From: Candidatus Omnitrophota bacterium
GTDB lineage: Bacteria; Omnitrophota; Gorgyraeia; Duberdicusellales; 4484-171
NCBI GenBank assembly: GCA_021735655.1
Contig: JAIPGM010000009.1
Span: 4,976 to 68,975 of the forward strand
DNA length: 64,000 bases
Reading direction: 5' to 3'
In this document: positions 1-64,000 of the stretch, piece after piece
How the letters are laid out: every line of letters begins with the position of its first letter
Numbering within the stretch: position 1 is the first letter of the stretch
The notes under the pieces: generated by a model
Database searches by the model: none
Seen by the model: only the letters and a program-made list of their open reading frames with translations
Told to the model about the DNA's origin: nothing
Translations under genes and position numbers: made by a program

Positions 1-498
1 TATATTTTTAAATTTTTTTATCGCGAAAACAATATTTTTAAAATAAATGCTTTTTAACGGACGATTAATTACCTCAAAAACTTCCTGCGAACAAGCATCA
101 AGCTTAACTGCAACTAAATCAGCGAGTAATAGGTCTTTCTGGACATCTTCTCTGTGTAATAGAGAAGAGTTAGTTAAAACTGCTATTTTGTTTTTTCGTA
201 TTCTTTTAACCGCCCTTATCGCATCTCCCAAATTCTCGGCGATAGTCGGCTCACCTGCTCCAGAAAAAGTAATATAATCTATTTTTACCGGCGGCAATGA
301 GTCTAGCTCTTCAATAATCTTACTGACCGGAACAAAAACCTTTCTTTCATCGCTAAAAAGCAGGGTTTTGCCCAATTGGCAATATATACAATCAAAACTA
401 CAGATTTTATTGCCTTGAGAAATTAGGTCTATCCCTAAAGAACTGCCCAACCTCCATGAAGGAACCGGGCCGTAAATATATTTAAATTCAGGCTTCAT
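1..498 (-). CDS. Radical SAM protein (N-terminal part; gene continues beyond the left edge)
   Basis: ATG at 498..496. Translation MKPEFKYIYGPVPSWRLGSSLGIDLISQGNKICSFDCIYCQLGK... carries the CxxxCxxC Fe-S motif (CSFDCIYC) and a GAGEPT glycine-rich SAM motif. Not in the ORF track because it runs off the window. Its start lies 3 nt after the stop of the upstream gene, so the two look translationally coupled. Confidence 0.7.
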   Translation of the reverse strand, partial: MKPEFKYIYGPVPSWRLGSSLGIDLISQGNKICSFDCIYCQLGKTLLFSDERKVFVPVSKIIEELDSLPPVKIDYITFSGAGEPTIAENLGDAIRAVKRIRKNKIAVLTNSSLLHREDVQKDLLLADLVAVKLDACSQEVFEVINRPLKSIYFKNIVFAIKKFKNI

Positions 499-501
499 TT
501 G

Positions 502-861
502 TCAACGCACAATGAATTTTGACTTTACGCGGTTAGCCGAAAAAAAATCCTTGGTAAATTTTAAGGCAACTTTATGGTCAAAGAACTTACAGGAAAAAAT
601 ATTAATATAAGAAATACGCCAATGCTCACTGAAATGACCAGTTATCGAGCTGGTTTCAATAAATTGTAAAAGTGAATAACCGCTAGTCTGAGGTTTTTGC
701 AAACCAAAATACGGAAGATGCAACTTACCATATTTCTCCATATCAATTAATTCACAAAGACGGTCGACATATGCACTGATTTTTTTCTTAGACTTCATAG
801 TTTTTAAATCACAATCATATAAGTCCATAATCAGTTCGTACCCGAATGCCTTTTGATCCAT
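502..861 (-). CDS. Small AdoMetDC-like pyruvoyl-dependent decarboxylase proenzyme (SpeH / arginine decarboxylase family)
   Basis: 119 aa. GYELIMDLYDC N-terminal block and ETSSITGHFSEH segment resemble the ES(S) self-cleavage site and HTWPE-like region of class 1 AdoMetDC proenzymes. Confidence 0.55.
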   Translation of the reverse strand: MDQKAFGYELIMDLYDCDLKTMKSKKKISAYVDRLCELIDMEKYGKLHLPYFGLQKPQTSGYSLLQFIETSSITGHFSEHWRISYINIFSCKFFDHKVALKFTKDFFSANRVKSKFIVR

Positions 862-890
862 ACCCGCCTCCTTTAAAAATTAATTAATAT

Positions 891-1286
891 TTAAAAACGT
901 AATAAATAACCGGCTATTGCTCGATAAAGCGTACTTACTGCAAGTATTGAGCAGTGCAGATGGTCTTCGGGTAAACCTTTCAACCTTGTGATCACTTCTC
1001 CCGCAGAGACTGTCAACGCCTCGTTGATTGTTTTACCATAAGCCAGATTAGCGACCATTGCAGCACACGCCCTTGTTGCGCCGCAGCCATCTGTATAATA
1101 TTTAATATCGGTAATCTTTCTATCTTCTATCACCAAATAAAACTCCATCGAATCCCCGCAAGGCCCTTTTAAGTATGACGAAGCTGTAGGATCGCTCATT
1201 CTGCCAAAAAACTTCGGATCATTTAAAAGACTTACAAACTCTTTAGGGTAGCCAGTAGTTTCTTCCTTGTTACTTGAATTTTTCAT
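891..1286 (-). CDS. IscU/NifU-like Fe-S cluster assembly scaffold
   Basis: Three conserved cysteine motifs: GPCGDSMEF, DGCGATRAC and HLHCS. Confidence 0.75.
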   Translation of the reverse strand: MKNSSNKEETTGYPKEFVSLLNDPKFFGRMSDPTASSYLKGPCGDSMEFYLVIEDRKITDIKYYTDGCGATRACAAMVANLAYGKTINEALTVSAGEVITRLKGLPEDHLHCSILAVSTLYRAIAGYLLRF

Positions 1287-1311
1287 ATAGATACCCTCCG
1301 AAATTATCTAT

Positions 1312-2301
1312 TTATGCCGACACGTATTTATTTTTATCTTTAAAACTTGGCTCTCTTGGCCCGTCAACCGGCAGCTTAGACTCACTGATGAATGCCTTAA
1401 AACTTCCTAAACGAACAGATTGCCCGCTTGGCTTATTTGAAAAAAGGTATTGCTTCTTCGTGTCTAATTTTTTTATAAGTTCATCTTCAAAGGCATATGC
1501 CGAAACAAAATCCATTCCATTTTTCGTTAAAACAAAAACAGGTATTTGCCGAGAAAGTTGCATTATAGCCGCAGGGCCGATCATCTGTCTTATATCAAAA
1601 GAAGCGCAACTCCAGACTAAATCAGCGTAATCACGTATCATGTTAATTTTATCTTTAGCTATACCGGTCGTACATATTGCCAATGAAATTATTCTAATAC
1701 CGCTTTCTTTTTCTAACGAACGTAATGCTTTTAAATTCTTAGCTGAATGACCACATATAGTAACCGCAATAGTCTTATATCCTGCTTTTATCGCGCCTTC
1801 AACTCCCCGTACCTGATCAATAAGCGCGTTTTCAAATATCATCTGACAGCCAGCAGCCTTAAGTTTCTGAATAATCGCTTTAATCGGTGAGGTTAACAAT
1901 AAACTATTCATTCGGGCGCCGATGCCTTGTACTATTTCCGGTTTATCGGTAACAACCGTCCCCGCCCCTTCGCAAACTACAACTGCCGAATCTATCGTAC
2001 CTTTTTTTAACGCGAACATGAGCATCTCTGAAGCGCCATATGGTATCGTAACATCATCATATGAAATTTTTCTCTCATCCGTAAAAAAACCGTAGTCTTT
2101 TATTTTTGACTCAATCACTTTTTTTATAGAATTTTTAATGGCTTCCTTATTGTTGCCCCGAATACCACTAAAATCCTTATATAGGTGCTCGGCCAGTGGG
2201 CAAAAAGCAAGTGTTGGCTCGGTAATATTAATGACCTTCCCAGAAGATACACTCACAAACGATGAAAAATATTTTAATATATGGATATCCCGTTTATCCA
2301 T
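1312..2301 (-). CDS. Conserved hypothetical protein
   Basis: 329-aa ORF with no recognisable catalytic motif. Co-oriented and tightly spaced with the Fe-S/MinD genes. May belong to a DUF family seen next to methanogen-type cofactor genes, but I cannot assign it. Confidence 0.4.
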   Translation of the reverse strand: MDKRDIHILKYFSSFVSVSSGKVINITEPTLAFCPLAEHLYKDFSGIRGNNKEAIKNSIKKVIESKIKDYGFFTDERKISYDDVTIPYGASEMLMFALKKGTIDSAVVVCEGAGTVVTDKPEIVQGIGARMNSLLLTSPIKAIIQKLKAAGCQMIFENALIDQVRGVEGAIKAGYKTIAVTICGHSAKNLKALRSLEKESGIRIISLAICTTGIAKDKINMIRDYADLVWSCASFDIRQMIGPAAIMQLSRQIPVFVLTKNGMDFVSAYAFEDELIKKLDTKKQYLFSNKPSGQSVRLGSFKAFISESKLPVDGPREPSFKDKNKYVSA

Positions 2302-2313
2302 AAAATCCTTATT

Positions 2314-3165
2314 CTAAACTTGTAATTTTTCCCAAATTTTGCGAATCTCACCCTTAACTACCGTATCCTTATATTCAATAATAGTCTTACCCTCAACCAT
2401 AGCTTCTACCACTGTTTTATCAAATCTGACTTTACCGGCTAAGGAAATTCCACTCTTTAGGCAATGTTCTTCTATTTTTTCTGACATATCCAAATTTAAA
2501 TCATATTTATTAATTACTAACCGCGAAGGGACATTAAAATGTTTAGTTACTTCTATAACCCTTAACGCATCATGCAAACCGGATAAGGTGGGTTCAGTTA
2601 CTACTACCGCGCAATCTATTCCAGAAAGCGAGGCGATAACCGGACATCCTATACCTGGGGCACCGTCAATGATAACCCAATCACAATTATTCTTCTCGGC
2701 CAGTTCTTTTGCCTGTTTTCTCACCAATGAGACAAGCTTGCCTGAATTCTCTTCAGCGATTCCAAGTTTAGCGTGCACCATCGGGCCAAAGCGAGTTTCG
2801 GAAATAAACCACTCTCCGGCAATATTCTCTTCCATCTTAATAGCGCCAACCGGACAAACATGATAACAAAAAGTACATCCTTCGCAGGAAACCCCATCTA
2901 CAGAAAAATCTTCACTTATAGCAGAGAAACGACAGACTTCAACACATTTGCCGCATTTAACACATTTTTCCTTATCAATAACGGCTGTTTTGCCACTTCT
3001 GAATTCATGTTTTTCTTTGACCGACGGCTTCAGCAAAAGATGCAGATCCGCTGCGTCCACATCGCAGTCAGCCATAACTTTATTTTTCGCCAGTGCCGCG
3101 AAGGCTCCGGTAATTACAGTCTTGCCTGTCCCGCCTTTTCCACTTATTATGACTATTTGCTTCAT
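2314..3165 (-). CDS. MinD/ParA-superfamily P-loop ATPase with inserted 2x[4Fe-4S] ferredoxin domain (COG1149-like)
   Basis: Start reassigned to the internal MKQIVIISGKGGTGKT (deviant Walker A); a GAGAGA RBS lies 6 nt upstream. Two CxxCxxCxxxC motifs (CVKCGKCVEVC and CEGCTFCYHVC) sit between Walker A and the rest of the ATPase fold. Confidence 0.75.
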   Translation of the reverse strand: MKQIVIISGKGGTGKTVITGAFAALAKNKVMADCDVDAADLHLLLKPSVKEKHEFRSGKTAVIDKEKCVKCGKCVEVCRFSAISEDFSVDGVSCEGCTFCYHVCPVGAIKMEENIAGEWFISETRFGPMVHAKLGIAEENSGKLVSLVRKQAKELAEKNNCDWVIIDGAPGIGCPVIASLSGIDCAVVVTEPTLSGLHDALRVIEVTKHFNVPSRLVINKYDLNLDMSEKIEEHCLKSGISLAGKVRFDKTVVEAMVEGKTIIEYKDTVVKGEIRKIWEKLQV

Positions 3166-3175
3166 GCAGTCTCTC

Positions 3176-4522
3176 TTACATTTTATCTGACGCGTTTTGA
3201 GCCGCCAAGACAACCGGATACATAGTTGGAGCAGATGTTAAATAGGGGTGAGTTGCCATTTGCAATGTTTCTAACTCGGTTATCGAGACTCTCTGTTGAA
3301 TAGCCATACCAATAATGTTGATTATTTCCCCCGCTGATATGCCTCCAGCTACCTGCCCACCCATAAAAATACCTGATTGTTTTGAAAAAATAAGTTTTAC
3401 CCTTATTTTGTTTGCTCCGGGAAGGCTTCCGGGATGTTTATCAATACTCTCGGTATTTCCCGAAACAATCTCAAATCCCTCTTTCTTGGCACTCATTTCG
3501 GTAAGACCGGCTGAACCCAAAACCAAACCATCCACGTAAGTTGAGTAAATCGCTATTGTCCCCTTATTTTCACGCACAACCTTTAATTGGTATAGATTTG
3601 CTCCGGCAATCCTCGCCTCAGCAGTAGCAGTAGAAGCAAGCATAACTGGTGTGTCTTTTCTCGTGTAAAAATCTCGTTTTCCGGCACAATCACCCACAGC
3701 AAAGATATCGGAATCAGCAGTACGCATATACTCATCCACCCATATACCCTGGCCTCTTCCTAAATCCAAACCTGCTTCGGTCGCTAAGGCTGTATTCGGA
3801 CTAGCGCCTATCCCTAAAATAACGCTATCCACTTTAAGCTCTTTTCCGTTTTCAAACCGCACACCCTCTACTCTTTCCTTCCCTAAAAATTCAACCACTT
3901 TAGTGTCAGTTAAAATGGTGACTCCTCTTGACTTTAACTTCTCTTCAACCAATAAAGAAAATTCCTTATCAAAAGAATTTGCCAGTAAACACGGAAGAAC
4001 CTCTGCTAAATATACATTAACACCGTTTATTTTTGAAATCTCATCAGCAAATTCAACGCCGATAAATCCTCCCCCCAGAACCAATACATCCTTAGCTTTT
4101 TTTAATTCCGCTACTGTTTTTTTTAAATAATCCATTTCTTTATATATCGGGTAAACTCCCTCTTTATCAATTCCAACTATTGAGGGCTTAATCGGCACCG
4201 AACCAGGGGCAAGGACCAATTTCTCATATTCATATTCTTCGCCACTTTTAGCGGTTACTTTTTTTAGGCTACGGCTTATCTTTACCGCCTCATCAATAAC
4301 GATTTCTATATTATTCTTCTTAAGAGCGTCAAGCCCCAACTTATTGTCATCGGGATTTTTAAGGCTCCAAAACATATAAGGAATACCACAAGGAATACAA
4401 CCGTTAATCACATTTTTCATAACTAAGACATTTTTATCCGGATAATATCGCTTTGCCGTGATCGCACTCACCAACCCAGCTGGTCCACCGCCAACAATAA
4501 GAACATCCACTTTTTTAGCCAT
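3176..4522 (-). CDS. FAD-dependent pyridine nucleotide-disulfide oxidoreductase (NADH oxidase / CoA-disulfide reductase family)
   Basis: N-terminal DVLIVGGGPAGL FAD motif, second GGGFIGVE NAD(P) motif and a C-terminal dimerisation region. 448 aa is typical of Nox/CoADR. Confidence 0.7.
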   Translation of the reverse strand: MAKKVDVLIVGGGPAGLVSAITAKRYYPDKNVLVMKNVINGCIPCGIPYMFWSLKNPDDNKLGLDALKKNNIEIVIDEAVKISRSLKKVTAKSGEEYEYEKLVLAPGSVPIKPSIVGIDKEGVYPIYKEMDYLKKTVAELKKAKDVLVLGGGFIGVEFADEISKINGVNVYLAEVLPCLLANSFDKEFSLLVEEKLKSRGVTILTDTKVVEFLGKERVEGVRFENGKELKVDSVILGIGASPNTALATEAGLDLGRGQGIWVDEYMRTADSDIFAVGDCAGKRDFYTRKDTPVMLASTATAEARIAGANLYQLKVVRENKGTIAIYSTYVDGLVLGSAGLTEMSAKKEGFEIVSGNTESIDKHPGSLPGANKIRVKLIFSKQSGIFMGGQVAGGISAGEIINIIGMAIQQRVSITELETLQMATHPYLTSAPTMYPVVLAAQNASDKM

Positions 4523-4538
4523 AAAGTATACTTCTCCT

Positions 4539-4922
4539 TTATAAAGATTCTAGCATTACACAGAGTCCATAAATTACATCAATGTTATTGTCACGACAAA
4601 ATTTTATCGCAGTTTCATTTTCAGCTCCCGGTTGAAGCCAAACTCTTCTTATAGATTTTTCCCGACATTCCTTTACTATCGCCTCGGTAACCGAAGGAGG
4701 GGTAACCAGATTAGCAACATCAATATTAAAAGGAATATCGCTTATACTTTTATAACCTTTTACTCCGTCGACATCATTTAAACGGGGGTTAACCGGATAT
4801 GCCTCATACCCCCTTTTTATCAAAGTCCTCAAAATTTTATACGCGTATTTAGTTTCATTTCTGAACGAGCCCACGACCGCAAATTTCTTCTGCCTTAAAA
4901 AATCCTTAACTAAGTTTTCCAT
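4539..4922 (-). CDS. CoA-binding domain protein (YccU-like)
   Basis: Start reassigned to MENLVKDFLRQKKFAVVGS; the KSIAVVGAS-type Rossmann start is typical of PF13380. About 127 aa. Confidence 0.55.
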   Translation of the reverse strand: MENLVKDFLRQKKFAVVGSFRNETKYAYKILRTLIKRGYEAYPVNPRLNDVDGVKGYKSISDIPFNIDVANLVTPPSVTEAIVKECREKSIRRVWLQPGAENETAIKFCRDNNIDVIYGLCVMLESL

Positions 4923-5763
4923 CTTTAATCTTATTAAAAAGCTGCTCAAAATCTTTTCTGTATTCGGGAAAGGCTTTTACAATCGGCTCACCTTTTGAAT
5001 AGGTAATTGCTATCTCCTTTTTAAAAGGTATCCGCATAAGAATAGGAACATTCTCCTTTTGGCAATACTCATCTGTTTTATTGTCCCCCAAATCCGAGCG
5101 GTTAATCACGACCCCAAAAGACACTTTCAGCTTTCGTAAAACTTCTACAGCCAGCATTAAATCGTTCAACCCAAACGGCGTTGGCTCAGTAACCAACAGG
5201 CAAAAATCACTTCTCTTTATAGTCTCAACCACCGGGCATGATGTACCAGGAGGAGCATCAATAATAACCGTACCTGTTGGATCAATATACTTCTTGATTT
5301 GCCTTATGACCGGCGGCACCATTGCCTCTCCGATATTTAGACGTCCATGTATAAACTGCATAGAACCAACCTCACCAATCTCGATTTCACCAATCTCTTT
5401 ATTAACTTCCTTTATCGCCGCTTGGGGACAAAAGTAAGTACAGCTTCCGCAGCCATGGCAAAGGTTCGAAAAGACTAAAATGTTTCCCTTCCTCTCCTTG
5501 GATTCGGCTATCACCGCGATAGCATTATAAGCGCATACCTGACGACACTTGCCGCAATAATTACACTTTGCTTGGTCAATTTCCGGAACCGGGATAAAAA
5601 CTTTTTGGATACTGCTTATGGTCGGCTTCAAAAAAATATGTGCGTTGGGCTCTTCAGCGTCACAATCTAAAAACTGCACCCTCTCCTTTATAGAAAGTGC
5701 CAAATTGACCGCTATTGTAGTTTTTCCTGTCCCGCCTTTTCCGCTGGCAATTGATATAATCAT
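4906..5763 (-). CDS. MinD/ParA-superfamily ATPase with inserted ferredoxin domain (second paralog)
   Basis: MIISIASGKGGTGKTT Walker A. CNYCGKCRQVC and CHGCGSCTYFCP cluster motifs. Paralog of 2314..3165. Confidence 0.75.
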   Translation of the reverse strand: MIISIASGKGGTGKTTIAVNLALSIKERVQFLDCDAEEPNAHIFLKPTISSIQKVFIPVPEIDQAKCNYCGKCRQVCAYNAIAVIAESKERKGNILVFSNLCHGCGSCTYFCPQAAIKEVNKEIGEIEIGEVGSMQFIHGRLNIGEAMVPPVIRQIKKYIDPTGTVIIDAPPGTSCPVVETIKRSDFCLLVTEPTPFGLNDLMLAVEVLRKLKVSFGVVINRSDLGDNKTDEYCQKENVPILMRIPFKKEIAITYSKGEPIVKAFPEYRKDFEQLFNKIKDGKLS

Positions 5764-5767
5764 AAAT

Positions 5768-6379
5768 TTACATAAGTGAGTGGCAAGCTGTCACTATTTC
5801 CTGAAACTTACTGGAATACGTTTCTATGCTAAAATCTTTTCTCTGTAAATATTTACCTATATCGTTTAAGTTTACCGAGCCTGCCTTATGAGTTCTCCCT
5901 TCGCTCTCATGAATCTTACCGATTAGTTTTAACCCCTCTTCGTTAAAATCACTCAAGATAAATTTACCTTCAAAACTAGTTACTCTGATAAGTTCATCCA
6001 TTACTTTATAAGGATTTTCGAAATGATGAATAGCGTTGATTACAAATACTGTATCAAAACTTGCATCTTTAAAGCTAAATTGTTCGGCATTTTCTATTTG
6101 AAAATTTACCAATTTTGCAAAACCAAAATATTTTATATTCCGTCTAGCATAATCTTGTTCTTGATACGAAACGTCAACACTAGTAAAATTATACCCTGCC
6201 TTAGCTAACTCAACAGTAAAATAACCTTTTCCAGTCCCCACTTCTAGAATATCTCCATCGAAAGGGCATGATTTCTCTAAAATAAATTTACGCTCTTTTT
6301 CAATATCGTAACCAAAGCTTTTATAAAAATTTACCCTTTCTAAATATCGAGTATAATAATCTGATGTTTTATTTTCCAA
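5768..6379 (-). CDS. Class I SAM-dependent methyltransferase
   Basis: ILEVGTGKGYFT motif I and downstream acidic motif II region. 203 aa. Confidence 0.65.
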   Translation of the reverse strand: MENKTSDYYTRYLERVNFYKSFGYDIEKERKFILEKSCPFDGDILEVGTGKGYFTVELAKAGYNFTSVDVSYQEQDYARRNIKYFGFAKLVNFQIENAEQFSFKDASFDTVFVINAIHHFENPYKVMDELIRVTSFEGKFILSDFNEEGLKLIGKIHESEGRTHKAGSVNLNDIGKYLQRKDFSIETYSSKFQEIVTACHSLM

Positions 6380-6382
6380 AAA

Positions 6383-6601
6383 CTACTCCCTTAACATTCG
6401 AGTCGCACATTTAGGACAATTTAATGAATTACACGGAACGCTTGCCTGATGAGATAATTTCGCCCCACAGCTTGGACAAATACAATTTCCACTTGGGCCA
6501 GCACCAGGACTATTGCCACCATTGCGCCCCCTACCGCGCCCCATTCCTCTACCTGTCCCTGAACCTTGACCGAAAGGACCTGTCCCATCTCCTCTTGGCA
6601 T
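6383..6601 (-). CDS. DUF5320-like protein with C-terminal zinc ribbon
   Basis: MPRGDGTGPFGQGSGTGRGMGRGRGR N-terminus matches the MPxxDGTGPxGxGPMTGRG signature of DUF5320. C-terminus has CxCPxCG...CxxLNCPKC. Confidence 0.55.
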   Translation of the reverse strand: MPRGDGTGPFGQGSGTGRGMGRGRGRNGGNSPGAGPSGNCICPSCGAKLSHQASVPCNSLNCPKCATRMLRE

Positions 6602-6682
6602 TTTATACCTCCTTAATTTTCGAAATTTACTAAATTGATAAATTAACTCCTAAAATTCTTAAGGAAGGATCTTAATCTAACT

Positions 6683-6850
6683 TTATAACGAAATCGCTTC
6701 AACCGGGCATTGGCTTAAACAAGCTCCGCAATCTACACATTCTTGACTAATAACTGCTTTACCCTCTTCAATCTTAATCGCCTGTACTGGACACACATCA
6801 ACACAAGCGCTACAACCAGTACATTTATTATTATCTACTTTAGCCGCCAT
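6683..6850 (-). CDS. 2x[4Fe-4S] ferredoxin
   Basis: Start reassigned to MAAKVDNNKC; an AGGAGGGG RBS lies just upstream. CTGCSACVDVCP and CVDCGACLSQCP motifs. Confidence 0.75.
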   Translation of the reverse strand: MAAKVDNNKCTGCSACVDVCPVQAIKIEEGKAVISQECVDCGACLSQCPVEAISL

Positions 6851-6863
6851 GCCCCCTCCTTTA

Positions 6864-7229
6864 TCATTTATTACCAAAATGTGAATCTACACTTGGACCT
6901 TGGGTTAGTTTAAATTCCCCCCTTTTATACTTCGCTATCACTTCTTTAATTGTTCCCGATACACCAGCAATCACATCAAGGCCTGCTGCCTGTAAGGTCT
7001 GAAAAGCATTTGGTCCAACATTGCCGGTTAAAATTACTTTTACCTGCTTTTCGGCTGCAAGCTGACCCGATTGAATTCCAGCCCCACCCATACTATCTAT
7101 ATTAGGATTCTTAACTGACTCAAAATCCTCTGATTCGGTATCAGCAATAATAAAATACTGACAACGACCAAAGCGAGGATCAACCGTCGAATCTAGGCTA
7201 TCCCCTTGTGACGTAATACAAATCTTCAT
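6864..7229 (-). CDS. Dinitrogenase FeMo-cofactor biosynthesis family protein (NifX/NafY/NifB-C-terminal-like, PF02579)
   Basis: MKICITSQGDSLDSTVDPRFGRCQYFII. The (D/E)PRFGR(C/A)xxF opening and ~120-aa size are typical of this family. Confidence 0.65.
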   Translation of the reverse strand: MKICITSQGDSLDSTVDPRFGRCQYFIIADTESEDFESVKNPNIDSMGGAGIQSGQLAAEKQVKVILTGNVGPNAFQTLQAAGLDVIAGVSGTIKEVIAKYKRGEFKLTQGPSVDSHFGNK

Positions 7230-7240
7230 AAATTTACCTC

Positions 7241-7642
7241 CTATTCATGCTCACAGTTATCTTCATCAGGATGATCACAAGCTGTCTTTTCTACGCCATA
7301 TCCTTTTCCGGCCCCAGGCTGGCAAAGGCTTTCCCCTCCTTTAAGTGTTCCGGCCGTAGCTTGCTTAACTATTTCATCTACTTTTCCGCTAATCCCCATT
7401 ATTGTTTTTATTCCACTTTCATCAAATAACATTTGAGCCCTTTGCCCCATGCCACCAGCGACAATGGCGTTCACTCCTTTCTCCTTTAAAAACTGAGGTA
7501 AAAACCCCGGGTGATGCCCTGGGTTATCAACCACCTGTTTCCTTATTAGTTTATCACCCTCAAGCTCTACAATAGTAAAGGAAGGACACCGGCCAAAATG
7601 AGCTGATACTAAATCACCATCTGTTGAAATTGCTACTTTCAA
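7241..7642 (-). CDS. Dinitrogenase FeMo-cofactor biosynthesis family protein (second paralog) with Cys/His-rich C-terminal tail
   Basis: MKVAISTDGDLVSAHFGRCPSFTIVEL, the same family start, plus a C-terminal CQPGAGKGYGVEKTACDHPDEDNCEHE tail. Confidence 0.65.
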   Translation of the reverse strand: MKVAISTDGDLVSAHFGRCPSFTIVELEGDKLIRKQVVDNPGHHPGFLPQFLKEKGVNAIVAGGMGQRAQMLFDESGIKTIMGISGKVDEIVKQATAGTLKGGESLCQPGAGKGYGVEKTACDHPDEDNCEHE

Positions 7643-7717
7643 AATTACCCCCTTATTAAAAATTTACCAAACAAGTAAGAATAAAGATATTTCCTTACCC
7701 CTACCTATCTCTTTACA

Positions 7718-8068
7718 CTATTTATTACCTTCAAGTCCAGCATTAGATTCTAATTCCTTAATGCGCTGATTCATAGCTTCAATCTCATCCTGCATCAGCT
7801 TCGCTTCGGCTTTTAACTCAACTGCCTCCTGCTGTGGTGTAAGCCCGGGAACATACGGTAATCCAAAATAAGGATTTCCGTAAGCGTAACCGCCGGCTCT
7901 TCGCCATCCAAAGCCTCTTCCAAGACCCCTTCCTAATCCACGACCTCTGCCAAAAAATCCACCTCTGACCGGACGCTGCGCACTTCCTGCCGGCAATGCA
8001 CAATAGCCTCTTGCCCCACCGGTCATCGAGCCTAACCCTTGAGGACCTGTTCCATCGAAACCTGGCAT
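7718..8068 (-). CDS. DUF5320 family protein
   Basis: MPGFDGTGPQGLGSMTGGARGYCA N-terminal signature, an RG/GRG-rich middle and a C-terminal coiled-coil (AEAKLMQDEIEAMNQRIKELE). Confidence 0.6.
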   Translation of the reverse strand: MPGFDGTGPQGLGSMTGGARGYCALPAGSAQRPVRGGFFGRGRGLGRGLGRGFGWRRAGGYAYGNPYFGLPYVPGLTPQQEAVELKAEAKLMQDEIEAMNQRIKELESNAGLEGNK

Positions 8069-8126
8069 TTAAATCACCTCCATTTTTTGTTAATGATAAT
8101 CATTTTCATTAATATTTTAAAAAAAA

Positions 8127-8609
8127 TTACTCCTCCTTTTTACCTTTACATTTATCACATAACCCATAAAATTGGATAACGTGATCGTCGATTTTAAAGT
8201 TATATTTTTTAGACAATCCTTTTTCTGTCTTCTGTAATAGTTCAATTTCATCTTTAATAAAATCAGTATAGTCAATAACCCTTCCACAATTCCTACATAC
8301 TAAATGATGATGATGATGCCGTTGGCCTTTGGGGCCCTGGTTTAACTCATAGCGTGCTCTTCTATCTCCAAAATCTGATCTAATTACCAAGCCCATTTGA
8401 ACAAGCAATTCAAGCGTACGATACACAGTAGTTAAGCCAACATTGGGATAATCCTTATGAACCTTTATATATACATCCTCAGCACTAACATGTACAGAGG
8501 TTGCACCTAAAACGTCCAAAATTGCCCTTCTCGGAACAGTAAACCTATAACCACATCCTTTGAATTTGCCTTGCCACCAGCTAGGCCCTCTTTTGCATCT
8601 ACCTTGCAC
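8127..8609 (-). CDS. Fur-family metalloregulator (Fur/Zur/PerR)
   Basis: DNA-binding helix TVYRTLELLVQMGL. HHHHHLVCRNCGRV and CDKC metal-site motifs. The track's Met is a GTG start; an AAGGAGGAG RBS lies upstream. The exact start is uncertain. Confidence 0.7.
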   Translation of the reverse strand: MQGRCKRGPSWWQGKFKGCGYRFTVPRRAILDVLGATSVHVSAEDVYIKVHKDYPNVGLTTVYRTLELLVQMGLVIRSDFGDRRARYELNQGPKGQRHHHHHLVCRNCGRVIDYTDFIKDEIELLQKTEKGLSKKYNFKIDDHVIQFYGLCDKCKGKKEE

Positions 8610-8620
8610 TACTCCTCCTT

Positions 8621-8671
8621 ATTGATAATGGTTTCCATTTCTAATATAACATTCATCTCAAAGCTTGTCAA
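8621..8671 (-). promoter_or_regulatory. Sigma70-like promoter with overlapping Fur-box-like operator upstream of the Fur gene
   Basis: Read on the minus strand: TTGACA (8671..8666), a 17-nt spacer, then TATATT (8648..8643). It is followed at once by AGAAATGGAAACCATTATCAA (8642..8622). Its plus-strand form TTGATAATGGTTTCCATTTCT matches the GATAATGATAATCATTATC Fur box at about 12 of 17 positions. Confidence 0.45.
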
Positions 8672-8914
8672 GGTGGTTTTTCAAAAAAATACTGTCTCAG
8701 GAAATCTAAATATACAAGAATAGTAAACTTTAGGGAAAGGTTTAGTAAAATAGCGGCTTGAAACCGCCCAAAGCGGCGAAGCCCAAGAACAAGGACAACT
8801 TTCGAGTGCCTGCCGGCAGCCAGGGATCGGATATTCTTAAGCACCTAAGTTTGGAAAAAGATTCGGCTCTTGCCCCGAGATCAACTTCTGATTATCCGAA
8901 ACATAAAATGCAAA

Positions 8915-9055
8915 CTATTGCATTTGTTTTACAGATGCAATAAGGGCTAAAACACCTTTGCCAATTAGCCATGCAATAGCGATAACTATAACCGCAATGA
9001 TAAATGGTTTTAGAGATCCGGTGCTTGGTTGCAATGAATCTTTCTTGTCTGCCAT
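8915..9055 (-). CDS. Unannotated 46-aa single-TM membrane peptide
   Basis: Not in the ORF track because it is under 60 aa. ATG at 9055..9053 is preceded by AAGGGGGT 7 nt upstream. Translation MADKKDSLQPSTGSLKPFIIAVIVIAIAWLIGKGVLALIASVKQMQ has one clear hydrophobic helix. It lies directly downstream of the 9077..10012 gene. Confidence 0.4.
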   Translation of the reverse strand: MADKKDSLQPSTGSLKPFIIAVIVIAIAWLIGKGVLALIASVKQMQ

Positions 9056-9076
9056 GTCTTTACCCCCTTCACTTTA

Positions 9077-10012
9077 TTACAGCTTATCGACTATCTGATA
9101 CAAAACCCCTCCGGCAATATCAGGCTTTGGAAAAACATATTTGCGCGCGGAAATTGTTATCTCAGTCTTGTTATCCGACTCCCTCCTGAGTTGAATCGCC
9201 ACCATCGCACCCTGTATATTCGCTTTAATGGCTCCGTTTGCCGCATCCTCTTTGGTTAATTTTCCAATCCGTTTTACTACCTCAAGGCTTACTTCATACA
9301 CATGTTGAAAGCTGGCATCCGTGGTTTGCTGCACACTATCCTTACCTAAAAATGTTGCCGCGATACCAACCGGCAAGGCCGCCACTCCAGACAACATAAC
9401 AAGGCCGTATATCTTAGCGGCTTTTATCCCCGCAGCCTTTACCGGTTCCACAAGGATCAAGACAGCCAGTTGTTGCGCACTAGTAATACCTTTATAGCTT
9501 TTATGAATATTAACGTCCTGCACTCGCACAGCCGGCTCCGTGCCTACTGAATAATCTTTATAAACTATTTTTCCAATGCCTAGAGTCAAGAGATCGATTC
9601 GCATCGGCATAGGCTTAGACGGCTTTGGCGCCTGCACCACCTTTAACGAATCTACATTGAGCTCTCCTTCTTTGTTCTTCATGAGCCCCATCTCATCTAA
9701 CTCAACCTCCACAAGTACCAAGTGTAATTTTTGTTTAAAAAGGGCAGCGCGGTCATAGATAACGTTTATTTTCGAGCAAGAGACAAGTATGCCCTTAGGA
9801 AACCCACTTGGATTGTATATTTTGAGCCCGGATATACGTATAGATGATTTTAAAATACTAAATGAAAAACCATCCATATGGACCGGCACTCCGGTAATGC
9901 GAGAGGCGGCAGTTGTCACCACAGATTTAATTATCGGATTTTTAAAAACTATGATAGATACTAAAAGAACTACTATTACTCCTAGCACTATAAGAAATTT
10001 CTTCATAAGCAC
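9077..10012 (-). CDS. Hypothetical membrane-anchored protein
   Basis: N-terminal TM/signal anchor (MLMKKFLIVLGVIVVLLVSIIVF). 311 aa. No catalytic motif recognised. Confidence 0.45.
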   Translation of the reverse strand: MLMKKFLIVLGVIVVLLVSIIVFKNPIIKSVVTTAASRITGVPVHMDGFSFSILKSSIRISGLKIYNPSGFPKGILVSCSKINVIYDRAALFKQKLHLVLVEVELDEMGLMKNKEGELNVDSLKVVQAPKPSKPMPMRIDLLTLGIGKIVYKDYSVGTEPAVRVQDVNIHKSYKGITSAQQLAVLILVEPVKAAGIKAAKIYGLVMLSGVAALPVGIAATFLGKDSVQQTTDASFQHVYEVSLEVVKRIGKLTKEDAANGAIKANIQGAMVAIQLRRESDNKTEITISARKYVFPKPDIAGGVLYQIVDKL

Positions 10013-10181
10013 CCCCCTATCCCGCTGATTCTATTTTCAATAGAGTCTTTCTTACTTTCGAGCTAAACCAAAAGCCCCGCCTATGCCGGCGACAAATCCG
10101 CCAATCAAAAGCCAGAGCGCCCTGTCTGTAGACGTGTCCGCGAAAAAGCGCGCTACATCGGCACTAGCCGAGAGATAGACT

Positions 10182-10643
10182 TTATTTCATGCTTAAAACA
10201 ATATGATTATTTTTTATTTCTGGCAAAATCTCGGCAAAACGCATCATCATCTCATCAGTAGACTTTAATCTAGAAACTTTCACCTTATTTTGGTTTAGCT
10301 TAACCATACAACCGGTTTCTTCTTCAATGATCTTCTCAATAGCTGCATAAGTGTAATATTTGGGATCAAATTGTACCTGTTTTAAATTTTTTATATCCAA
10401 AGAACTTCTATGAGTTCCAGGAAGGTAAATTGTTCCATTGTTGAAATCAACCGCGTAAGCAATGACACCAGGAATTATAAAAAGCAATAAGCAAAGCCCA
10501 TCCATAACTGCAACTCCCGCATCAATCCTCCCAGCCTTCTGTCCTTTGCGTTCAGGATACATAATAGTCCCACATCCTGACAACTGAACAATTAAAATAG
10601 CGTAAAACAAAACATGTAACATTTTTGATAACTTCTTAACCAT
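10182..10643 (-). CDS. Lipoprotein, hypothetical
   Basis: Signal peptide with LSGCG lipobox followed by a hydrophobic stretch. 153 aa. Confidence 0.5.
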   Translation of the reverse strand: MVKKLSKMLHVLFYAILIVQLSGCGTIMYPERKGQKAGRIDAGVAVMDGLCLLLFIIPGVIAYAVDFNNGTIYLPGTHRSSLDIKNLKQVQFDPKYYTYAAIEKIIEEETGCMVKLNQNKVKVSRLKSTDEMMMRFAEILPEIKNNHIVLSMK

Positions 10644-10694
10644 AAATCCTCCTTTACTTTTTTAACTCAACCCTGCTTTTCCTCAATAATCATT

Positions 10695-10961
10695 TTATGC
10701 ATGCCTTACAACAAGACGTGTCAAGCCAACTAAGATCACAGCGCCACCAAGTGCCACTAAAAAGGCACCAATTGAACTACTACCGGTAGATAACCCGATT
10801 TCTCTGGCTATCCATCCGCCAAGCATAGCCCCAAAAATCCCAATCACAATATCTCCGATAATTCCAAAACCCCGACCGCTGACAATCAACCCTGCCAACC
10901 ATCCAATCGCTCCACCGATAACGAGAAACCATACCCACTGTCCTATTGTGTTATGCTCCAT
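10695..10961 (-). CDS. GlsB/YeaQ/YmgE-family (transglycosylase-associated) stress membrane protein
   Basis: 88 aa. Glycine-zipper helices WVWFLVIGGAIGWLAGLIV and IVIGIFGAMLGGWIA typical of the family. Confidence 0.65.
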   Translation of the reverse strand: MEHNTIGQWVWFLVIGGAIGWLAGLIVSGRGFGIIGDIVIGIFGAMLGGWIAREIGLSTGSSSIGAFLVALGGAVILVGLTRLVVRHA

Positions 10962-11212
10962 ACCTCTTACCTCCTTTTTTTACGGTCTATTGAAAAAGGC
11001 CGCATTGTCGTCAATAAACTACAAGTCACATCCACGGATTTTTTAAACGAACGAAATTCCTTTTCTCTTTTTTATATCACACCTATTCCGTGGAGCTTTC
11101 TCACCCCCTAATAATTCCTTTAAAAAATTCTTAAGGAAATCAGTTGTCGGTGACAGCAAACATTCAATGCGTTCGTTTTAAAATAGAGTCGCATAATTCG
11201 AATAATTTTTCT

Positions 11213-13021
11213 TTAATTAAAATTTTGTATTATTGAAGCATCGCTCCAGTTATAATTTGTCTCTAAAAGCAAGATAGTCTGAATCAAAGCTAGATGCGAA
11301 TACCCCTGAGGAAAGTTACCGGTCAAACGGCCGGAACTTATTTCCACATCCTCAGAGAAAAGACTAAATTTATTCAGACAGCGTAAAATATTTTTCAGCA
11401 TTTCCCGACTGGTTTTTTCTTCTCCGATCAAATATAAAGAATTTATCATCCAAAAGGTGCAAACGATAAAGGCGTTTTCCGGCTGACCGAATTCATCCTC
11501 TGAAATGTAACGAAAAGTAAAACCGGACTTGGTTAGTTCTTGATATGTTTTTTCCACAGTCTTAATCATTTTCGGATCGCTCTTTTCCAGAAAGCCGTAA
11601 TGTAGCATCAAAAGATTAGCGGCATCTAACTCCTGAGCACCATAACACATCACAAATGACTCGCGAGCCTCATCCCAACCGTTTTCTAGTATATCTTGCT
11701 TGATCTCCGAAGCTACTTTTAACCATTTTTCGGCATTACTAGGCCTTCCAATAAAACTAGCAATCTTTGCAGCCCTATCCATAGCTACCCAACTCATAAC
11801 CTTCGAATGAACATAATGCCTTAATTCCCCCCTACGCTCCCATATTCCATTGTCCGGCTCTCGCCATTTTTTCAACACATTATTTGCTAAATCCCTAACT
11901 ACTGTCCAAATTTCTTCATCTATCGTAGCCTTTCCTCTGCGATTGGTTATAAGGTACGTATAGATAGCCTCAATGAGCTGGCCATAGATATCATTTTGCA
12001 CCTGTCTATAGGCATCGTTACCGATTCGTACAGGCTTAGAACCCTCATAGCCGGCCAGATGATCTAATATTTTCTCGGTCAATAGCCTTTCGCCATTTAT
12101 TCCGTACATAACCGATATATTCTCGTGTTTCAGTAACCTTCGGTTTAATACAAAATTCATATAGCGCTGCGCCGAACGCATATGCCCGATTCTAGTATAT
12201 AAATCTACAATCATTGAGGCATCCCTTATCCAACAATATCGATAGTCCCAGTTCCGATCCTTGCCAATTATCTCCGGCAGCGATGTTGTCGGCGCTGCAA
12301 TAACAGCCCCCGAACGCTGATAGGTAAGAAGCTTGAGGGTGATAGCTGAACGGATAAGTAAATCTTTATACTTTGAGGGAACTTTTGTTCGATATACCCA
12401 ATCCAGCCAGTAAGTCTTTGTCTTCTCGTATTCAATATATATCTTATCCGTATCGATGTCTTGTAGCTTTTCGTGATAAGAAAAAAGCAAAAAAGAAGTG
12501 CCCTTCAATTCCATGGGCTCTGAGCTCATTATTTTATTATAGTCTAAATTACTATATAAATAAAAACTTGCGTATTCACCTTTCTTGGAGGTAATCTTTA
12601 AATGATTATTTTCTAAGACAATCTCGCAATCACTAATGGCATAATTCGGCTTTGGTTTCAACTCAACGATAATTTTTGGATTACCAGAAATAAGCAAAAT
12701 ATCCCGGTGAATCTCCGGTGGACAGTAATACTCGTCTCTTAAAGTAAAAAAACGAGGCATATAATCCCTTAATTCAAAAACCCCATCTTCTGTAGTAAAA
12801 ATGGTCCGAAGGATCGGCGTGTGAACAACATAATGTTGTTCTACTTTTATTATATTCGCAGCGGATATCTTGAAATATCCTCCTTTATCTTGGTCTAGGA
12901 TTTTAGCAAATACCGATGGCGAATCAAAAAAAGGAAAACACAGCCAATCTATACTGCAATCACTAGAAATCAAAGCCGAGCTTGTGCAATTTCCGATAAT
13001 CGCATAATCGTAGTTTTTCAT
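11213..13021 (-). CDS. Glycoside hydrolase family 15 protein (glucoamylase / GH15-type trehalase-like)
   Basis: N-terminus YDYAIIGNCTSSALISSDCSIDWLCFPFFDSPSVFAKILD is typical of bacterial GH15 N-domains. 602 aa with an (alpha/alpha)6 catalytic region containing WIRDAS. Confidence 0.7.
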   Translation of the reverse strand: MKNYDYAIIGNCTSSALISSDCSIDWLCFPFFDSPSVFAKILDQDKGGYFKISAANIIKVEQHYVVHTPILRTIFTTEDGVFELRDYMPRFFTLRDEYYCPPEIHRDILLISGNPKIIVELKPKPNYAISDCEIVLENNHLKITSKKGEYASFYLYSNLDYNKIMSSEPMELKGTSFLLFSYHEKLQDIDTDKIYIEYEKTKTYWLDWVYRTKVPSKYKDLLIRSAITLKLLTYQRSGAVIAAPTTSLPEIIGKDRNWDYRYCWIRDASMIVDLYTRIGHMRSAQRYMNFVLNRRLLKHENISVMYGINGERLLTEKILDHLAGYEGSKPVRIGNDAYRQVQNDIYGQLIEAIYTYLITNRRGKATIDEEIWTVVRDLANNVLKKWREPDNGIWERRGELRHYVHSKVMSWVAMDRAAKIASFIGRPSNAEKWLKVASEIKQDILENGWDEARESFVMCYGAQELDAANLLMLHYGFLEKSDPKMIKTVEKTYQELTKSGFTFRYISEDEFGQPENAFIVCTFWMINSLYLIGEEKTSREMLKNILRCLNKFSLFSEDVEISSGRLTGNFPQGYSHLALIQTILLLETNYNWSDASIIQNFN

Positions 13022-13056
13022 TACCTCACCTTTTTAAATATCATAAAAAAAATAGA

Positions 13057-13680
13057 CTACCTTGGAATCAATAAAGATTCATCAAGTTTTATAATTAATT
13101 CAGTACCTACAGGAAGCTTTATCTCTTTTCGACCTGACAATAAAGCAGCGCTTGCACTCGAAACAACACCAATAGCAAGCCCTTTTTCAGCACCATTCTT
13201 ACCAAGAACTTCTTTTCCGACTAAACTCCCCATAACTCCGCTAGCGCCAATTATGGCTAAATCTTGCGCGGCTTTACCGGGTATTTTAATAACTTTTACG
13301 CCTTCATCAGTATCAAGGCTGGCTACAACAGGAATAATTACTCCGGAAAATAAGACTACCTGATCAAGCAATAAAAGCAAGCTTGCTTTATCGCCTAATT
13401 TTTCAAATTTTGTGGCGCTTTTGACCAAGCCTCTGATTTGTACGCCTTTAGCCAATACAACCCTATCCTTATAATTAAGATCTTCTTTTAATTTAGTAAT
13501 GAAGATATCGCCGCGTTTATTGCTATTAGAACTGAGAGGTGCCCCTAAAACAACGGTGAGGTTAACTCCTTTCTGAATCTGATATCCTTCTTGGGTTTCT
13601 TGTACCTTTTCAACTAATGGCTCACATCCTAACAAAGATAAAACCAAAACTATAGACATTAATCTAGCTAAACTTTTCAT
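13057..13680 (-). CDS. Lipoprotein, hypothetical
   Basis: Signal peptide MKSLARLMSIVLVLSLLGC (lipobox LLGC). Overlaps the upstream MFS gene by 4 nt. Confidence 0.5.
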   Translation of the reverse strand: MKSLARLMSIVLVLSLLGCEPLVEKVQETQEGYQIQKGVNLTVVLGAPLSSNSNKRGDIFITKLKEDLNYKDRVVLAKGVQIRGLVKSATKFEKLGDKASLLLLLDQVVLFSGVIIPVVASLDTDEGVKVIKIPGKAAQDLAIIGASGVMGSLVGKEVLGKNGAEKGLAIGVVSSASAALLSGRKEIKLPVGTELIIKLDESLLIPR

Positions 13681-15176
13681 TCTTTATCGCCTCCTCCGGT
13701 AACTTTTCCTATAAACTTAACTCCTCTGCTAATAAAAGAATAAGGATAAGATGCTATTTGGAATAATCCTGCCCCTGAAGAAAGACTTCTTATCGGCCTT
13801 TTAATAGCATCGATAAATTCGGCCCGAACCGCTTCATCATCTATAACACCTTCTTCCTTAACCATTGTCAACCGATGAAGGGAATACAGGCCGACAAGAA
13901 AAGCCAAAGCAAAAAAGAAATCCCAATGCTGAAAATTAAGTGCCTGGAAAATCAACTCTCTGCCAGGAGAAGACCACTTAAAAACTAAAGATAAATTACG
14001 GGCAGCAAAGAAATCAGCAAACTTACCTCCCAAAATAGGCGCTATGCCGGCAGCAAAGGAATTAACCAAAGTATTGGTAGCTAAATAGGCAGTTGCCTGA
14101 CCTTTCGGGGCAAGCTTTAATCCGATATTACCGGAAGCTATGGCTATGCCGGCGGTAGCAATGCCCATTACTATATGGATGACTACTAAAATTGGCAAAG
14201 TTAAAAAGTATTTCTCCGGCATAGTGGTAAATGTCCAAGCAAGAATGCTAAACATAAATAAAGGGCCGCTTACCGCTAAAACTGACTTATTGCTAAACCG
14301 ATCAGCCCACTTACCCCATAAAGAAAGAAAAGTAAAGTTAAATACCTGACTGACTATACTTAAAAACACTATCATCGACATACCTAAACCCAGCTTAGTC
14401 AACATATATACGGTAAAAAAAGGTGCCGCCAGGTTAACCGCAAAACTCCAAGAACCTAAAAAAAACATTAAACGCCTAAAATTTATATCCTTAAACGGCT
14501 GAGTGAGAAGTTTTAAAAAATCTGCCTTTTCCGACTGCATGGCCGGTTCAGGCGTCCGGGATAAAAAGATAACACCAACTATCCCGATAAGGAAAGCAAC
14601 CGCAAAAAGTCCGGAATAAGCATATATTTCAACATCAGGGAAACTCCTTTTCCAAAAATCAAGAAACATACTTGCCAAAATGCTGACAAAAACTCCTAAA
14701 AATGTTGCAACCCTTAATCTCTCGGAAAAAAATGTTCCCATCTGATTTTCAGGAACTAAATCCCGCATCCAAGAATTCCAGGCACAACCGCCGATGCCTC
14801 CGAAACCGGAAGAAAACAAAACCGCGACAATAAGAACTGCCAGCCCTACTGAGGGTACAAACAAAAACGGACTCAAAGCAATCAATAAAAAACCAAACCG
14901 ACCGATTAAGGCCGAATAAATCGCAACCGTTTTTCGGCTACGGATTTTTTCAATCAAAAAAATTGCCGGAATCTGAACAAACTGCATCAAGGCCGGAATT
15001 GCGGCAATAAGCCCAATTTGAAAATTTGAAGCTCCCAACTTTACGGCAATAGCAACCAGGAAAACACCACCAGTCAAAACCCCCATCAAATGGCTCATTA
15101 CACCATCGGCAACAACTGATCTTAGCCCGATTTTAAGCTCTTTTTCGCTAATTTGCTCTTGAGTTTTAAATCTCAT
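13677..15176 (-). CDS. MFS transporter
   Basis: 499 aa with about 12-14 hydrophobic segments. The composition and loop pattern are typical of the major facilitator superfamily. Confidence 0.6.
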   Translation of the reverse strand: MRFKTQEQISEKELKIGLRSVVADGVMSHLMGVLTGGVFLVAIAVKLGASNFQIGLIAAIPALMQFVQIPAIFLIEKIRSRKTVAIYSALIGRFGFLLIALSPFLFVPSVGLAVLIVAVLFSSGFGGIGGCAWNSWMRDLVPENQMGTFFSERLRVATFLGVFVSILASMFLDFWKRSFPDVEIYAYSGLFAVAFLIGIVGVIFLSRTPEPAMQSEKADFLKLLTQPFKDINFRRLMFFLGSWSFAVNLAAPFFTVYMLTKLGLGMSMIVFLSIVSQVFNFTFLSLWGKWADRFSNKSVLAVSGPLFMFSILAWTFTTMPEKYFLTLPILVVIHIVMGIATAGIAIASGNIGLKLAPKGQATAYLATNTLVNSFAAGIAPILGGKFADFFAARNLSLVFKWSSPGRELIFQALNFQHWDFFFALAFLVGLYSLHRLTMVKEEGVIDDEAVRAEFIDAIKRPIRSLSSGAGLFQIASYPYSFISRGVKFIGKVTGGGDKE

Positions 15177-15901
15177 ATTTTATTTACATTACTATATAAT
15201 TTATCTTTAATATTCTCCAGCTTACCAAAACAAATAAGTCTATCACCAAGAATTACTTTTGTACTTGCCGAAGGATTAGGAATTACCTCGTCACCTCTCT
15301 CAATAGCCAAAATATTTATACCTTCTTTACGCAAAGCTGTATCAAGCAGTGATTTATCTAATATCGAGCTGTCCTTATAAACTTCTATACTCGATACACC
15401 GTAGCCTCCGGTAGCAACTAGAAGTTCTTCAAAAGATACTGCTTTTATTATATCTCTTTTAACAATCCTGGCCCGTAAGGCCTTAGTAATCCTTTGGGTA
15501 AGCCTAGAGTGAGTAAATATACGATAGGTAAAATAAATCCCTAAGCAGACAATAACTAAATTAATCCAAGGCAGAAGGCGATAAGGAATAATTAAATCTA
15601 AAAAAGGTATTTTAAATTGTGGTAATAACATATTCGGCCGTAAAGTATTGGCAAAGGTAGCAATCATAGTAACCAGCCCGGCATTACCTAATATAATCAA
15701 AGCCGAAGCTATGCGCCGCCGCTGGGGGTTACCCACCACTAGCTCCGACTCTTTAGTAGTAAACCCAGTTCCCGAAAAACAAGATAATGCCTGAAACTTA
15801 GCCAACGACCATTCAAGACCGGTAAGCTGAAAAGCAATAGCCCCTATCCTGACTGCTACAAAAGATGCAACCACAACTACCAAAAATAACATTAAGTTCA
15901 T
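15173..15901 (-). CDS. Membrane protein with C-terminal TrkA-C (RCK_C) domain
   Basis: N-terminal hydrophobic helices. C-terminal ILAIERGDEVIPNPSASTKVILGDRLICFGKLENI matches TrkA-C. 4-nt overlap with the MFS gene. Confidence 0.5.
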   Translation of the reverse strand: MNLMLFLVVVVASFVAVRIGAIAFQLTGLEWSLAKFQALSCFSGTGFTTKESELVVGNPQRRRIASALIILGNAGLVTMIATFANTLRPNMLLPQFKIPFLDLIIPYRLLPWINLVIVCLGIYFTYRIFTHSRLTQRITKALRARIVKRDIIKAVSFEELLVATGGYGVSSIEVYKDSSILDKSLLDTALRKEGINILAIERGDEVIPNPSASTKVILGDRLICFGKLENIKDKLYSNVNKI

Positions 15902-15914
15902 GTTATCCTCCTGA

Positions 15915-16997
15915 TTAAATCCACTTCTTGCGCCGAAAATAAATAAGCATAGTTAAGGCAATTAAAATCATAATTCCCCAAGCACCAAAATAGCCGAATT
16001 TCCAGCTAAGCTCAGGCATATTCCAAGGTGATATCTTAGGATCAAAATTCATGCCGTAAATACCAGCCACGAAAGTGATCGGGATAAAAATGGTAGCAAT
16101 TATAGTCAAAACCTTCATAACCTCATTCATCTTATTACTTACGCCAGACATATATATATCAAGCATCCCGGAAACCATATCCCGATAAGTCTCGACGGTA
16201 TCGATAACTTGAATGGTATGATCATAGAGATCACGCAAAAATATACGGGTCGGTTTTGCTATCAGCTTTGATTCGCTACGTTCCAAAGCATTAACTACCT
16301 CACGCAAAGGCCAGACTGATTTGCGCAAGAAAATAATGTCCTGTTTTGAGCGATGAATCATTTGCAAAGTCTTAGGTACAGGATTAGCGATAATTTTCTC
16401 TTCCATCTCCTCTATTTTTTCACCAATCTTCTCCAATATCGAAAAATAATTATCTACCACTGAATCTAGAAGGCTATAGGCAAGGTAATCAGCGCCCATT
16501 TTTCTAATTCTACCCTTGGCCTTACGAATCCGCTCGCGGATCGGGTTAAATACGTCACCTTCTTTTTCCTGCAGAGAAATAACAAAGTTATTCCCAAAAA
16601 TTAAACTAACCTGTTCCGAAACAACTTCTTTGCTCTTCTCCTTAAACATAAACATCTTTAAAACCACAAAAATATACTTATCAAAATCTTCATACTTAGG
16701 CCTCTGGCCAGTGTTAACAATATCCTCCATAGTCAAGGGGTGCATTTCAAACCGCTCCCCTAACTTAGTAATTATTTCTGTATCGTGCAAACCGTCGATA
16801 TTCACCCAGGTAACCGTGGGGGTATCTTTGAAAGGAAAAACTTCTTCAATGCTCTTAACTTCTTTTTCTTGAAAGTTCACCGAATCATAATCAATTACCG
16901 ATATCTTCACTTTATCAATTTTTCTTTCCCCCACGTGAACTAAATCACCGGGAATATGTCCGGCAGTTTTAGATAATTTTTTTAGTAATTTAGCCAT
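15915..16997 (-). CDS. corA: CorA-family Mg2+/Co2+ transporter
   Basis: C-terminal TM pair with the YGMNF (GMN) signature. 360 aa. Confidence 0.8.
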   Translation of the reverse strand: MAKLLKKLSKTAGHIPGDLVHVGERKIDKVKISVIDYDSVNFQEKEVKSIEEVFPFKDTPTVTWVNIDGLHDTEIITKLGERFEMHPLTMEDIVNTGQRPKYEDFDKYIFVVLKMFMFKEKSKEVVSEQVSLIFGNNFVISLQEKEGDVFNPIRERIRKAKGRIRKMGADYLAYSLLDSVVDNYFSILEKIGEKIEEMEEKIIANPVPKTLQMIHRSKQDIIFLRKSVWPLREVVNALERSESKLIAKPTRIFLRDLYDHTIQVIDTVETYRDMVSGMLDIYMSGVSNKMNEVMKVLTIIATIFIPITFVAGIYGMNFDPKISPWNMPELSWKFGYFGAWGIMILIALTMLIYFRRKKWI

Positions 16998-17021
16998 AAG
17001 TCCCTCCCAAAAATTTAATCT

Positions 17022-17711
17022 TCAGTTACGCCTTATTCCGACCATAATAAACAAATCACCCCTGTGATCACAGCAAGGACACATTCGGCCTAAACCTTTT
17101 AATCTTAGTTTTTGGCCATTCTTCGTACCTGGATTTATCTTTAAAGTAATCGCTCTACCATCAGTCATTTTAAACTTTACTTCACCACCGCGATTAGCGA
17201 TATTTACCGGAACATTTAAATTAGCGAGGGTGTCGGTATCAACCTTCTGAAAAGAACCGGCATTATTAAAGTCATACGTTGTATATTTACCACCAGCATG
17301 ACTGCCGGCTGAATGCACATCTTTAAAAATATCAGCTAAATCATCAAAAAAGAAATACTGACTGCTACTTCTTCCTGGCCTTGATTTCTTAGCGCCGATA
17401 TCCTGGAAATGTTTCATTAAATCATCAAAATCAAATCCAGTCTGAGAAGCAAAATCCCCGGAGCCAGGGCCGCTCCTGAACGTATAGGTCCCTTTTTTAT
17501 AATCATCATATTCTTTGCGTTTTTTAAGGTCTCCGAGAACATAATAAGCGGCAGCGACATCCTTAAACTTTTCTTCGCATTCTTTCTTCTTCTCTTCCGG
17601 GCAACGGTCAGGATGATACTTAAAAGCAAGCTTTCGGTATGCCGATTTTATCTCTCCCTGGCTGGCCCGCCGATTAACTCCCAAAATTGTGTAGTAATCT
17701 TTGGTATTCAT
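17022..17711 (-). CDS. J-domain (DnaJ-like) protein with atypical C-terminal region
   Basis: [32 protein letters not shown], with the HPD motif. No canonical CxxCxGxG zinc-finger repeats. Confidence 0.7.
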
Positions 17712-17721
17712 TAGCTATATT

Positions 17722-17922
17722 CTAAGTTTTCCGATTGGAAGATCTTCTTCCGATAAAGAAACCCAGGGAAAAACCGATGACTATGACTAGCGGCAACAAG
17801 ATAATCCGTGACATGCTTAATTTCCAGAATAAAAATCTCAAAGTAACTACTTGCGTATTCTGCAGTAAAATAATTAATAATAAACACCCTAGCACTAATA
17901 GTATTATCCTCTTTAGTTTCAT
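17722..17922 (-). CDS. Small membrane protein (LapA/DUF1049-like)
   Basis: 66 aa, two hydrophobic helices, basic C-terminus. Confidence 0.4.
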   Translation of the reverse strand: MKLKRIILLVLGCLLLIILLQNTQVVTLRFLFWKLSMSRIILLPLVIVIGFSLGFFIGRRSSNRKT

Positions 17923-17950
17923 TATTGCTACCTCCTTAATAATGGCGATT

Positions 17951-19198
17951 TTATGTCTGTCTCAAAAATAGCTGAAATGACCTAGGTGGTAAATTAAATG
18001 AATAGTTATCAGTTACTATATTGAACTTTTTCTTGTTATTGTCAATGTTTATGAATTTTCCCTGTATTGTCCTGGAATCAACCTCAACCTGGATTGATTC
18101 GGTACACTTATTAAATACCGCGATACCGTCACCTTCCCGGCTAAATATAAGATGGCATTTTCCGGCTGAAACAATCTGCATAGTCTTCCCCGATAGAAGA
18201 TTGTGAAATTTTATCATCTTTAGTAAATCCTTGCTCTTGTAAGCATCTTTCCACTGATCAGAATGCATTCCACCTTCTTTTCCTTTATCAGAATAAACTA
18301 ACGGGACTCCGCCATCTCTGCCAATAATATAAGCATAAGCAATCTTTTCATCTATTCTATTTGGATCGTTAGAATCAAAGATAAGTTGTCTCATCTCCTG
18401 ATTATTAGGGATATCATGAGTTATGGCAAAAGTGAGACTTCGGAAACGGTCCAGCTGATCCGGTTCTTTTAAAGCTTCCAGACTACCCTCAATACTTAAG
18501 GCCTTACGCATTGAATAGAAAAGATTAAAATCATAGACTGAAAAGTCAACTCTCTTTAAAAAATCTTTTAAGAAAATTCTATGTAACTCAGGAATTATCT
18601 CAGCAAAAATATATAAACCTCGGGTTATCTCCTCGGTAAAAACTTTTTTAATATGTTCTATCGACATATGCTTAGCCGCATCAATCCGAAACCCGTCAGC
18701 ACCTATTTTTTTTAAAGCCCTAAGGTATTCTTTTTGGGCAGAAATCACCCTTTGACTGTCAGGATCTAAATCCGACAGGCCGGTATCAGTCTTGTGGCTA
18801 AAATCCTCAGCTGAAAAGATATCCTTTGATAAATCACCATATAGACGATTTCTAGCAAAAACTGGATCTTGCTGATACTGGTCTAGAATATCTTTACCAG
18901 GAAAATCCAAATTATCATCTCTACGATGAGCCATGTGGTTAAAGACTACGTCGATATAGATTTTTAAATTATTTTTTTTTAAAGTTTGAATCAAAGAGGT
19001 TAATTCTTGCAGATTGCCCAAAGGCGAGAATATAACTCGGTAATCTAAAGGTTGATAGCGATAAAACCACTCTTTACCCTGACTAAAGGTAGGCGGCGAA
19101 ATAAGTATGGCGGAATAACCAAAGCTGCTGATCTCTTTTGCTTGTTTCTCTATTTCCTTAAATTTCCAGTTAAAAGCATGTAAAATGACATTACCCAT
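17951..19198 (-). CDS. Alpha-amylase family glycoside hydrolase (GH13)
   Basis: YIDVVFNHMA (region I) and GFRIDAAKHM (region II, catalytic Asp). 415 aa. Confidence 0.8.
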   Translation of the reverse strand: MGNVILHAFNWKFKEIEKQAKEISSFGYSAILISPPTFSQGKEWFYRYQPLDYRVIFSPLGNLQELTSLIQTLKKNNLKIYIDVVFNHMAHRRDDNLDFPGKDILDQYQQDPVFARNRLYGDLSKDIFSAEDFSHKTDTGLSDLDPDSQRVISAQKEYLRALKKIGADGFRIDAAKHMSIEHIKKVFTEEITRGLYIFAEIIPELHRIFLKDFLKRVDFSVYDFNLFYSMRKALSIEGSLEALKEPDQLDRFRSLTFAITHDIPNNQEMRQLIFDSNDPNRIDEKIAYAYIIGRDGGVPLVYSDKGKEGGMHSDQWKDAYKSKDLLKMIKFHNLLSGKTMQIVSAGKCHLIFSREGDGIAVFNKCTESIQVEVDSRTIQGKFINIDNNKKKFNIVTDNYSFNLPPRSFQLFLRQT

Positions 19199-19339
19199 TC
19201 AACCTCAATCAGAAATATAGCTAACATACCACTTATGATTCTTCTCTAATTTTCTTTTCTCAACCTCTCAATAAGCCTTTTAGTTGAAAAACGAACCTCT
19301 CTATTAGAGCATTATTTCCGTATTTATCTATCGGTATTG

Positions 19340-19915
19340 CTATTTTCTTTTTAAAAACGAACTATTATGTTTTCGTAAAAATCTTCTATGCGGATTGCCT
19401 AGAGGGAACAGATTATTTTCAGTTACAAACTGCATATCTTCTATGGTATAAAAAGCATTAGGATTGAATTTCTTTATTATTTGTATAACCCTTTTTAAAT
19501 TCTTGCGTTTAACCACACTAAAAATAACTTTAACCGGTCCATCTTTACCTTGAGCATTAATACTGGTGACGCCATAACCCTGCTTACTCATAAACTGCAC
19601 TAAATCTACGGCATCTTTCTTAGTTACTATTTGAATCATAAGATTACCCATTAGAATTCGTCTTTCTATAGAAATGCCCACAAAGTTTCCCATACCAAAC
19701 CCAGCGGCATAAGCGATGTAATGGCTTACACTGCTTAGATTCTTCATTATCTGAGTAATAGCTATAAGCCAAATTAAAACTTCAAAAAAACCCAATACGG
19801 CTGACAAGAATCTTATCCCCCGGGAAACAAATATAATCCTGATAGTGCCGATAGTAACATCGATAATGCGGGCTAGAAAAATCAAAAACGGAATTAAGAT
19901 ATAATTTATTTCCAT
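19340..19915 (-). CDS. UPF0316/DUF2179 family membrane protein
   Basis: LARIIDVTIGTIRIIFVSRG N-terminal membrane region and a C-terminal DUF2179-like soluble domain. Last gene of the KamA operon. Confidence 0.5.
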   Translation of the reverse strand: MEINYILIPFLIFLARIIDVTIGTIRIIFVSRGIRFLSAVLGFFEVLIWLIAITQIMKNLSSVSHYIAYAAGFGMGNFVGISIERRILMGNLMIQIVTKKDAVDLVQFMSKQGYGVTSINAQGKDGPVKVIFSVVKRKNLKRVIQIIKKFNPNAFYTIEDMQFVTENNLFPLGNPHRRFLRKHNSSFLKRK

Positions 19916-19927
19916 AACTTTCTCGAT

Positions 19928-21004
19928 TTAGCGAAAAATCTTTAATATTTTATTACGCCAGTTATTATAAAAATAATGTGCTTTGGGCCCAGCCTGCTTT
20001 AGCAATTCCGGAGAACTACCTAGCCCCCTTATTTCAATCATTGCATCCTTAAGAAAAATTGAATATCTTTTGCTGATTTTTTTATTATTAATAAACCGCT
20101 GGGCAGCATCAACGATGTTATTAGCAGTAAACTGAGCGATCTGATCGGGTACACCACTAGGAGTTTCAGATTGAGAAGTCATATCGCATTGGTCGTTAAC
20201 GTAATCTATGACTAAAAAACGCTTTTTTCCCTGTTTTTCATCAATAGCTATTTCACTTGAAAACCAAGCCATCCGGGTTATCGAAGCAATTTTAGAAACT
20301 ATCTTGGCTAAGGGGAAAAGACTATGCTTATTAAATTCTTCATAACCTATATGTTCATAACGATTAGCCTGATCATCCCACCAGCAAGGTATTATAGTAT
20401 CAAATACATTAAACCCTCGAAACCAAGCACGTTTTCCTTCTATTTGGATAGGAACAATCTTCTCCTGTAGTAAAAAATTATCGCCTCGGTCAAACTTCCG
20501 AGCTTGAGCAATTTCTCGAATTGTGCCCCGAGCATCACGAATAACACCTAATTGACCATAGCCAAGCGCCGGCTTTATTACAAAAGGAACCCCTAGTTTC
20601 TTCTTCTCCTCATCGGGAAGCCTAAAAGTAGTCGGTTCCCAGTTACGAACAACAACTGTATAGGGAGCCATAATCCCGGCATTGATTAACTCATAGTGCA
20701 TTGCTGATTTATCAATTGCACTCTGGGCCCGATCAGGATCATTAATAACCACCCCACCGCTATCTTTTACATCATAGCAAATACGAGTGTAGATATCGCC
20801 TTTTTTATTATAGGTAGCCTCGGTGTCCAGTAAAGCCTTGATTACAAGCTTTCTTTGATCAAGATCCCGAGCCACTTGCCTTACATTATCTTTAGATATC
20901 CAAAGGAAAGAAAGTTTTCTTTGCTTGCAAGCGGCCTGGAGTAAAACAACAAACCTCTCCTTGATATTACCACTCCAAGTCAAACCAAAATCGTATCTTT
21001 TCAT
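19928..21004 (-). CDS. ATP-grasp domain protein (YheC/YheD- or RimK-like ligase)
   Basis: GVPFVIKPALGYGQLGVIRDARG and downstream FLLQEKIVP are consistent with ATP-grasp B and C subdomains. 358 aa. Confidence 0.55.
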   Translation of the reverse strand: MKRYDFGLTWSGNIKERFVVLLQAACKQRKLSFLWISKDNVRQVARDLDQRKLVIKALLDTEATYNKKGDIYTRICYDVKDSGGVVINDPDRAQSAIDKSAMHYELINAGIMAPYTVVVRNWEPTTFRLPDEEKKKLGVPFVIKPALGYGQLGVIRDARGTIREIAQARKFDRGDNFLLQEKIVPIQIEGKRAWFRGFNVFDTIIPCWWDDQANRYEHIGYEEFNKHSLFPLAKIVSKIASITRMAWFSSEIAIDEKQGKKRFLVIDYVNDQCDMTSQSETPSGVPDQIAQFTANNIVDAAQRFINNKKISKRYSIFLKDAMIEIRGLGSSPELLKQAGPKAHYFYNNWRNKILKIFR

Positions 21005-21013
21005 TATCTTATT

Positions 21014-21934
21014 TTAAACAACTGCACTTTCGGCAACTGTTAATGACAGCCTATCAGCATCGATAGTTACCGGAAGTCCCAAAGGCAAGGTAACATGAAG
21101 CCCACCGCGCAAACGCAAATGCCCGGAAGGAAATCCATACAATACCGGGATATCCTGTCCTTTAAATAACTTTTCTATTAGTTTACGTAAATCATGGTCT
21201 TTACCTGAAGAGTCAAGCATTCTGCCTAAAAGTAACCCCTTGATATTTTTAAACTTCCCTGAACGCTTGAGACGAAAAAAATAATTTCTAATGGTATTAA
21301 AGTCTTCGTTGACGTCCTCTAAAAACAAAATGCTGCCGGCAGTCCTTATTCGGTAAGACTTACCTATTGAATCAATGATTAAAGACATATTGCCGCCAAC
21401 CAGCTTACCGGTAGCTACTCCCAGCTTAAAAGCAATCAGCTGGGGGAATTTCAATTCTCCCAAAGGCTTAGTTTCACTAAAAAGCCTTTGCAGATATTCA
21501 AGAGTCAGCTGATGCATTCCTTGATAAATCTCCCCGGAAACTATCGGCCCGTGAAAAACAACCATCTTAGCCAATTTTTGCAAATAGAGTAAGATAATAG
21601 TTATATCACTGTACCCGAGAAAAATTTTGGGATTTTTTCTAATAGTTTTCTCATCTAGGTAGGGTATAATTTCGGCTGAACCGTAACCGGCTTCAGCACA
21701 AAAAATAGCTCTCACTTCTTTGTCGGCAAACATCCGATTTATCTGCATGGCCCGCTGACGATCATGATCGGGCTTAGACCATTTCGGATCAAAAATTACT
21801 CGTTCATATTTAACTTTATAGCCTAGCTCTTTAAGCAGTTCAACGCCGCTTTTAAATTTATCCACATCAAAAGAACTTGCCGGAGCTACTATACCGATAG
21901 TATCACCAAGTTCTAATTTTTGAGGCTTACGCAT
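21014..21934 (-). CDS. LD-carboxypeptidase (peptidase S66, LdcA/MccF family)
   Basis: GDTIGIVAPASSFD N-terminal signature. The C-terminal FPSGHLRLRGG region contains the catalytic His. Confidence 0.7.
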   Translation of the reverse strand: MRKPQKLELGDTIGIVAPASSFDVDKFKSGVELLKELGYKVKYERVIFDPKWSKPDHDRQRAMQINRMFADKEVRAIFCAEAGYGSAEIIPYLDEKTIRKNPKIFLGYSDITIILLYLQKLAKMVVFHGPIVSGEIYQGMHQLTLEYLQRLFSETKPLGELKFPQLIAFKLGVATGKLVGGNMSLIIDSIGKSYRIRTAGSILFLEDVNEDFNTIRNYFFRLKRSGKFKNIKGLLLGRMLDSSGKDHDLRKLIEKLFKGQDIPVLYGFPSGHLRLRGGLHVTLPLGLPVTIDADRLSLTVAESAVV

Positions 21935-21936
21935 TT

Positions 21937-24132
21937 TTACCTATCAAAGCTAAAACCATAACGATTAAATGAATCTTGCAAAATCAACCTTATTAAACTA
22001 TTGTAACTGTTACCTTTCAATTTGTAAAGAATTGGTAAATCACCATACGAAGATGAGAGACCAGGCAAAGGGTTAATATCTATTATCTTAGGTTTGTTCT
22101 GAGTATCAAGGCGAAAATCTATACGCGCCATATCCTTTAATTCTAATTCTTTATATGCCTTTATAGCATAAAATTCAATTATTTTCTGAATATTTTTTAA
22201 AATACTCTCCTGTGGCTCATATTTAACTTTATTTTGCCAATCCTGTTTGATCTCAAGAGAATAGAGAAAGTTCTTGCAAGCCTTATCCCTAGGCACTATT
22301 TTCATCATTCCTAGAATTTGTGGAACTTCATTGCCGTAAACTCCTACGGTAATCTCATCTCTCTCCAAAAACTCTTCTATCAAGGCCGGCTGTTCATATT
22401 TCGAAATTATTTCCTCTACTCTCTTTTTTAAATCATCAAAGTTGCTGACTAAAGAATTAAGAAAAATTCCCTTTGAAGAACCTTCCCAACGCGGCTTTAC
22501 AAGAAATGACCCGTTTCCTCCAAAAATATTTCCTAAATTTTCTAAATCTTTGACATCCTTAATCATAGCCATCTCTGGAACCAGAATATTTGCTGATTTT
22601 AATAATCTATTGGTTAGGTATTTATCTAGAGTGATTCCTAAGGCGACTGGATCTGATCCCGAATAGGGTATATCTAAGCTTTCAAGGATTGCCGGAACTT
22701 GCGATTCACGCCCCCTCTTATCCCCTCTGCCTTCGGCGATATTAAAAACGAAATCCGGCCTTTGACTCAACAATCGTTTTAGAAAATTATCATCCTGCTC
22801 AAAAATAACTACCTTGAAACCGTATTTTTCTATTTCTTTCTTTATGCTTTCAATGGTCTCAATTTCGTCGTATTCCTCATGGTTCTCGCCAGCATCCTTA
22901 TTTTTAAGATTAAATGTTATACCTATTGTATTCACTGAGCGGACTTTTTTAGAATTAGTTATTGCTTCTGGCTGAACAGGAGTATCCTGATAAAAAAATA
23001 TTTCATCTTTATAATTTTTTAATATCATTCCTCGGTCAGAATCTGAAACCAAATAATCAGGACCAAAGGGGATTTTACCTTTCCCGCCTATAGCATCAAT
23101 AACAAAAGTCGGTACACACATACCGCTAGTAAACCCCTGCATTTTTTTGATAATTTCTCTACCTTGCCAAGGTGATGTTCGAAAATGAGATGTCCCGCTA
23201 ACCGGATCACACTGAAATAAATAATATGGCCTAACCCTTATCGCTTGTAGTCTCTGACATAAATCCCTCATCACTTGCAAGTTATCATTCACCCCCTTAA
23301 GCAATACTGACTGATTGCTTACAGGAATACCTATTTTTTGTAGTTTTCTGCAAGCTAAAGCTGCCTGAGGGGTAATTTCTCTAGGGTGGTTGAACTGGAC
23401 ATTAACCCAAACATTGTCATATTTTTTTAGCATCTCACAAAGCCGATCATCTATCCGCCGAGGGAAAACAACCGGAGTACGCGTACCGATACGGACAACC
23501 TCAATATTACTAAAAGAATGAATTTTTGAAAGTATAGCTTCTAGCCGTTCTGTAGGTAAAGTTAAAGGGTCTCCTCCGGAAACTATTATCTCCCTAATTT
23601 TCGGATTCCGGCCCACATAATTTAAGGCTCTATCTATATCTTCTAGGGTTGGTTCATTTATTTTTTTGCTCCATATTCTTTTTCTTGTGCAGTGGCGGCA
23701 ATACATAAAGCAACGGTTAGTTACTAAAAGCAGTGCCCGATCAGGATAGCGGTGTACTAAGCAATCTAAGGGAGAACTCTTTTCCTCAGCTAAAGGATCC
23801 TTGCTTTCAAAGGAACCTTGGCTAAGCTCATCAAAATTAGGTATGCATTGTTTTCCAATCGGATCGCAGTTATCAGAGGTATTTTCAATTAAGGAAAAGT
23901 AGTAAAAAGGAATTTTCAAATGGTAAGCATCAGAAACTTTCTTTAATCGACAAATCTGTTCTTTATCTAAAGGTAGGTATCGAGAAAGGTCTTCAATGTT
24001 GTTAATAAACTCTTTAGGATCATAATACTCTCTCCCAACATCAAGAGTTTTGTTGTGATAATTTACAGTTTCATAACTAGGTCCGCCAGGTTCCTCTTCA
24101 AGGAAAGTTTCAGCATCCAAGTTATTGCTCAT
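21937..24132 (-). CDS. Fusion protein: lysine 2,3-aminomutase-like radical SAM domain (KamA/EpmB family) plus C-terminal D-Ala-D-Ala-ligase-like ATP-grasp domain
   Basis: LLLVTNRCFMYCRHCTRKR (KamA CxxxCxxC context), SGGDPL and PYYLFQCDPVSG (KamA PLP/Zn region). From about residue 420, a Ddl-like fold: central-domain glycine loop at GNGSFLVKPRWEGSSKGI and C-terminal RIDFRLDTQNKPKIIDINPLPGLS. GAGGAGG RBS upstream. Confidence 0.7.
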   Translation of the reverse strand: MSNNLDAETFLEEEPGGPSYETVNYHNKTLDVGREYYDPKEFINNIEDLSRYLPLDKEQICRLKKVSDAYHLKIPFYYFSLIENTSDNCDPIGKQCIPNFDELSQGSFESKDPLAEEKSSPLDCLVHRYPDRALLLVTNRCFMYCRHCTRKRIWSKKINEPTLEDIDRALNYVGRNPKIREIIVSGGDPLTLPTERLEAILSKIHSFSNIEVVRIGTRTPVVFPRRIDDRLCEMLKKYDNVWVNVQFNHPREITPQAALACRKLQKIGIPVSNQSVLLKGVNDNLQVMRDLCQRLQAIRVRPYYLFQCDPVSGTSHFRTSPWQGREIIKKMQGFTSGMCVPTFVIDAIGGKGKIPFGPDYLVSDSDRGMILKNYKDEIFFYQDTPVQPEAITNSKKVRSVNTIGITFNLKNKDAGENHEEYDEIETIESIKKEIEKYGFKVVIFEQDDNFLKRLLSQRPDFVFNIAEGRGDKRGRESQVPAILESLDIPYSGSDPVALGITLDKYLTNRLLKSANILVPEMAMIKDVKDLENLGNIFGGNGSFLVKPRWEGSSKGIFLNSLVSNFDDLKKRVEEIISKYEQPALIEEFLERDEITVGVYGNEVPQILGMMKIVPRDKACKNFLYSLEIKQDWQNKVKYEPQESILKNIQKIIEFYAIKAYKELELKDMARIDFRLDTQNKPKIIDINPLPGLSSSYGDLPILYKLKGNSYNSLIRLILQDSFNRYGFSFDR

Positions 24133-24202
24133 TTTTCCTCCTCACTCAGGTAAAAGTCCACCCGGGAAAATTATAAATTACCCTATGATATCTCCATTCT
24201 CT

Positions 24203-24532
24203 CTAATAATCTTGGTCAGGATAAACTTCTTCGCTGTCATCATCGTATCCTAACTCTTCATCATAAATATACTCATAGCTCAAAGCCCGCAAACCTTCCT
24301 GGCTATTTTCGGCTTTAATTTCCACATTATCTCCAAGCTCAAAATAAGCCTCTTCTACTAACTCTTTAGTAGTTAGCACTTTTTGACCACCAACAGTAAT
24401 ATAGCTACCGTCCTCGGAAATCTGCTCTATCTTACCCTTAAGCAACACTGAATCATCTTCCTGAGCAAAAGCAAAAGTTGTCCCAGCCAAAATCATAACC
24501 AACAACAATGTTAAATATTTTTTCATGACCAT
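24203..24532 (-). CDS. Small secreted protein with acidic C-terminal tail
   Basis: Signal peptide MVMKKYLTLLLVMILAGTTFAFAQ. C-terminus YDEELGYDDDSEEVYPDQDY. Overlaps the LysW-like gene by 10 nt. Confidence 0.45.
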   Translation of the reverse strand: MVMKKYLTLLLVMILAGTTFAFAQEDDSVLLKGKIEQISEDGSYITVGGQKVLTTKELVEEAYFELGDNVEIKAENSQEGLRALSYEYIYDEELGYDDDSEEVYPDQDY

Positions 24533-24750
24533 TCCTCCCTTTCTCCTTTTCCGTTAAAATCTTCTTCCTCCTCACTGTAATCCACGTAATCATCCCAGGT
24601 GCCGATTTCTTCCTCTAGCTCTACCGGATTAAGCTTGGTTAATTTAAGCTCTGCAAAACAACCCTGACAATTAAGGATATCGGCAATCCCCAAACCTTCT
24701 TCAATCTCAACATTTTCTTTACAAACCGGACATTTGGTTTTTTTAACCAT
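24523..24750 (-). CDS. LysW/ArgW-like zinc-ribbon amino-group-carrier-protein homolog with extended acidic tail
   Basis: CPVCKENVEIEEGLGIADILNCQGCFAELKLTKLNPVELEEEIGTW aligns with the CPxCG...E...LGE..xCxxCGAELEV..LDPL.LE....EDW core of LysW. A further 22-aa acidic tail ends in REEWS. GGAGG RBS 5 nt upstream. Confidence 0.55.
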   Translation of the reverse strand: MVKKTKCPVCKENVEIEEGLGIADILNCQGCFAELKLTKLNPVELEEEIGTWDDYVDYSEEEEDFNGKGEREEWS

Positions 24751-24864
24751 TTATACCTCCTTTTAACCAAATACTCCTATATTCTTAATGGACCGCTCCA
24801 CCGACATTAAGTTTATAGTTTCCATACTTTTTATTGAAGAGTGTAAACTGTTAGGTAAGACATT

Positions 24865-25203
24865 TTATCTTTTAGTTCGACGAGTTGCTTTTTTATCACT
24901 GGCGAAAGTTTTAGTAGCTCTAAACTGAGAAACAATAAAATCGGTAATTCGACATTGAGGAGAATTAAGATCCTTATTGCGCCGGTAAAAAACCGAGTTG
25001 CCCTTTCTCCGGTCAAAAACTAGCTTAAGCAGGCGCAACCTCATTAGATGCTTGGAAATCGTAGGCTGGCTTACTTTTAAAACAACACATATATCTTTAA
25101 CGGTAAGTTCTTTCTCATCCAGCACATTTATTATCCTTAGACGCGTATCATCGGAGCAGGCTTTAAATATCTGGCGTAATGATTTTAGATTTACTTTTCG
25201 CAT
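24865..25203 (-). CDS. ArsR/SmtB-family transcriptional regulator
   Basis: Start reassigned to MRKVN. Helix-turn-helix LTVKDICVVLKVSQPTISKHLMRLRLLKLV is typical of ArsR/SmtB. Confidence 0.65.
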   Translation of the reverse strand: MRKVNLKSLRQIFKACSDDTRLRIINVLDEKELTVKDICVVLKVSQPTISKHLMRLRLLKLVFDRRKGNSVFYRRNKDLNSPQCRITDFIVSQFRATKTFASDKKATRRTKR

Positions 25204-25221
25204 ATAACATTCCTTTATTGG

Positions 25222-25260
25222 TATATACGTATATATATCATCGGTTAAAAAGGTTGTCAA
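25222..25260 (-). promoter_or_regulatory. Sigma70-like promoter with palindromic operator candidate upstream of the ArsR gene
   Basis: On the minus strand: TTGACA (25260..25255), a 17-nt spacer, then TATATA (25237..25232). The perfect 14-nt palindrome TATATACGTATATA (25222..25235) overlaps the -10 and the predicted +1. Confidence 0.4.
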
Positions 25261-25403
25261 TATTTATTTTTTCTTTTTAAGAAAATAGGCCCTGGGCTTA
25301 GTTAATAAAGGGCACCGAAGGCGACAAAATACAGGCAAGTGGAAAATTATATTTAGAATTGTTTAAAAGTATTCTAGCAGGAATAGTAAGGTTTACTTTT
25401 TTC

Positions 25404-26072
25404 TTAAACAACAAGTAAGTGTCCATTTTCCTTAAGCCATCTTTGATATTTCTTATAATCAGGAATTATCGTTTTAACCTTGCTCCAAAATCTTCGGGAG
25501 TGATTTCTTACCTCAAGATGCGCCAATTCATGCACTATAACATAATCGATAACTTGCAGTGGCGCAATTATTAAACGCCAAGCGAAGTTTAACCTCCCAC
25601 TTGCACTGCAAGATCCGAATCTTTTATAAGCATTTGATATTCTTAATGACTTGTATCTTAAACCCGTCACTTCTACAAAAAAATCTAAACGTTCTGATAT
25701 TTTATTTAGCGCTTTGGCTCGATACCACTCAATTAAACAGCTCCGAGCCTGAGGTAATAAACTTTTTGGAAACTCTAAATACTCAGTTAAGACTATATCC
25801 CTTCGATCCAAAGCTCTGAACCTGTAAGGACTGCCTAAATAAAAAAACTCTTCTCCATTAATAAATTGTTTAGTTTTAGTTTGAGCCTTACGCTTTTTTG
25901 CAATTTCCTGCTTCTTTTCAATCCACTCCTTTTTCTGCGAAACGAAATCTTTAATTAACTTATCTGAAATACCAAAAGGAGCTCTCACGATCAATTGAGC
26001 ATCTTGGGTTATGGCAAGAGACAAAGTCCGACGCCTTGACCTTATTATTTTATCCACCTTAACTTTTTCCAT
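25404..26072 (-). CDS. YgjP/DUF45-family metal-dependent hydrolase (M48/WLM-like)
   Basis: HELAHLEVRNHSRRFW, the HExxH...NHSxxFW signature of the family. Confidence 0.7.
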   Translation of the reverse strand: MEKVKVDKIIRSRRRTLSLAITQDAQLIVRAPFGISDKLIKDFVSQKKEWIEKKQEIAKKRKAQTKTKQFINGEEFFYLGSPYRFRALDRRDIVLTEYLEFPKSLLPQARSCLIEWYRAKALNKISERLDFFVEVTGLRYKSLRISNAYKRFGSCSASGRLNFAWRLIIAPLQVIDYVIVHELAHLEVRNHSRRFWSKVKTIIPDYKKYQRWLKENGHLLVV

Positions 26073-26085
26073 TTTATTTAATATT

Positions 26086-27261
26086 CTAACGTCGCGGAGG
26101 TCGATAACGCCTTCCTGGATGATGGCTGGAATGTATCGGTCTACCGGATTGCTTCAATGGATCTAATCCAAACCAATGAGGTGTAATTTTAGTAATACGT
26201 AACACTTCCCTCAAAGCAAGGATATCGCGATCAGTTATCAAAGATAGGGCAAGACCTTTCCTGCCCATCCGACCAGTTCGGCCAGTACGATGCGTATATT
26301 GCTCACCACGAGGAAAATCCCAGTTAATAATATGAGAAACATGAGAAAAATCGAGACCGCGGCCAGCGACATCAGTTGCAATTAAGTAGCGAATCTTTTG
26401 AGCCCGAAAACGTCGTACTATCGAAGAACGCTTGCCTTGCTCGAGGCCAGCGTGAATATATTCGGCATCGCGAAGATGCTTGCGTAAAACCTTGTGCAAC
26501 TTATCCACCATATGGCGAGCATTACAAAAAATGATCGTCTGATTAACTCTTTCACGCTGCAAGTAGTCAAGGAGTGCTTTTTCTTTTGCTTCACGATTAA
26601 CATAAATAAAATAGTGCCCAATACTTTCTGGTATAGCCTGTTCATTAATCAGTGATATCTGGGCCGGGTTTTTGAGACAATCATTGGCAAGTTTTTTCGT
26701 CTTATCATTCATCGTGGCCGAAAACATAAGTGTCTGATGCTCATGTCTAATACAAGAAAGGATAAACTCAATTCCCTCTAGGAATCCATCATCAAGCAAT
26801 TGATCAGCCTCATCTAAGATCACGCATTTAACATCGGCCAGATTAACTACCCCATCGTACATTAAGTCAGTAAGCCGGCCAGGAGTAGCTACCAAAATAT
26901 GCACCCCATGCTTAATTTTAGCTACTTGTATTGACTTATCAAAACCGCCGTAAGCGGCAAGAATTGCAACCGGAGTTTTAAGTGCAATTTTATGTATCTC
27001 ATCAACATACTGGATACAAAGCTCACGCGTAGGCACAATAACCAACCCCTGAATAGTTTTACTGCTCGAGTCGACTTTCTGAATAAGCGGAATTGCACAA
27101 GCGCTGGTCTTGCCAGATCCGGTCTCAGCCAAAGCACAGATATCGCGCCCAGTCAAAATAATAGGATAAGTTGCTTCCTGTATCGGGGTAAGCTCGTTAA
27201 ACCCTATCCTCTGTAACGAGTTCATAATCGCTTTTGGTAAATTAAGTTCGCTAAATTTCAT
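26086..27261 (-). CDS. DEAD-box ATP-dependent RNA helicase
   Basis: Q-motif region, AETGSGKT (motif I), DEAD, SAT and HRTGRTGRMG (motif VI). RG/PR-rich C-terminal tail. Confidence 0.85.
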   Translation of the reverse strand: MKFSELNLPKAIMNSLQRIGFNELTPIQEATYPIILTGRDICALAETGSGKTSACAIPLIQKVDSSSKTIQGLVIVPTRELCIQYVDEIHKIALKTPVAILAAYGGFDKSIQVAKIKHGVHILVATPGRLTDLMYDGVVNLADVKCVILDEADQLLDDGFLEGIEFILSCIRHEHQTLMFSATMNDKTKKLANDCLKNPAQISLINEQAIPESIGHYFIYVNREAKEKALLDYLQRERVNQTIIFCNARHMVDKLHKVLRKHLRDAEYIHAGLEQGKRSSIVRRFRAQKIRYLIATDVAGRGLDFSHVSHIINWDFPRGEQYTHRTGRTGRMGRKGLALSLITDRDILALREVLRITKITPHWFGLDPLKQSGRPIHSSHHPGRRYRPPRR

Positions 27262-27291
27262 AAGTTTAACCGAGTGTTTTAATATGGCTCT

Positions 27292-27486
27292 TTATTTTAT
27301 CTCCCTAAATTCAGCATCAACCACATTTTTATTTTTAGGTGGCTGTTTTTTTGATTTTTGATAACCTCTTGGCTGAGACTTAGGCTTAACCTGGCTAGCA
27401 AAAAGACTGATAAAAAAAATAATAATTCTAAAAAGAAAACTAACGATCAAGTAAAAAAATAATATTTTTAATAAAAAACTAAACAT
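27292..27486 (-). CDS. Possible small membrane protein
   Basis: 64 aa with a hydrophobic N-terminal helix and a basic tail. No RBS check made. Confidence 0.25.
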   Translation of the reverse strand: MFSFLLKILFFYLIVSFLFRIIIFFISLFASQVKPKSQPRGYQKSKKQPPKNKNVVDAEFREIK

Positions 27487-27540
27487 AATAATTCAGCTAA
27501 ACCCAAAATCTAATTTCGTTTTTGCTTTGAGTAAGTTTCA

Positions 27541-28983
27541 TTAAACATTTTTTATAAATAAACGCTTTAAAGTATCGGCAAGACGACTTTTCTCTACTTC
27601 TCTAGCGATAACACTATACAATATCCTTGGCGTTACAAAAAGAAGTGCCAATAATTCCTTAAAACTGAAAAACTTTATTACAAAAATCCCCTTCCATAAC
27701 ATTTTTAAATATCGCGATGGTGTATAAAAAGAAAACTTTATTCTCCGTCCAATCTTTTTTAAAGCCGCATGGCTATAGGTATCGGAATAAAGCTCGCCTC
27801 GGTCAGTAACATGGTAGCCGGGAGTATTTAAGGCTAGCTCCTTGAGCGGCGAGAATTTCTCAATTCTCAACTTCTGGGAAGAAAAAGAATCAACCCCGAT
27901 CTCCTTTGCAAACTGGGCTATATATAACATCTCTTCCTCGCTTTCACCAATATTACCATAAATAAAATAACCATGATAGTAAAGTGGGTATTTTCTAAAC
28001 ACCGAAAAGGCTTCTCTCACTGCCTTGGAGTCAAAACCCTTATCAATTTGCGCAAGTATCCAATCATGAGGCGATTCAATGCCAATAAGCAGCGTTTTAA
28101 ACCCGGCTTTGACCATTTTGTCTAATAGTTTAGGATGCTGGGCTACTTCAATCCGAGCCTGGGCTACGAACCGTTTCTTTATTTTGCGAGAAATTATCAA
28201 ATCACAGATCTTTTCGGCTCTTTTTACGTCAACGAAAAAATTTTCATCACTGAAAATTATCGCATTCGCGGTCATCTTCTCAATCTCATCAACAACAAGC
28301 TCAACTTGCCGAACTGCATAGCTCCGCTTCTGACCGAGAGGATTTAAGCTAAAAGTACAAAATTTACAATTATAGGGACAACCTCGAGAACTCAACACAG
28401 TATCAAAGCTTACATTGGTTACATTAATGCCATTAAGCATCAGGCGACACTCGCTACGTCTTAGGCTTCGGTCCGGCGGGAAAATACTATTAATATCCGG
28501 TAATGGCCGATTACTATTATGTATTATTTTTCCATCTGCCCGATAAGAAATACCCAGAATATCCTCGAACCGAGCTCCGGGGGCGATTTCTTTTATGGTT
28601 TCTTCGCCTTCACCTCTAACAATGATGTCTATTCTCGGACAATTATTAAAAAACTCTTCAACCTTTTCGCTGGCTTGATAGCCACCTACGACCAACGGCC
28701 TACCCGTAGGTATTAAATTCAACAAATCGAAGATTTCCTTGAGTTGACGATCCCAGCTAACCCCAACACAGACAAGATCTATTTCTTTAGCTATAAAATC
28801 CAAAAGATTGTCAATGACCGATAGCTCTTTCTCATATCTTAAATCAAGGAGAGTTATTTTGCCTACTGAATCCTTAGCATTAGTGGCCACATATTCCAAG
28901 CCAGTTGGCGGAAAAAGCATCATTGAGCTTATCGCCGAGCTCCTAACATAGGGGTTCAAAAATAAAGCATGTTTATATTTCAT
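27541..28983 (-). CDS. B12-binding-domain radical SAM protein
   Basis: N-terminal Rossmann-like B12-binding region followed by SSRGCPYNCKFCTF (CxxxCxxC). 480 aa. Confidence 0.7.
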   Translation of the reverse strand: MKYKHALFLNPYVRSSAISSMMLFPPTGLEYVATNAKDSVGKITLLDLRYEKELSVIDNLLDFIAKEIDLVCVGVSWDRQLKEIFDLLNLIPTGRPLVVGGYQASEKVEEFFNNCPRIDIIVRGEGEETIKEIAPGARFEDILGISYRADGKIIHNSNRPLPDINSIFPPDRSLRRSECRLMLNGINVTNVSFDTVLSSRGCPYNCKFCTFSLNPLGQKRSYAVRQVELVVDEIEKMTANAIIFSDENFFVDVKRAEKICDLIISRKIKKRFVAQARIEVAQHPKLLDKMVKAGFKTLLIGIESPHDWILAQIDKGFDSKAVREAFSVFRKYPLYYHGYFIYGNIGESEEEMLYIAQFAKEIGVDSFSSQKLRIEKFSPLKELALNTPGYHVTDRGELYSDTYSHAALKKIGRRIKFSFYTPSRYLKMLWKGIFVIKFFSFKELLALLFVTPRILYSVIAREVEKSRLADTLKRLFIKNV

Positions 28984-29012
28984 AAAGATACATTGTATAA
29001 GATTAAATAAAC

Positions 29013-29972
29013 TTAAGCAAGGCTAATTGGAGACTTTGCAATAGCCGAAAAATCCTTAATCAGCTTGAACATCTCCAGCCGACTTTTAGCCTGATGAGTA
29101 CTAGTTCTTAAAGTCTTTGTTTTTAAAAAACCTCTGGTGTACCAGATATAAAATTTACGAAATTCAACTGTACCGATTCGTTCACCATAAAAACCAATTG
29201 ATAAATCTAAATGCTTTTTCATCATTTTCGCTACTTCTTTTATGGTTGGCCGAGCTACAACCTTACCTTTAGTTAAGAACTCTTCAATCTCTTTAAATAT
29301 CCAAGGATTACCCAAGGCCCCGCGGGCTACAATAATTGCGTCGCAATTAGTTTGATCAAACATCTCTTTTGCTTTACTTGCCGAAAAAATATCACCGCTA
29401 GCAATAACCGGGATCGATAAAGCTTTTTTTACCTTTTCTATACTCAAATAATCAATCGAATCACGATAGCCTTGCTCCCGAGTTCTCCCATGTAAGCATA
29501 CCCCGGCAATACCAGCATCCTGAGCATATTTTGCTATATTAACAATATTCTTAGCACTGTCCCAACCCAGACGTAACTTAACCGTAACCGGAAGATTAGC
29601 TTCCTTAACCATATTCGATAGCAACTTTTGGAGCTTTTTCGGGCTTTTTAGTAAAGCCGCACCTTTACCATTGCTGGTTATTTTTCTCCGCGGGCAAGCG
29701 GCATTAAGATCTAAAATACCGTAAGGAAAATCCCTTAACTTCTCTAAGGCCTTTAGTATGTCGTAAGAATCATCTCCTAATAACTGTACCCCCAGAGGCT
29801 GGTCACTCTTTTCAGTAGAAAGCATCTCAAGAGTTCTTCGGCTTGAATAACTCAAAGAACGAGCGCTAATCATCTCCAAGAAAGCAAATTTGCATCCGGC
29901 TTCTCGATTCAGCTTGCGAAAAGGCAAAGAGCTTACCCCCGATAAGGGAGCAAGCATTATCCGCGGAAGCAT
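29013..29972 (-). CDS. tRNA-dihydrouridine synthase (Dus family)
   Basis: Start reassigned to MLPRIMLAPLSGVS. LGVQLLG, DLNAACP and GVCLHGRTREQ motifs typical of Dus. Confidence 0.75.
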   Translation of the reverse strand: MLPRIMLAPLSGVSSLPFRKLNREAGCKFAFLEMISARSLSYSSRRTLEMLSTEKSDQPLGVQLLGDDSYDILKALEKLRDFPYGILDLNAACPRRKITSNGKGAALLKSPKKLQKLLSNMVKEANLPVTVKLRLGWDSAKNIVNIAKYAQDAGIAGVCLHGRTREQGYRDSIDYLSIEKVKKALSIPVIASGDIFSASKAKEMFDQTNCDAIIVARGALGNPWIFKEIEEFLTKGKVVARPTIKEVAKMMKKHLDLSIGFYGERIGTVEFRKFYIWYTRGFLKTKTLRTSTHQAKSRLEMFKLIKDFSAIAKSPISLA

Positions 29973-30003
29973 AAAGCTTTTGCTAGAACTACCTATTTTT
30001 AAA

Positions 30004-30282
30004 CTATTTTTTAATTTTTCTAACACCGATCAATTCTTCCTTCTTAGCCCTGCTTAATTTTTTTATCTTTAGCTCCTTCAAAAAAGCTATTTTAAAATAT
30101 TTATACTCCTTAAACCAAACTAACTTAACTGGCCTTCTGTCTCTGGTATACTTGGCCCCCTTACCCTGATTATGTAACCTAAGACGTCTTTCTAAGTCCG
30201 GAGTATATCCCGTATAGTAAGTCTGATCAGAACATTCGACAATATAAACAAAATGCCTACCACTTCTTTTGATTTTCGCCAT
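30004..30282 (-). CDS. GIY-YIG nuclease-superfamily protein (UPF0213-like)
   Basis: [29 protein letters not shown], matching the GIY...YIG...R..H/N core. Confidence 0.7.
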
Positions 30283-30337
30283 CAGATATTAGATAGTTTA
30301 CAGCCTTCGGTGGGCAGTAACTGAAAGGTCAAAGAAA

Positions 30338-32629
30338 TCAATCCACATCTTTATCCATACCTTTATCAAGCAAAGAACTAAAATGCCGTCTTAATTTACC
30401 TAAGGCTCTCGGAATCACCGCAAGATACGGCAAAACCCGCTTGAGCCCAGCTGATGTATTCTTTGAACTGACTCGCTTTAATACTGGGATCTCGGCTATA
30501 GCCGGTAAAACAAAAATTGCCGCCAAGGCCGCCACTATCGTTCCTAAAACTATTGAGAGGCCAAAACGCTGAGTAGGCGGAAATGATGATATACCAAATA
30601 TGCCAAAACCAGCGGAAATTATAAATACTGAACCGACTATCGGCTCCCAAAGCCTAACTTGAGCCTCCTTCCACGCTATCCGGCTCTTAACGCCTTTTCG
30701 CATCCGACGACGAACAAAAATTGCCATGTGAATCATCGAATCAATACCCATAGCAATAGCTACATTAGCTGCCGGGGCTGATATTATGTCTAAAGGAACT
30801 TTCATTAGACCAACGACTCCAAGCATGCAAACCGGAGGAATACATAAACTTAAAACCATCGCCAAAGATATTCCAAAACAACGCGAAACTATCCAGGCGA
30901 TGATTATAAAAAATAATATTAATTTCACCAACCCATAGACAAGACTTGAAGCGACTAATTTTGAAAGCTCGCCCTGTAACACATATACCCCGCCCTGCAT
31001 TTCAGGAATAAATCCGTGTTCGTGAATTATTTTCTTAATTCTTTCAATAACCATGATTCTTGACGCTTTACGATCAGCCTCTTTCATCCTGATAAAAAAA
31101 TAACCGGAAATCCGATCGTCAGTAACAAAACTCCTGGCAATCCTATGGTATTTTTCCTGACCCATAGTTTTCAGTAAACTTTCCCAATTAAGCAAAAAAG
31201 CTAACGGCGCCCGGCTGCCTTCGGCCATAATTACCGGAAGTGAAACAATGCTACCAACCGAACGATCTTCCTCTAGCGCCTCCTGAAGTCTCCAAAGTCT
31301 CTTATAAACTATATTATCAGTAAGCTTGCCGCCACCAGCATCCCGTAGAACAAGCTTAAACGGACTACTGCCACCATTACGATCAATATACTCCAAACCT
31401 TGGCGTAGCTCGGTTTTACCCTTAAAATAAGACAACAAACTCGGATCGGTATTCAAACTGCTTAAGCCTAGCAATCCGACAATAAACAAAAAAAGTATTC
31501 CAATAATAACCCAGTTTGAATGTCCTAGCAAATAAGAACTAACTTTTCTATTATTAGTTTCTTCAGCCTTAATCTTCACCGGCCGCATTGATTTAAGAAA
31601 TAAAGGATAAACCCCGTAGACAACGGCAATTGCGGCCAAGGTTCCGATTGATCCGGTAACCCCCAATTCACGCAACGGTTTTGCCTGGACAAACAAAAGA
31701 CTTAAAAATCCCAAAAGGGTAGTTACCATACACCAAAACGAAGCAGTAAAAGTACTTTTTACCGCTTTAGCAGTAAACTCTGGAGGACTAAGCTCTAAAT
31801 TCTGGCCGGCATAACGCCAGCTATAGGTAAGAAACACAATATGTGAGAGGGCTAAAACAAAAATTATCGTTACTAAGTTAACCGTTAAAATTCCTATTCT
31901 TATTCCAAACAGATTAGAGATAATTAAAGTAAGCACACAGGCATTAATACAGGATAGTAAAGTTCCAAGAAGTATCTTCGGTGAACGGAATATCAACATA
32001 ATCACTATCCCAAAAATCAAAAAGGCCATAGCGCTAAAAAACCTAAAATCTCTTAATAGGTTACGCCGGATATTTTCAACCACATAGGGAACTCCGGCAA
32101 TCTTTAGCTGAAAATAATCAGTAGCGAATAGATCCATCGCCTCCTCAAATTTCGGTACAATCTCTTGCGGCGAGACATCTTCTAAAAGAACAATTAAATT
32201 TGAAGATTTACCATCTTCAGAAACTAAAAGACGCTTCCAAAGCGGGCTCACTAAGGCATCATCAAGGTTTTTTGGGCCGCGAGTTAAGCCCTTTACACTA
32301 GACACACCGCTAACCGCTGAAAGAACCTCAGTAAATAAGTCCAGTCGCTCAATATACTCTGAAGAATAAACATCGCCAGTTACGCTAATAATAACCTGCT
32401 CCTGGTCGGGAAAAACTTTAGAAATCATCTTGTCATACTGAAACTTTGGCTCATCGCTTGAAAAAAAGAAGTCACCATCTACATGAGGGGTAAGATCAAC
32501 GGTAAGAAATAGAATAAGCAGGGCTACTATAGTTAAACCGAAAAACAACAAAAGCTGCCAAGAATACTTGGCAATTAATCGATTTATTAACTTTGACTTT
32601 TTAATCTTAGAAAATAAAAACTTTACCAT
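30338..32629 (-). CDS. MMPL/RND-superfamily exporter (HpnN-like)
   Basis: 763 aa with two 6-TM bundles separated by large periplasmic loops, the SSD/MMPL topology. Confidence 0.65.
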   Translation of the reverse strand: MVKFLFSKIKKSKLINRLIAKYSWQLLLFFGLTIVALLILFLTVDLTPHVDGDFFFSSDEPKFQYDKMISKVFPDQEQVIISVTGDVYSSEYIERLDLFTEVLSAVSGVSSVKGLTRGPKNLDDALVSPLWKRLLVSEDGKSSNLIVLLEDVSPQEIVPKFEEAMDLFATDYFQLKIAGVPYVVENIRRNLLRDFRFFSAMAFLIFGIVIMLIFRSPKILLGTLLSCINACVLTLIISNLFGIRIGILTVNLVTIIFVLALSHIVFLTYSWRYAGQNLELSPPEFTAKAVKSTFTASFWCMVTTLLGFLSLLFVQAKPLRELGVTGSIGTLAAIAVVYGVYPLFLKSMRPVKIKAEETNNRKVSSYLLGHSNWVIIGILFLFIVGLLGLSSLNTDPSLLSYFKGKTELRQGLEYIDRNGGSSPFKLVLRDAGGGKLTDNIVYKRLWRLQEALEEDRSVGSIVSLPVIMAEGSRAPLAFLLNWESLLKTMGQEKYHRIARSFVTDDRISGYFFIRMKEADRKASRIMVIERIKKIIHEHGFIPEMQGGVYVLQGELSKLVASSLVYGLVKLILFFIIIAWIVSRCFGISLAMVLSLCIPPVCMLGVVGLMKVPLDIISAPAANVAIAMGIDSMIHMAIFVRRRMRKGVKSRIAWKEAQVRLWEPIVGSVFIISAGFGIFGISSFPPTQRFGLSIVLGTIVAALAAIFVLPAIAEIPVLKRVSSKNTSAGLKRVLPYLAVIPRALGKLRRHFSSLLDKGMDKDVD

Positions 32630-32639
32630 GATTGCTGGT

Positions 32640-33314
32640 TCACTTCCAGATACTTTCTCCTTTTAATACTTCCGGTATAGCAAAAGTATCGATCCTTAGA
32701 CCACCATCATGCTCAATCTTTATCGTATAGACTATGCCCGGAACAAACATCGTCCCAGGAGCTTCCACTTGAGCGTTCTTTATGCCCATGCTTTCACCCT
32801 TCTTAGGATTAAGCGCATATTCCCAAAACTTTTTCCACAATTTTCGCTCAAAAGCACTTCCGGTTTCATCTACCTTATAGCCTTGAGGCACCTTATCAAT
32901 ATGAGTTATTTCGTATTCTTGTGTATTGCTACCGTCAAGCATAAATACCTTCCAAAATAAAAAGGCACTTTTACCCTTTAAGGCATCACCAGCTTTAACA
33001 TGAATATCATCAAATCTTATAACTAAAGATTGGAACTGAATAATATTTCCCGAAAAGGTAAAATACTTAGGTTCAAGGGGATTTCCGTCAACATCGTATT
33101 CGAGAAATTTTATTGTAGTGTAAAGCTTATTTTCATTTTCGTTATAATTTACTCCGGTAACCAAAACCTCGGCTATCCTCGAATCAGCCTCAAGACGAGC
33201 AATAACTTTCCTCAAAACTTTATTCTGGTTAATATAGCGCTGGATATAATGGTATGAAATGAGGGTTACCGTGAGAATTAAAGCAACAACAAAAAAGGTC
33301 TTAATTTTATTCAT
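32640..33314 (-). CDS. Hypothetical membrane-anchored protein adjacent to MMPL exporter
   Basis: N-terminal anchor MNKIKTFFVVALILTVTLISY. 224 aa. Stop is 11 nt before the MMPL start. May be the periplasmic partner. Confidence 0.4.
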   Translation of the reverse strand: MNKIKTFFVVALILTVTLISYHYIQRYINQNKVLRKVIARLEADSRIAEVLVTGVNYNENENKLYTTIKFLEYDVDGNPLEPKYFTFSGNIIQFQSLVIRFDDIHVKAGDALKGKSAFLFWKVFMLDGSNTQEYEITHIDKVPQGYKVDETGSAFERKLWKKFWEYALNPKKGESMGIKNAQVEAPGTMFVPGIVYTIKIEHDGGLRIDTFAIPEVLKGESIWK

Positions 33315-33413
33315 AAATAGCTATGTTTCATTGCTATATTACATCAAACCTCAAGATAAATCAAACCTAATTTTTTGATGACTAACCAGATTGACTTAAG
33401 GCTAAGCAATCTC

Positions 33414-34523
33414 TCAATTAATAGGGTTACTAGCAAACCAGCCTCTGGTTTTCAAGCATATCTTCACCAACATAAGCATTACCGGAACTTCAATCAAAAC
33501 TCCGACAACTGTTGCCAATGAAGCTCCTGAAGATAGACCAAAAAGCATTGCTGAAGTCGCTATGGCTACTTCAAAATGGTTACTAGCTCCTATCAACGCC
33601 GAAGGAGCGGCATCTCGATAGGGTAATTTAAGCCATTTAGCTCCCAAATAGGTCAAAGCAAAAATAAAGCAGGTCTGAATAAAAAGCGGTATCGCGATCA
33701 AAACTATTACTTGTGGCTGCTTAACGATTAAGTTACCCTTAAATGAAAATAAAAGAATCAAGGTAATTAATAAGGCTCCAATTGATACCGGAGTTAAGAA
33801 ATGCAAAAACTTCTCCTTAAACCAAATAACCCCTTTTTTAGCTATGATTAATTTCCTTGAATAATACCCTAAAACTAACGGTAGGCCAACATAAACCACA
33901 ACCGACAGAACAATAGTCTGCCAAGGAATCGGCATCTGGTTTACCCCAAGAAGCCAACTACCCAAAGGAGCATACAAAAATAACATTGTCAGCGAATTTA
34001 TCGCAACCATAACCAAGGTGTGACCGTCATTGCCTTTAGCTAAATGGCCCCAAACCAAAACCATTGCCGTGCAAGGGGCAATGCCTAAAAGTATACAACC
34101 AGATATATAAGAACGATAGAGTTCAACCTGAGCGCCACCCTTAATGAGTTCAAATCCGCCAAGCGAGCCTTTAAATATTACACCAAGGAATAAGGTTGCT
34201 ATCGCCAACATCGTAAACGGCTTAATACACCAATTAACAACCAAAGTAAGAATAACTGGCTTAGGAGTTTTACCAGCCTTAACTACTTCGGCAAAATCTA
34301 TCTTGACCATAATCGGATAAATCATAAAAAATAAACAGATCGCGATTGGAATTGAAACTTGATAAATAGAAAGGCTTTCTAGATTCACCGCTGCCTGAGG
34401 AAACAATTTTCCGAGCAAAATACCTAGACCGATACAGACAAAAACCCACAAAGTTAAATATCTTTCAAAAAAACCCAAATCTGGTTCGATTTGGTTTGAT
34501 GATCTGATCTTACATTTATTCAT
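33414..34523 (-). CDS. acr3: ACR3-family arsenite efflux transporter
   Basis: [25 protein letters not shown]-terminal block and a 10-TM BART-superfamily pattern typical of ACR3. Confidence 0.7.
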
Positions 34524-34538
34524 ACGCTAATTTTTAGC

Positions 34539-34583
34539 TTTAAAAAGAAAAGGGCACAAGGAGTTATATTCCTTATGCCCTTA
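34539..34583 (-). terminator. Rho-independent terminator downstream of the RRM gene
   Basis: Minus-strand RNA AAGGGCAUAAGGA-AUAUAAC-UCCUUGUGCCCUU forms a 13-bp stem with one G-U pair, followed by UUUCUUUUU. Confidence 0.6.
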
Positions 34584-34604
34584 AACTGTCATAAACGTTG
34601 TTTT

Positions 34605-34940
34605 TTAGTAGCGTCTATCTCTACCGCGTCCGCCGCCGGCTCCGCTTCCGCCTCCGCTTCCGCCTCCGAAATCACTGCGCGGCTTTCTTTTTTGTGCTCT
34701 GTTCACTTTTAGTGCTCTTCCATTTAAATCCTGACCGTTTAAAGCATCAATTGCTTTCTGTGCATCGTCAGCTGTTTCGAATTCGGCAAATCCAAAACCC
34801 TTTGAACGTCCGGTGTATTTGTCAATTATCACCGTTACTTCTTTTGCAGCAATGCCTTTCTCGTCAAGAAGAGCTTTAAGCTCATTTTCACCTACGCCAT
34901 ACTCCAAGTTACCAATGTAAATCTTCTTTTCTTCTTCCAT
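34605..34940 (-). CDS. RRM-type RNA-binding protein with Gly-rich tail
   Basis: IYIGNL (RNP-2) and KGFGFAEF (RNP-1). GGGSGGGSGAGGGRGRDRR tail. Confidence 0.8.
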   Translation of the reverse strand: MEEEKKIYIGNLEYGVGENELKALLDEKGIAAKEVTVIIDKYTGRSKGFGFAEFETADDAQKAIDALNGQDLNGRALKVNRAQKRKPRSDFGGGSGGGSGAGGGRGRDRRY

Positions 34941-34991
34941 TCCAAATCTCCTTTTTCCTAAACCTTAGGTCGCATACTGCGAACCTAAATA

Positions 34992-35489
34992 CTATTCAAC
35001 CGAAATAATCTTTACCTCAAAATTTAATTGTTTACCAGCAAGTGGGTGGTTTAGATCGAGCACTACCAGATCTTCCTTGACATCGGAAATCTTGACTGGC
35101 AGGGGTTTGCCGCTTGGCCCCTGCATAGCAAGCACCATTCCAACTTGCGGTTCCAATTCAGGCGGTAAAGACGTTTTCGGAACCTCACTAAATTTACTTG
35201 AATCTATTTGTCCGTAGCCTTCCTCAGGAGGAACTGCTACAGTTTTCTCATCTCCAACGGTTAAGCCTGAAAGCTCTTTTTCGAGACCGGGAATAATTTG
35301 ACCGGAACCTTGGGTATATTCCAAAGGCTGACGATCTTTAGAGCTGTCAACCACTTTTCCATCTATCATTAAAGTATAATCAAAAGATACTTTACTTCCT
35401 TCGGTAATTGCCACTTTCTTCTCCTTGGCACATGCTACACAAAGGGTCATCAACAACAACCCTAATAATAACAAACGATTTATCTTCAT
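34992..35489 (-). CDS. FKBP-type peptidyl-prolyl cis-trans isomerase (lipoprotein)
   Basis: Signal peptide with LCVAC lipobox-like site. VSFDYTLMIDGKVVDSS...PLEYTQGSGQIIPGLE FKBP core. Confidence 0.75.
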   Translation of the reverse strand: MKINRLLLLGLLLMTLCVACAKEKKVAITEGSKVSFDYTLMIDGKVVDSSKDRQPLEYTQGSGQIIPGLEKELSGLTVGDEKTVAVPPEEGYGQIDSSKFSEVPKTSLPPELEPQVGMVLAMQGPSGKPLPVKISDVKEDLVVLDLNHPLAGKQLNFEVKIISVE

Positions 35490-35514
35490 TTATCCTTAAG
35501 TAACTCTTGCCCCT

Positions 35515-35558
35515 ATAAATAAAAAAACCACAAAGTTACCGATCTTGGAACTTTGCGG
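35515..35558 (-). terminator. Rho-independent terminator downstream of 35693..36073
   Basis: Minus-strand RNA CCGCAAAGUU-(11-nt loop)-AACUUUGUGG followed by UUUUUUUAUUUAU. Confidence 0.6.
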
Positions 35559-35692
35559 CTTCAAGATACTTCAGAGCAAAAACCTACTTTTCAACCATGA
35601 GTATACTACCTTTTTTATCAATATTTGTCAATAAAAATTAAAAAGGACAAAATCGCCACTATCAGCTAACCTTAAAAAGCCTTAGTCAATGG

Positions 35693-36073
35693 TCACTTCT
35701 CGTTTATCGTCGCCTTTAGCTTAGAAAGATACTTTTTAATTATCTTTGACTCATCAGGTGAAAGAGCGCTAGGGCTTAACGGCACAAAGCTGTCAACCCC
35801 CTCTATCTGGGCTATACCCAAAGCTATTTTCTGACTAAAAGTAGCATATTCAAGCATTGAAACATTATACTTATCACATACAGCCTTAATCTTAAAGGCT
35901 ATCTCAGCACCTTTAGAAGGATCAAACTTCCCTGGTGGTGCAAAACGGCTCACCTCTTTAGTTATCAGCAAATATTTCTCCATATTAGCATCATTTACCT
36001 GCTCAAAACCTTCGGCTAAAACTGTAAAAGAAAAAATACTAACTAAAAAAATAAAAAAAACTACCTTACCCAT
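35693..36073 (-). CDS. Secreted hypothetical protein
   Basis: Signal peptide MGKVVFFIFLVSIFSFTVLAEG. 126 aa. Confidence 0.45.
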   Translation of the reverse strand: MGKVVFFIFLVSIFSFTVLAEGFEQVNDANMEKYLLITKEVSRFAPPGKFDPSKGAEIAFKIKAVCDKYNVSMLEYATFSQKIALGIAQIEGVDSFVPLSPSALSPDESKIIKKYLSKLKATINEK

Positions 36074-36096
36074 ATAGATATCCTCCTTTAGTTAAT

Positions 36097-36864
36097 TTAC
36101 AACAGATAAAGGCTAAAAGCCATTATCAGCATCCCTAAAATTAATCCCAAAATTGAAATATGACTGCCATCGTGTTCATAAGCAAGCGGCAACAACTCAT
36201 CAAAGCTAATAAATACCATAATCCCGGCAACAAAAGCTAAAGAAAAAGACAAAACCGCCGGATTTAAAAAAGGCATTAAAATTAAAATTCCAATTATCGC
36301 CCCTATTGGCTCAGCCACCCCTGACAAAAACGAATACCAAAATGCCTTTTTGCGACTCTTGGTAGCATAAAAAATAGGCATCGCAACCGCAATACCTTCA
36401 GGAATATTATGAACCGCGATTGCGAAAGCCATTGCTACTCCCAATTTCAGACTCCCTAAGGAACTCATAAAAACAGCTAGCCCCTCGGGAAAATTATGAA
36501 TTGCTAAGCCAAGAGCAGTAAATACTCCGGCAGCCATAAGTTTCTTATTGTTTACCCCTTTAGTAACGTGCTCTTCGATATATTCATGAGGAATGATAAA
36601 ATCTATAAGCATAATAAAAATAATTCCGGAAAAAAAGGCAATGTTTGCTTTTAAAAAACCTACATCTCTAATAGCCGAGACAAGCAATTCAGCAAATGAA
36701 ACGTAGATCATCACCCCGGCTGAAAGCCCCAAGAAAAACTGTAGATAGCTTCGCTTAAAATTTTTTATAAATAGGGAAATAAGACTTCCTAAGCCAGTTG
36801 AAATACCAGCCAAAAAGGTAAGTAAAAGCGGTATCCAAATATTATTTAAACTGATAGTCTGCAC
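36097..36864 (-). CDS. zupT: ZIP-family metal transporter (ZupT-like)
   Basis: HNFPEGLAVF and HNIPEGIAVAMP metal-binding helices. About 8 TM segments. Confidence 0.75.
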   Translation of the reverse strand: MQTISLNNIWIPLLLTFLAGISTGLGSLISLFIKNFKRSYLQFFLGLSAGVMIYVSFAELLVSAIRDVGFLKANIAFFSGIIFIMLIDFIIPHEYIEEHVTKGVNNKKLMAAGVFTALGLAIHNFPEGLAVFMSSLGSLKLGVAMAFAIAVHNIPEGIAVAMPIFYATKSRKKAFWYSFLSGVAEPIGAIIGILILMPFLNPAVLSFSLAFVAGIMVFISFDELLPLAYEHDGSHISILGLILGMLIMAFSLYLL

Positions 36865-36866
36865 AG

Positions 36867-37157
36867 TTAAATTTTTCCCACCAGCATCAAAATACCAATT
36901 ACGATAAAAAGTGCCCCTGATCCATATTTAATATGCTCAGGATGAATATATTTACATAGAATATTCCCTAAAGAAACAGTAATTAAAGTAACTACAGCAA
37001 AGGCAGCTACTGAAGCCACAAATACCGTCAACCAAGATTTAGACTTTGCCGACAAACAAAGATTTGCCACTTGAGTTTTATCACCTAATTCAGCAAGAAA
37101 TATCGCACCAAAAGTAGCTAAAAATACCTTCCAATCCATAGTTTCCTCCTCTGTCAA
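36867..37157 (-). CDS. UPF0016/GDT1 (TMEM165)-family half-size cation transporter
   Basis: E-x-G-D-(KR)-(TS) signature present as ELGDKT. 96 aa, 3 TM. Confidence 0.65.
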   Translation of the reverse strand: MTEEETMDWKVFLATFGAIFLAELGDKTQVANLCLSAKSKSWLTVFVASVAAFAVVTLITVSLGNILCKYIHPEHIKYGSGALFIVIGILMLVGKI

Positions 37158-37162
37158 TAAAT

Positions 37163-37723
37163 TTAATTATGAATCATCAACCAGCGTATGCTATCACCCA
37201 CCTTGATAAGATTACCGGTCGCCAAATCACCATCATCTAAGGTGGAATCTACACGTTTATAAGCGTCATCAGGAATTGGACAAACGACTCCAGAATCCTG
37301 ATAACAAAAATTCAAAACAATTAACCGCATATCGGAATCTGCCCGACTCATAAAGTTCTGAACTAAATAAAGATTATTCCATGGGCTCGGTCCGACATTT
37401 TTCTCAAGATAAGGCCCATCCCAACCTAACCAATTACTGAAATTAATCATAATATCTGAACGACAAAAAGCCGGATTAGCCCTGGGTTCATCTATGCTTA
37501 TAAAACAAACCCCGCAAGCACAATAATCATCTCCCAGCCAATGGCCAGTGTCAGCATAAAGAGCAAGAACTGCGTTCTTAACTGACTTCATATCAGCTAT
37601 AGCCCTAGAAACCTTGGCCTTCTCAATTGCCTTAAAAGCATTGGGAGCGATAATTGCAGCAAGAATAGCAATTATTGCAATAACCACAATCAACTCAATC
37701 AGGGTGAAGCTTTTTCTTGTCAT
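37163..37723 (-). CDS. Type IV pilin / pseudopilin-like protein
   Basis: [25 protein letters not shown] is a prepilin-type N-terminal helix with Glu at +5, but Ser rather than Gly at -1. 5' end overlaps glnS by 29 nt. Confidence 0.6.
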
Positions 37724-39419
37724 CTCTCTCCTTTTTTTTATCTTCGCTACTTTTTATTTTAGCCCAACTATCACGCAAACTAACTATTCGATTAAATACT
37801 AATTTATTTAAAGACAAATCAGCCGAATCAACACAAAAGTAACCCTTTCTTTCAAATTGATAGCGTTGGCCGGGTTGAGCATTCTTCAAACTTGGCTCAA
37901 GATAACACTCGTCAATGACCTCTAAAGATTTAGGATTTAAGCCGGTTTTCCAATCCTGGCCGGCCGAAGCCTTGTTGGGATCCCGTTCAGTAAAAAGATA
38001 GTCATAAAGCCTGATTTTGGCCTTTAAAGATTTTTCAGCCGCAACCCAGTGCAAAGTAGCTTTTACTTTACGGCCATCAGGCGAATCACCGCCACGGGTC
38101 GCCGGGTCATAACTACAGTGCAACTCGATTATCCTGCCAGCTTTATCCTTGATCACCTCCAAGCATTTAATAAAGTAGGCATAGCGCAGGCGCACTTCCT
38201 TACCCGGTGAAAGACGAAAAAACTTTTTTGGCGGATCTTCCTGGAAATCGCCTTGCTCGATATATAAAACTTTTGAAAAAGGAACCTTTCTTTTACCCAT
38301 AGCAGGGTCCTCAGGATTGTTAATCGCTTCGAGTTGCTCGATCTTACCTTCAGGATAATTGGTAATGACCACCTTTAAGGGGCGCAACACTGCCATTACC
38401 CGAGGAGCAGTTTTATTTAGCTCTTGGCGAATAGTATTTTCAAGTACAACCATATCGATTATACTGTTAAATTTTGCTACTCCGATGGTTTGGCAAAAAC
38501 TCCTAATTGAACTTGCAGTATAGCCACGTCTACGTAGGCCACTCAAAGTCGGCATCCGCGGATCATCCCAGCCACTTACATATCTACCCTCAACTAATTC
38601 TAGAAGTTTTCTTTTACTTAAAACCGTATGGCTAAGGTTCAAGCGAGCAAATTCAATCTGACGTGGATGATGAACCTCCAACTGGTCAAGTATCCAATCG
38701 TATAAAGGACGATTGTTTTCAAACTCTAAAGTACAAATAGAATGAGTTATCCGCTCAATAGAGTCAGAAAGACAATGAGCAAAATCATACATCGGATAAA
38801 TACACCATTTATCCCTTGTGCGATGATGTCTCACTCGACGAATGCGATAAAGGGCTGGGTCGCGCATATTTAAATTAGGAGAACTCATGTCTATCTTTGC
38901 CCGTAAAACCCTTGCTCCATCTTCAAACTCACCCGCCTTCATTCTCTTGAACAAATTTAAATTCTCAGCAATTGAACGATCTCGATAAGGACTATCTTTA
39001 CCGGGTTTAATTAAGGTTCCTCGATATTCTCTTATTTGATCAGAAGTTAAATCACAAACATAGGCCTTACCTTTTTTGATCAACTTTTCTGCATATTTAT
39101 AAAGTTTAGTAAAGTAATCAGAAGCGTAAAATTTATGCCAACCCCAAGAAAAACCCAGCCAGCGAACATCCCTTTTTATTGATTCAACGTATTCAATATC
39201 CTCCTTAGCCGGATTAGTATCATCAAAGCGCAGATTACACTTTCCCCGATAATCCCGAGCAATACCAAAATTAAGACAAATTGATTTAGCGTGGCCAATA
39301 TGCAAATACCCATTAGGTTCAGGCGGAAAGCGGGTATGGACCTTGGCTCGATTATTGTCCTTTAAATCTTGATCAATAATATCTCTGATAAAATTAGAAG
39401 TTATTTTTGATTCTTCCAT
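37695..39419 (-). CDS. glnS: Glutamine--tRNA ligase
   Basis: [19 protein letters not shown] (HIGH) and [11 protein letters not shown] (KMSKS-equivalent). 574 aa with a GlnRS-type anticodon-binding C-terminal half. Confidence 0.8.
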
Positions 39420-39430
39420 ATAACCTTCGG

Positions 39431-41872
39431 CTATCTCTTAGGTGCTGACTTATTGTCCAACTTCTCAGCGACTCTTACCGCTTCAACACCATCTTTTGCG
39501 TATTTAGCACCTATTGAATCAGCATAAGCTTTATTGACTACCGCCCCGCCAATCATAAATTTACATTTTAAACCTTCCCTCTCGGCGGACTTAACCACCT
39601 CATCCATATTAATCATAGTTGTAGTCATAAGCGCTGAGAGCCCCACAATATCCGGAGAATATATCTTTATATTCTGAATGATCTTTTTAGTCGAAATATC
39701 CTTTCCTAAGTCGATAATCTTAAACCCGTGATTCTTAAGCATCAAAGCTACTATATTCTTACCGATGTCATGGACATCCCCCTTAACCGTAGCTAGAATA
39801 ATTACTCCCTTTTTAGCCCAAGCTAACTTCTGGTTCTTTAAGTAAGGCTCTAAACGGGAGACTCCTTTTTTCATCGCCTCAGCGCTGGCAATTAGCTGCG
39901 GCAGAAAGTATTCTTTTCGATCAAAAAGGTTACCAACCTTTATTATTGCCGGGGTCATTACCTGCTCTATAAGTTTTGACGGTGTCTCCCCCGACTCTAG
40001 AGCCTTTTGAATAAACTCTTCAATTTGGCTTCTATCCCCTTCAATAATCGCAATCGATACATAATCACAAGGAGAAAGCTTCTTTTTGCTTATTCTTTTA
40101 CTGAAGGTTGATTCTTTTTGCTTAGCATAAGCAGCGATAAATTTTTCGCTAGCCTTAGGTTTATTAAATAATAAGTCTTCGGCTAATTTATTCCGTAAAC
40201 CTGGTGAATCCTCAGGATCGGCAATTGCTAAAGTTAGCCCTTTGATTCCGGCCAATTTTAAAAAAACTTTATTAATTAAATGTCTCTGAGGAAGCCCAAA
40301 TGAAATATTCGAAAGCCCAACTATTGTTTTAGCTTTAAAGCTCCTCGTGCACCAGCTGATAGTCTTGAAAACCTCTCCAGCAGCCTGAGCATTCCAAGAA
40401 AGCGGCATCACTAGCCCATCAATTAAAATATCCTCTTTAGAAAATCCTATTTTTTTTGCCGCCTTAAAAACGGCCTCGATTATCGGCTTACGTTCCTTAA
40501 AAGTTTTAGGGAGCTTTTTTCCGGCCAAAGGCAAGATTATAAACATTGCTCCGTATTTTTTAGCTATATTAAGTAGCTTTTTAAGCTTTCGACTTTCTCC
40601 GGAAATAGAATTAATCAAAGCTCGTCCAGGATAGAATCTTAAGGCTTGCTCGATAACTTCAGGATTTGCTGAGTCAATTACCAAAGGCAATGAAGTTGCA
40701 AGTGGCAATAACGATATAACTTCAAGCATCGCCTTTTTCTCATCAACTCTTGGAGCGCCCAAATTTACATCCAAAAGCTTTGCTCCCTGAGCCTCTTGAG
40801 CTTTAGCAAAAGTGCGGATTTGGGTATATTTATTTTGAAGCAACTCGGCTTGCATAGTCTTTTTACCGGTTGGATTTATTTTTTCACCAACAACAATCGG
40901 AAATTTTTCTTTCTCGAAAATAAAAACTCCCCGAGCAGAACTTAAGGCCGCTATCTTTTTTCGCTTAGGAAAAACTGGCTTACTCCTTAAGGCAACTTTT
41001 TTTAGCTTAAAGATATGTTCCGGCGTTGTTCCGCAACAACCGCCGATTATAGTTGCTCCGGCAGTAATTAACTTTTTAGCCGAATCAGCAAAATCTCCGG
41101 GCTTCATATTAAAAACAGCCTTGTTATTAATAAGCTTCGGCATGCCGGCATTTGGTTTAGCTACCAAAGGCACAGTGCTATATGGCCTCATCTTTGAAAT
41201 TATCTTAACCATAGCTTGAGGGCCACTTGAACAATTGCAACCTATAGCATCAGCCCCTAAACTCTGTAAAGTAATTAAGGCACTAACCGGATCATTACCA
41301 TTTAAAGTCCGCCCCCCTGACTCGTAGGTCATGGTTACTATAGTGAATTTATTAGTAAGCTCTTTTACTGCAATCAAGGCGGCTCGGGCCTCTTGAATAT
41401 CAATCATCGTCTCAATAGCAAAAAGATCAACCCCACCCAAAAGCAACCCCTTAACCTGCTCTTTATAAATATCTACGGCTTGATTAAAATCCAAAGAGCC
41501 AAAGGGCTTAATAAACTCACCGGTCGTAGCTATATCACCAGCAACTAAGGCTTTTTTGCCCACAGCCTGGCGGGCTAATAAGGCTAGACGTCGATTGACC
41601 GACACCACATCTTTAATCTTGAAATGGGAAAGTTTCAGGCGATTGGCACCAAAAGTACAAGCATAAACTATATCCGAACCAGCCTTAAGATAGTCCGAAT
41701 GGACACTTTTTGTAAGCTCAGGATTCTTAAGGCACCAACTTTCCGGACAAACTCCTTGAGGCATGCCGCGCTTATGCAACTCGGTTCCGGTTGCTCCATC
41801 AAGCAAAACAACACGCTTTTTTAGAAGTAGTTTGATTCTAGAATTACTCATAGCCTTTGGATGACTCCACAA
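39431..41872 (-). CDS. metH: Cobalamin-dependent methionine synthase core (Hcy-binding, pterin-binding and B12-binding modules; no activation domain)
   Basis: Hcy-domain Cys motifs ([17 protein letters not shown]). Pterin-binding region. B12 cap and Rossmann domain with [10 protein letters not shown] (DxHxxG). 813 aa versus about 1200 for full-length MetH. Confidence 0.75.
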
Positions 41873-42471
41873 ATAGCGGTAACTGATTTCTCAGGAATAA
41901 GTACATATCTATCGGTTATTGAAACTTGGATTTTTTCTAATTGCAAAAGCCGATGAATTGTCTCTTGGTTTGTAAGTGCAAAATCACCATAACCGCAGGA
42001 TATCCGTTTAGGAATCAACTGTTTATTCTCACGTTTAAGTTGCGGTCCAAAATAATCTTGAATCCAGACAAATGAAGCATCAACAGTTTCCGAAGCAACC
42101 GCATCAAAAACAACTCCCCGAGTTAAATCGTTGTCTTTAACATTTGTAATCGCCTTGACTATTTCGGCCCCGGCGGTCGCCCCAATCAAAAGAAGCTCCT
42201 GGCAGTCTTCAAAAACCGACCCAACAAGGTTGCCTTCAAAAATTACCCCTTCGGAAAGCTCTAATTTTGAAACATGCTTCATCTCAATGGCAATTCGCCG
42301 AGCGGCTCCTTTTAGCTGTATAAGCTGAACTGCCTCTTCAATATAGGCCTTAAGCTCTTTTTCCTGCTCAGAAGATATCTTAGTCACCCCCGGTTGATAT
42401 CCTAAGCGGGCATATATTTTCTCAATTGGTATTTTGACTCCGATTTGATTAAAAAATCTTACCTTATTCAT
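41848..42471 (-). CDS. Methionine synthase activation (AdoMet-binding reactivation) domain protein
   Basis: 207 aa. Stand-alone homolog of the MetH C-terminal domain, encoded immediately upstream of the MetH core. Confidence 0.5.
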   Translation of the reverse strand: MNKVRFFNQIGVKIPIEKIYARLGYQPGVTKISSEQEKELKAYIEEAVQLIQLKGAARRIAIEMKHVSKLELSEGVIFEGNLVGSVFEDCQELLLIGATAGAEIVKAITNVKDNDLTRGVVFDAVASETVDASFVWIQDYFGPQLKRENKQLIPKRISCGYGDFALTNQETIHRLLQLEKIQVSITDRYVLIPEKSVTAICGVIQRL

Positions 42472-42493
42472 TATAAAAATTAATCATAGGTTT

Positions 42494-43654
42494 TTAAAAG
42501 GCTGCTTTTAATATCCCTAAAACATCTAAAGTCTCTAATTTTTTAAATGTCCCAATTGGACCAAAAACCATGGCCTTAGAAACTAATAATGAGAGCTCAG
42601 ACTCTTTAACTCCTACTTCACGCAAAGTTTTCGGCATAGCCAAACTATCAAAAAATTCTCGAGTTTTCTTAATTGACTGTTTAGCTAGAGCAAACTTATC
42701 TTCCCCCTCTAGGCCCCAAACATTTATTGCGTATTCAGCAAACTTATCAACCGTGGTTTCATTTAAAACTGCATTCATCCAAAACGGAACAATTATCGCC
42801 AGCCCGACCCCGTGAGTTACATCATAAACCGCACTAACCGCATGTTCGATAGCGTGGGTTGACCAATCACCAATTTTACCATAGCTAAGCAATCCGCATA
42901 AAGCTAGGCTGCTAGCCCACATAATATTTGCCCGGGCCTGATAGTTTTTTGGTTCATTCATGACTACTGATCCATAATGTAGGCAAGTTTTAAAAATCGC
43001 CTCAGCTAATCTATCTTGCAAAAAAGCTCCTGAGACAGAAGAAAAATACTGCTCGATTACATGAACATAAATATCAACCACTCCGGCTGCAGTCTGCTCC
43101 TTAGGTAAGTTAAACATAACCTCAGGATCTAAAACTGAAAATTTTGGCCGAAGGATATCGCTTCCGGCAGCAAGCTTCTCCTGGGTCTGTTCATTGCTAA
43201 TTACGCTATAGCCATTCATCTCTGAACCGGAAGCCGCTAGAGTCAATACCGTGCCTAGAGCTAAGGCCTGTTTTATTTCTGTCTGCTTTGAGAAAAAATC
43301 CCAAGGATCCTGATCGTAAAGCGTACCGCAAGCAACCGCTTTTGCACAATCAATGACTGAACCGCCGCCAACGGCTAAAACAAAGCCCAAATTATTCTCA
43401 CGACAAAGAGCCACCCCCTCCCTAACCGTCTTAATCCTCGGATTAGGCCTAACTCCCGATAGCTCTTTATAAAAAATATTATTCGCTTCTAATATTTTTA
43501 CTATTTTTTGGTAAATACCGTTCTGCTTAATACTCGAACGACCATAGACTATCAGCACTCGATCGGCATATTTTTTTATCTCCGGACCAAGGCTATCAAG
43601 CCGATCCCTACCAAAAAATATTTTCGTATCAACTAAATAGTTAAAATCTAACAT
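42494..43654 (-). CDS. Iron-containing alcohol dehydrogenase
   Basis: Start reassigned to MLDFNYLVDTKIFFG. AVGGGSVIDCAK NAD motif. Conserved His residues in the C-terminal half. Confidence 0.75.
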   Translation of the reverse strand: MLDFNYLVDTKIFFGRDRLDSLGPEIKKYADRVLIVYGRSSIKQNGIYQKIVKILEANNIFYKELSGVRPNPRIKTVREGVALCRENNLGFVLAVGGGSVIDCAKAVACGTLYDQDPWDFFSKQTEIKQALALGTVLTLAASGSEMNGYSVISNEQTQEKLAAGSDILRPKFSVLDPEVMFNLPKEQTAAGVVDIYVHVIEQYFSSVSGAFLQDRLAEAIFKTCLHYGSVVMNEPKNYQARANIMWASSLALCGLLSYGKIGDWSTHAIEHAVSAVYDVTHGVGLAIIVPFWMNAVLNETTVDKFAEYAINVWGLEGEDKFALAKQSIKKTREFFDSLAMPKTLREVGVKESELSLLVSKAMVFGPIGTFKKLETLDVLGILKAAF

Positions 43655-43655
43655 C

Positions 43656-45272
43656 TTACTGAGGCTTTGGATGCTTTCCAAGCATAAGGTTTGTTTGAAC
43701 ACTTAAAGTAGCTGCAGCTGTTAAAAAAATTCCCACCGGAACTAAAAAAATTAAGGCGAAAAATTGAGAAATTTGGTTAAAGAAACCCAGCTTAGATTTC
43801 TTTCTCGGAAAAACTAAACTAGTCAAAACGATTGAAATAATAAAGCATGCTGTCATCAAAGCAAAAATTACAAAAGTTATTCTCGGAGCACTGTAATATA
43901 TTCCGGAATCTGAAAATTCACGACCTGACAGTAAGGCCGGAAGCCAGCCAATGATAAATATAATAAAAGGCCAAACAGCCGGCAAGATTTGGGCCTCAAG
44001 CAACTTAAAGGCACAAATAATTTTTTTTAGAAACGGCATCCGGCCAATCCTTAAAAGGGCTCGCATCACAATCGGTAGATTCTCTCCGGCATAAGCTAAA
44101 TTACATTTTTTCTTATAAAGTTCAGAAACTGAATCCGAAGAATCTCCAGCGATATCCATGGTAATTGGATAAGTAACATACAACGGATTAATGGTGAACG
44201 CACCATTAAAATTAATAAAAGCTTTCCAAAAAAATGATAAATCAGCTGAGATTAAATCGCTTGGCCAAAACTTAAGCTCAAGCAAAGTTGCCAAACTAAC
44301 ACTAAAACTAGAAAAAATAATCAAATTGTCAGGATGAACCGCTTCAATTATTTGAAAAAATGAAGCGGCCGCGTTAAGAACCCTTCCTGGGGCCGAAGCT
44401 CGCCAAAGAGAAACGTCGTAAGCAGCAATCGCTTGAAAACAAGCCAGTTGACGACTAGGCAAAACCATAAAACGATAAGTAAGGCAACTGTAGTGGTCCG
44501 GATTAACTAAAGCTCCGGGCTCTAGAGATGAAGTAATCACATTTTCGTGGGCAATTTTCTTTTCTTTGAAGTAGTTAGCTGCCTGGCTAGCAGCCTGGCT
44601 AAGGATGGCCCCCTTAAAAGATTTCCCGGTTTGAGATTCAGCTGAGCAAGCTACGGTTAAAAAATCAAAAAACTTATCGCGATAACGCTCGATGAGACGC
44701 CGATTACTCAACTTTGCATTCTCGCTAACTCCCGGCTCAAAAGCCAAAACCACTACCATCCTTATTGAAGGAAAGTTACCGCCAATTAAGCTAGTAACTG
44801 TTTTTGAAATCAAATTCTCTTGATTATCACTAACCGGAATTATAATTAAATGATGTATATCATCTAATTGCGGCGCCTTCTGTTTACTTTTCTCTAAAAG
44901 ACGCATTTCTTTTCTATGAATTAAAAATGATATGTCTTGCTTAGTTTTAGATGCCGCCTCTAAGTCATTTAACTCTTTCCAATAAGTATAGATACGATTT
45001 AAGCCTCTTGCCCGCTCCGGCCAATTAGCCTGTGACTCAAGTTCCAAGCGAGAACATCTAAGAACAAAAGATATCGCCATATAAAGAAGACGCAGAAACC
45101 AGTAAAAACTAAAAGCGATAGTAATAACTGCGGCGATAAGTGGCCTCACAAAGCAAACTACAGTCAGCGCCAAAAGAATAGTCCAACTTATAGCTGCTGG
45201 CAAGATTTCAAAAAATCTTTGCAATATTTTATCTAATTTACTTAAATTCTTATATGAAAATTCAAACTCCAT
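43656..45272 (-). CDS. Hypothetical polytopic membrane protein, possibly GT2-like
   Basis: Several TM helices. The HHLIIIPVSDNQENLISKTVTSL segment resembles the IPxYNEE start of family-2 glycosyltransferases. Confidence 0.35.
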   Translation of the reverse strand: MEFEFSYKNLSKLDKILQRFFEILPAAISWTILLALTVVCFVRPLIAAVITIAFSFYWFLRLLYMAISFVLRCSRLELESQANWPERARGLNRIYTYWKELNDLEAASKTKQDISFLIHRKEMRLLEKSKQKAPQLDDIHHLIIIPVSDNQENLISKTVTSLIGGNFPSIRMVVVLAFEPGVSENAKLSNRRLIERYRDKFFDFLTVACSAESQTGKSFKGAILSQAASQAANYFKEKKIAHENVITSSLEPGALVNPDHYSCLTYRFMVLPSRQLACFQAIAAYDVSLWRASAPGRVLNAAASFFQIIEAVHPDNLIIFSSFSVSLATLLELKFWPSDLISADLSFFWKAFINFNGAFTINPLYVTYPITMDIAGDSSDSVSELYKKKCNLAYAGENLPIVMRALLRIGRMPFLKKIICAFKLLEAQILPAVWPFIIFIIGWLPALLSGREFSDSGIYYSAPRITFVIFALMTACFIISIVLTSLVFPRKKSKLGFFNQISQFFALIFLVPVGIFLTAAATLSVQTNLMLGKHPKPQ

Positions 45273-45278
45273 ATCTAT

Positions 45279-46724
45279 TTACCTCTTCTTGCTTAAGTAT
45301 TCTCGATAAGAAAATGGCCTTTCTCGATTCAGGTCAATAACTTCAGCGCAACTTAACTTTTTAGTAAGCGCATCCAAATAATATAACTTTCCATTATCCT
45401 CCAAATAGTGAACTGAAGAATTAGTTTTTATTTTAATAATTTGATTAGGAGCAGCCTCCCCCTCAGCTTTAAGCTCAAAAATAAAAACTTCGTCAGCATC
45501 AGCTAAAACAATATAAGTTCCCTGATAGGCCCAAAAACTCTGAGTAATATCACGACCCTTAGTATAAAACCAGTACCCTTTCGTCGGTGTGGTCTTAACA
45601 TAGGTAGGATCTACCGCCAATAAAGGCCGATAATCCATAATTCCAGCCTGCTTCTTCATCCAAAACAATACCCGTTTAGTCTTTCGATGAAACTCAAGCC
45701 CCCTAACTCCACTTTCGGTAATACGATGCGGCAAATGGTTGCTTAAAAGCTTTCCCTCTTCACCAAGAAAGATAATTAAATCCTCATCTAAAGGTTTAAC
45801 CTCAAAGAATCCTTTATCTCCAAAAAGAAATTTACCCAAAATCGGATCATTTATCAAAACCTTTTGATTTCTTCGAGCATAATTAATACGAAAAAGAGTA
45901 TTAATCTCTTTTAAAACATATATTTTGTTGTTAAAAAGACCATAGCCACGTAAATTGTCTATATAATCAGCCTCTAACGATTGTTCAATTAAATCTATTT
46001 TACTAAGGCTATTGTTCTCAAAAGGAAAAAAATACCTAGACTGTCCTGGCTCCCAAATAATATGCTCAGGGCTTCCGGTAAAAAAACGACTAATATCTTT
46101 AACATTAACATAATCAATATCTTGTTCGATTAAAAGATACTTTTCTCCATTGAAATTTCTAACCCTAGCAATCACCGTAGAACTTTCCTTAATCTTAAAT
46201 AGGGAAACTACCTCGTAATTCGCCAAGGTTGAATCAGAACGCACAAATGATGTTAGAGCTTCTGACTTTGAATCAAAGCTGTAATAATCTCTAAGCTTAG
46301 GACCTTTAGCTAAAATAAAAAATCTACTTCCGGATAATGGGATCAGCTTTTGAAAAGAATCAGAAGATAGTTCGCGGGTTACCCATCTCTGTGGAATCAA
46401 TAAAATTTTATCGAAAACAGATGCTAATTTAGGGAGAGCGGTAATTTTATAATGCCAAGGCTTATAATTTTTTAAGGAAAGTGTGACATCGTATGATCCC
46501 GGCAACATGCCAGATAGGGCCGCTGGAGTTTTCTCGGTAAAACGCCTCCCTTCAACATGAATTGTAGCGCCCGGCGGACTGCTAGAGAGGAAAATAAGAC
46601 CAGCCAAATCACCCTCGCCCCCTGGCCTCATAATTCGGCCAAAACTATATAAAAGAAGTAAAGGACAAAGAATAAGATAAGCTGCTATGAAACTAAAAAG
46701 GAGTGTTTTTCTTAAATAAAGCAT
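45279..46724 (-). CDS. PEGA-domain protein
   Basis: PGATIHVEGRRFTEKTPAALSGMLPGSYDVTLSLKNYKPW matches the PEGA motif. N-terminal TM. Confidence 0.6.
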   Translation of the reverse strand: MLYLRKTLLFSFIAAYLILCPLLLLYSFGRIMRPGGEGDLAGLIFLSSSPPGATIHVEGRRFTEKTPAALSGMLPGSYDVTLSLKNYKPWHYKITALPKLASVFDKILLIPQRWVTRELSSDSFQKLIPLSGSRFFILAKGPKLRDYYSFDSKSEALTSFVRSDSTLANYEVVSLFKIKESSTVIARVRNFNGEKYLLIEQDIDYVNVKDISRFFTGSPEHIIWEPGQSRYFFPFENNSLSKIDLIEQSLEADYIDNLRGYGLFNNKIYVLKEINTLFRINYARRNQKVLINDPILGKFLFGDKGFFEVKPLDEDLIIFLGEEGKLLSNHLPHRITESGVRGLEFHRKTKRVLFWMKKQAGIMDYRPLLAVDPTYVKTTPTKGYWFYTKGRDITQSFWAYQGTYIVLADADEVFIFELKAEGEAAPNQIIKIKTNSSVHYLEDNGKLYYLDALTKKLSCAEVIDLNRERPFSYREYLSKKR

Positions 46725-46753
46725 AATCTAAACCTAAAATAAGTACCTTATAC

Positions 46754-46781
46754 ATTATAACAAAATGTAGAAAAAATGTAA
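46754..46781 (-). promoter_or_regulatory. Sigma70-like promoter with extended -10 upstream of the PEGA gene
   Basis: Minus strand: TTACAT (46781..46776), a 16-nt spacer, then TGT-TATAAT (46762..46754). About 23 nt 5' UTR to the ATG at 46724. Confidence 0.4.
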
Positions 46782-46920
46782 GCCTATTTCCCTTAATAAA
46801 CATTACGCTATTATCTATCCGCTTTCTACCTTGCTACTTTTAAAGGCAATCATATTTTATTTACCTCCGATTATTCAATATGGTAATATAAAATCACCTC
46901 AATAGAATAAAAATAAGACT

Positions 46921-47200
46921 ATGCAAATAAATCTGGCTAAATCTTCTGGTTTTTGTTTCGGGGTAAAAGAGCTGTTAGCATTACCCTATCTAGCTCAAAA
47001 AAAGTTCAGAAGTTACAAAAAGCCGCAGTAGTGGTTCAATCAACTCAAAATTTTGAAAAAAAACGCTTAAAACCGTTAAAAAGCTTACTAAATACATTAA
47101 AAACCTATGGTTTAAAGGAATAAAAAAAGTAGGGATTATAGCTGGAGCTTCAACACCTGAATCTACAACTAAGACAATTATTGAAAAAATACCCGCCTAA
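46921..47200 (+). pseudogene. ispH: ispH (4-hydroxy-3-methylbut-2-enyl diphosphate reductase) remnant with large internal deletion and frameshifts
   Basis: The plus strand reads MQINLAKSSGFCFGVK (IspH N-terminus M.I.LAK.AGFCFGVKRAV). The same locus ends ...NLWFKGIKKVGIIAGASTPESTTKTIIEKIPA* (IspH C-terminus W..GVK.VGITAGASTP). The two pieces are in different frames and only about 280 nt apart, against about 900 nt for an intact gene. It is the only sense-strand feature in the window. Confidence 0.65.
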
Positions 47201-47210
47201 ACAAACAAAT

Positions 47211-47786
47211 CTAAGGAATCCTATTTTTTGCCTTCTTCAATAAAGTATATTCAACATAGCCGCATAAAACTTCCTGCACCTTAGCCGGGGGCGGGACAGC
47301 AAAGTAATGAGAAATGACTGCATGAGCCATCTCATGACCAAGCATGCCAAGAGTTAAGTCTTGATAGGAAATATAGATTGTATTTTTGGAATGAAGATAG
47401 AAAGAACGCTCCGGAAAACTAGAACCAAAATAACTGCTAAACACTGAGCTCAAAGATGACTGATCCGGAAGAATGCTTATCTTGCCGTGAAAGCTATAAA
47501 CATGGATATCGAGGATATCGGAAACTTCCAAATACAAATCATCCATCGCCTGTGCTATGAGAGAGTAAGAATCATTTTTCTGCTTGCCAAAAAAACTGTC
47601 AACATTTCCTAAATAGCTAAAATTTATTTTACTTAACAAAGAAACAACATCTAGCTTGCGAGACCCATAAACCGAAAAGTATTTTCCGGTAGCAAGAAGC
47701 GAAAGGCTACCCTCTTGAGCTAAAACCTTAGGAGTAAATAAAACCCCTAACATGACAATAGACAGTATTAAGCTCTTTTTCATCAA
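47211..47786 (-). CDS. Secreted protein with HExxH motif (putative metallopeptidase-like)
   Basis: Signal peptide MMKKSLILSIVMLGVLFTPKVLAQ. GHEMAHAV. Confidence 0.4.
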   Translation of the reverse strand: MMKKSLILSIVMLGVLFTPKVLAQEGSLSLLATGKYFSVYGSRKLDVVSLLSKINFSYLGNVDSFFGKQKNDSYSLIAQAMDDLYLEVSDILDIHVYSFHGKISILPDQSSLSSVFSSYFGSSFPERSFYLHSKNTIYISYQDLTLGMLGHEMAHAVISHYFAVPPPAKVQEVLCGYVEYTLLKKAKNRIP

Positions 47787-48352
47787 GTTTTAAAATTATC
47801 AAGTTCAACCTGCAAATGATCAAGAAGAGTTAAAAGTTGATCAGCATCTTTTGCTGCTATATGAAAATTCCTGTCTCTTATAAATTTGCTCAAGGAGTTA
47901 AAGCTAGCTTTTAGCCCTAAGTGCTTATCTTTCAATGACCTACACATAGCATCTAAAGATTTAGCAAACGCCTGCAACTGATCATTGCCGCGAATATGAA
48001 AATCTCTTCTAAAATCTGCACGCTGGAGTAAATCAACCTCACGGCGCAGGCGAAAAAGAGGTCCAGCAATTTGATGAGACACAAGCATTGTTAAAGCAAG
48101 AACCCCTAAGCCACTAAAAAATACTACTACCGTTAAATTAATAGCAACTATCGGCAAAATAAAATCCGAGGTTCTTTTAACGGTTACTTTTGTGTTTTCA
48201 ATGGCTACTGTGTTTGAATCACTAGAAAAAAATAATATTCCTCCTAGAATAAGCAACGATGATAAAACAATAATTGAACCGAATTTCATCATAAATCTTG
48301 TCTGAAAATTTTTATCAATAAAGTAATTCCTACGTTTAAATTTTTCTGCCAT
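47783..48352 (-). CDS. HAMP-domain membrane protein
   Basis: Two TM segments flank a short loop. HAMP-like HQIAGPLFRLRREVDLLQRADF. No output domain. Confidence 0.45.
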   Translation of the reverse strand: MAEKFKRRNYFIDKNFQTRFMMKFGSIIVLSSLLILGGILFFSSDSNTVAIENTKVTVKRTSDFILPIVAINLTVVVFFSGLGVLALTMLVSHQIAGPLFRLRREVDLLQRADFRRDFHIRGNDQLQAFAKSLDAMCRSLKDKHLGLKASFNSLSKFIRDRNFHIAAKDADQLLTLLDHLQVELDNFKT

Positions 48353-48365
48353 GACTTCCTCCCTT

Positions 48366-48914
48366 TTATTGGTTAGCTTTAAGGTCTAAACCTTCATAAT
48401 CAATATTAATCTTCACTTTTGTCTTTAAGGACTCTGCCCACTGGTTTATCGCCTCACGTTGTTTTTCATTCAAAATGACCCATTTTATCTGATCATATAC
48501 TTGAGCTAGCTCTTTCTCCGGAAATTGACTATCTTTATTTTTTTTGTAATATCTACGAATATCCTGGTCATTAACCTGAATACCAACAGCCAGTTCTTTT
48601 ATCTTTTTTGATAAAGCAAGTTTAAGTAATGACTGCTCCCAGAAAAGCTGAACGTCTTTTAGAAATTCCGGATCCTTATCCAAACCCAACCTCTCGGCTT
48701 CATTAAGAATTAGTTTGCGGGATATAAACTGATCTAGGAAATCTCGCTGCGATTCAACATCAGAGCTACGAGATAAGGAAGAGTTTAGAGCTTGTTTAAA
48801 CTCCTGCTTACTTACTTCAATATTACCAATCGTAATTACCGGGTGCTCTTTATCTGCTAAGCCGCAACCAACAACTAATAAAATCATTATAATAACAGGA
48901 ATTGCTCTGAACAT
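48366..48914 (-). CDS. SurA/PpiD-N-terminal-domain-like lipoprotein chaperone
   Basis: Start reassigned to MFRAIPVIIMILLVVGCG (lipobox VVGC); an AAGGAGG RBS lies 4 nt upstream. Helical SurA_N-like region follows. Confidence 0.45.
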   Translation of the reverse strand: MFRAIPVIIMILLVVGCGLADKEHPVITIGNIEVSKQEFKQALNSSLSRSSDVESQRDFLDQFISRKLILNEAERLGLDKDPEFLKDVQLFWEQSLLKLALSKKIKELAVGIQVNDQDIRRYYKKNKDSQFPEKELAQVYDQIKWVILNEKQREAINQWAESLKTKVKINIDYEGLDLKANQ

Positions 48915-48977
48915 AGAACCTCCTTTTTTTCCGCTAATCAATCTTTCTTTTATTATACTATTTTATCGGAAGAACTC

Positions 48978-49016
48978 AAAATAAAAAACAGGAAGGTGGA
49001 TGCCACCTTCCTGTTA
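48978..49016 (-). terminator. Rho-independent terminator downstream of tpsA
   Basis: Minus-strand RNA CAGGAAGGUGG-CAU-CCACCUUCCUG is a perfect 11-bp stem, followed by UUUUUUAUUUU. Confidence 0.7.
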
Positions 49017-49043
49017 ATTAAACTCTCTATTGTCAAAATCTAC

Positions 49044-52000
49044 TTACAAATCAGTTGCTTTTTTCTTCTTTTTCTCATCATCGTCTTTGCCGCCAAAATA
49101 AGGAGCTAGAGTCCCTTTGAGGTTAATATTCTGCTCAATGAACTCATAAGCACCACTATCTAGGCTAATACCATCAAAGCCTGACTCATCGGTTACAGTT
49201 AACGGATGATAAGCATAAAAATCGGTGCTTCTAACTGGGGTAACTGTACTAAATCTATAGTTAGCCATCAATTCATAGTAAGTCCTAGAATCACGCAAGA
49301 TACTTGCTAAAAATTGAGCACCGTCAAATTCTGGTAAGAAATCTGGCCAAATCTGCTGAGGTCCTAAGTTAGCTGCCGCAGGGCCAAACAAAGGTGAAGC
49401 ACCTCTGGTGTCGGTATCATCATAAAAGATGTATCCCGGAGGTGTAACATTGGTTAAGTCAATATCTGGCGATGGAAAAACCCCGGTAACTGCTGTAACC
49501 CCAGGTCTAACTATACCTTCAATGGCTCCGCTTACCCCTAAGGTACCACTAGGACCAGCTAAGGTAAAACCAGGAGCAGCGCCACCTATCTCTAGGGTAA
49601 GCCCAGCAACTGGCGTAAAACCAGCAGGAACTGCCCATTTTGAAGGATCTAAATCCACTGCCTGAATATTTACATTTAAAGGATTATAAAAATTATCTGC
49701 ATCTACTGGAACTCCTGCGTTACCAATTCCAATTGTGCCTTCTGGTGTTGAGAAATAAGAATAACTTCCAGCAATTACGTTTGGCCCAGAAACCGGGTCA
49801 ACTACGTAATGTGAAAATACATCTATTCCACCATCGGTCGACCAAGGAGTACCAGTTAAGTCCATCGGAAGCGCTCTTGCGAAATCATTTACCGTGTCAG
49901 GACCAGTTGTTACGTCTGGTTGTACTCCGCTAGGATCCCAGCCGGTTCCGGCATAAATCGAGCCAGTGCGGCTTTCTAAATAAACTCCACCGCGCGGTGC
50001 GATAACTGAGTTAACTGTCATGTCCCCACCACTACTAACATTAATTATCCCATTATTAGCAGCAACTGAAAGACCATAAAGAGTGCCTGCGTCCTCAGTC
50101 AAGGTACCTAGGGTAATGCTGTCTAATTCATTAACGTAGATGTTTCCTACATCCCAAGAGTAAGCACTTAAATAATCAACTGCTGTCATAAATGGCGAAG
50201 CACTGGTACCGATATTGTGACGGGCCAATAACCCGGCAAAATCAGCGCTAACCAGCGAAGTAGCATCACCATAGATATTACCTTCCCAAGCATAGATATC
50301 TACTTCTGAGCTGCCTGTACCGCCAACTGAAGCTGAAATAGAGCTATTAGCAAGGGTTACATCGCCGTTACCAGAGATTAAAGTTGCTCTGGCATCGCCG
50401 TCACCTATCATCTCAGCTGAAACAGTACTATCAGTAATATTTACACCCAAATTAGCAAATAATTCAACTAAAGCTGTATCACTACCACTTAAAGCTTGAG
50501 CTAAAATAGTGCTGCCATTAGTTACGTTAATTTCACCATCTTGGGCGGTTACGCCTATTTCGGCATGACCTTCTCCATCTACGTCAGCAGTAATATCACT
50601 ATTGCTAATATTAACATCGTTAAGGGTATTAATATCAACAAGGGCTATTCCTTCATTGCCTACTAAAGCTTCCAAGGTTGAATCGGTAATTGTTGTACTA
50701 TTCCCAGCAACGCTAAGAATAGTTGCATCACCATCATTGCCAACTGAAGCTATTACTGTACTTTCTATTACCTCTATGTTGCCTTTGTCGGCAGCCAAGT
50801 TAACCGTAGCATCGCCATCATTTACTACTGATGCAGCAAGTGTACTCGGATCAATGGTTATATCATTTGCGGCAAGAACGTTAATCGTAGCATCGCCATC
50901 ATTACCAACCAAAGCTTCCAAGGTTGAATCAGTAATTGTAGTATTGTCGCCAGCTTCTAAGTTAACTGTTGCGTCACCGTCATTACCAACCAAAGCATAT
51001 CCATAATCAGTGTAGGCTTCAACATGACCAGTATCGACCTCGATATCATCTTCAGCTTCGATATTGACAGTGGCTTTGATGTCGCTGTCTTGGATTTCGA
51101 CTCTTTCATCAGCTTCTAGATTGATCTCAGATTTAACCGTACTAGAAGAGATCTTGACATCATCAGCTGATACTATATCGACCTGAGCTTCAATTGTCTC
51201 ATCAGTTACTTCGATGTTTTCTCCAGCTTCAATGTCAATTGTTGATTTTACAGTGCTGTCTTGAATTATTAGGTCATTCCACCAGTTGCCTTCTTCAGGA
51301 TCCCAACCACCGACTACTAGGTCGATCTCGGATTTAACGGTGTCAACGTCATCGCCGTTGGTGATCTCAACGTCATCTTCAGCATCGATGTCAACTGTGG
51401 CTAATACATTACTGTTAACAATCTCCATCCTCTCATCAGCCTTAAGCTCGACTTCAGACTCGATATGGCTGTCGATTGACTTTACGTCATCTGAGGACTT
51501 AAGAGTTACTTCAGATTCGATGGTCTCACCAGTTACCTCTATAGTATCCTCAGCAGTTACATCGACTAAGGCCTTAACGGTTGATTCTTCAATTACCAGG
51601 TCGCTCCAGTTGCTGTCATTGTCACCACTCCAGCCGCCGGCTACCAGATCTATTTCAGCTTTGATAGTTTCACCTTCAGCGTTAGTGATTTCAACGTCAT
51701 CTTGAGCCTCAATCTCAATAGTAGCTAAGATATCGCTGCTTTCAATTTGCAGACGGTCTTGAGCTACTAGTTCAAGTTCGGCTTCTATAGTGCTATCAGT
51801 TATCTTTACATCGTCTGAAGACTTAAGAGTTACTTCAGATTCGATGGTCTCATCAGTTACTTCAATCTTGTCATCGGCAGTTACATCTACCAATGATTTA
51901 ACTGTTGAATCTTCAATTACCAGGTCGCTCCAGTTGCTGTCATTATCACCACTCCAGCCGCCGGCTACCAGGTCTATTTCAGCTTTAACAGTAGTCTCAC

Positions 52001-55000
52001 CTTCAGTGATCTCAACGTCATCTTCGGCGTCAATAGCTACAGTTGCTAGAATATCACTGTCAGTTATTTCTAAACGATCATCAGCTACTAGCTCGGTTTC
52101 AGCTTCGATAGTGCTTTCAGAGATCTTCACATCGTCGCCGGAAGCTATATTAACTGTTGATTCAACAGTCTCACCGGTTACTTCGATCTTGTCATCGGCA
52201 GTGATATCGACCAGTGATTTAACCAAACTGCTGTTGATTATTACATCATTCCACCAGTTACTTGCATTGTTTACCACGATATCAATCAATGAGCCGATAG
52301 TTTTACCGCCGTCATTGGTGATCTCAACGTCATCTTCAGCTTCGATATTGACAGTGGCTTTGATGTCGCTGTCTTGGATTTCGACTCTTTCATCAGCGCT
52401 AATCCTAACTTCGGCCTTAACATCACTAGAAGCAATCTTTACGTCCTCATCGGCACTCAAGTTTACTTCTGCAGTTAAGTCTTCACCGTCTAAGTCGATA
52501 TTAGAATCTTCCAATTCGACTTTAGCCAATACTGTACTGCGTGTTACCTCTATATTGTTGTCAGCTTGGGCATTAACCGTTGCTTGGCCTTTTCCTTCTA
52601 AAATCGCCTCGACTGTACTGTCCTCTATTTTAATGTCATGATCAGCTTGTAAGTTAACTCTTGATTCACCATCAAGATAGTTAATCGCTCTAACCAAACT
52701 GTCATTCTTTACTATTAAATCATTACCAGCAGTAATATTTACACTGGCTACGCCGGTGTCAGAAGGTGGATCGATTGCTCTAACAGTGCTGTTATCCACA
52801 GTCACATTGCCTAAATCGGAATGGATACCAATATAGGCGCCACCATCAGATGAAGGGGCAAGTTTAGAAAAAGCGCTTACTAAGCTATCCTTGATCACTA
52901 TATCATTATCGGCAAGTAAGTTAATCCAGGCTGATGCACCAAGGGCCCTGGCGATAACATCACTTCTTAATAAACCGATTCTATTAGCATCGAATCTAAT
53001 TCTTGATAGTCCACCAAGATTTAACTCATTAGTAACTACCCTTGAGTCAATCACCCTAATATCATCATTAGCATCGAAGAAAATCCTGGCTAAGTAATTA
53101 CCGAACGAATTAGCTCTAACTACGCTACCGTCTCTTAGACCGATGTTTTTACCAGCATGAAACTCAACATTTGCCGGACCATTATTAATTGAGGTAGCTG
53201 CAACTCGTGAGTTTGTTAAACCGATATTATCCCCAGCATCTATTGTAATAATTGCTGAGGCTACTCCATCAAGCACCTGGCTCAACAAATCGCTGTTGTT
53301 CAGAAATACATCACTAGCAGCATCAATATCTATCTCAGCATGGCCGGTGTTTGACACTATTGCTTTCACTTCACTGTCATCGATTGTAATATCGCCATTC
53401 TCGGTCGAAATATCTACATAAGCATTACCGTTCAAAACTGATGCTGTAATGTAGCTTGTGTCTATGGCAATGTTATCACCGGCAGATAGATCAACTGAAG
53501 CATCGCCGTCACCCTCAACGGTTGCACTTACAGTGCTGTCAGTGATGGTTAAATCTCCATTCTCAAGTGTACCCGATGTAGGAGGAACAGGTTCGTAAGG
53601 AGTGGTCCAATCACCAGCTACCATTTTAACCGTAGCATTACCGTTTCCGGTTACATTAGAAGAAACTGTACTATTAGCAACACTAATGTTCTCACCTTCA
53701 GCAAAAACCTCTGCATTACCAGTACCGGTTTGAGCTGAAACTGTACTTGAATCGTTTATATTAAGATCAGCGCCATGGAAAGTGCTGTTATACAAATCTG
53801 GATCAGGAAAATTTATCATAATCCCATCTGCATGCAATCCGGCGCTAAGTTCAACATTGGCATCGCCGGTTCCTTGAGTGATTGCGCTAACTGTGCTGTC
53901 AACAACATCGATCCCCTGCCAAGCACGGACAGTTGTTGTAGTATCACCATTGCCAGCTGTGAAAGCTCTGACTATGCTGTTGTTTTGTATTGCGGTATTG
54001 CCAGAAGTTCCAAAAAAGACTGTTGAATCTCCGTCATTACCAACAGTGGCTTCGATTGTACTGTTATCAACTGTTTGAGAGGCAATCGGCCCATGAGTAA
54101 GCAGTGAAACTTCAGCATCACCGTCATTGCCAATAGCCGCTGAAACAGTACTATCTAAAACTTGTAACGGCCCAGCCGATCTTAAAACAACACTAGCGGT
54201 GCCATTTAAAGCTGAGGCCGAAATCAAACTCGGGTCTATAGTCAGAGTTCCGTCGGCAATCATATTTCCAGCAGTTAAATCAACTGAAGCATTGCCAGTG
54301 CCTACGACAGTAGAAGTAATATCACTATCGGTTACAGTAACATTTGTACCAGCATCTACATCAATCGAAGCATCGCCATCAAGGCCAATTCTAGCTAAGA
54401 TATCGCTATCGACTATCGAAACTAGACCATTAGTTGCATTTGCAATAACTGTTGCATCTCCACCGCCGCGGACTCTTGAACGAATTAGGCTATTGTCCCT
54501 AATGGAGATTCCTCTTCCCGGTGTTGTTAAGCTAACTGAAGCATTTCCATTGCCATTAACCCAAGCATCAATGACGCTTGAGTCGTACACACTGATTCCA
54601 TTGTCAGCATCAGCAGTAATCAAAGCATTTCCATCGCCCGCACGAAAAGCCTCAATAGTTCCATCTACAAAAAGAGTTCCACTGTTAACGTCTAAATTAA
54701 TAACTGCATCATCAGCTGGACCAGATCCAGTTGCCAAAACTGAATAAGCATAAGTATCTCCACCGGTAATAATATCGACTACACTCCCTAGAGCCTGGAT
54801 ATCCCAAAGATTTACACCGTCTAACTCGTTAATCCATACATCGCCACCTAAAGCAATCGCTTGCCAGATATCATCTACGTTAGTGTCAATATGATCACCT
54901 GGGACACCAATAGTACCAGCTGCATTCATGTAAAGATTTGGAGCTGTTAAATTAATGCGATTACCATTAGTATCGAGAATATCGCCTGCAGAACTAGTTA

Positions 55001-58000
55001 AACGAATATTATCGCCAGCATTAATAACACCTAAAGAAATATTACCAACTGCATTAATATTAGCATCATGACCAGCCGTAACAGTGCTATTCGATACCAC
55101 AACCTGACCATCAGCGTCAATATTTACATCATAACCTGCGGTCATATCACTTGAACCATTCATGATAGTATCTCGACCGGTGACAACGTTAATACTTCCG
55201 TCAGAAAGTAACGCCGAGCTTTGGCTCATGATTAAATCCTGAGCTGCATAGATATCAACCAATCTGCCTGAGCGGATAGTTGAATTATTGTTCATAAGAA
55301 CATCTCTCTGGGCATCTACGTCAACCCAAGCTGTACCTAAAATATCTGCATTGTTAAACATCCTTAAGTCTGCATCAAGGTTTACATCAACAATTCTGGC
55401 TTCAATTGATGAGTTGTTATGCATACCTAAACCAAAAGCGTCAATGCGTGCATTAGTGGCATTAATTGCTGAAGTATTATACATTCTCATAAGATTAGCC
55501 ACATCAATCGTTACATTTGTACCTGAGATAGATGATCTATTATTCATTGTAAAATTATCTGGCCCTGCTCCATCACCTACGTTTACAAATATATCAGTTC
55601 CGGTAATCGAAGATGTGTTATTCATCTCCATATAATCATCGGCTGAAACATTCACCGTAGCACCATGGATAAGAGCATCGCCGTTCATAGTTAAAGTATC
55701 ATTGCCAGATCCATTGCCAGCTGAAACATTAACTATACCGCGTGTGCCAATAGTGCCTGTATTGTGGACTAGATCGTTATCGGCATGTACATTAACTGTA
55801 CCTGAGCCAAGGCTGATAACATCAGCGTTAACTGTCATATCAGCTCCGGGGCCAGAACCATTAGCTGCTAAACTAACATCACTATTTCCAACAACATCAG
55901 CATTAACTGTCATTGGCGAACCAGTAGTAATATCAATATTTCCACTACCAAAGTTCTTTACGGCATATCCCCATCCTGGCAAATCATTGAGGGCTATAGC
56001 ACCCTTATTGCGAATAGTGATATCACCGCTTGAATCAGGATCGCGTACCTGTGCGCTTAAACTGCCAATTCGAGTTTTCAAATCAATTGAAGTCTTTGCA
56101 TCAAGTATCGCTGTATCAGAAATGATGTTTGGCCCAAACCCACTATTACCTATAATAGAGCCGGTAAAGTTAAATGGATAAACATCGTAGCCCATTGTCA
56201 AAAGAATAACATCAGTTGCAATTAATTGGTTAATCGCTAAGTCAGTTAGCTCATTTAAATTAATAAGCCCGCCAACGCGACCCTCTAAAGTTTCTATCTC
56301 GGTCTCGATTCCATTACCTAAACCAGCGAGACCAACATTACCGTCAACATCAAAGGCAAGTGTGTCAGCTACAATATCAGTGCCGATGTCGCCTGAGCCC
56401 TGCTCCTGCACATCACCTGAACTGATTAGCTTAAATTTCAGCCCCGGCTGATCTAAATTATTAATTGTGATAGTTCCGGCGCTACTTGAACCGATATTGA
56501 TAAAACCAGAAGTAATCAAATTGTAGATTTCATCATTAGAAAGCCTAAACTGACCATAAGCTAAATGTGCGGCTAGAGCAATTGTCTGAGCAGCGCTTGG
56601 GGCAATAGTAATATCTGCCGTGCCGGCATCTACGATACCGTCAACATTAATGTCATCAGCGCTTATGTAGACTTCTCCGTCAGTTGCTCCAGTTGTATCT
56701 ATAACCGAACCATTTTGCAAATCATAGAAACCAGTAGTATCACCATCGCTATCAGCTGAACCGGTAAAGCTTCCACCACCGGTGTAAACATCTCCACCAG
56801 AACTATGGATAATATCACCTACGGCAGCCAAAATTACATCTCCGCCGCCACTATTGATCAAAGCATTAACATAAAGGTTAGGATCATCAACTACGGCTAT
56901 ATCAATAAGTCCGTTGTTAGTAGTAATCGCACCATCAAGCCATAAATCACCAGAGTTAATCAAACTGAAGCTATCTCCGTCAAATCCACCAAAATGCATT
57001 GCACCAGCATGATACATGGCGGCTCTTTGAGCAGTAATAGACATATTGTTTGATCTTAATTCAAGAGCACCATTTGTACCAAAACCGATATCACCACCGG
57101 CATTAAAATCTATGGTATTGGCTGATATATCAAAGTTAGTAATACCACCTGCAACCTTATCAATTCCATCAACAGCATTGCCACTATCATAAGCATCATT
57201 GATATTTCCACCGGCCGTAACTGTTACTGTTCCTAATGCAGGAATAGCTGAACCAGTAAAAGTACCATCAGTTGAAACCCTAGTAACATAAGCATCTTGG
57301 GCAGCAGTTAAGTCAATATCTCCGCCGTCAGTAACTACGCTGCCTGTTTGACTAATAGCCAAATCTCTTCCAGCATCAAGACCAACATTGCCAGCGCTTG
57401 AATCAACAGCAGCATTTACTGACAAATCTCCATCAGCACCAGCTGCAGCTAAACTAATATCGCCCAAGGCTAAAACATCAGAATTTACTGTTAAAGGAGA
57501 AGCTGTAGAAATATCAACTGCTCCACCGATATTATTAACACCACTACCGGCGATAGTTAGATCTCCAGTATTATCAATTTCTATATTTCCTGAAATCGTA
57601 TTAAGAGCTTCTAAATTACTTACCTGTGTTTCTAAAGCATCGCCGGAACCGATTCCTTGAGCTGCAGAAATGCTTAAAGAATCAGCGGTGATATCAGGAG
57701 TAGTGGCACTATTAGCATCTACTACTGCCCCATCACTTGAATTTATATTAACATTTACACCACTCAATCCAGTTGTAACTGTTGTTGAAGTGGCGCCTAA
57801 AGGATCGCTTCCTACCTCATAAGATGCTTTTAACCACGCATCACTTCTGGCAACATTTGAAACCCTGACTTCATCAATCTGGCCTTCAGTTAAATAATTT
57901 GTATCACCCCAACCGCCAATCATAAAGTCGGTAGCAGTATCGACATCGCCTGATGAAGTTGCAAAACCAATATTGTCACCTGCGCCATCTACATACAAAC

Positions 58001-60017
58001 TTCCTGAACCACCGCTACGAGCAAGCACAACATTATGCCAAGACCCATCAGCTATATTAACAGAACCATCGTCTGCATCGTTATTGATCCAGCTTCGAGC
58101 TTGACCATTATGATTTTCCAGGGTATAGCCAGAACCTGCTCCAGGAGTAGCACCAGCCAAACCAATATAATCCTCTGACTGATTTCCCTTATACCAGGTT
58201 TCAATGGTAAAATCGCCTGTTCCTAAACCAAGACCATTCCCAATATCAATAAAGCTACTTCCATCAAAATCAGCTGCATTACCCATTTCTCCATCAACGA
58301 GGGTTGTACCGTTATTTGTTCCATCGTTACCGTTAGCTGTTGAATCATTGTAGTCATTCATATGATGAACCATTAGATAACCATTGCTCCAAACATCGGT
58401 TGAATCGTTTTCCGGTGCGCCATAACTAGCGAAAGCAAAATTCTCGGAAGGTAAGTTTGTGTTATCGTCATGATACATTGAAAAAGTGGTAGTAAGGCTA
58501 TCACTTACGCTATCTAATTTAACCCAAATAAAAGCTTCCTGAGTTCCACTGTTCCAACTTTCAATTTCGTAAGAAAGCACTTTTCCGTCAGGCCCGACAA
58601 AACGCACGTCAGAACCATCGACTTGAGCTTGAGAAAAATCAAAATTACTGCTATCTAATTTTATTAAAACTGGGAAATCGGTAAGGGTGGAGTCAATGAG
58701 GCTTGGGTCAATAGTAAAATTCTCTTTATAACGCCAAGCCGGAGCAATCATCACATCATTGGTCGCCTCGATATTAATATCCTTAGCCGAAGATATTGCC
58801 CGAACAGTTACGTCGTAACCGCTAATATTAACGTCACCTGAAGTAATACTGGTTGTAATAATAAAACCGAAATCTTGGAAAAAGTCACCAGTACCATTAC
58901 CATCATTATCGGCCCTAAAAGTTAAACTTCCATCATTTCCAGTAATGTCGCCTTTAACGACTATGTGTTCATTATCAAGCCAGGTTTGATTACCGGTATA
59001 AGTACCGCCATATATATAGGTATGGCCATCGTTCATGTTATAAATACCTTCAGCGGCATTAATCGTGCCAGAAAAATCAGCGCCTTGAGAATCAACGGTT
59101 ACAGTGCCGCCTTCGGCGTTAATTACACCAGCTACTTTAACTCTTTGATTAGCCTCAAGCCTTACTATACCTTTTGTATTATTTAAAACGTTAGCTTCAA
59201 TTATTCCTTCATTATTAACCAACTGATCAAATAAACCATCTAAAGACTTAGCAGTAAGTAAAACTAATCCACCATCAGCGCTAATAGTTCCGGTATTTTT
59301 AACGGCACTTATACGATCGCTAAGGTTCTGACTTAAGGCTTGATTAACTACCGCTGAAACTATACCAGCAGCATCTAATTTTACGGTTATCTCTTCTCCG
59401 GCTGCTAATACTACGCTACCCAACTCAGCAGTGATCGTTCCGACATTTTCTACACCACCGCTACCGCCCAGGAGACCAACAAAACCACCGGGAGAGTTTA
59501 ACGTTCCTTGGTTAACCACACTTCCATTGCCAGCACCAGAAAAATTAAATGAATTGTCACCGTCTAGGAAATCACTATCGGTGATATCAAGAGTGGAAGC
59601 AATTAAACCAGCAGTGTCAACCTGTGAGTTAGCACCAAAAAGTATCCCATTGGTATTAATTACAAAAACTCTTCCATTGGCACTTAAGCGACCCATAAGA
59701 TGAGAACCGTATCCAGACATATCTCTATTCATTAGTATTGATTGAGACGTAGGCTGAGAGACATCAACTCTGGCGTTTGCACCGATACTAAAACCCAACC
59801 CACCATTTTCTCCATGCCAATTTATAATAGCTGAATCAGTGCTTTGCCCAATTCCCAGCTGAGCTGGCGCATAGTTTAAAGAAATCCCCCCGGAAACTAT
59901 CTCAGCCCCCTGAGGTAGTTGGTCCACCGGGACTTGGCTAAAACCATATTGTGGACTAAAGATAAAACTGACTAAAATAAGCAGAGACACAGCTTTAAAA
60001 AATTTACTTTTTCTCAT
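49044..60017 (-). CDS. Giant two-partner-secretion exoprotein (TpsA / filamentous-haemagglutinin-like adhesin), 3657 aa
   Basis: Sec signal MRKSKFFKAVSLLILVSFIFSPQYGFSQ. TPS domain with GRLSANGRVFVINTNGILFG (haemagglutination-activity-domain NPNGI-like motif) at about 59300..59930. DUF2341-like (FTIDPSLIDSTLTDFPVLIKL...DGSDVRFVGPDGKVLSYEIESW) plus LamG/ConA-like module at about 57860..58740. Thousands of residues of Asn/Asp/Thr/Ser-rich beta-helix repeats. C-terminal tandem repeat families (see repeat features). Confidence 0.75.
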   Translation of the reverse strand: MRKSKFFKAVSLLILVSFIFSPQYGFSQVPVDQLPQGAEIVSGGISLNYAPAQLGIGQSTDSAIINWHGENGGLGFSIGANARVDVSQPTSQSILMNRDMSGYGSHLMGRLSANGRVFVINTNGILFGANSQVDTAGLIASTLDITDSDFLDGDNSFNFSGAGNGSVVNQGTLNSPGGFVGLLGGSGGVENVGTITAELGSVVLAAGEEITVKLDAAGIVSAVVNQALSQNLSDRISAVKNTGTISADGGLVLLTAKSLDGLFDQLVNNEGIIEANVLNNTKGIVRLEANQRVKVAGVINAEGGTVTVDSQGADFSGTINAAEGIYNMNDGHTYIYGGTYTGNQTWLDNEHIVVKGDITGNDGSLTFRADNDGNGTGDFFQDFGFIITTSITSGDVNISGYDVTVRAISSAKDINIEATNDVMIAPAWRYKENFTIDPSLIDSTLTDFPVLIKLDSSNFDFSQAQVDGSDVRFVGPDGKVLSYEIESWNSGTQEAFIWVKLDSVSDSLTTTFSMYHDDNTNLPSENFAFASYGAPENDSTDVWSNGYLMVHHMNDYNDSTANGNDGTNNGTTLVDGEMGNAADFDGSSFIDIGNGLGLGTGDFTIETWYKGNQSEDYIGLAGATPGAGSGYTLENHNGQARSWINNDADDGSVNIADGSWHNVVLARSGGSGSLYVDGAGDNIGFATSSGDVDTATDFMIGGWGDTNYLTEGQIDEVRVSNVARSDAWLKASYEVGSDPLGATSTTVTTGLSGVNVNINSSDGAVVDANSATTPDITADSLSISAAQGIGSGDALETQVSNLEALNTISGNIEIDNTGDLTIAGSGVNNIGGAVDISTASPLTVNSDVLALGDISLAAAGADGDLSVNAAVDSSAGNVGLDAGRDLAISQTGSVVTDGGDIDLTAAQDAYVTRVSTDGTFTGSAIPALGTVTVTAGGNINDAYDSGNAVDGIDKVAGGITNFDISANTIDFNAGGDIGFGTNGALELRSNNMSITAQRAAMYHAGAMHFGGFDGDSFSLINSGDLWLDGAITTNNGLIDIAVVDDPNLYVNALINSGGGDVILAAVGDIIHSSGGDVYTGGGSFTGSADSDGDTTGFYDLQNGSVIDTTGATDGEVYISADDINVDGIVDAGTADITIAPSAAQTIALAAHLAYGQFRLSNDEIYNLITSGFINIGSSSAGTITINNLDQPGLKFKLISSGDVQEQGSGDIGTDIVADTLAFDVDGNVGLAGLGNGIETEIETLEGRVGGLINLNELTDLAINQLIATDVILLTMGYDVYPFNFTGSIIGNSGFGPNIISDTAILDAKTSIDLKTRIGSLSAQVRDPDSSGDITIRNKGAIALNDLPGWGYAVKNFGSGNIDITTGSPMTVNADVVGNSDVSLAANGSGPGADMTVNADVISLGSGTVNVHADNDLVHNTGTIGTRGIVNVSAGNGSGNDTLTMNGDALIHGATVNVSADDYMEMNNTSSITGTDIFVNVGDGAGPDNFTMNNRSSISGTNVTIDVANLMRMYNTSAINATNARIDAFGLGMHNNSSIEARIVDVNLDADLRMFNNADILGTAWVDVDAQRDVLMNNNSTIRSGRLVDIYAAQDLIMSQSSALLSDGSINVVTGRDTIMNGSSDMTAGYDVNIDADGQVVVSNSTVTAGHDANINAVGNISLGVINAGDNIRLTSSAGDILDTNGNRINLTAPNLYMNAAGTIGVPGDHIDTNVDDIWQAIALGGDVWINELDGVNLWDIQALGSVVDIITGGDTYAYSVLATGSGPADDAVINLDVNSGTLFVDGTIEAFRAGDGNALITADADNGISVYDSSVIDAWVNGNGNASVSLTTPGRGISIRDNSLIRSRVRGGGDATVIANATNGLVSIVDSDILARIGLDGDASIDVDAGTNVTVTDSDITSTVVGTGNASVDLTAGNMIADGTLTIDPSLISASALNGTASVVLRSAGPLQVLDSTVSAAIGNDGDAEVSLLTHGPIASQTVDNSTIEATVGNDGDSTVFFGTSGNTAIQNNSIVRAFTAGNGDTTTTVRAWQGIDVVDSTVSAITQGTGDANVELSAGLHADGIMINFPDPDLYNSTFHGADLNINDSSTVSAQTGTGNAEVFAEGENISVANSTVSSNVTGNGNATVKMVAGDWTTPYEPVPPTSGTLENGDLTITDSTVSATVEGDGDASVDLSAGDNIAIDTSYITASVLNGNAYVDISTENGDITIDDSEVKAIVSNTGHAEIDIDAASDVFLNNSDLLSQVLDGVASAIITIDAGDNIGLTNSRVAATSINNGPANVEFHAGKNIGLRDGSVVRANSFGNYLARIFFDANDDIRVIDSRVVTNELNLGGLSRIRFDANRIGLLRSDVIARALGASAWINLLADNDIVIKDSLVSAFSKLAPSSDGGAYIGIHSDLGNVTVDNSTVRAIDPPSDTGVASVNITAGNDLIVKNDSLVRAINYLDGESRVNLQADHDIKIEDSTVEAILEGKGQATVNAQADNNIEVTRSTVLAKVELEDSNIDLDGEDLTAEVNLSADEDVKIASSDVKAEVRISADERVEIQDSDIKATVNIEAEDDVEITNDGGKTIGSLIDIVVNNASNWWNDVIINSSLVKSLVDITADDKIEVTGETVESTVNIASGDDVKISESTIEAETELVADDRLEITDSDILATVAIDAEDDVEITEGETTVKAEIDLVAGGWSGDNDSNWSDLVIEDSTVKSLVDVTADDKIEVTDETIESEVTLKSSDDVKITDSTIEAELELVAQDRLQIESSDILATIEIEAQDDVEITNAEGETIKAEIDLVAGGWSGDNDSNWSDLVIEESTVKALVDVTAEDTIEVTGETIESEVTLKSSDDVKSIDSHIESEVELKADERMEIVNSNVLATVDIDAEDDVEITNGDDVDTVKSEIDLVVGGWDPEEGNWWNDLIIQDSTVKSTIDIEAGENIEVTDETIEAQVDIVSADDVKISSSTVKSEINLEADERVEIQDSDIKATVNIEAEDDIEVDTGHVEAYTDYGYALVGNDGDATVNLEAGDNTTITDSTLEALVGNDGDATINVLAANDITIDPSTLAASVVNDGDATVNLAADKGNIEVIESTVIASVGNDGDATILSVAGNSTTITDSTLEALVGNEGIALVDINTLNDVNISNSDITADVDGEGHAEIGVTAQDGEINVTNGSTILAQALSGSDTALVELFANLGVNITDSTVSAEMIGDGDARATLISGNGDVTLANSSISASVGGTGSSEVDIYAWEGNIYGDATSLVSADFAGLLARHNIGTSASPFMTAVDYLSAYSWDVGNIYVNELDSITLGTLTEDAGTLYGLSVAANNGIINVSSGGDMTVNSVIAPRGGVYLESRTGSIYAGTGWDPSGVQPDVTTGPDTVNDFARALPMDLTGTPWSTDGGIDVFSHYVVDPVSGPNVIAGSYSYFSTPEGTIGIGNAGVPVDADNFYNPLNVNIQAVDLDPSKWAVPAGFTPVAGLTLEIGGAAPGFTLAGPSGTLGVSGAIEGIVRPGVTAVTGVFPSPDIDLTNVTPPGYIFYDDTDTRGASPLFGPAAANLGPQQIWPDFLPEFDGAQFLASILRDSRTYYELMANYRFSTVTPVRSTDFYAYHPLTVTDESGFDGISLDSGAYEFIEQNINLKGTLAPYFGGKDDDEKKKKKATDL
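50560..51010. repeat. Tandem about-72-nt (24-aa) coding repeats inside tpsA
   Basis: Near-identical DNA blocks, for example GCTTCCAAGGTTGAATCAGTAATTGT at 50640-50700 and again at 50881-50940. Protein repeat DSTLEALVGNDGDATVNLxAG, five or more copies. Confidence 0.6.
51040..52400. repeat. Tandem about-324-nt (108-aa) coding repeats inside tpsA, four or more copies
   Basis: AATTACCAGGTCGCTCCAGTTGCTGTCATT recurs at 51591 and 51915. TTTGATGTCGCTGTCTTGGATTTCGACTCTTTCATCAGC recurs at 51080 and 52361. Protein repeat ...DSTVKSLVDVTADDKIEVTDETIESEVTLKSSDDVKITDSTIEAELELVAQDRLQIESSDILATIEIEAQDDVEITN.... Confidence 0.65.
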
Positions 60018-60270
60018 TTAAACCCTCCAGGTTTTTTATTTGATATTGTTTTGACTATTTGTTTCATTTACCCTGATTTATAAGATAAAAAAAGACAAAC
60101 TGTAAGCGGTTACAGTTGATATTAATATGTAACATATTTTTTCTGAAAATTCAAGGAAACAGACATTTTTTCTCGTATTCCCGCTACGCTAATTTGAAGG
60201 GTTGCTTAAAGGCAAGCCCCATGGTTTTTCCCGGAACCACTGTCTTTCCTAGTTCGCTTACACCAAGCTC

Positions 60271-62001
60271 CTAGAAAAGTACAGAAAGTTCAAACCACTC
60301 CTGATGGTCCTCATTGTCTGACGACTCTACCCCTAAAGGATAGCCTACTTCAACCCTGGCTGAAATATCATTGCTCAGGTTAAATCGAAAGCCAAAGCCA
60401 GCGCTTTTAAGGGTGCGGTGTTTCTTGTCGCCAGTGAGAACTTTATTAAGATGAACAGTTCCCCAGTCATAAAACAGAACTGTTCGGAGTGCGTCATGAA
60501 AAGTATCTTTTTTAGTGAATGGCACCTTCCAGCCCTTAGGCATTAAATAGCAAGGAAATGACCATTCAAAACTTGAATAAAGACCTCGGTCACCGGCATA
60601 TTCGGCAACCGGATAACCACGCACAGTAGCCGGACCACCAATTTGGAATTGCTCAGAAGCAACTAGATTGTAGTTTGAAAATTGAGCCTGGTTCTTAACT
60701 AAAAACGATGAACCAAAAGGCCCGGCTTGTAATCTAAATAAATTAAAGACGCCTTTATAGAATTTTCCGCCGCCACCAGTACGGCTTGCACTGGGGGTAT
60801 CGGTGCTGGAAACCTTAGCAGGCATACCGCCAAGGATATCAGGAACTCCGGCATCAAGTTCAGCAGTAAAGATGTTTCTTCCCCATTTATCACTCATATC
60901 TAGGTCAAAACCGGCCTTAAAGACCCTCAGCTCATCGCGGCTGTCAAGCGAACCTAAAAGGTAGTTCTCAATATTCTTATAGTCAAAGCCAAAATTAAGA
61001 CGTAAATCTAGATTAGGGTTAGAAATAACTTTTTTATTAAGAAATACCCCGTATATCTCAACCTCACCCCTTGAATCAACTACCTCGAATTCTTCACCTA
61101 ACTTTGTTTTGCTCCGAGCAAGATAAAATCCGGTTTCAATGGTGTTGCTAATCGGGATACTGTAGCGGGCTTGCTTTAATTTATAAAGATCGGTCTCAGA
61201 CATCTGTAACTTAAAAAATAACTTATCGTCAAAACCAAAAAGATTGTTGTGCTCGACTGTGAGCGAGTGACGATACTCACCAAGATAGCGAGATGAGTAG
61301 TTGTCATATTCGTATCCAAGGTGAAAAGGAAAGTTATCTTCTACTTCTAAAACAACATCAGTTGTCCCTGGTTCTGCTCCCGGAACTAAAACTACCTTGA
61401 CGGTTCGATCAGGATGTTCATTGATATAAGCTAAAGCATCCTGAAGCTCTGAATAATCAAAAACTTCTCCCGGTGTAACTTTGATCCGTTTCTCAAGTAA
61501 AGATGTTTTAAAATATTTATTTCCACGCATCTCCAATGATCCAAGTAATCCTTCGACTACCCGAATTATTAAAACTCCCTCACGCATCGTTTGTGGCGGG
61601 ATGTAAGCACGTGAAGTCGCGTAACCACGCTTGCGGTATTCATCGGTGATTAAGTCCGTGATCCTCTGCATTGTCTTTAAGGAAATTTTTTTACCTTCAT
61701 GAATTATGGTAATATCCCTAATTACTTCTTCGGGGACAAGCGTCGCACCTTCAACTTTTATAGCCTTGATTAAAACTTTTTCGCCTTCATCTTCAGCGGC
61801 AACATCCTCAGAAGTTAATTCTTCGGCTTTTTTTCGATCGTACTCAATTCTTTCCTGGAGTTCTTTAGAACCCTTTAATTGTTTTTGCTGTTGAGATATT
61901 CCACCGCCGGTTTGTGAAACTGGTGGAGTTTGAGAAAAGGTTGGTAAAGATATAAAAAAGGTAATAATTAAGGCGAGCGCAATTATTTTGCTTTTCAGCA
62001 T
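60271..62001 (-). CDS. ShlB/FhaC/HecB-family TpsB outer-membrane transporter
   Basis: Signal peptide, POTRA-like region (GNKYFKTSLLEKRIKVTPGEVF), a 576-aa C-terminal beta-barrel ending in F, and position directly upstream of tpsA. GAGGAGGG RBS. Confidence 0.7.
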   Translation of the reverse strand: MLKSKIIALALIITFFISLPTFSQTPPVSQTGGGISQQQKQLKGSKELQERIEYDRKKAEELTSEDVAAEDEGEKVLIKAIKVEGATLVPEEVIRDITIIHEGKKISLKTMQRITDLITDEYRKRGYATSRAYIPPQTMREGVLIIRVVEGLLGSLEMRGNKYFKTSLLEKRIKVTPGEVFDYSELQDALAYINEHPDRTVKVVLVPGAEPGTTDVVLEVEDNFPFHLGYEYDNYSSRYLGEYRHSLTVEHNNLFGFDDKLFFKLQMSETDLYKLKQARYSIPISNTIETGFYLARSKTKLGEEFEVVDSRGEVEIYGVFLNKKVISNPNLDLRLNFGFDYKNIENYLLGSLDSRDELRVFKAGFDLDMSDKWGRNIFTAELDAGVPDILGGMPAKVSSTDTPSASRTGGGGKFYKGVFNLFRLQAGPFGSSFLVKNQAQFSNYNLVASEQFQIGGPATVRGYPVAEYAGDRGLYSSFEWSFPCYLMPKGWKVPFTKKDTFHDALRTVLFYDWGTVHLNKVLTGDKKHRTLKSAGFGFRFNLSNDISARVEVGYPLGVESSDNEDHQEWFELSVLF

Positions 62002-62044
62002 AGAGACCCTCCTCGGCTAGTTATTGTTATATATATGATAAAGT

Positions 62045-62072
62045 ATCATATAACTCGCTAAATTTTTGTCAA
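62045..62072 (-). promoter_or_regulatory. Sigma70-like promoter of the tpsB-tpsA operon
   Basis: Minus strand: TTGACA (62072..62067), a 16-nt spacer, then TATGAT (62050..62045). About 36-nt leader to the tpsB ATG at 62001. Confidence 0.5.
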
Positions 62073-62128
62073 GAAATTATTTAAACTGGCAAAAATTGGT
62101 TAAAAAAGGGCTGATTTTTAGGTGAGAG

Positions 62129-62677
62129 CTATTCAGACCAGAAGTGGTTTTTCTTACCAACTTGAGAGTTAATCACAATGTGTTTATCCGGTGCTAATCT
62201 AAGCGGTTCATGAATTGCCCGGTCAAAAGTATAAAGCTCAACATGCTTTCCGTAGCGCTCTTTGATTTTAGCAATAACTTCGACAAAATCAGAGTCTCCG
62301 GAAATTAAAACTGCGGTGTCATACTGATCGGTCACAGCCTTATCAAACATATCCAAAGCAATTTTTACATCTAAACCTTTTTGGGCCCAACCGCCATGAA
62401 TCCGAACTAACCTTCCTAATTTAATTTCAAAATAAGGAATTGATAATTTTAACTCTTTAAAGTATTCTTGCTGCTCCTGGTAAGTCTTGGGATTTTCAAT
62501 CTTGTTAAACTCAGCAGAATAATAGTAACATCTTACTAATCGGCTTTTTCCGACTATCCATTTTATAATATTATTCCACTTTATATCTTTACGTCTTATT
62601 GATGCCCGGGTACCTTTTAAATCTTTCATCTTCTGTACCACATATTCAGCGTCAATAAATATCATTATTCGATTCAT
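62129..62677 (-). CDS. NYN-domain (LabA-like) protein
   Basis: [18 protein letters not shown] and ISGDSDF, the PIN-like NYN acidic residues. Confidence 0.65.
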
Positions 62678-62692
62678 CGCAATCTCCTTTAA

Positions 62693-63082
62693 TTAAGACT
62701 CAGCACCTTCGCTATCAATATTTTTTTCAACCCACTCAACATGGTCGATTGGTGAATTCTTTTTAATATGCACACGCAACTTAGCAGCTGCCTCTGGACT
62801 AATCTTAAGAAATTTTATGCCAGCGATAAAAGGAAATGTAAAATTCTCGGCCTTCTTCGACCAAACTACCTCTCCGATAGCTTTAATCGACTTGTCTACC
62901 TCGCCAAGATAAATTTCCATATCAAGCTTCATGCCAACTTGCAAGAACTGTAAAACCGGCAGGCGCATACCACTCTCGGACACATCATTAGAGTTTGAAG
63001 TCACCAAGCGAAAACTCTTTACCACCTGATAGCTTACCCTTAAAGATTCGCTGATTCTAACTAATTGACGTCTCTCTTTCAT
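62693..63082 (-). CDS. PilZ-domain protein (c-di-GMP binding)
   Basis: ERRQLVR (RxxxR) and DVSESGMRL (D/NxSxxG) motifs. Confidence 0.6.
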   Translation of the reverse strand: MKERRQLVRISESLRVSYQVVKSFRLVTSNSNDVSESGMRLPVLQFLQVGMKLDMEIYLGEVDKSIKAIGEVVWSKKAENFTFPFIAGIKFLKISPEAAAKLRVHIKKNSPIDHVEWVEKNIDSEGAES

Positions 63083-63129
63083 AGGTTTTAATCTACCATA
63101 AAAAAATACCTACAGCAACTAGTATCCAA

Positions 63130-63855
63130 TTACCGACTTCTCAACTTGGCTAAGAGGCGCAAGATTTCAAGATAAAGCCAAATCAAAGTTACCATTAAGC
63201 CAAAGGCTCCGTACCACTCCATATATTTAGGGGCTCCGCTTTCTGCGCCTTTCTCAATAAAATCAAAATCAAGCACAAGGTTTAAAGAAGCAATGACTAC
63301 TACAAAAAGACTAAAACCAATACCCAGTGGACCGCTCTCATGAATAAAAGGTATACGAACTCCAAAAAAGCCCATAACCATACTGACAATATAAAGTAAA
63401 GCAATGCCTCCAGTTGCTGCCACCACTCCTAGCCTAAAATTATCGGTAACCTTAATCAATTTAGATTTATAGGCTAAAAGTAAGCAAAAAAGAACACCAA
63501 AAGTTAAGCCGATGGCTTGAGTTACAATCCCTTGATAAGTCTGTTCAAAAAACGAAGAAATTGCCCCCAAGAATACCCCTTCAACAAGAGCATAAAGCGG
63601 TGCGGTAATCGGCGACCACTCATTTTTAAAAACTGTAACTATCCCTATAATAAGTCCAACGATTGCTGCCGGAATCATAAACCGAGCAGCCTGAAGCGAA
63701 TTGCCCCAGCTCCAAGAAGCAGTAAGTAAAGTAAATAAAAGCAAAACCAAGGTCTTGTTAGTTGTACCCTGAATAGTCATACTTTCTGAAGAACCATAAG
63801 CATAACTCTTAGTAAATGCCTTGCCCCGCAAAGCCGGATTACCTGAACGCATCAT
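63130..63855 (-). CDS. Bax-inhibitor-1/YccA-like membrane protein (BaxI_1 family)
   Basis: MRSGNPALRG N-terminus and about 7 TM helices, typical of PF12811. Confidence 0.6.
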   Translation of the reverse strand: MMRSGNPALRGKAFTKSYAYGSSESMTIQGTTNKTLVLLLFTLLTASWSWGNSLQAARFMIPAAIVGLIIGIVTVFKNEWSPITAPLYALVEGVFLGAISSFFEQTYQGIVTQAIGLTFGVLFCLLLAYKSKLIKVTDNFRLGVVAATGGIALLYIVSMVMGFFGVRIPFIHESGPLGIGFSLFVVVIASLNLVLDFDFIEKGAESGAPKYMEWYGAFGLMVTLIWLYLEILRLLAKLRSR

Positions 63856-64000
63856 AATTTACCTCCTATGTTAATTGTCCAGTATATTCTACTCTCAAAA
63901 TATCAAGCCATTTATCGCAAGCCCTACATTAGGCTGGAGATAAATGGTAAACTTTTTTATCAGATTGTAATTTAAAATTACTAAAATCTTCAAATACCCA

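Follow-up and report, generated by a model that had tools for sequence, protein, structure and literature searches.

A predicted Fur-family regulator heads an orange-protein-type Fe-S gene cluster in Candidatus Omnitrophota

Introduction

Fifteen consecutive genes on the minus strand of a Candidatus Omnitrophota contig (region 8671..1 of the window, the whole stretch of 64,000 nucleotides that was analysed) start with a gene for a Fur-family regulator and are dominated by Fe-S, metal and thiol redox functions, which raises the question of what this gene string is for and which signals control it. A sequence-only reading had described fifteen minus-strand genes with the fur gene first; the ORF listing bears this out and shows co-directional, closely packed genes with intergenic gaps of 3-81 nt or overlaps (Table 1). 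The families it named were recovered in Pfam and NCBIfam scans, except that its 'NADH oxidase' had to be reassigned. The unit runs off the window start at position 1, leaving the radical SAM gene incomplete, and in related loci the gene string extends by about 20 kb beyond the point matching the window edge; the fifteen genes make up the half of a long Omnitrophota operon that lies next to the promoter. The observation made in that reading is thus confirmed, and its interpretation is supported in part.

Table 1. Features of the operon in the order of transcription.
Feature	Position	Strand	Details
Sigma-70-type operon promoter	8643..8671	-	TTGACA, 17 nt spacer with TG extension, TATATT
Fur box 1	8623..8637	-	TGGAAACCATTATCA
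Fur-family repressor (predicted), 160 aa	8127..8609	-	PF01475, 113.6 bits
Fur box 2	8094..8108	-	TGAAAATGATTATCA; located between the fur and DUF5320a genes
DUF5320a, 116 aa	7718..8068	-	PF17253, 78.4 bits
19-bp hairpin, then U-rich tract	7669..7710	-	between DUF5320a and PF02579a; -19.3 kcal/mol, z = -4.35
PF02579a, 133 aa	7241..7642	-	PF02579, 83.4 bits
PF02579b, 121 aa, orange-protein (Orp8) homologue	6864..7229	-	PF02579, 89.1 bits
Small 2x[4Fe-4S] ferredoxin	6683..6877	-	Fer4 families
DUF5320b, 72 aa	6383..6601	-	PF17253, 28.8 bits (cutoff 27)
Class I SAM-dependent methyltransferase	5768..6379	-	Methyltransf_11, 74 bits
MinD-type ATPase 1, inserted 2x[4Fe-4S] ferredoxin domain	4906..5763	-	CbiA/ParA + Fer4
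CoA_binding_2 protein	4539..4949	-	PF13380, 118.4 bits
FAD/NAD(P)H CoA-disulfide/persulfide reductase-like flavoprotein	3176..4522	-	Pyr_redox_2, 200 bits
MinD-type ATPase 2, inserted 2x[4Fe-4S] domain	2314..3213	-	Pfam scan; 33% identical to ATPase 1
DUF2099 / methanogenesis marker 8 homologue	1312..2301	-	FrhB-like flavin/Fe-S fold, four invariant Cys
IscU/NifU-N-type Fe-S scaffold	891..1286	-	NifU_N, 82 bits
Divergent AdoMet_dc-like protein, 119 aa	502..861	-	PF02675, 56 bits
Radical SAM enzyme, CxxxCxxC	1..498	-	PF04055, 50.7 bits; N-terminal 166 aa only

Promoter, operators and the Fur-family regulator

The predicted operon promoter matches at 11 of 12 positions, is the top-scoring site of the 11.2 kb scanned and was graded strong. 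Fur box 1 begins 5 nt past its -10 hexamer and lies over the likely transcription start of the fur promoter, which makes autoregulation probable. The Fur-box-like site at 8621-8642 noted in the sequence-only reading, which contains box 1, is real and is supported by its conservation in Omnitrophota loci, but it is one of two: box 2 is the better match, with one mismatch to the B. subtilis-type 7-1-7 Fur box, and overlaps TATCAT (8098-8093), the -10-like element of a promoter-like site inside the operon (8121-8093). Within the window alone, the box motif is found three times versus 1.55 expected, which is not above chance; the boxes are taken as real because their positions are conserved across Omnitrophota loci. 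In 32 of these loci, sites with at most two mismatches from TGAAAATNATTTTCA were compared with control windows of the same length. Such a site lies upstream of fur in 18/32 loci, 27-72 nt before the start (control about 4%), and at a constant offset within the fur-DUF5320 spacer in 24/32 (control about 2%); the motif and position of box 1 also recur in L081 and L083. About 30 related Omnitrophota loci thus share two predicted 7-1-7 palindromic operators in matching positions, and the genes form a conserved co-directional unit headed by a Fur-family regulator. A terminator-like hairpin (8768-8752) is located directly upstream of the operon promoter.

The regulator, which carries two CxxC pairs and an HHHHH run, is more similar overall to Fur than to PerR: its recognition helix (TVYRTLELL) is Fur-type, its top PDB matches are Fur proteins, and its 131 bits with the NCBIfam model Fur_Bacil fall short of the cutoff (220). 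The position of PerR Asp104 is occupied by Asp in the regulator and in all operon-linked orthologues except that of L017 (Asn), and Asp at this metal-site position marks peroxide-sensing PerR proteins (PMC4866751). The predicted repressor is a hybrid in that its DNA-reading helix is of the Fur type and the Asp in its metal site of the PerR type, and the boxes that it is predicted to bind follow the Fur-type TG...CA pattern, not that of PerR. Its binding, effector and direction of control are inferred only from the position of the operators. The metal control suggested in the sequence-only reading fits a Fur-family regulator, but the PerR-type Asp would make it only half the story.

Kinship with the orange-protein complex of Desulfovibrio

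The Desulfovibrio ORP (orange protein) complex and MrpORP have been studied biochemically (PMC6345978, PMC8359166). MrpORP hands Fe-S clusters to Orp3/Orp4 in vitro, and the orange protein purified from Desulfovibrio binds a Mo-Cu-S cluster, not an Fe-S cluster (PMC6345978). The best solved match of PF02579b is the D. gigas ORP (2WFB; 74 bits, E 8e-20, full length). PF02579a, which matches TM1816 and PH0822 in the PDB, aligns with positions 265-364 of the NCBIfam MrpORP model, the C-terminal domain (98.8 bits), and the separate Mrp gene of relatives reaches 371 bits on the MrpORP N-domain. Both MinD-ferredoxin ATPases, the first of which has a deviant Walker A motif (GKGGTGKT), share the domain architecture of Orp3/Orp4. 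Judged by these similarities, the module is no orphan but the version of the Desulfovibrio ORP cluster that Omnitrophota carry. The statement of the earlier reading that the combination has no assigned function is thereby corrected in that a described relative exists; for ORP, whose function in the cell is poorly understood, a part in cell division has been proposed. A new feature is the predicted mode of control: Desulfovibrio ORP is under sigma-54/OrpR control, whereas the Omnitrophota module has a Fur-family regulator. OrpR turns the ORP genes on under reducing conditions (PMC8359166), a polarity opposite to the peroxide induction proposed below for the Omnitrophota operon.

The DUF5320a protein has the N-terminal motif MPxxDxTGPxGxG..C, invariant in the alignment, together with a segment rich in Gly, Arg and aromatic residues (pI 11.2) and, at its C-terminus, a coiled coil. 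DUF5320b combines the N-terminal motif with a CxxC...CxxC zinc-ribbon-like tail, a short form also found in L049. Strong hairpins of unrelated sequence are present in the spacer between DUF5320a and PF02579a in 12 other loci. In six Planctomycetota loci, an ORP-like PF02579 domain, DUF5320 and ferredoxin are fused as a single ORF, a newly recognized predicted physical link between PF02579b, DUF5320 and ferredoxin. The linkers of these fusions are Met-rich and aromatic-poor.

Conserved core and variable genes

The 80 loci compared were gathered with MinD-type ATPase 1 as the query. Among Omnitrophota loci with enough flank, the fur gene is present in 29/29, DUF5320a in 27/29 and PF02579a and PF02579b in 28/29 each; in other phyla, PF02579b is found in 20/24 such loci. 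ATPase 2 is next to or near ATPase 1 in all loci with enough flank (24/24 in Omnitrophota, 25/25 in other phyla). The recurrence of PF02579, MinD-ferredoxin (COG1149) and DUF5320 proteins claimed in the sequence-only reading stands across phyla, but DUF5320 is scarcer outside Omnitrophota (3/24 flank-complete loci). DUF5320, an orange-protein-like and an MrpORP-C-domain-like PF02579 protein, both predicted to bind clusters, and the pair of MinD-type ATPases with their 2x[4Fe-4S] insertions make up the conserved core.

The presence of the SAM-related genes varies (radical SAM in 10/24 loci, DUF2099 in 5/24, AdoMet_dc-like in 1/24 besides the window), and several phyla keep the core without them. 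The methyltransferase gene lies upstream of ATPase 1 in 21/29 Omnitrophota loci. No named NCBIfam family fits the full-length radical SAM orthologue (L005:14320-15111, 263 aa). The AdoMet_dc-like protein, which reaches only 21 bits on the SpeH model and had no match in a PDB sequence search, occupies a slot that holds DUF5981 and Mrp in close relatives. Its gene and that of the DUF2099 protein, newly recognized here as a "methanogenesis marker 8" from a bacterium, FrhB-like in fold, had been absent from the earlier list. The IscU-type protein scores 89.3 bits with TIGR03419, below cutoff. The supposed NADH oxidase has a single active-site Cys motif (CGIPY), and its top PDB matches, A. fulgidus NoxA-3, Pyrococcus CoADR and CoA-persulfide reductase, place it nearest to the CoA-disulfide/persulfide reductases; the NCBIfam CoADR score of 221 bits is below cutoff.

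In relatives, same-strand genes with iron, sulfur and redox functions encode Mrp, thioredoxin, a J-domain protein, DsrE, ferritin, FeoA/FeoB, ZIP, a CDF-PF02579 fusion, HypA-like and OsmC proteins; of these, Mrp, thioredoxin, the J-domain protein, ferritin and FeoA/FeoB belong to the string that continues past the window edge. Within the string, one relative encodes MetK and a radical SAM+BATS enzyme of 483 aa. The string encodes no cysteine desulfurase.

Proposed function and alternative explanations

The most likely reading is that the Fur-family repressor controls its own gene and an ORP-type Fe-S machinery for stress-induced cluster assembly and trafficking, which is held with fair confidence. 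The Fe(II)-bound repressor would sit on both boxes, and low iron would derepress the operon; given the PerR-type Asp in the sensor site, oxidation of this site by peroxide may likewise cause derepression. The products would then build Fe-S (or related metal-sulfide) clusters, keep them bound and pass them on, with IscU as the scaffold, the PF02579 and cationic Gly/Arg-rich DUF5320 proteins as holders of anionic clusters and the MinD-ferredoxin ATPases as ATP-driven carriers or insertion factors, a role that the related MrpORP and Orp3/Orp4 have been shown to play in vitro. Electrons could come from the ferredoxin and the FrhB-like DUF2099 protein, and the CoA-persulfide/disulfide reductase and its CoA-binding partner may handle sulfane sulfur or thiol redox. 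A similar logic is known from E. coli, where Fur represses the suf operon and iron starvation and oxidative stress induce it as a reserve Fe-S system. A poorly understood ORP-type complex of strict anaerobes under a putative iron/peroxide-sensing regulator thus points to Fe-S handling under stress. Several points speak against this reading: the string lacks a cysteine desulfurase that would supply the sulfur, OrpR control in Desulfovibrio has the opposite polarity to peroxide induction, and the purified orange protein binds Mo-Cu-S and not Fe-S. The simple carrier model also leaves many accessory genes (MBL, DUF89, methyltransferases, radical SAM, AdoMet_dc-like) unexplained.

An unlikely alternative is storage and mobilisation, in which the PF02579 and DUF5320 proteins act like IssA of Pyrococcus and the operon governs Fe-S deposition or, under Fur derepression, release. 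IssA stores Fe and S as thioferrate nanoparticles and consists of a PF02579 domain, a Pro-rich part and a Gly/Arg/aromatic-rich cationic tail (70 aa, G15, 7 cationic, 14 aromatic, one Cys, pI 10.7; PMC5524996). Residues 1-76 of DUF5320a resemble this tail (G24, 9 cationic, 11 aromatic, one near-invariant Cys, pI 11.2), although the likeness is compositional and not demonstrated homology, and in the six Planctomycetota loci a single polypeptide carries both such a tail and a PF02579 domain, although with the aromatic-poor linkers described above. Ferritin and the CDF-PF02579 fusion in some relatives would also suit storage, and the hairpin 3' of DUF5320a could raise DUF5320a stoichiometry; however, Fur usually represses iron-acquisition or iron-sparing genes rather than storage genes, and electron-dense Fe-S bodies are not known from these organisms. 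Less probable still is the stronger claim of the sequence-only reading, the synthesis of a special metallocofactor (a Mo/W-Cu-S, carbide or organometallic Fe-S cluster) with PF02579 proteins as NifX-like carriers and chemistry by the radical SAM, methyltransferase and AdoMet_dc-like genes. In its favour, PF02579 is the carrier domain of NifB/NifX/NafY, orange protein binds Mo-Cu-S (PMC6345978), and the string contains SAM-utilising genes and 'methanogenesis marker 8', with MetK and radical SAM+BATS in one relative. However, the radical SAM protein is above cutoff for no cofactor-maturase family, and the string contains no NifEN/NifDK-type scaffold, Mo/W transporter or candidate recipient enzyme, be it nitrogenase-like or hydrogenase-like. 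A complex metallocofactor, as proposed in that reading, is less well supported than ordinary Fe-S trafficking or repair: the genes for the radical SAM enzyme, the methyltransferase, DUF2099 and the AdoMet_dc-like protein are accessories that vary between loci, and no recipient is encoded.

MinD-like positioning or cell division, as first proposed for Desulfovibrio ORP, with the Fe-S domains as redox sensors only, is improbable. Both ATPases belong to the MinD/ParA family, and a D. vulgaris orpR mutant has morphological defects and MrpORP is polar (PMC6345978, PMC8359166); however, division and partition genes (minC/E, ftsZ, parB) are missing from the gene string, all conserved neighbours are metal, sulfur or redox genes, control is predicted to be by a metal/peroxide sensor, and those who described ORP have themselves come to prefer an Fe-S role of MrpORP. 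It is very improbable that the operon serves mainly oxidative-stress defence by oxidant detoxification and thiol protection under a PerR-type regulator. The Asp at the Asp104 position (PMC4866751), the CoADR/NOX-family flavoprotein and the thioredoxin, OsmC and ferritin of relatives would fit such a role, but the recognition helix and operators are Fur-type, the overall similarity of the regulator is to Fur, and the invariant core consists of cluster carriers rather than detoxifying enzymes, with the redox enzymes among the variable genes.

Gene content and conservation of the operon

The window part of the operon comprises 15 consecutive minus-strand genes in 8671..1, which overlap or are separated by spacers of 3 to 81 nt, as seen in an ORF listing with Pfam and NCBIfam assignments (see table). 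These assignments bear out the gene inventory of the sequence-only reading, which had named the families correctly but left DUF2099 and the AdoMet_dc-like protein unnamed and described the flavoprotein loosely as an NADH oxidase.

Features of the operon, its control region, related loci and other parts of the window
Feature	Position	Strand	Family or basis
46-aa small ORF	8917-9056	minus	
Terminator-like hairpin	8768-8752		
Sigma-70-like promoter	8671-8643	minus	TTGACA-17-TATATT
Box 1	8637-8623		7-1-7 palindrome
Fur-family regulator	8609-8127	minus	PF01475
Box 2	8108-8094		7-1-7 palindrome
DUF5320 (DUF5320a)	8068-7718	minus	Pfam/NCBIfam
Hairpin with U-rich tail	7669-7710	minus	
PF02579 (PF02579a)	7642-7241	minus	Pfam/NCBIfam
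PF02579 (PF02579b)	7229-6864	minus	Pfam/NCBIfam
2x[4Fe-4S] ferredoxin	6877-6683	minus	Pfam/NCBIfam
Short DUF5320, zinc-ribbon-like tail	6601-6383	minus	Pfam/NCBIfam
SAM methyltransferase	6379-5768	minus	Pfam/NCBIfam
MinD-type ATPase 1, inserted 2x[4Fe-4S] domain	5763-4906	minus	Pfam/NCBIfam
CoA_binding_2 protein	4949-4539	minus	Pfam/NCBIfam
Pyr_redox_2 flavoprotein	4522-3176	minus	Pfam/NCBIfam
MinD-type ATPase 2, inserted 2x[4Fe-4S] domain	3213-2314	minus	Pfam/NCBIfam
DUF2099	2301-1312	minus	Pfam/NCBIfam
IscU/NifU_N scaffold	1286-891	minus	Pfam/NCBIfam
AdoMet_dc-like protein	861-502	minus	Pfam/NCBIfam
Radical SAM enzyme, cut by window start	498-1	minus	Pfam/NCBIfam
PF02579-DUF5320-ferredoxin fusion	L044:2491-3315		
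PF02579-DUF5320-ferredoxin fusion	L047:497-1363		
PF02579-DUF5320-ferredoxin fusion	L049:6622-7599 (end about)		Pfam
PF02579-DUF5320-ferredoxin fusion	L052:4055-4936		
PF02579-DUF5320-ferredoxin fusion	L060:16338-17120		
PF02579-DUF5320-ferredoxin fusion	L067:1076-1852		
Transporter with C-terminal PF02579	L005:16990-18267		
Second Fur-family paralogue	L083:2907-3341		
Second Fur-family paralogue	L006, around 10881		
Second Fur-family paralogue	L022, around 15396		
731-aa protein	21937-24132	minus	
Giant open reading frame	49044-60017	minus	

For comparison, 80 related loci were gathered by a scan with ATPase 1, using one genome per species. The 40 closest share 64-85% identity with ATPase 1; the majority of them are titled Candidatus Omnitrophota, and the remainder carry other automatic labels, e.g., 'uncultured Planctomycetia'. 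Synteny was counted by tblastn of the window proteins against all loci, with the loci that have enough flank as denominators. In the Omnitrophota, the core consists of the Fur gene (29/29), the first and longer DUF5320 gene, DUF5320a (27/29), the two PF02579 genes (28/29 each) and ATPase 2 (24/24), into which variable genes are inserted: the methyltransferase (21/29), the short DUF5320 (14/29), the ferredoxin (7/29), IscU and the radical SAM enzyme (10/24 each), the flavoprotein (8/24), the CoA-binding protein (7/24), DUF2099 (5/24) and the AdoMet_dc-like protein (1/24). PF02579b, ATPase 1, ATPase 2 and PF02579a are kept in other phyla (PF02579b in 20/24 loci, ATPase 2 in 25/25, PF02579a in 15/25), which include Planctomycetota, Desulfurellales, Clostridia, WOR-3, Eisenbacteria and Dehalococcoidales. 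The Fur gene is nearly always missing there (present in 2/24 loci); its linkage is thus a lineage-specific addition to a widespread module of anaerobes. In one locus, L027, both PF02579 genes are merged into a single open reading frame (PF02579a match from 3397 onward). Chance collinearity was rejected on account of the synteny across loci, and an archaeal origin, which had been raised by a methanogenesis-marker match, because the close loci are all Omnitrophota and the region has bacterial promoter and Shine-Dalgarno signals.

The genes beyond the window start are inferred from L081 and L083, two close relatives on annotated contigs, in which a same-strand string of more than 30 genes extends over about 20 kb. 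Past the genes present in the window, this string encodes DUF5981, a Mrp ATPase, the radical SAM enzyme and a DUF89 phosphatase, followed by peptide deformylase, a zinc-ribbon protein and a metallo-beta-lactamase-fold protein, and then by a HypA-like protein, thioredoxin, OsmC, a J-domain protein and a methyltransferase. Next come either DsrE and FeoA or TrmO and, past a LysM amidase, ZnuA; in one relative MetK, ferritin and a 483-aa radical SAM+BATS enzyme are inserted. Clustering of the unassigned ORFs across loci confirmed the recurring downstream genes and also yielded a ZIP transporter and, in L020, FeoA and FeoB in tight succession. The clustering also brought up a cation-diffusion-facilitator transporter with a C-terminal PF02579 fusion, which lies downstream in the string of another relative, L005. 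Among named NCBIfam models, the transporter comes closest to those of the magnetosome proteins MamB and MamM, with scores far under the cutoffs.

Relationship to the ORP complex of Desulfovibrio

PF02579b encodes a single-domain protein of the 'orange protein' (Orp8) type, whose best PDB match is 2WFB, the orange protein of D. gigas, which aligns along the full length (74 bits, E 8e-20, residues 2-113). MrpORP, a further component of the ORP (orange protein) complex, is a fusion of a Mrp/NBP35 ATPase and a PF02579 'Di-Nase' domain. PF02579a covers only positions 265-364 of the NCBIfam MrpORP model, the C-terminal Di-Nase domain (98.8 bits vs. a cutoff of 450), and the motifs reported for this domain (HFGxC, proline-rich and CDH-type Cys/His) are present in it (PMC6345978). 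The two halves are not fused here: eight relatives have a gene of its own for the Mrp half (371 bits), and none lies in the window part of the operon. ATPase 1 and ATPase 2, which are 33% identical to each other, contain two [4Fe-4S] motifs each and have the architecture of Orp3 and Orp4, the paralogous MinD-like ATPases with two ferredoxin motifs.

Because of these matches and the shared ATPase architecture, the module is, as judged from sequence, a variant of the ORP complex of D. vulgaris and D. alaskensis (Orp3, Orp4, Orp5, Orp8 and Orp9 with MrpORP). Both have paralogous MinD ATPases, an Orp8-like protein, an MrpORP-type PF02579 domain with Cys/His motifs and, in the relatives of the window operon, the Mrp ATPase, and both are confined to anaerobes. 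In the Omnitrophota, MrpORP is split into separate genes, and a single co-directional string with the Fur gene first is placed behind a sigma-70-type promoter under the predicted control of a Fur-family repressor, whereas Desulfovibrio has two divergent operons that depend on sigma-54, IHF and the redox-sensing activator OrpR; no sigma-54 activator was found in the L081 and L083 strings. The Omnitrophota also add genes for DUF5320, ferredoxin, IscU, a CoADR-like protein, DUF2099, SAM enzymes and transporters. The sequence-only reading had proposed assembly, insertion or repair of a complex Fe-S or metallocofactor under metal control by families lacking an assigned function; its direction was right, but the module is not undescribed and represents a variant of a known, enigmatic system. 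It has been shown that MrpORP transfers Fe-S clusters to Orp3 and Orp4 in vitro in the Desulfovibrio system, whose physiological role is still called unclear (PMC6345978, PMC8359166).

Promoter, operators and RNA elements

The fur promoter is the top sigma-70-like site in 11 kb, and the terminator-like hairpin just upstream of it belongs to the preceding unit. Between this hairpin and a DUF748 gene lies a small ORF for a hydrophobic protein of 46 amino acids, which has its own Shine-Dalgarno-like sequence and no Pfam match. Box 1 (TGGAAACCATTATCA) begins 5 bases past the -10 hexamer and is contained in the Fur-box-like site noticed in the sequence-only reading, which is real and conserved across related loci. 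Box 2 (TGAAAATGATTATCA) is the better 7-1-7 palindrome; it is located in the 58 nt that separate fur from the first DUF5320 gene, overlaps a -10-like TATCAT and has one mismatch to the classical TGATAATNATTATCA. A count of Fur-box motifs within the window alone gave 3 against 1.55 expected, which is not above chance, and the evidence thus rests on cross-locus conservation. A site with at most 2 mismatches from TGAAAATNATTTTCA was found at a fixed offset after fur in 24 of 32 related loci and upstream of fur, 27-72 nt before its start, in 18 of 32, compared with about 2% and about 4%, respectively, of control windows of equal length. Both boxes were also found in two further relatives. As judged by their positions, one on the likely start site and the other on a -10-like element, the predicted operators would act in repression, including autoregulation of fur.

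The spacer between DUF5320a and the first PF02579 gene contains a 19-bp hairpin with a U-rich tail (-19.3 kcal/mol, z = -4.35), and equally strong hairpins of unrelated sequence are present in the same spacer of 12 related loci. These hairpins point to a conserved element, either a partial terminator or one that stabilises the mRNA, which would set the expression of fur and DUF5320a above that of the distal genes. An Rfam scan of 1-12000 revealed no riboswitch or known RNA.

The Fur-family regulator

The regulator belongs to the PF01475 family (113.6 bits) and stays under every equivalog cutoff, the best match being NF051892 with 131 bits against a cutoff of 220. It is nearer to Fur than to PerR in both NCBIfam (131 vs. 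91 bits) and PDB comparisons (99.6 vs. 75.5 for B. subtilis PerR). The recognition helix (TVYRTLELL) agrees residue for residue with that of the top Fur protein in the PDB comparison and fits the TG...CA ends of the two conserved boxes. Work on PerR and Fur of B. subtilis has tied the Arg of this helix to the Fur box. Neither a PerR-type box (TTATAATNATTATAA) nor the Asn of a PerR recognition helix was found, as positions 2 and 14 of the boxes are G and C, respectively, and the helix has Arg.

At the regulatory metal site, the O-donor residue 5 positions past the first CxxC is Asp (VIDY) in the window regulator; of about 35 operon-linked orthologues, all have Asp as well except L017, which has Asn. 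This Asp is found at the position of Asp104 of PerR, where the aligned solved Fur proteins have Glu, the equivalent of Glu108 of B. subtilis Fur. The PerR reference in the alignment was a sequence that we take to be that of B. subtilis and in which the positions H37, D85, H91, H93 and D104 checked out. The choice between Asp (PerR Asp104) and Glu (Fur Glu108) is held to decide the H2O2 reactivity of the Fe(II) site (PMC4866751), and the regulator may therefore be an Fe(II)-dependent repressor that is also open to inactivation by peroxide. With PerR and PerR-like paralogues of Bacillus, such as PerR3 of B. licheniformis, it shares the Fur-family fold, the site for structural Zn and a regulatory site of the type His/Glu/His/His/Asp, whose Asp occupies the H2O2-reactivity position (PMC4866751); it differs from them by the Fur-type Arg in the helix (YRT), the TG...CA operator ends and a sequence closer to Fur. 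The regulator is thus a predicted hybrid of Fur-type DNA reading and a PerR-type metal site and lends itself to a test of the Asp/Glu rule of peroxide sensitivity. Second, distant Fur-family paralogues are encoded less than 10 kb from the operon-linked gene in three relatives (28-32% identity in L006 and L022), so that the operon-linked regulator may not be the sole metal sensor.

DUF5320 and its fusion proteins

An alignment of DUF5320 proteins (A1) revealed an invariant N-terminal MPxxDxTGPxGxG...C motif, a Gly/Arg/aromatic-rich segment and a conserved coiled coil; residues 1-76 of DUF5320a (G24, 9 cationic, 11 aromatic, one Cys) have a pI of 11.2. In six Planctomycetota loci, single proteins combine an ORP-like PF02579 domain, a Gly/Arg/Met-rich linker, a DUF5320 coiled coil and a 2x[4Fe-4S] ferredoxin, as supported by Pfam for the L049 protein and by hhalign (97.6% probability, E 3e-12). 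The fusions were found only from the PF02579 side, and none is among the best 120 homologues of DUF5320a. Since the fused functions correspond to three adjacent separate genes of the window, the PF02579b, DUF5320 and ferredoxin proteins very probably work together. The fusions also speak indirectly for a physical complex such as that of the ORP proteins, in which Orp8 has a Mo-Cu-S cluster. The fusions give DUF5320 its first partner and suggest a testable link to iron-sulfide storage of the IssA type. Literature searches on DUF5320, DUF2099/methanogenesis marker 8, COG1149 and Omnitrophota with Fur returned nothing relevant, and those on the combination of Fur, PF02579 and MinD returned unrelated papers only.

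Accessory genes

The flavoprotein is closest to NoxA-3 of A. fulgidus, CoA-disulfide reductases of Pyrococcus and a CoA-persulfide reductase and retains CGIPY, the single active-site Cys motif of CoA-disulfide/persulfide reductases. With 240.2 bits, DUF2099 exceeds the curated cutoff of 232.7 for 'methanogenesis marker 8' (TIGR03275), a name that is a misnomer for a protein with a bacterial host. A search gave about 500 homologues; among its best 120, nearly all that carry a name are from Omnitrophota, in which the family appears to be abundant, and one, recorded from an Omnitrophica MAG contig of 68,975 bp, is identical to the protein of the window. DUF2099 has four invariant Cys and a predicted FrhB-like fold; the most economical reading would be a role in flavin/Fe-S electron transfer. 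The putative U-type scaffold matches NifU_N with 82 bits, above the Pfam cutoff, and TIGR03419 with 89.3 bits, below the cutoff of 187.9. It is not accompanied by a cysteine desulfurase as in ISC/NIF-type systems: an aminotransferase class V gene is absent from the window region and from the 20-kb strings of L081 and L083. The AdoMet_dc-like protein, which was found only in the window and in the related locus L002, is divergent and occupies the place of DUF5981 and Mrp in close relatives. The region that aligns with the usual self-cleavage motif reads ETSS instead of ES, and a sequence search returned no solved relative.

Proposed role and alternative explanations

The established gene identities, synteny, two conserved operators, homology to ORP components and fusions can be joined in a model of stress-induced assembly and trafficking of Fe-S clusters. 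The Fe(II)-loaded repressor would close the operon, which would open once Fe(II) is lost or the site becomes oxidised. Clusters would be built on IscU, then be held by the PF02579 and DUF5320 proteins and be delivered by the MinD-ferredoxin ATPases, together with Mrp, in an ATP-driven manner. Electrons might come from ferredoxin and DUF2099. Sulfur or thiol chemistry could be left to the CoA-persulfide/disulfide reductase pair, and the J-domain protein and thioredoxin encoded in relatives are consistent with this picture. A similar logic is known from the suf operon of E. coli, which serves Fe-S assembly under stress and has a promoter occupied by Fe(II)-Fur. Occupancy of the promoter by Fe(II)-Fur leads one to expect induction by iron starvation, plus an oxidative-stress input. 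Fur repression of an Fe-S assembly and trafficking operon would be common to both, with operator occupancy predicted for the window; the protein families, however, are wholly different, with SufBCD and SufS/E absent. The window operon has the regulator as its first gene, and putative peroxide sensing would be a task of this repressor instead of OxyR.

The placement of the ORP core immediately after a Fur-family sensor gene and its two conserved operators is an independent regulatory clue to a role in iron/Fe-S homeostasis, to which the nearby IscU, Mrp, thioredoxin, J-domain protein, ferritin and FeoAB point as well. The ORP complex occurs in many strict anaerobes, and its role has been debated since 2011, with cell division and Fe-S metabolism having been proposed. 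The value of the locus lies in this clue, in the first DUF5320 partner and in the hybrid Fur/PerR sensor; it offers no categorically new biology, and several families of 'unknown function' become experimentally approachable.

The carrier model has its weak points, as the operon encodes no cysteine desulfurase and the regulatory polarity is opposite to that of OrpR in Desulfovibrio. It also does not explain the native Mo-Cu cluster of the orange protein or account for the conserved MBL, DUF89, methyltransferase and radical SAM accessories. One rival explanation is the biosynthesis of a special metallocofactor. Two others are cell positioning of the MinD type, which draws on the ATPases, and a pure PerR oxidative-stress operon, which draws on the Asp of the metal site and is at odds with the Fur-type helix and operators. 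The fourth is Fe-S storage as by IssA of Pyrococcus, which consists of a PF02579 domain and a cationic Gly/aromatic-rich tail and binds anionic thioferrate (PMC5524996). Each of the four accounts for fewer conserved features than the carrier model.

The storage reading takes DUF5320 and the ORP-type PF02579 proteins as a bacterial counterpart of the thioferrate system of P. furiosus (IssA, which has 'IssX' relatives), and we consider it improbable. Both systems belong to Fe and S metabolism in anaerobes and pair PF02579 with a flexible cationic Gly/Arg-rich segment, a likeness that is compositional only. An IssA-type single chain is not encoded in the window, where the PF02579 proteins of 121 and 133 aa are tailless; tail-like sequence sits on DUF5320a, and the fused form is that of the Planctomycetota. 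The cationic segment of the window is thus part of separate DUF5320 proteins with an N-terminal motif and a coiled coil, and regulation in Pyrococcus follows sulfur and iron abundance, whereas the window operon has an adjacent Fur-family repressor. A cationic, disordered scaffold multimerised by coiled coils would wrap anionic iron-sulfide, the MinD-ferredoxin ATPases would load or mobilise this store with ATP, and the hybrid sensor would free it upon iron scarcity or cluster oxidation. If true, this would give the ORP complex a concrete function, storage and emergency re-supply of Fe-S, and would make DUF5320 the first stand-alone 'mineral-binding tail' protein.

Elsewhere in the window, a giant open reading frame encodes 3,657 amino acids, and in a protein of 731 aa a lysine-2,3-aminomutase-type radical SAM domain is joined to a C-terminal ATP-grasp domain of the D-Ala-D-Ala-ligase type.

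What the first reader, a model, noticed from the sequence alone, without database searches (positions are those of the whole stretch)
19340..24750. Candidate carrier-protein-mediated beta-lysine pathway: LysW-like protein + KamA::ATP-grasp fusion + S66 peptidase + second ATP-grasp
Six co-directional genes with 4-nt overlaps or gaps of at most 12 nt from 24132 down to 19340, and a short 70-nt gap before the upstream pair. Together they hold the full logic of an amino-group-carrier-protein (AmCP) pathway, but with enzymes never described together. (1) A LysW-like zinc-ribbon acidic carrier. (2) Two ATP-grasp ligases; LysX, which loads LysW, is an ATP-grasp. (3) A radical-SAM lysine 2,3-aminomutase domain, which makes beta-lysine. 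(4) An LD-carboxypeptidase/MccF-type hydrolase that could release product from the carrier, analogous to LysK. In known systems KamA/EpmB and LysW pathways are unrelated. Here they are physically coupled, suggesting a tethered beta-lysine or diamino-acid product. A UPF0316 membrane protein may export it.
Basis: partly seen in the sequence, partly recalled or inferred. Interest (0 to 1): 0.85.

Follow-up and report, generated by a model that had tools for sequence, protein, structure and literature searches.

The report
Beta-lysine ligase operon with LysW homolog
An uncultured Omnitrophota bacterium carries a conserved operon that very probably makes beta-lysine and ligates it onto something; it is an unstudied variant of a gene cassette found in many phyla, here joined by a relative of the LysW carrier protein, but it is not a standard carrier-protein pathway.

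Summary
On the minus strand lie an ArsR regulator, a 75-aa LysW-homologous zinc ribbon with an acidic tail, a secreted acidic protein, a lysine-2,3-aminomutase::Ddl-type ATP-grasp fusion, an S66 peptidase, a second ATP-grasp ("G358") and a DUF5698/DUF2179 membrane protein. The block from ArsR to G358 recurs with different flanks in a relative whose fusion is 67% identical.

In its favour:
- The small protein is a true LysW homolog.
- G358's closest solved folds are ArgX, RimK and LysX.
- The aminomutase keeps the lysine-binding residues.

Against it:
- The LysW tail lacks the EDWGE/terminal-Glu end, and its last residue varies even between close relatives.
- There are no LysZ/Y/J-type enzymes.
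- The aminomutase and first ligase belong to a widespread cassette (KamA, two Ddl-type ligases, GNAT; at least 595 matches among species-representative genomes, bacteria and archaea), and outside Omnitrophota none of the loci fetched has a LysW-like gene.
- S66-G358 also occurs as a stand-alone pair without KamA or LysW.

Best reading: beta-lysine synthesis plus ATP-dependent ligation, with a RimK/LysX-type ligase and a peptidase replacing the usual second ligase and acetyltransferase. The product is unknown. A true new carrier system remains possible (about 0.2).

The parts
24865..25260 (-). ArsR/SmtB-family winged-helix regulator, likely regulator of the block
   Evidence: PF01022 HTH_5 at 6.9e-12 and NF033788 at 73.6 bits, above its cutoff of 55. 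An ArsR homolog sits at the head of the cluster in L002, L006, L018, L071, L162 and L172.
24523..24750 (-). LysW-homologous zinc ribbon (CxxC...CxxC) of 75 aa with a 30-residue acidic tail ending ...EREEWS
   Evidence: PF21344 scores 28.6 bits against a cutoff of 27. TIGR01206 reaches only 20.6 against 53.2. The family profile A4 hits solved LysW chains (5k2m_E 1.7e-10, 3wwl_A 5.4e-10). Net charge is -13. A homolog lies directly upstream of KamA in at least 14 loci.
24203..24526 (-). Secreted small protein: signal peptide, OB-like core, acidic tail ending ...PDQDY. Translationally coupled to the LysW-like gene.
   Evidence: The ATGA overlap and a GGGAGG ribosome-binding site are visible in the sequence. 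The public gene call gives 107 aa. Matches to DUF5666 (22.8 bits) and ExtJ (28.9 bits) are weak and below their cutoffs. Homologs follow the LysW-like gene in 12 or more loci.
22918..24015 (-). Lysine 2,3-aminomutase (KamA/AblA-type radical SAM, PLP) domain of the 731-aa fusion protein (whole ORF 21937-24132)
   Evidence: TIGR03820 scores 425.6 bits. The TIGR00238 KamA-family model scores 294.7, above its cutoff of 199.2. The domain matches 2a5h_A at 1.2e-105. CxxxCxxC and the equivalents of D293, D330 and K337 are present and invariant in 104 cassette KamAs.
21958..22863 (-). Ddl-type ATP-grasp ligase domain ('G1') fused to the aminomutase
   Evidence: PF07478 at 4.8e-28. The Ddl subfamily models score 137 and 126 bits, below cutoffs of about 243-246. 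The best solved relatives are Ddl chains at about 1e-16. The ATP-grasp lysine and the D..R...[DE]xN metal ligands are invariant in alignment A1. G1 is fused or adjacent to KamA in most of about 165 loci.
21014..21934 (-). S66 serine peptidase (LD-carboxypeptidase/MccF family), basic (net +12)
   Evidence: PF02016 at 1.2e-32 and PF17676 at 7.8e-25. The LdcA equivalog scores only 98 bits against 378. Solved relatives are MccF at 104 bits and LdcA at 84 and 69 bits. S109 (GYSD), E206 and H272 are invariant among the G358-linked orthologs, which share 54-61% identity across three phyla.
19928..21004 (-). 'G358': divergent ATP-grasp ligase of the RimK/LysX/ArgX structural clade, basic (net +15)
19340..19915 (-). 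DUF5698/DUF2179 (UPF0316) membrane protein. Loosely associated; not part of the conserved block.
   Evidence: PF18955 at 1.5e-22, PF10035 at 4.7e-13, NF003191 at 234 bits. It is absent from the syntenic relatives L172/L173. It is present near KamA clusters in L071 and L090 and near S66-G358 in L170.

Best explanation
The block from ArsR to G358 is an Omnitrophota-specific version of a widespread, uncharacterised 'beta-lysine ligase' cassette.

Step 1 (well supported by sequence): the radical-SAM/PLP domain converts free L-lysine to beta-lysine.

Step 2 (inferred from the gene fusion, and from fusion or adjacency in most of about 165 loci): the fused Ddl-type ATP-grasp uses that beta-lysine in an ATP-dependent amide-bond formation with a second, unknown substrate.

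Step 3 (inferred from gene replacement): most lineages carry a second Ddl-type ligase plus a GNAT acetyltransferase, sometimes with a deacetylase. This lineage instead carries a basic RimK/LysX-type ligase (G358) and an S66 serine peptidase. These two form a ligase/hydrolase pair that also exists on its own in other genomes. Here the pair would add to, and trim, a carboxyl terminus of the beta-lysine product or of an acidic acceptor.

The LysW homolog is an accessory restricted to part of the Omnitrophota. Its acidic tail most likely docks onto, or is modified by, the basic ligase(s). It does not work as a canonical amino-group carrier that shuttles a protected intermediate through several enzymes.

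The end product is a beta-lysine-containing (iso)peptide or a beta-lysylated acidic tail. Its physiological role is unknown. A cationic or compatible solute is a plausible guess, not a finding.
For: Aminomutase domain:
- It is lysine-type, and the lysine-binding Asp pair and the PLP lysine are invariant in 104 cassette members.
- That Asp293 and Asp330 bind the lysine epsilon-ammonium, and that glutamate 2,3-aminomutase has Lys and Asn there, is from my memory of the 2A5H and glutamate-aminomutase literature, not from a paper read here.

The wider cassette:
- KamA-G1 fusions are found in Omnitrophota, Nitrospirota and several archaeal groups. A reversed G1::KamA fusion is found in Eubacteriales.
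- The cassette KamA-G1-G2-GNAT is the only conserved neighbourhood in 80 genome loci.

G358 and S66:
- G358 (with or without S66) takes the place of G2+GNAT next to KamA-G1 in the window lineage, L053, L054 and L071, in three different gene orders. It is added to them in L002.
- G358 has the ArgX/RimK/LysX fold.
- G358 (+15) and S66 (+12) are basic. The LysW homolog (-13) is acidic.

The block:
- ArsR to G358 is kept with different flanks in L172/L173.

Literature:
- No paper in the searchable library links KamA with ATP-grasp ligases or LysW.
Against: - No substrate or product is known for G1, G2 or G358. Everything after step 1 is inference from gene context.
- The window's S66 and G358 are 54-68% identical to the stand-alone pairs. 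They may therefore do the same KamA-independent job here.
- The LysW-like gene mostly accompanies loci with G2 rather than G358. A specific G358-LysW partnership is therefore not shown.
- In L007 a LysW-like gene lies 3 nt upstream of CorA, 7 kb from KamA.
- A secreted protein is translationally coupled to the cytoplasmic LysW homolog. This model does not explain that.
Confidence: 0.45

Rival explanations
1. A genuine new amino-group-carrier-protein system. Beta-lysine or its ligation product is tethered through an amino group to a carboxylate of the LysW homolog's tail by an ATP-grasp ligase (G358, or a basic G1/G2 in other loci). It is processed while tethered and released by a hydrolase (S66 here; a PIG-L amidase in other loci). 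The carrier would replace the N-acetyl protection that the common cassette obtains from its GNAT and deacetylase. This is the same acetyl-to-LysW swap known between classical arginine biosynthesis and the Thermus/Sulfolobus pathways.
For: - The small protein is a true LysW homolog.
- G358 and S66 are basic and the LysW homolog is acidic.
- LysW-like directly precedes KamA in at least 14 loci.
- GNAT is present in 3 of 10 LysW-positive loci, against 10 of 10 LysW-negative Omnitrophota-type loci.
- G1 is basic in 10 of 11 LysW-positive loci but has a median net charge of -9 in other phyla. G2 has +14 to +19 in the LysW-positive, GNAT-negative lineage.
- In L071 a different Cys-rich small protein with an acidic tail sits at the same position next to a G358-type cluster.
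Against: - The C-terminal residue is not conserved: S in the window, E in L172, F in many, and D, R or N elsewhere. There is no EDWGE.
- The LysW equivalog HMMs are far below their cutoffs.
- No kinase, reductase or aminotransferase is present, so no step obviously needs a protected amine.
- Lysine 2,3-aminomutase needs a free alpha-amino group for its PLP aldimine (my knowledge of the enzyme). The carrier could therefore act only after step 1.
- No single ligase type besides G1 is common to all LysW-positive loci.
- Three LysW-positive loci keep GNAT, and Gemmatales loci lack GNAT without having LysW.
- The counts are not phylogenetically independent.
- The charge contrasts are confounded by proteome composition.
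Confidence: 0.2
2. A mosaic operon. Only KamA::G1 acts on beta-lysine. S66-G358 is a housekeeping module with its own substrate, for example trimming and re-ligation of cell-wall or other peptides. ArsR-LysW-like-secreted protein is a separate module, perhaps handling cations or metals. The genes are co-transcribed without a shared pathway.
For: - S66-G358 occurs as a tight pair without KamA or LysW-like in Omnitrophota, Elusimicrobiota and Margulisiibacteriota. Identity to the window proteins is 54-68%.
- The G358 family is far larger (more than 1000 proteins) than the Omnitrophota KamA::G1 set.
- A LysW-like gene sits next to CorA in L007.
- The head regulator belongs to the ArsR/SmtB metalloregulator family.
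- The secreted protein has a weak ExtJ/DUF5666 resemblance.
Against: - G358 lies within three genes of KamA-G1 in at least five lineages with three gene orders. In four of them it coincides with loss of G2+GNAT. This is far more than expected for a genome of roughly 1.5-2 Mb (my rough estimate, not a computed statistic).
- Gaps between the genes are 2-12 nt.
- The whole block moves together between different genomic contexts.
- LysW-like is next to KamA in 14 of the 15 loci in the DNA held that carry one.
Confidence: 0.2
3. Beta-lysine is fed into the cell-wall peptide. The Ddl-type and RimK-type ligases would add beta-lysine or a beta-lysyl dipeptide to peptidoglycan precursors. S66 would act as a true LD-carboxypeptidase in recycling.
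For: - G1 is Ddl-like.
- S66 includes the murein tetrapeptide LD-carboxypeptidases.
- One stand-alone G358 lies next to a LysM/Amidase_2 gene.
Against: - The KamA-G1-G2-GNAT cassette is common in Dehalococcoidia and in archaea (Methanocellales, Woesearchaeota, Thermoplasmatota). To my knowledge these lack murein.
- The Ddl and LdcA equivalog cutoffs are missed by a wide margin.
- No mur genes lie in the block.
Confidence: 0.07
4. A known beta-lysine use: the osmolyte N-epsilon-acetyl-beta-lysine (AblA/AblB) or EF-P beta-lysylation (EpmB/EpmA).
For: - AblA is the best-scoring aminomutase model.
- Trehalose-related genes lie nearby (GH15/TREH_N in the window, TreT in L002), hinting at an osmotic theme.
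Against: - The window has no GNAT. The GNATs of the common cassette gave no AblB match, only weak RimI, AAC(6') and SpeG matches.
- EpmB scores 236 bits against a cutoff of 369.
- No EpmA-like gene lies in the block.
- Neither known pathway uses ATP-grasp ligases (my knowledge).
Confidence: 0.03

Closest known systems
LysW/LysX/LysK amino-group carrier system (Thermus, Sulfolobus, Thermococcus lysine/arginine biosynthesis; Streptomyces AmCP secondary metabolism)
   Same: - A homologous Zn-ribbon globular domain followed by an acidic tail.
- A neighbouring ATP-grasp whose closest solved folds are ArgX and LysX.
- A hydrolase in the operon that could play the releasing role.
- An acidic carrier alongside basic enzymes.
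   Different: - No EDWGE or terminal Glu; the last residue is variable.
- The tail is two to three times longer.
- There are no LysZ/LysY/LysJ equivalents.
- The hydrolase is an S66 serine peptidase, whereas LysK is to my knowledge an M20 metallopeptidase.
- The equivalog HMMs are not reached.
- The partner pathway starts with a radical-SAM aminomutase and usually works without any carrier.
AblA/AblB (N-epsilon-acetyl-beta-lysine) and clostridial KamA
   Same: - The same aminomutase family, cofactor motifs and lysine-binding residues.
- The common form of the cassette also contains a GNAT.
   Different: - The aminomutase is fused or adjacent to Ddl-type ATP-grasp ligases.
- The GNAT is not AblB-like, and this window has none.
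- The AblA equivalog cutoff is not reached (425.6 against 525.4).
RimK and ribosomal protein S6 (C-terminal polyglutamylation)
   Same: - An acidic-tailed small protein is encoded in the same operon.
- The tail of the syntenic relative L172 ends ...DDEEEE, as S6 ends in glutamates (the S6 detail is from my knowledge).
   Different: - The RimK family HMM is far below its cutoff (19.6 against 143.4).
- The tail in this window ends ...EEWS.
- G358 is usually paired with an S66 peptidase, and no acidic-tail gene lies nearby in the stand-alone loci.
PylB/PylC of pyrrolysine biosynthesis (analogy only)
   Same: A radical-SAM lysine mutase makes a non-proteinogenic amino acid, which an ATP-grasp ligase of the Ddl-like class then joins to another amine (my knowledge of the pathway).
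   Different: - PylB is not a KamA-family enzyme.
- G1's best sequence matches among solved structures are Ddl chains; PylC is not among them at E <= 1e-10.
- There is no PylD.
MccF / LdcA (peptidase family S66)
   Same: - Both S66 domains are present.
- S109, E206 and H272 are invariant among the G358-linked orthologs.
- The length of 306 aa is like that of LdcA.
   Different: - It is about equally distant from MccF (104 bits) and LdcA (84 and 69 bits).
- The LdcA equivalog is not reached (98 against 378).
- It forms its own orthologous group, defined by pairing with G358.

Membership tests
LysW amino-group carrier protein | Zn-ribbon globular domain homologous to LysW | tested here: met
   PF21344 scores 28.6 bits against a cutoff of 27. 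The profile of 28 family members hits solved LysW chains 5k2m_E (1.7e-10), 3wwl_A (5.4e-10) and 3vpb_E (0.0029).
LysW amino-group carrier protein | Reaches the curated equivalog models (TIGR01206, NF041070) | tested here: not met
   20.6 bits against 53.2, and 19.5 against 75.
LysW amino-group carrier protein | Conserved C-terminal EDWGE with a terminal Glu as the attachment site (feature recalled from the LysW literature; illustrated by P0319) | tested here: not met
   The window tail ends ...EREEWS and L172 ends ...DDEEEE. Of 77 representatives, 32 end in F, Y or W, 10 end in E and 1 ends in DWGE.
LysW amino-group carrier protein | Operon partners that modify the tethered substrate (LysZ kinase, LysY reductase, LysJ aminotransferase) and LysK-type release | tested here: not met
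   Pfam and NCBIfam scans of every ORF of the block find none of these. They find two ATP-grasps, an S66 peptidase, a membrane protein and a regulator.
LysW amino-group carrier protein | Covalent loading of an amino acid on the tail | not testable with these tools
   Needs mass spectrometry of the expressed protein.
Lysine 2,3-aminomutase (KamA/AblA) | CxxxCxxC cluster motif, PLP lysine, LAM_C domain, KamA-family HMM | tested here: met
   CFMYCRHC and the K337 equivalent are present, aligned to 2a5h at 1.2e-105. PF12544 at 2.3e-15. TIGR00238 scores 294.7, above its cutoff of 199.2.
Lysine 2,3-aminomutase (KamA/AblA) | Asp293 and Asp330 that bind the lysine side chain (their role is recalled from the 2A5H literature) | tested here: met
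   Both are Asp in the window protein and in all 104 cassette KamAs.
Lysine 2,3-aminomutase (KamA/AblA) | AblA equivalog score | tested here: not met
   TIGR03820 scores 425.6 bits against a cutoff of 525.4. It is the best-scoring model but not an equivalog.
Glutamate 2,3-aminomutase | Equivalog score, with Lys/Asn in place of the two Asp | tested here: not met
   379.8 bits against 650. The Asp pair is retained.
EpmB (EF-P beta-lysylation) | Equivalog score, with EpmA as partner | tested here: not met
   236.3 bits against 369.3. No EpmA-like gene lies in the block. The rest of the genome was not available.
D-alanine--D-alanine ligase | Ddl-type ATP-grasp C-terminal domain | tested here: met
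   PF07478 scores 98.5 bits against a cutoff of 24.
D-alanine--D-alanine ligase | Ddl subfamily or equivalog scores | tested here: not met
   NF002378 scores 137.4 against 243, and TIGR01205 scores 125.8 against 245.65.
RimK/LysX/ArgX ATP-grasp clade (for G358) | Fold closest to members of the clade | tested here: met
   [not shown]
RimK/LysX/ArgX ATP-grasp clade (for G358) | Family HMM cutoffs | tested here: not met
   LysX_arch scores 22.3 against 275.6. rimK_fam scores 19.6 against 143.4. There is no Pfam hit.
Peptidase S66 (LdcA/MccF) | Both S66 domains | tested here: met
   PF02016 scores 113 bits and PF17676 scores 88.3 bits.
Peptidase S66 (LdcA/MccF) | Ser-His-Glu catalytic triad | tested here: inconclusive
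   S109 (GYSD), E206 and H272 are invariant in six orthologs. I did not map them residue by residue onto a solved structure.
Peptidase S66 (LdcA/MccF) | LdcA equivalog score | tested here: not met
   NF008424 scores 98.1 against 378.

The most novel reading that the evidence does not exclude
The LysW homolog is a working carrier or acceptor of a new class. Its long acidic tail, often ending in an aromatic residue, is loaded with beta-lysine or a beta-lysyl peptide by an ATP-grasp ligase and unloaded by an S66 or PIG-L hydrolase. In part of the Omnitrophota this protein tether has replaced the N-acetyl protecting group (GNAT plus deacetylase) used by the pan-phylum KamA-ligase cassette. That would be a second, independent case of the acetyl-to-LysW swap known from arginine and lysine biosynthesis, here linked to radical-SAM beta-amino-acid chemistry.
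Probability: 0.2. Interest if true: 0.85.

Novelty: new variant of a known kind. Interest (0 to 1): 0.66.

Why it matters
Three points would matter if confirmed.

1. A cassette that couples beta-lysine synthesis to two ATP-grasp ligases is present in at least 595 matches among species-representative genomes. It spans more than ten bacterial and archaeal lineages, including small-genome groups. It has no curated family name and no paper in the searchable library. Its product would be a new, widespread beta-lysine metabolite or modification.

2. LysW-type carriers are so far known (to my knowledge) only from lysine/arginine biosynthesis and a few Streptomyces pathways. A LysW homolog tied to an aminomutase-ligase operon would extend what such proteins do, whether as carrier or as modified acceptor.

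3. S66-G358 defines a conserved ligase/peptidase pair of unknown function in Omnitrophota, Elusimicrobiota and Margulisiibacteriota.

All three can be tested with a handful of recombinant proteins.

Tried and rejected
- **Literature.** Seven full-text searches combined aminomutase, beta-lysine, ATP-grasp, LysW, acetyltransferase, Ddl and Omnitrophota. They gave nothing relevant.
- **Glutamate or arginine aminomutase, or EpmB.** Rejected on HMM ranking and the retained Asp pair.
- **AblB-type GNAT in the common cassette.** No AblB match; only weak RimI, AAC(6') and SpeG matches.
- **RNA elements.** No riboswitch or other RNA lies in the 70-nt gap or elsewhere: no Rfam hit and no tRNA in 64 kb.
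- **Internal terminators or promoters.** Not above shuffle expectation.
- **Word-indexed search with the 75-aa protein.** It found only 3 proteins. Exhaustive phmmer was needed and found 77 representatives.
- **A LysW-like or other small acidic-tail gene next to stand-alone S66-G358.** None found.
- **Charge comparisons of G1, G2 and KamA between LysW-positive and LysW-negative loci**. They are suggestive but confounded by phylogeny and proteome composition, so I did not rely on them.
- **Could not be done.** A complex prediction of the LysW tail with each ligase (only single-chain prediction was offered).

Full report
**What is there**

The window comes from a Candidatus Omnitrophica/Omnitrophota MAG: the 731-aa protein is identical to an NCBI entry so named. 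All but one ORF of at least 250 aa lie on the minus strand.

Between 25260 and 19340 the minus strand carries seven genes:
- an ArsR/SmtB regulator (24865-25260)
- a 75-aa zinc ribbon with an acidic tail (24523-24750; Pfam Zn_ribbon_LysW, 28.6 bits against a cutoff of 27)
- a secreted acidic protein (24203-24526)
- a 731-aa fusion of a KamA-family radical-SAM aminomutase with a Ddl-type ATP-grasp (21937-24132)
- an S66 peptidase (21014-21934)
- a 358-aa protein without a Pfam hit (19928-21004; called G358 here)
- a DUF5698/DUF2179 membrane protein (19340-19915)

The gaps are 2, 9 and 12 nt, with 70 nt before the fusion. The LysW-like stop overlaps the next start codon (ATGA). Terminator-like and promoter-like sites are no more frequent than in shuffled sequence.

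**The individual assignments**

*Aminomutase domain.* It aligns to Clostridium subterminale lysine 2,3-aminomutase (2a5h) at E = 1.2e-105. It has the CxxxCxxC motif, the PLP lysine and both aspartates. From memory of that structure's literature, those aspartates hold the lysine epsilon-ammonium group. All 104 KamA sequences from related cassettes keep these residues. The lysine (AblA) model scores best at 425.6 bits. The glutamate model scores 379.8, the arginine model 343.9 and EpmB 236.3. Only the general KamA-family cutoff is passed. Beta-lysine from free lysine is therefore well supported.

*C-terminal domain of the fusion.* It is Ddl-like (PF07478, 98.5 bits) but far below the Ddl family cutoffs.

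*The 75-aa protein.* It is a real LysW homolog. A profile of 28 family members finds the solved LysW proteins of Thermococcus (1.7e-10) and Thermus (5.4e-10) over their full length.

*The S66 protein.* It is about equally distant from MccF and LdcA.

**Comparative genomics changes the picture**

*The fusion.* Homologs of the fusion occur in Omnitrophota, Nitrospirota, Methanocellales, Woesearchaeota, Thermoplasmatota and other groups. Eubacteriales-type proteins have the domains in reverse order.

The 80 loci kept come from Omnitrophota, Synergistota, Dehalococcoidia, Planctomycetota, Acidobacteriota, Thermodesulfobacteriota and others. In these loci the only conserved neighbourhood is KamA, ligase G1 (the fusion's C-terminal domain), a paralogous Ddl-type ligase G2, and a GNAT acetyltransferase.
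- The GNAT gave no AblB match.
- In 11 loci a GNAT::histone-deacetylase-type protein follows.
- In one Omnitrophota lineage a PIG-L deacetylase sits between G1 and G2.
- Outside Omnitrophota, none of the loci fetched holds a LysW-like gene.

KamA plus G1 is thus the invariant core of a widespread pathway that I found unnamed in the curated families and undescribed in the searchable library. In most of the loci fetched it has no LysW-like gene.

*The LysW-like gene.* It is usually followed by the secreted protein, and it lies directly upstream of KamA in at least 14 Omnitrophota-type loci.
- Most of those loci carry G2, not G358 or S66.
- About ten other Omnitrophota-type loci with enough upstream sequence lack it.
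- In one locus it precedes a CorA gene instead.
- Its tail varies in length and in its last residue...EEWS here...DDEEEE in the closest syntenic relative...EEF in many.
- Among 77 representatives found by exhaustive search, 32 end in an aromatic residue, 10 end in Glu, and one, a true LysW, ends in DWGE.

*G358.* It belongs to a large family of more than 1000 proteins, mostly in Omnitrophota.
- In four of six independent contexts it follows an orthologous S66 gene, with no KamA and no LysW-like gene within 6-7 kb.
- Yet G358 also sits next to KamA-G1 in the window lineage, L053, L054, L071 and L002, in three gene orders. In four of these five it coincides with the absence of G2 and GNAT.

*The block as a unit.* In a relative whose fusion is 67% identical, ArsR, LysW-like, secreted protein, fusion, S66 and G358 are kept between completely different flanking genes, without the DUF2179 gene. 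This defines the unit.

**Interpretation**

*Best-supported model.* Lysine is converted to beta-lysine. The fused ligase makes a beta-lysine amide. This lineage has recruited the RimK/LysX-type ligase and its peptidase partner in place of the usual second ligase and acetyltransferase. The LysW homolog is a lineage-specific acidic partner.

*Canonical amino-group carrier pathway.* This is not supported:
- The defining tail motif and the equivalog scores are not met.
- No enzymes are present that would need a protected amine.
- To my knowledge the aminomutase needs a free alpha-amino group.
- The carrier gene does not track any one ligase other than G1.

*What keeps a carrier or acceptor role alive.*
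- The LysW homology is genuine.
- G358 has the ArgX/LysX/RimK fold.
- G358 (+15) and S66 (+12) are strongly basic, while the LysW homolog (-13) is acidic.
- GNAT is present in only 3 of 10 LysW-positive loci, against 10 of 10 LysW-negative Omnitrophota-type loci. This recalls the known replacement of N-acetyl protection by LysW in arginine and lysine biosynthesis.
- G1 and G2 are unusually basic in LysW-positive loci.

These counts are not phylogenetically independent, and exceptions exist. I put this reading at about 0.2.

*Mosaic operon.* The reading in which S66-G358 and ArsR-LysW-like-secreted protein do unrelated jobs also gets about 0.2.

*Other readings.* Cell-wall, osmolyte (acetyl-beta-lysine) and EF-P readings are unlikely.

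**Verdict**

- The finding is real and non-trivial.
- The enzymes belong to known families, but the combination is undescribed in the searchable literature.
- The core cassette is widespread and has no assigned function.
- I class it as a new variant of a known kind, with interest 0.66.
- The decisive experiments are intact-mass analysis of the LysW homolog and substrate screens of the three ligase activities.

Noticed in passing
L018:12393-14129, with homologs in 10 other loci (for example L024, L028, L031): A GNAT::histone-deacetylase-type (PF00850) fusion protein of about 578 aa directly follows the KamA-G1-G2-GNAT cassette in 11 loci of Omnitrophota and Dehalococcoidia. This suggests an acetylation/deacetylation cycle on the product.
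   Followed up: partly
L094:8962-10269 (also L093, L098, L101): A PIG-L family deacetylase with an apparent signal peptide is inserted between the two Ddl-type ligases. It occurs in an Omnitrophota lineage that has the LysW-like gene but no GNAT.
   Followed up: partly
L168:6033-8026, L169:1545-3504, L170:5042-7086, L171:4305-6268: S66 peptidase plus the G358 ATP-grasp form a tight, well-conserved pair on their own, without KamA or LysW-like, in Omnitrophota, Elusimicrobiota and Margulisiibacteriota. S66 identity to the window protein is 54-61%. In L169 the pair is followed by a deoxyhypusine-synthase-like gene and an Orn/DAP/Arg decarboxylase.
   Followed up: partly
proteins P0244-P0320 (no genomic context available): The LysW-like family is broader than LysW itself. 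It has 77 cluster representatives, many with two or three tandem zinc ribbons. Acidic tails end in F, Y or W in 32 of the 77, far above compositional expectation and reminiscent of EEY/EEF docking tails.
   Followed up: partly
L007:17717-19066: A LysW-like gene (PF21344, 39.4 bits) lies 3 nt upstream of a CorA magnesium-transporter gene, 7 kb from the KamA cassette of the same contig. The window also has a CorA gene a few kb downstream of the block.
   Followed up: no
L071:8597-8767: At the position where other loci have the LysW-like gene, this Omnitrophota locus has a different 56-aa Cys-rich ORF. Its acidic tail ends ...FHNYY. It lies directly upstream of KamA-G1-G358.
   Followed up: no
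L071:11948-12895 and L091:3075-4061: A recurrent protein of about 315-328 aa with no Pfam hit lies inside or next to Omnitrophota KamA clusters.
   Followed up: no
L005:1024-5196: A Eubacteriales-type variant has the domains in reverse order (ATP-grasp::KamA). It is flanked by an S51 (cyanophycinase/PepE-type) peptidase and a protein with a faint AMP-binding match. One database protein (P0068) appears to add an S51 domain to the fusion.
   Followed up: no
window 49044-60017 (-): A 3657-aa ORF whose only recognisable domains are DUF2341 and Laminin_G_3 near residues 467-728. It is probably a giant surface protein.
   Followed up: partly
window 1-64000: Every ORF of at least 250 aa but one is on the minus strand, and GC skew is negative in all 2-kb bins. 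There is no tRNA and no Rfam family in 64 kb.
   Followed up: no
window about 11200-13020 and 17951-19198; L002:13028-14883: Sugar and trehalose genes lie close to the cluster in two genomes: a GH15/TREH_N enzyme and an alpha-amylase-family gene in the window, and TreT plus DUF5752 in L002. The link to osmotic adaptation is possible but untested.
   Followed up: no

Follow-up and report, generated by a model that had tools for sequence, protein, structure and literature searches.

The protein encoded at 21937–24132 of the window (the whole stretch of Candidatus Omnitrophota bacterium DNA analyzed here, 64,000 nucleotides) is a genuine fusion of a KamA-type lysine 2,3-aminomutase and a Ddl-fold ATP-grasp ligase, and both halves look catalytically complete. 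It is probably a bifunctional enzyme, in which the KamA half would make β-lysine and the ligase half would ligate it into an amide product. As judged from sequence and gene order, the fusion corresponds to kamA and ligase 1, the two leading genes of a widespread cassette, joined into one. Our literature search found no report on either the fusion or the cassette, nor a described product.

Gene call and domain architecture

The fusion gene is a single uninterrupted open reading frame of 731 aa on the minus strand, with an ATG start, no internal stop and a GGAGG ribosome-binding site ~6 nt upstream of the ATG (24132). A plus-strand reading was rejected, as many stops occur throughout that frame. 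The initial annotation had overlooked the minus strand, as well as the tightly packed operon that the fusion gene shares with a LysW-like gene, an S66 amidase and a second ATP-grasp protein. The fusion that it described was recovered at exactly its coordinates, as one frame without a stop and with both domains above curated thresholds, and all three motifs it listed were found (CFMYCRHCTRKR at aa 141–152, SGGDPL at 185–190 and PYYLFQCDPVSG at 302–313). Radical_SAM (aa 136–284, 62 bits), LAM_C (328–413, 57 bits) and Dala_Dala_lig_C (543–718, 98.5 bits, E = 4.8e-28, cut-off 24) all scored above their Pfam gathering cut-offs, and NCBIfam Ddl models aligned over aa 424–723. The protein is 100% identical to an NCBI MAG entry named [quoted passage not shown].

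The linker (aa 386–402) has no consensus in the fusion alignment and is the counterpart of the stop, intergenic and start region of the split genes. In an MSA-based AlphaFold2 model (mean pLDDT 88.9), both halves were confidently folded. Channeling of the aminomutase product into the ligation, which had been proposed from the fusion, was overstated, as part of the linker is predicted to be disordered and the inter-domain arrangement is undefined (pTM 0.54). The fusion may merely enforce co-expression, which would be 1:1, and proximity of both activities.

Table 1 Features of the fusion gene and the neighboring operon genes in the window
Feature	Position	Strand	Basis
DUF5698/DUF2179 membrane protein, last tightly spaced operon gene	19340..19915	-	Pfam/NCBIfam; 12-nt gap to RimK-like gene
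RimK/LysX-like ATP-grasp protein, 358 aa, large unnamed family	19928..21004	-	Weak LysX/RimK matches
S66-family serine amidase/carboxypeptidase, 306 aa	21014..21934	-	Pfam Peptidase_S66 and S66C (113 and 88 bits, above cut-offs)
Fusion gene, KamA-type lysine 2,3-aminomutase and Ddl-fold ATP-grasp ligase, 731 aa	21937..24132	-	ORF, Pfam/NCBIfam, AlphaFold2 and Foldseek
ATP-grasp ligase, aa 403–731, full N, central and C subdomains of the Ddl fold	21940..22926	-	Foldseek to DdlB
Inter-domain linker, aa 386–402	22927..22977	-	Unconserved; aa 386–396 predicted disordered (pLDDT < 50)
KamA (lysine 2,3-aminomutase) domain, aa ~40–385	22978..24015	-	phmmer to 2A5H, E = 1.2e-105 over aa 40–405
Lys353 codon, equivalent to PLP-binding Lys337 of C. 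subterminale LAM	23074..23076	-	Alignment to 2A5H
CxxxCxxC [4Fe-4S]/SAM motif CFMYCRHC, aa 141–148	23689..23712	-	Read in sequence; invariant in 92/92 fusions
Small secreted protein of 109 aa with a signal peptide, a DUF5666-like domain and an acidic tail at the C terminus	24203..24532	-	Weak DUF5666/ExtJ matches
LysW-like zinc-ribbon protein, 75 aa, CxxC...CxxC core and acidic tail	24523..24750	-	Pfam Zn_ribbon_LysW
ArsR/SmtB-family regulator, heads the gene group	24865..25260	-	Pfam HTH_5; NCBIfam metalloregulator subfamily, 73.6 bits vs cut-off 55

The KamA half retains the lysine-specific residues

The KamA half belongs to the KamA family (TIGR00238 of NCBIfam, 294.7 bits against a cut-off of 199.2), and its AlphaFold2 model matched lysine 2,3-aminomutase 2A5H in Foldseek with a TM score of 0.75 and 47% identity. 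C141/C145/C148, S185–D188 and K353 of the fusion align to C125/C129/C132, S169–D172 and K337 of 2A5H. Likewise, R150, D309 and D346 correspond to R134, D293 and D330, which we take to be the lysine-binding residues of that structure. D293 and D330 reportedly bind the ε-amine of lysine in lysine 2,3-aminomutase, and they are said to be replaced by Lys and Asn in glutamate 2,3-aminomutase. Across 92 fusions, C125/C129/C132, R134, SGGD, D330 and Y287 (2A5H numbering) were invariant, while D293 was present in 90 and K337 in 91. All the key residues were also invariant in the complete sequences among 62 split cassette genes, and all 62 have both D293 and D330. The conservation of D293 and D330 indicates that the KamA half would bind lysine with a free ε-amine, and we infer that this half is a complete KamA-type lysine 2,3-aminomutase with all lysine-specific residues.

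Among the equivalog models, AblA/KamA (TIGR03820) scored best, at 425.6 bits against a cut-off of 525.4, whereas EpmB reached 236 bits. Glutamate 2,3-aminomutase was rejected because its equivalog score was below the cut-off (379.8 against 650 bits) and both Asp residues are kept. Arginine 2,3-aminomutase (TIGR04468) scored 343.9 bits, below its cut-off of 600 and lower than AblA. C268, C375, C377 and C380, presumably the structural Zn site of the C. subterminale enzyme, are represented by N, I and two gaps in the window protein, and in this KamA clade almost no member, fused or split, has the Zn-site cysteines.

The ligase half combines the Ddl fold with a different pocket

Foldseek aligned the AlphaFold2 ligase half to complete DdlB structures with TM scores of 0.85–0.87 over ~320 columns, with about 22% identity to Ddl. 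Profile searches placed the L-amino acid ligase BL00235 (3VOT) at E = 1.6e-13, versus 1e-49 for Ddl. Residues K504, K546, E586, E593, K629, R670, D672, D685, N687 and G691 carry the ATP-grasp signature and correspond to the conserved K97, K144, E180, E187, K215, R255, D257, E270, N272 and G276 of DdlB. The ATP-binding, Mg-binding and catalytic residues were conserved in 175 of 175 members of the ligase family, which comprises 380 representative clusters at E ≤ 1e-30.

The pocket of the fusion differs from that of DdlB at H63 (E467), E68 (R475), M259 (R674), G252 (D667), L282 (D698), Y216 (Q630) and S281 (G697). Family-wide, H63, E68, Y216, M259 and L282 are replaced by E, R, R/W/Q, R and D, respectively; the E/R pair at the H63 and E68 positions is invariant (175/175) and the D at the L282 position occurs in 147/175. 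The best D-Ala-D-Ala ligase model, PRK01372, gave 137.4 bits against a cut-off of 243, and other Ddl/Van models were far below their cut-offs. With curated scores too low and the D-Ala pocket replaced in all 175 members, a D-Ala-D-Ala ligase (EC 6.3.2.4) was rejected. The label "Ddl-like" in the initial annotation is therefore right for the fold and wrong for the D-Ala binding residues. The pocket replacement by invariant Glu and Arg, together with Asp, suggests that the second ligation partner is probably charged. Because no curated equivalog threshold (AblA, Ddl) was reached, both substrate assignments are ones that we infer.

Fused and split forms of the cassette

A search of public genomes for the same architecture recovered the KamA-to-ligase fusion in at least 84 protein clusters from independent assemblies, distributed over Omnitrophota, Nitrospirota and several archaeal lineages; one of them (P0005) was found on at least 24 contigs from different runs. 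The reverse order, ligase then KamA, was found in 13 clusters, and sister fusions comprised S51-ligase-KamA and a common ligase 1-ligase 2 tandem. With ~100 protein clusters and these sister fusions, the architecture is neither rare nor unique, contrary to its earlier description as unusual. Of the 80 loci retrieved from GTDB species genomes, 52 have kamA and ligase 1 as separate, adjacent genes (median gap 4 nt); the order kamA, ligase 1, ligase 2, GNAT was seen in 36 loci. A pattern count of 594 loci is not ligase 1-specific, since the pattern also fits paralogues; the 80 loci and the 380 clusters were relied on instead.

The cassette occurs in Dehalococcoidia, Planctomycetota, Synergistaceae, Thermodesulfobacteriota and other lineages, and the ligase family and the fusion extend to archaea without murein, including Methanocellales, Woesearchaeota and Thermoplasmatota. 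The ligase tree requires at least nine changes of architecture. The adjacency in 52 of the 80 loci, both fusion orders and the repeated fusion together indicate that both activities belong to one pathway, so that this part of the earlier proposal of a coupled ligation stands apart from the channeling. At some loci, of Synergistaceae and others, no kamA was found within 10 kb of the ligases.

At ~160 aa, the cassette GNATs are short; they match RimI-type models weakly and AblB not at all. Hydrolases near the cassette vary by lineage: S66 in the window and in loci L086 and L087, and S51 adjacent or fused in L004 and L005; in Dehalococcoidia, 13 loci have a deacetylase of the HDAC family. The S51 protein of the reverse-order fusions in L004 and L005 weakly matched the cyanophycinase model. 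Clustering of the neighbor families gave mostly lineage-specific synteny, such as sigma-54 regulators, ABC ATPases and TatC; HDAC-family, MarR-type HTH, MarC and MFS neighbors are possibly relevant.

The operon in the window

The window operon is a variant of the cassette that lacks ligase 2 and GNAT and contains an S66 amidase, a RimK-like ligase and an upstream LysW-like gene. Neither ligase 2 nor GNAT was found elsewhere in the 64-kb window by tblastn. The S66 gene starts 2 nt past the fusion stop codon and has the same position in L086 and L087. Its GYSD, LED and GH motifs (Ser-Glu-His) align to MccF, which places the protein in the S66 family; the best PDB matches were MccF (6.7e-29) and LdcA (1e-22), and the LdcA equivalog score was below its threshold (98 < 378). 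The RimK-like protein is 42% identical to its homolog in L001, which matches Pfam RimK, and its family has more than 1000 homologs without a Pfam domain. As the S66 and RimK-like pair also exists without KamA, its tie to the fusion may be positional only. The DUF5698/DUF2179 gene is not kept at the operon end in relatives, where a MarC-family protein is found instead.

The small upstream genes are separated from the fusion by 70 nt. Homologs of the small secreted protein were found in the same position in L001, L006, L007, L086 and L087, and the cassettes of L001, L006, L020, L086, L087 and L088 have an ArsR gene upstream. Scanned for promoters and terminators, the operon region yielded about as many as expected by chance. 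The LysW-like protein scored 28.6 bits with the LysW zinc-ribbon model (PF21344, gathering cut-off 27) and its L001 homolog 29.4 bits. Such homologs adjoin the cassette in eight Omnitrophota loci, either before the fusion or after GNAT; an HMM search found no LysW-like ORFs in any of the non-Omnitrophota loci, and no LysW-like gene was found beside RimK-like genes outside the KamA context. In LysW, a C-terminal EDWGE-type tail ending in Glu receives the substrate. The window tail ends in ...EREEWS, and the last residue of the eight homologs is E in four, F in two, D in one and S in one.

Proposed function and alternative explanations

In the first proposed step, the KamA domain, with its [4Fe-4S] cluster, S-adenosylmethionine and PLP, would shift the α-amino group of free L-lysine to C3 to give β-lysine, as suggested by the complete motif conservation. 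In the second, the ligase domain would phosphorylate a carboxylate with ATP and an amine would attack to form an amide with β-lysine as one partner; fold, catalytic residues and gene linkage point to this reaction. The full cassette of kamA, ligase 1, the paralogous ligase 2 and GNAT would presumably build a small, N-acetylated, β-lysine-containing peptide-like metabolite. In the clade of the window organism, which lacks ligase 2 and GNAT, the fusion is instead translationally coupled to the S66 amidase and the RimK-like ligase. This makes a simpler β-lysine amide or dipeptide, open to renewed hydrolysis, the probable local product. Our best guess for its role, by analogy with Nε-acetyl-β-lysine, is a cytoplasmic nitrogen-rich solute, either a compatible solute or a reserve. 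Neighboring genes offer weak hints at an osmolyte or reserve role, namely a trehalose synthase (L001) and glycoside hydrolases (window, L086 and L088). On a broader and more tentative reading, which we advance with less than even confidence, the cassette would represent a widespread, undescribed pathway of anaerobes and archaea for a new class of β-lysine peptides, assembled by ATP-grasp ligases and usually N-acetylated, to which Omnitrophota added a LysW-like carrier.

An alternative hinted at by the LysW-like neighbor, which is specific to Omnitrophota, is a mechanism with a protein-bound substrate. β-Lysine or lysine would be placed on the acidic tail of the LysW-like protein by the ligase domain, the RimK/LysX-like ligase or both, further chemistry would take place on the bound substrate in the manner of lysine biosynthesis by LysW/LysX, and the product would be freed by the S66 amidase. 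The LysW-like ORF passes the Pfam gathering cut-off, stays linked in the eight loci even where its position has moved (after GNAT in L088), was not found next to RimK-like genes that lack the KamA context and shares the operon with a LysX/RimK-like ATP-grasp protein, and four of the eight tails end in Glu. Nevertheless, we regard such a mechanism as unlikely, given that the LysW-like genes are restricted to Omnitrophota while the orthologous ligase does without one in all other phyla, that neither EDWGE nor the C-terminal Glu is conserved (Ser in the window, Phe or Asp in others), that KamA appears to bind lysine with a free ε-amine, and that the small genes, 70 nt from the fusion, could form a separate ArsR-controlled unit. 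Assembly or sequencing errors that merged two genes, or the decay of one half into a pseudo-domain, are scarcely credible as origins of the fusion. Split genes with a gap of a few nucleotides are the common state, so one indel could give an apparent fusion; however, the same continuous frame recurs in 84 or more clusters drawn from independent sources and assemblies, and the linkers vary in length and sequence, which excludes a merging error for practical purposes. Moreover, the catalytic residues of both halves are intact and both fold with high confidence in AlphaFold2.

Two further functions were weighed for the ligated product. The fusion might make a β-lysine antimetabolite or antibiotic dipeptide, from which the MccF-like S66 amidase, or elsewhere the GNAT, shields the producer. 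Streptothricin resistance is conferred by GNATs that acetylate the β-lysine amine, and dipeptide antibiotics such as bacilysin are products of ATP-grasp L-amino acid ligases. Among solved structures, the S66 protein matches MccF microcin-immunity amidases best and the ligase matches BL00235 weakly, and some cassettes have MarC-family and MFS membrane proteins nearby. We consider this quite unlikely, as the cassette has been retained in archaea and in many phyla whose genomes are small and streamlined, its gene order is stable amid housekeeping genes, unlike patchy secondary-metabolite clusters, and the neighbor-family clustering revealed no consistently present dedicated exporter. A role in the cell envelope, where a β-lysine dipeptide would enter a modified peptidoglycan stem or cross-bridge and the S66 and RimK-like proteins would act in murein turnover, would accord with the Ddl fold, with the murein tetrapeptide LD-carboxypeptidases of the S66 family, with a complete Omnitrophota genome in which the RimK-like gene neighbors a cell-wall hydrolase of the LysM/Amidase_2 type, and with the conservation of the S66 and RimK-like pair by itself. 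The replaced D-Ala pocket, the murein-less archaea that carry the ligase family and the fusion, and the lack of linked mur genes in any locus examined make it very unlikely.

Significance

Contexts of β-lysine are few: the osmolyte Nε-acetyl-β-lysine, EF-P modification, lysine fermentation and some antibiotics. The fusion and the split cassette point to a further, ATP-grasp-based use in poorly understood lineages, namely Omnitrophota, Dehalococcoidia, Planctomycetota, Synergistaceae, Thermodesulfobacteriota, DPANN and methanogen-related archaea. The fusion provides a Rosetta-stone link that may assign a substrate to a large family of Ddl lookalikes (the 380 representative clusters) and, as a single polypeptide, could be expressed for product identification. 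Better annotation, a candidate new metabolite and a potential β-amino-acid ligase for biocatalysis would be of practical value. If the broader reading including a LysW-like carrier is true, this would be the first amino-group-carrier-type protein acting with a radical-SAM aminomutase and a Ddl-fold ligase.

Comparison with known systems

AblA/AblB, which makes the methanogen compatible solute Nε-acetyl-β-lysine, likewise places a KamA-type aminomutase beside a β-lysine-derivatizing enzyme; AblA is the best curated model for the KamA half, and the wider cassette contains a GNAT. However, the partner here is an ATP-grasp amide ligase rather than the acetyltransferase AblB, the cassette GNATs do not match AblB, the AblA cut-off is not reached and the clade lacks the Zn site. 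EpmB/EpmA (YjeK/PoxA), which β-lysylates EF-P, also combines a KamA paralogue for β-lysine with an ATP-dependent ligase that couples a carboxylate to an amine. In contrast, EpmA is a class II lysyl-tRNA-synthetase paralogue without ATP-grasp, its gene is not fused to that of EpmB, the EpmB score is the lower one, and the cassette also occurs in archaea, which have no EF-P.

The resemblance to LysW/LysX lies in the fit of the 75-aa protein to the LysW zinc-ribbon model, its acidic tail and the LysX/RimK-like ATP-grasp protein in the operon, whereas here EDWGE/Glu is not conserved, homologs of LysZ, LysY, LysJ and LysK are absent and only Omnitrophota loci are concerned. Cyanophycin synthetase and cyanophycinase pair an ATP-grasp enzyme with an S51 serine peptidase, as do the reverse-order fusions in L004 and L005, but the system described here has no Mur-ligase-like domain and no sign of a polymer, and the window peptidase is S66, not S51. 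With Ddl/VanA-type ligases, the ligase half shares the complete three-domain fold and all ATP/Mg2+ and acyl-phosphate catalytic residues; it differs in the pocket, in scores below the cut-offs and in its occurrence in murein-less archaea. L-amino acid ligases (BacD/YwfE, BL00235, RizA and TabS) also belong to the ATP-grasp enzymes and form dipeptides from unprotected amino acids, yet their sequence relationship to the ligase half is remote, and to our knowledge none of them uses β-lysine or is fused to an aminomutase. GshF (GshAB) joins a biosynthetic enzyme to a Ddl-related ATP-grasp domain that ligates the product of the first domain to another amino acid. Compared by description only, GshF is a precedent for such a fusion, with a γ-glutamylcysteine ligase as its upstream domain where the protein described here has a radical-SAM aminomutase.

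Fusion gene and domain architecture

The fusion gene is a single open reading frame with a GGAGG sequence about 6 nt upstream of its ATG; a plus-strand reading of the same interval was rejected, as its translation was crowded with stops. All three KamA motifs quoted in the initial annotation were located in the protein (CFMYCRHCTRKR, aa 141-152; SGGDPL, aa 185-190; PYYLFQCDPVSG, aa 302-313). Pfam matches to Radical_SAM (136-284), LAM_C (328-413), and Dala_Dala_lig_C (543-718; 98.5 bits, E = 4.8e-28) all exceeded gathering scores, and NCBIfam Ddl models aligned to aa 424-723, in agreement with the C-terminal ATP-grasp domain proposed there. The fusion scored 294.7 with the NCBIfam KamA family model (cut-off 199.2) and belonged to the KamA family and the ATP-grasp superfamily, while tests for the AblA equivalog, Ddl, and glutamate and arginine aminomutases were negative.

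The protein was 100% identical to a GenBank MAG entry, 'KamA family radical SAM protein [Candidatus Omnitrophica bacterium]'. Among the best 120 database matches, 84 were KamA-to-ligase and 13 ligase-to-KamA fusions. That the fusion is an artefact is extremely improbable, since the same fusion was recovered from NCBI, ENA, JGI, and Logan assemblies, a close relative (P0005) was identical on at least 24 contigs from different runs, the inter-domain linker varied in length and sequence in the alignment of same-order fusions, and catalytic residues were all intact in both halves. The uninterrupted reading through both domains was thus upheld. The fusion, described earlier as unusual, is real; however, a KamA-ligase fusion would not shock a specialist, and the architecture, already visible in sequence databases with the protein itself deposited, is not categorically new.

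An AlphaFold2 model built with 73 aligned same-order fusions (mean pLDDT 88.9) contained two confident domains, with the N-terminus (aa 1-38) and the linker (aa 386-396) disordered; pTM was just 0.54, which leaves undefined how the domains are placed relative to each other. Foldseek searches against the PDB matched the first half to lysine 2,3-aminomutase 2A5H (TM 0.75, 47% identity) and the second to full-length D-Ala-D-Ala ligases 8EVY, 1IOW, and 4C5A (TM 0.85-0.87, about 320 columns, about 22% identity), so the second half is a complete three-subdomain Ddl-fold enzyme rather than a C-terminal ATP-grasp fragment. A single polypeptide carries both complete catalytic domains, connected by a flexible linker.

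Predicted specificity of the two halves

Alignment of the KamA half to 2A5H, the Clostridium subterminale enzyme, identified the Fe-S cysteines C125/C129/C132, R134, SGGD, Y287/Y288, the PLP lysine K337 (K353 in the fusion), and both aspartates D293 and D330. These residues, from the Fe-S cysteines to D330, were invariant or nearly so across 92 fusions and 62 split cassette genes. D293 and D330 reportedly bind the epsilon-ammonium of lysine in the C. subterminale enzyme and are said to be replaced in glutamate 2,3-aminomutase. AblA was the best-scoring equivalog (425.6 bits), followed by glutamate (379.8) and arginine (343.9) 2,3-aminomutases and EpmB (236.3), and none of the four reached its NCBIfam cut-off. 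The retained residues, including D293/D330, together with the AblA ranking, indicate that this half is quite probably a lysine 2,3-aminomutase. The four Zn-ligand cysteines of the clostridial enzyme were absent across the KamA clade, both fused and split. The structural Zn site holds the clostridial dimer together, so the quaternary structure of this clade is predicted to differ.

The ligase family was mapped onto E. coli DdlB by profile alignment and a 241-sequence MAFFT alignment. ATP, Mg, and catalytic residues (K97, K144, E180, E187, K215, R255, D257, E270, N272, and G276) were kept in 175 of 175 members, with the E187 position occupied by E in 172 and D in three, and the E270 position by E or D. 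The D-alanine pocket, in contrast, was rebuilt by I60 to N, H63 to E, E68 to R, and G252 to D (the last three in 175/175), M259 to R (174/175), L282 to D (147/175), and Y216 to R, W, or Q. An additional EEYD motif was invariant. Since the NCBIfam Ddl and Van models also scored far below their cut-offs, D-Ala-D-Ala ligase identity was rejected. 'Ddl-like' therefore holds for the fold and the ATP, Mg, and catalytic residues but not for specificity, and the half is a Ddl-fold amide ligase with a charged pocket, predicted from its residues to be catalytically competent.

A widespread four-gene cassette

One genome per GTDB species was scanned with the ligase-domain alignment, and ORFs were classified with phmmer. 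As a result, at least 80 loci with 37-60% identity were found; lineages of those listed include Omnitrophota, Synergistaceae, Dehalococcoidia/Chloroflexota, Planctomycetota (Gemmatales and others), Thermodesulfobacteriota/Syntrophales, Acidobacteriota, and WOR-3. The commonest arrangement was four separate, close-packed genes encoding KamA, ligase 1, a paralogous Ddl-like ligase 2, and a GNAT of about 160 aa. This order occurred in 36 of the 80 listed loci, many others being truncated by contig ends, and KamA lay directly beside ligase 1 in 52 (median gap 4 nt). L006, an Omnitrophota locus, was the sole fused case among the 80. Other fusions followed by the same ligase 2 and GNAT came from another Omnitrophota genome, Nitrospirota (Magnetoovum), and a Methanocellales archaeon, and in a Eubacteriales-type group the order was reversed, an S51 (cyanophycinase-like) peptidase being encoded next to the fusion (L004) or joined to its front (L005). 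A rough neighbour-joining tree of the ligase domain required at least nine architecture changes and nested Omnitrophota fusions within split Omnitrophota and Planctomycetia genes.

When 1.84 billion representative proteins were searched exhaustively with the ligase domain in HMMER, 380 clusters were found at E ≤ 1e-30. The best 150 included 102 ligases standing alone, about 41 ligase-ligase tandems in both orders, and four KamA-ligase fusions; fusion of cassette neighbours is thus common beyond KamA-ligase. Tandem types were G1-G2, G2-G1, G1-G1, and G1-G2-G2 (e.g. P0241, P0245-P0247, P0255, and P0267). Such repeated fusion is strong comparative evidence that the enzymes catalyse successive steps on one metabolite. 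None of the four proteins is named by a curated NCBIfam equivalog, the GNATs matching RimI weakly and AblB not at all, and a literature search found no description of the fusion or cassette.

An HDAC-family deacetylase directly followed the GNAT in 13 Dehalococcoidia loci. Together with the S51 peptidases, these lineage-specific hydrolases suggest a product that is made and then degraded. A MarR-type HTH gene lay 5' of the cassette in 13 loci. A MarC-family gene, whose protein may transport the product, lay directly 3' in two Omnitrophota genomes and four Chloroflexota loci. Alpha-amylase-family, TreT, and DUF5752 genes were found closely 3' in several Omnitrophota, which hints weakly that solute or carbohydrate-reserve functions share this neighbourhood.

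Genomic context and alternative roles

The window operon is a variant of this cassette; neither ligase 2 nor the cassette GNAT was found anywhere within the 64-kb window. Its six-gene unit recurred in relatives at 77% and 67% identity (Omnitrophota loci L086 and L087), with differing outer flanks. An ArsR-family regulator lay 5' of the fusion on the same strand. The small DUF5666/ExtJ-like beta-domain protein, conserved in position, has a signal peptide and a strongly acidic C-terminal tail whose last residue is often Tyr. Across the window, every non-nested ORF of 150 aa or more (42 in total) was on the minus strand, each of the five plus-strand ORFs lay within a longer minus-strand ORF, and GC skew was negative in all 2-kb bins; no tRNA genes or Rfam families were found in the 64 kb. 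The 3657-aa ORF is probably a large surface protein.

Features of the window and of related loci (L numbers, retrieved loci)
Feature	Position	Strand	Remarks
Fusion gene	21937-24132	-	Single ORF, 731 codons, ATG start, zero internal stops
S66 serine amidase	21014-21934	-	ATG 2 nt after fusion TAA
RimK/LysX-like ATP-grasp, 358 aa	19928-21004	-	9-nt gap after S66 gene
DUF5698/DUF2179 membrane protein		-	Pfam; 12 nt after RimK/LysX-like gene
LysW-like zinc ribbon, 75 aa, acidic tail	24523-24750	-	Pfam 28.6 bits, cut-off 27
Secreted DUF5666-like protein, 109 aa, acidic tail	24203-24532	-	Between LysW-like gene and fusion
3657-aa giant ORF	49044-60017	-	Sole Pfam matches Laminin_G_3/Laminin_G_1 and DUF2341, near N-terminus
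Alpha-amylase-family/trehalose-synthesis (TreT, DUF5752) genes	17951-19198	-	Window
Same	L086 11806-13056; L088 11751-15511; L001 13028-14883		
Secreted DUF5666/ExtJ-like homologues	L001 7453-7866; L006 8317-8694; L007 8004-8477; L086 6557-6889; L087 6494-6826		
LysW-like homologues	L001 7287-7472; L006 8064-8282; L007 7844-8056; L086 6348-6536; L087 6272-6466; L088 10790-10951		
Further RimK-like/S66 loci	L090 4305-6268; L089 6001-7086		
HDAC-family (PF00850) deacetylase, 579 aa	L032 13117-14856		N-terminal extension of about 265 aa; 12 other Dehalococcoidia loci
MarC-family integral membrane protein	L086 11211-11795; L088 10966-11550; L044 12511-13113		Directly downstream of cassette

A carrier-tethered pathway in Omnitrophota would account for the LysW-like proteins (53-85 aa, acidic tail), which accompany the KamA/ligase cassette, fused or split, in eight Omnitrophota loci, 5' of the fusion or, in L088, after the GNAT. 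The gene tracks the cassette and not the S66/RimK-like pair, being absent from RimK-like loci without KamA; it was also absent from cassette loci of all other phyla. The last residue is E in four, F in two, D in one, and S in the window, so the canonical terminal Glu is not kept, and we regard such a pathway as unlikely. A bioactive peptide with MccF-type immunity, somewhat less probable still, draws on the S66 protein, which carries catalytic GYSD/LED/GH motifs and is slightly nearer MccF than LdcA. A cell-envelope role, the least probable of the three, draws on the S66/RimK-like pair, which may be an uncharacterised murein-peptide module. The RimK-like family (over 1000 members annotated as 'hypothetical proteins', no Pfam domain) is highly conserved (55-91% identity) in Omnitrophota, Elusimicrobiota, and Margulisiibacteriota, and in one complete Omnitrophota genome its gene lies beside that of a LysM/Amidase_2 cell-wall hydrolase. 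The pair also occurs without KamA in a Margulisiibacteriota genome; it is therefore a separable module, with an uncertain functional link to the fusion.

Proposed pathway and relation to known systems

In the favoured reading, a beta-lysine amide pathway, the first domain would convert free L-lysine to beta-lysine by a SAM/PLP radical mechanism, as its residues suggest. The second, judging from residues and fold, would use ATP to make an acyl phosphate and go on to form an amide, and fusion and synteny point to beta-lysine as one of its substrates. More speculatively, the product may be a small amide or dipeptide containing beta-lysine that most lineages would extend with ligase 2 and N-acetylate, and it might serve as a nitrogen-rich cytoplasmic solute recycled by the S66 amidase. 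Physical channelling of the aminomutase product, as initially put forward, found no support in any result, the linker being modelled as flexible and disordered.

Three things make the fusion a good, directly testable lead: the large size and wide spread of the uncharacterised cassette, the clear hint at a substrate that the fusion gives for a large family of Ddl look-alikes, and the LysW-like neighbour. The logic of the fusion is that of AblA/AblB, an aminomutase with a beta-lysine-derivatising enzyme, and likewise of EpmB/EpmA. In architecture it resembles GshF, in which a biosynthetic enzyme is fused to a Ddl-related ligase.
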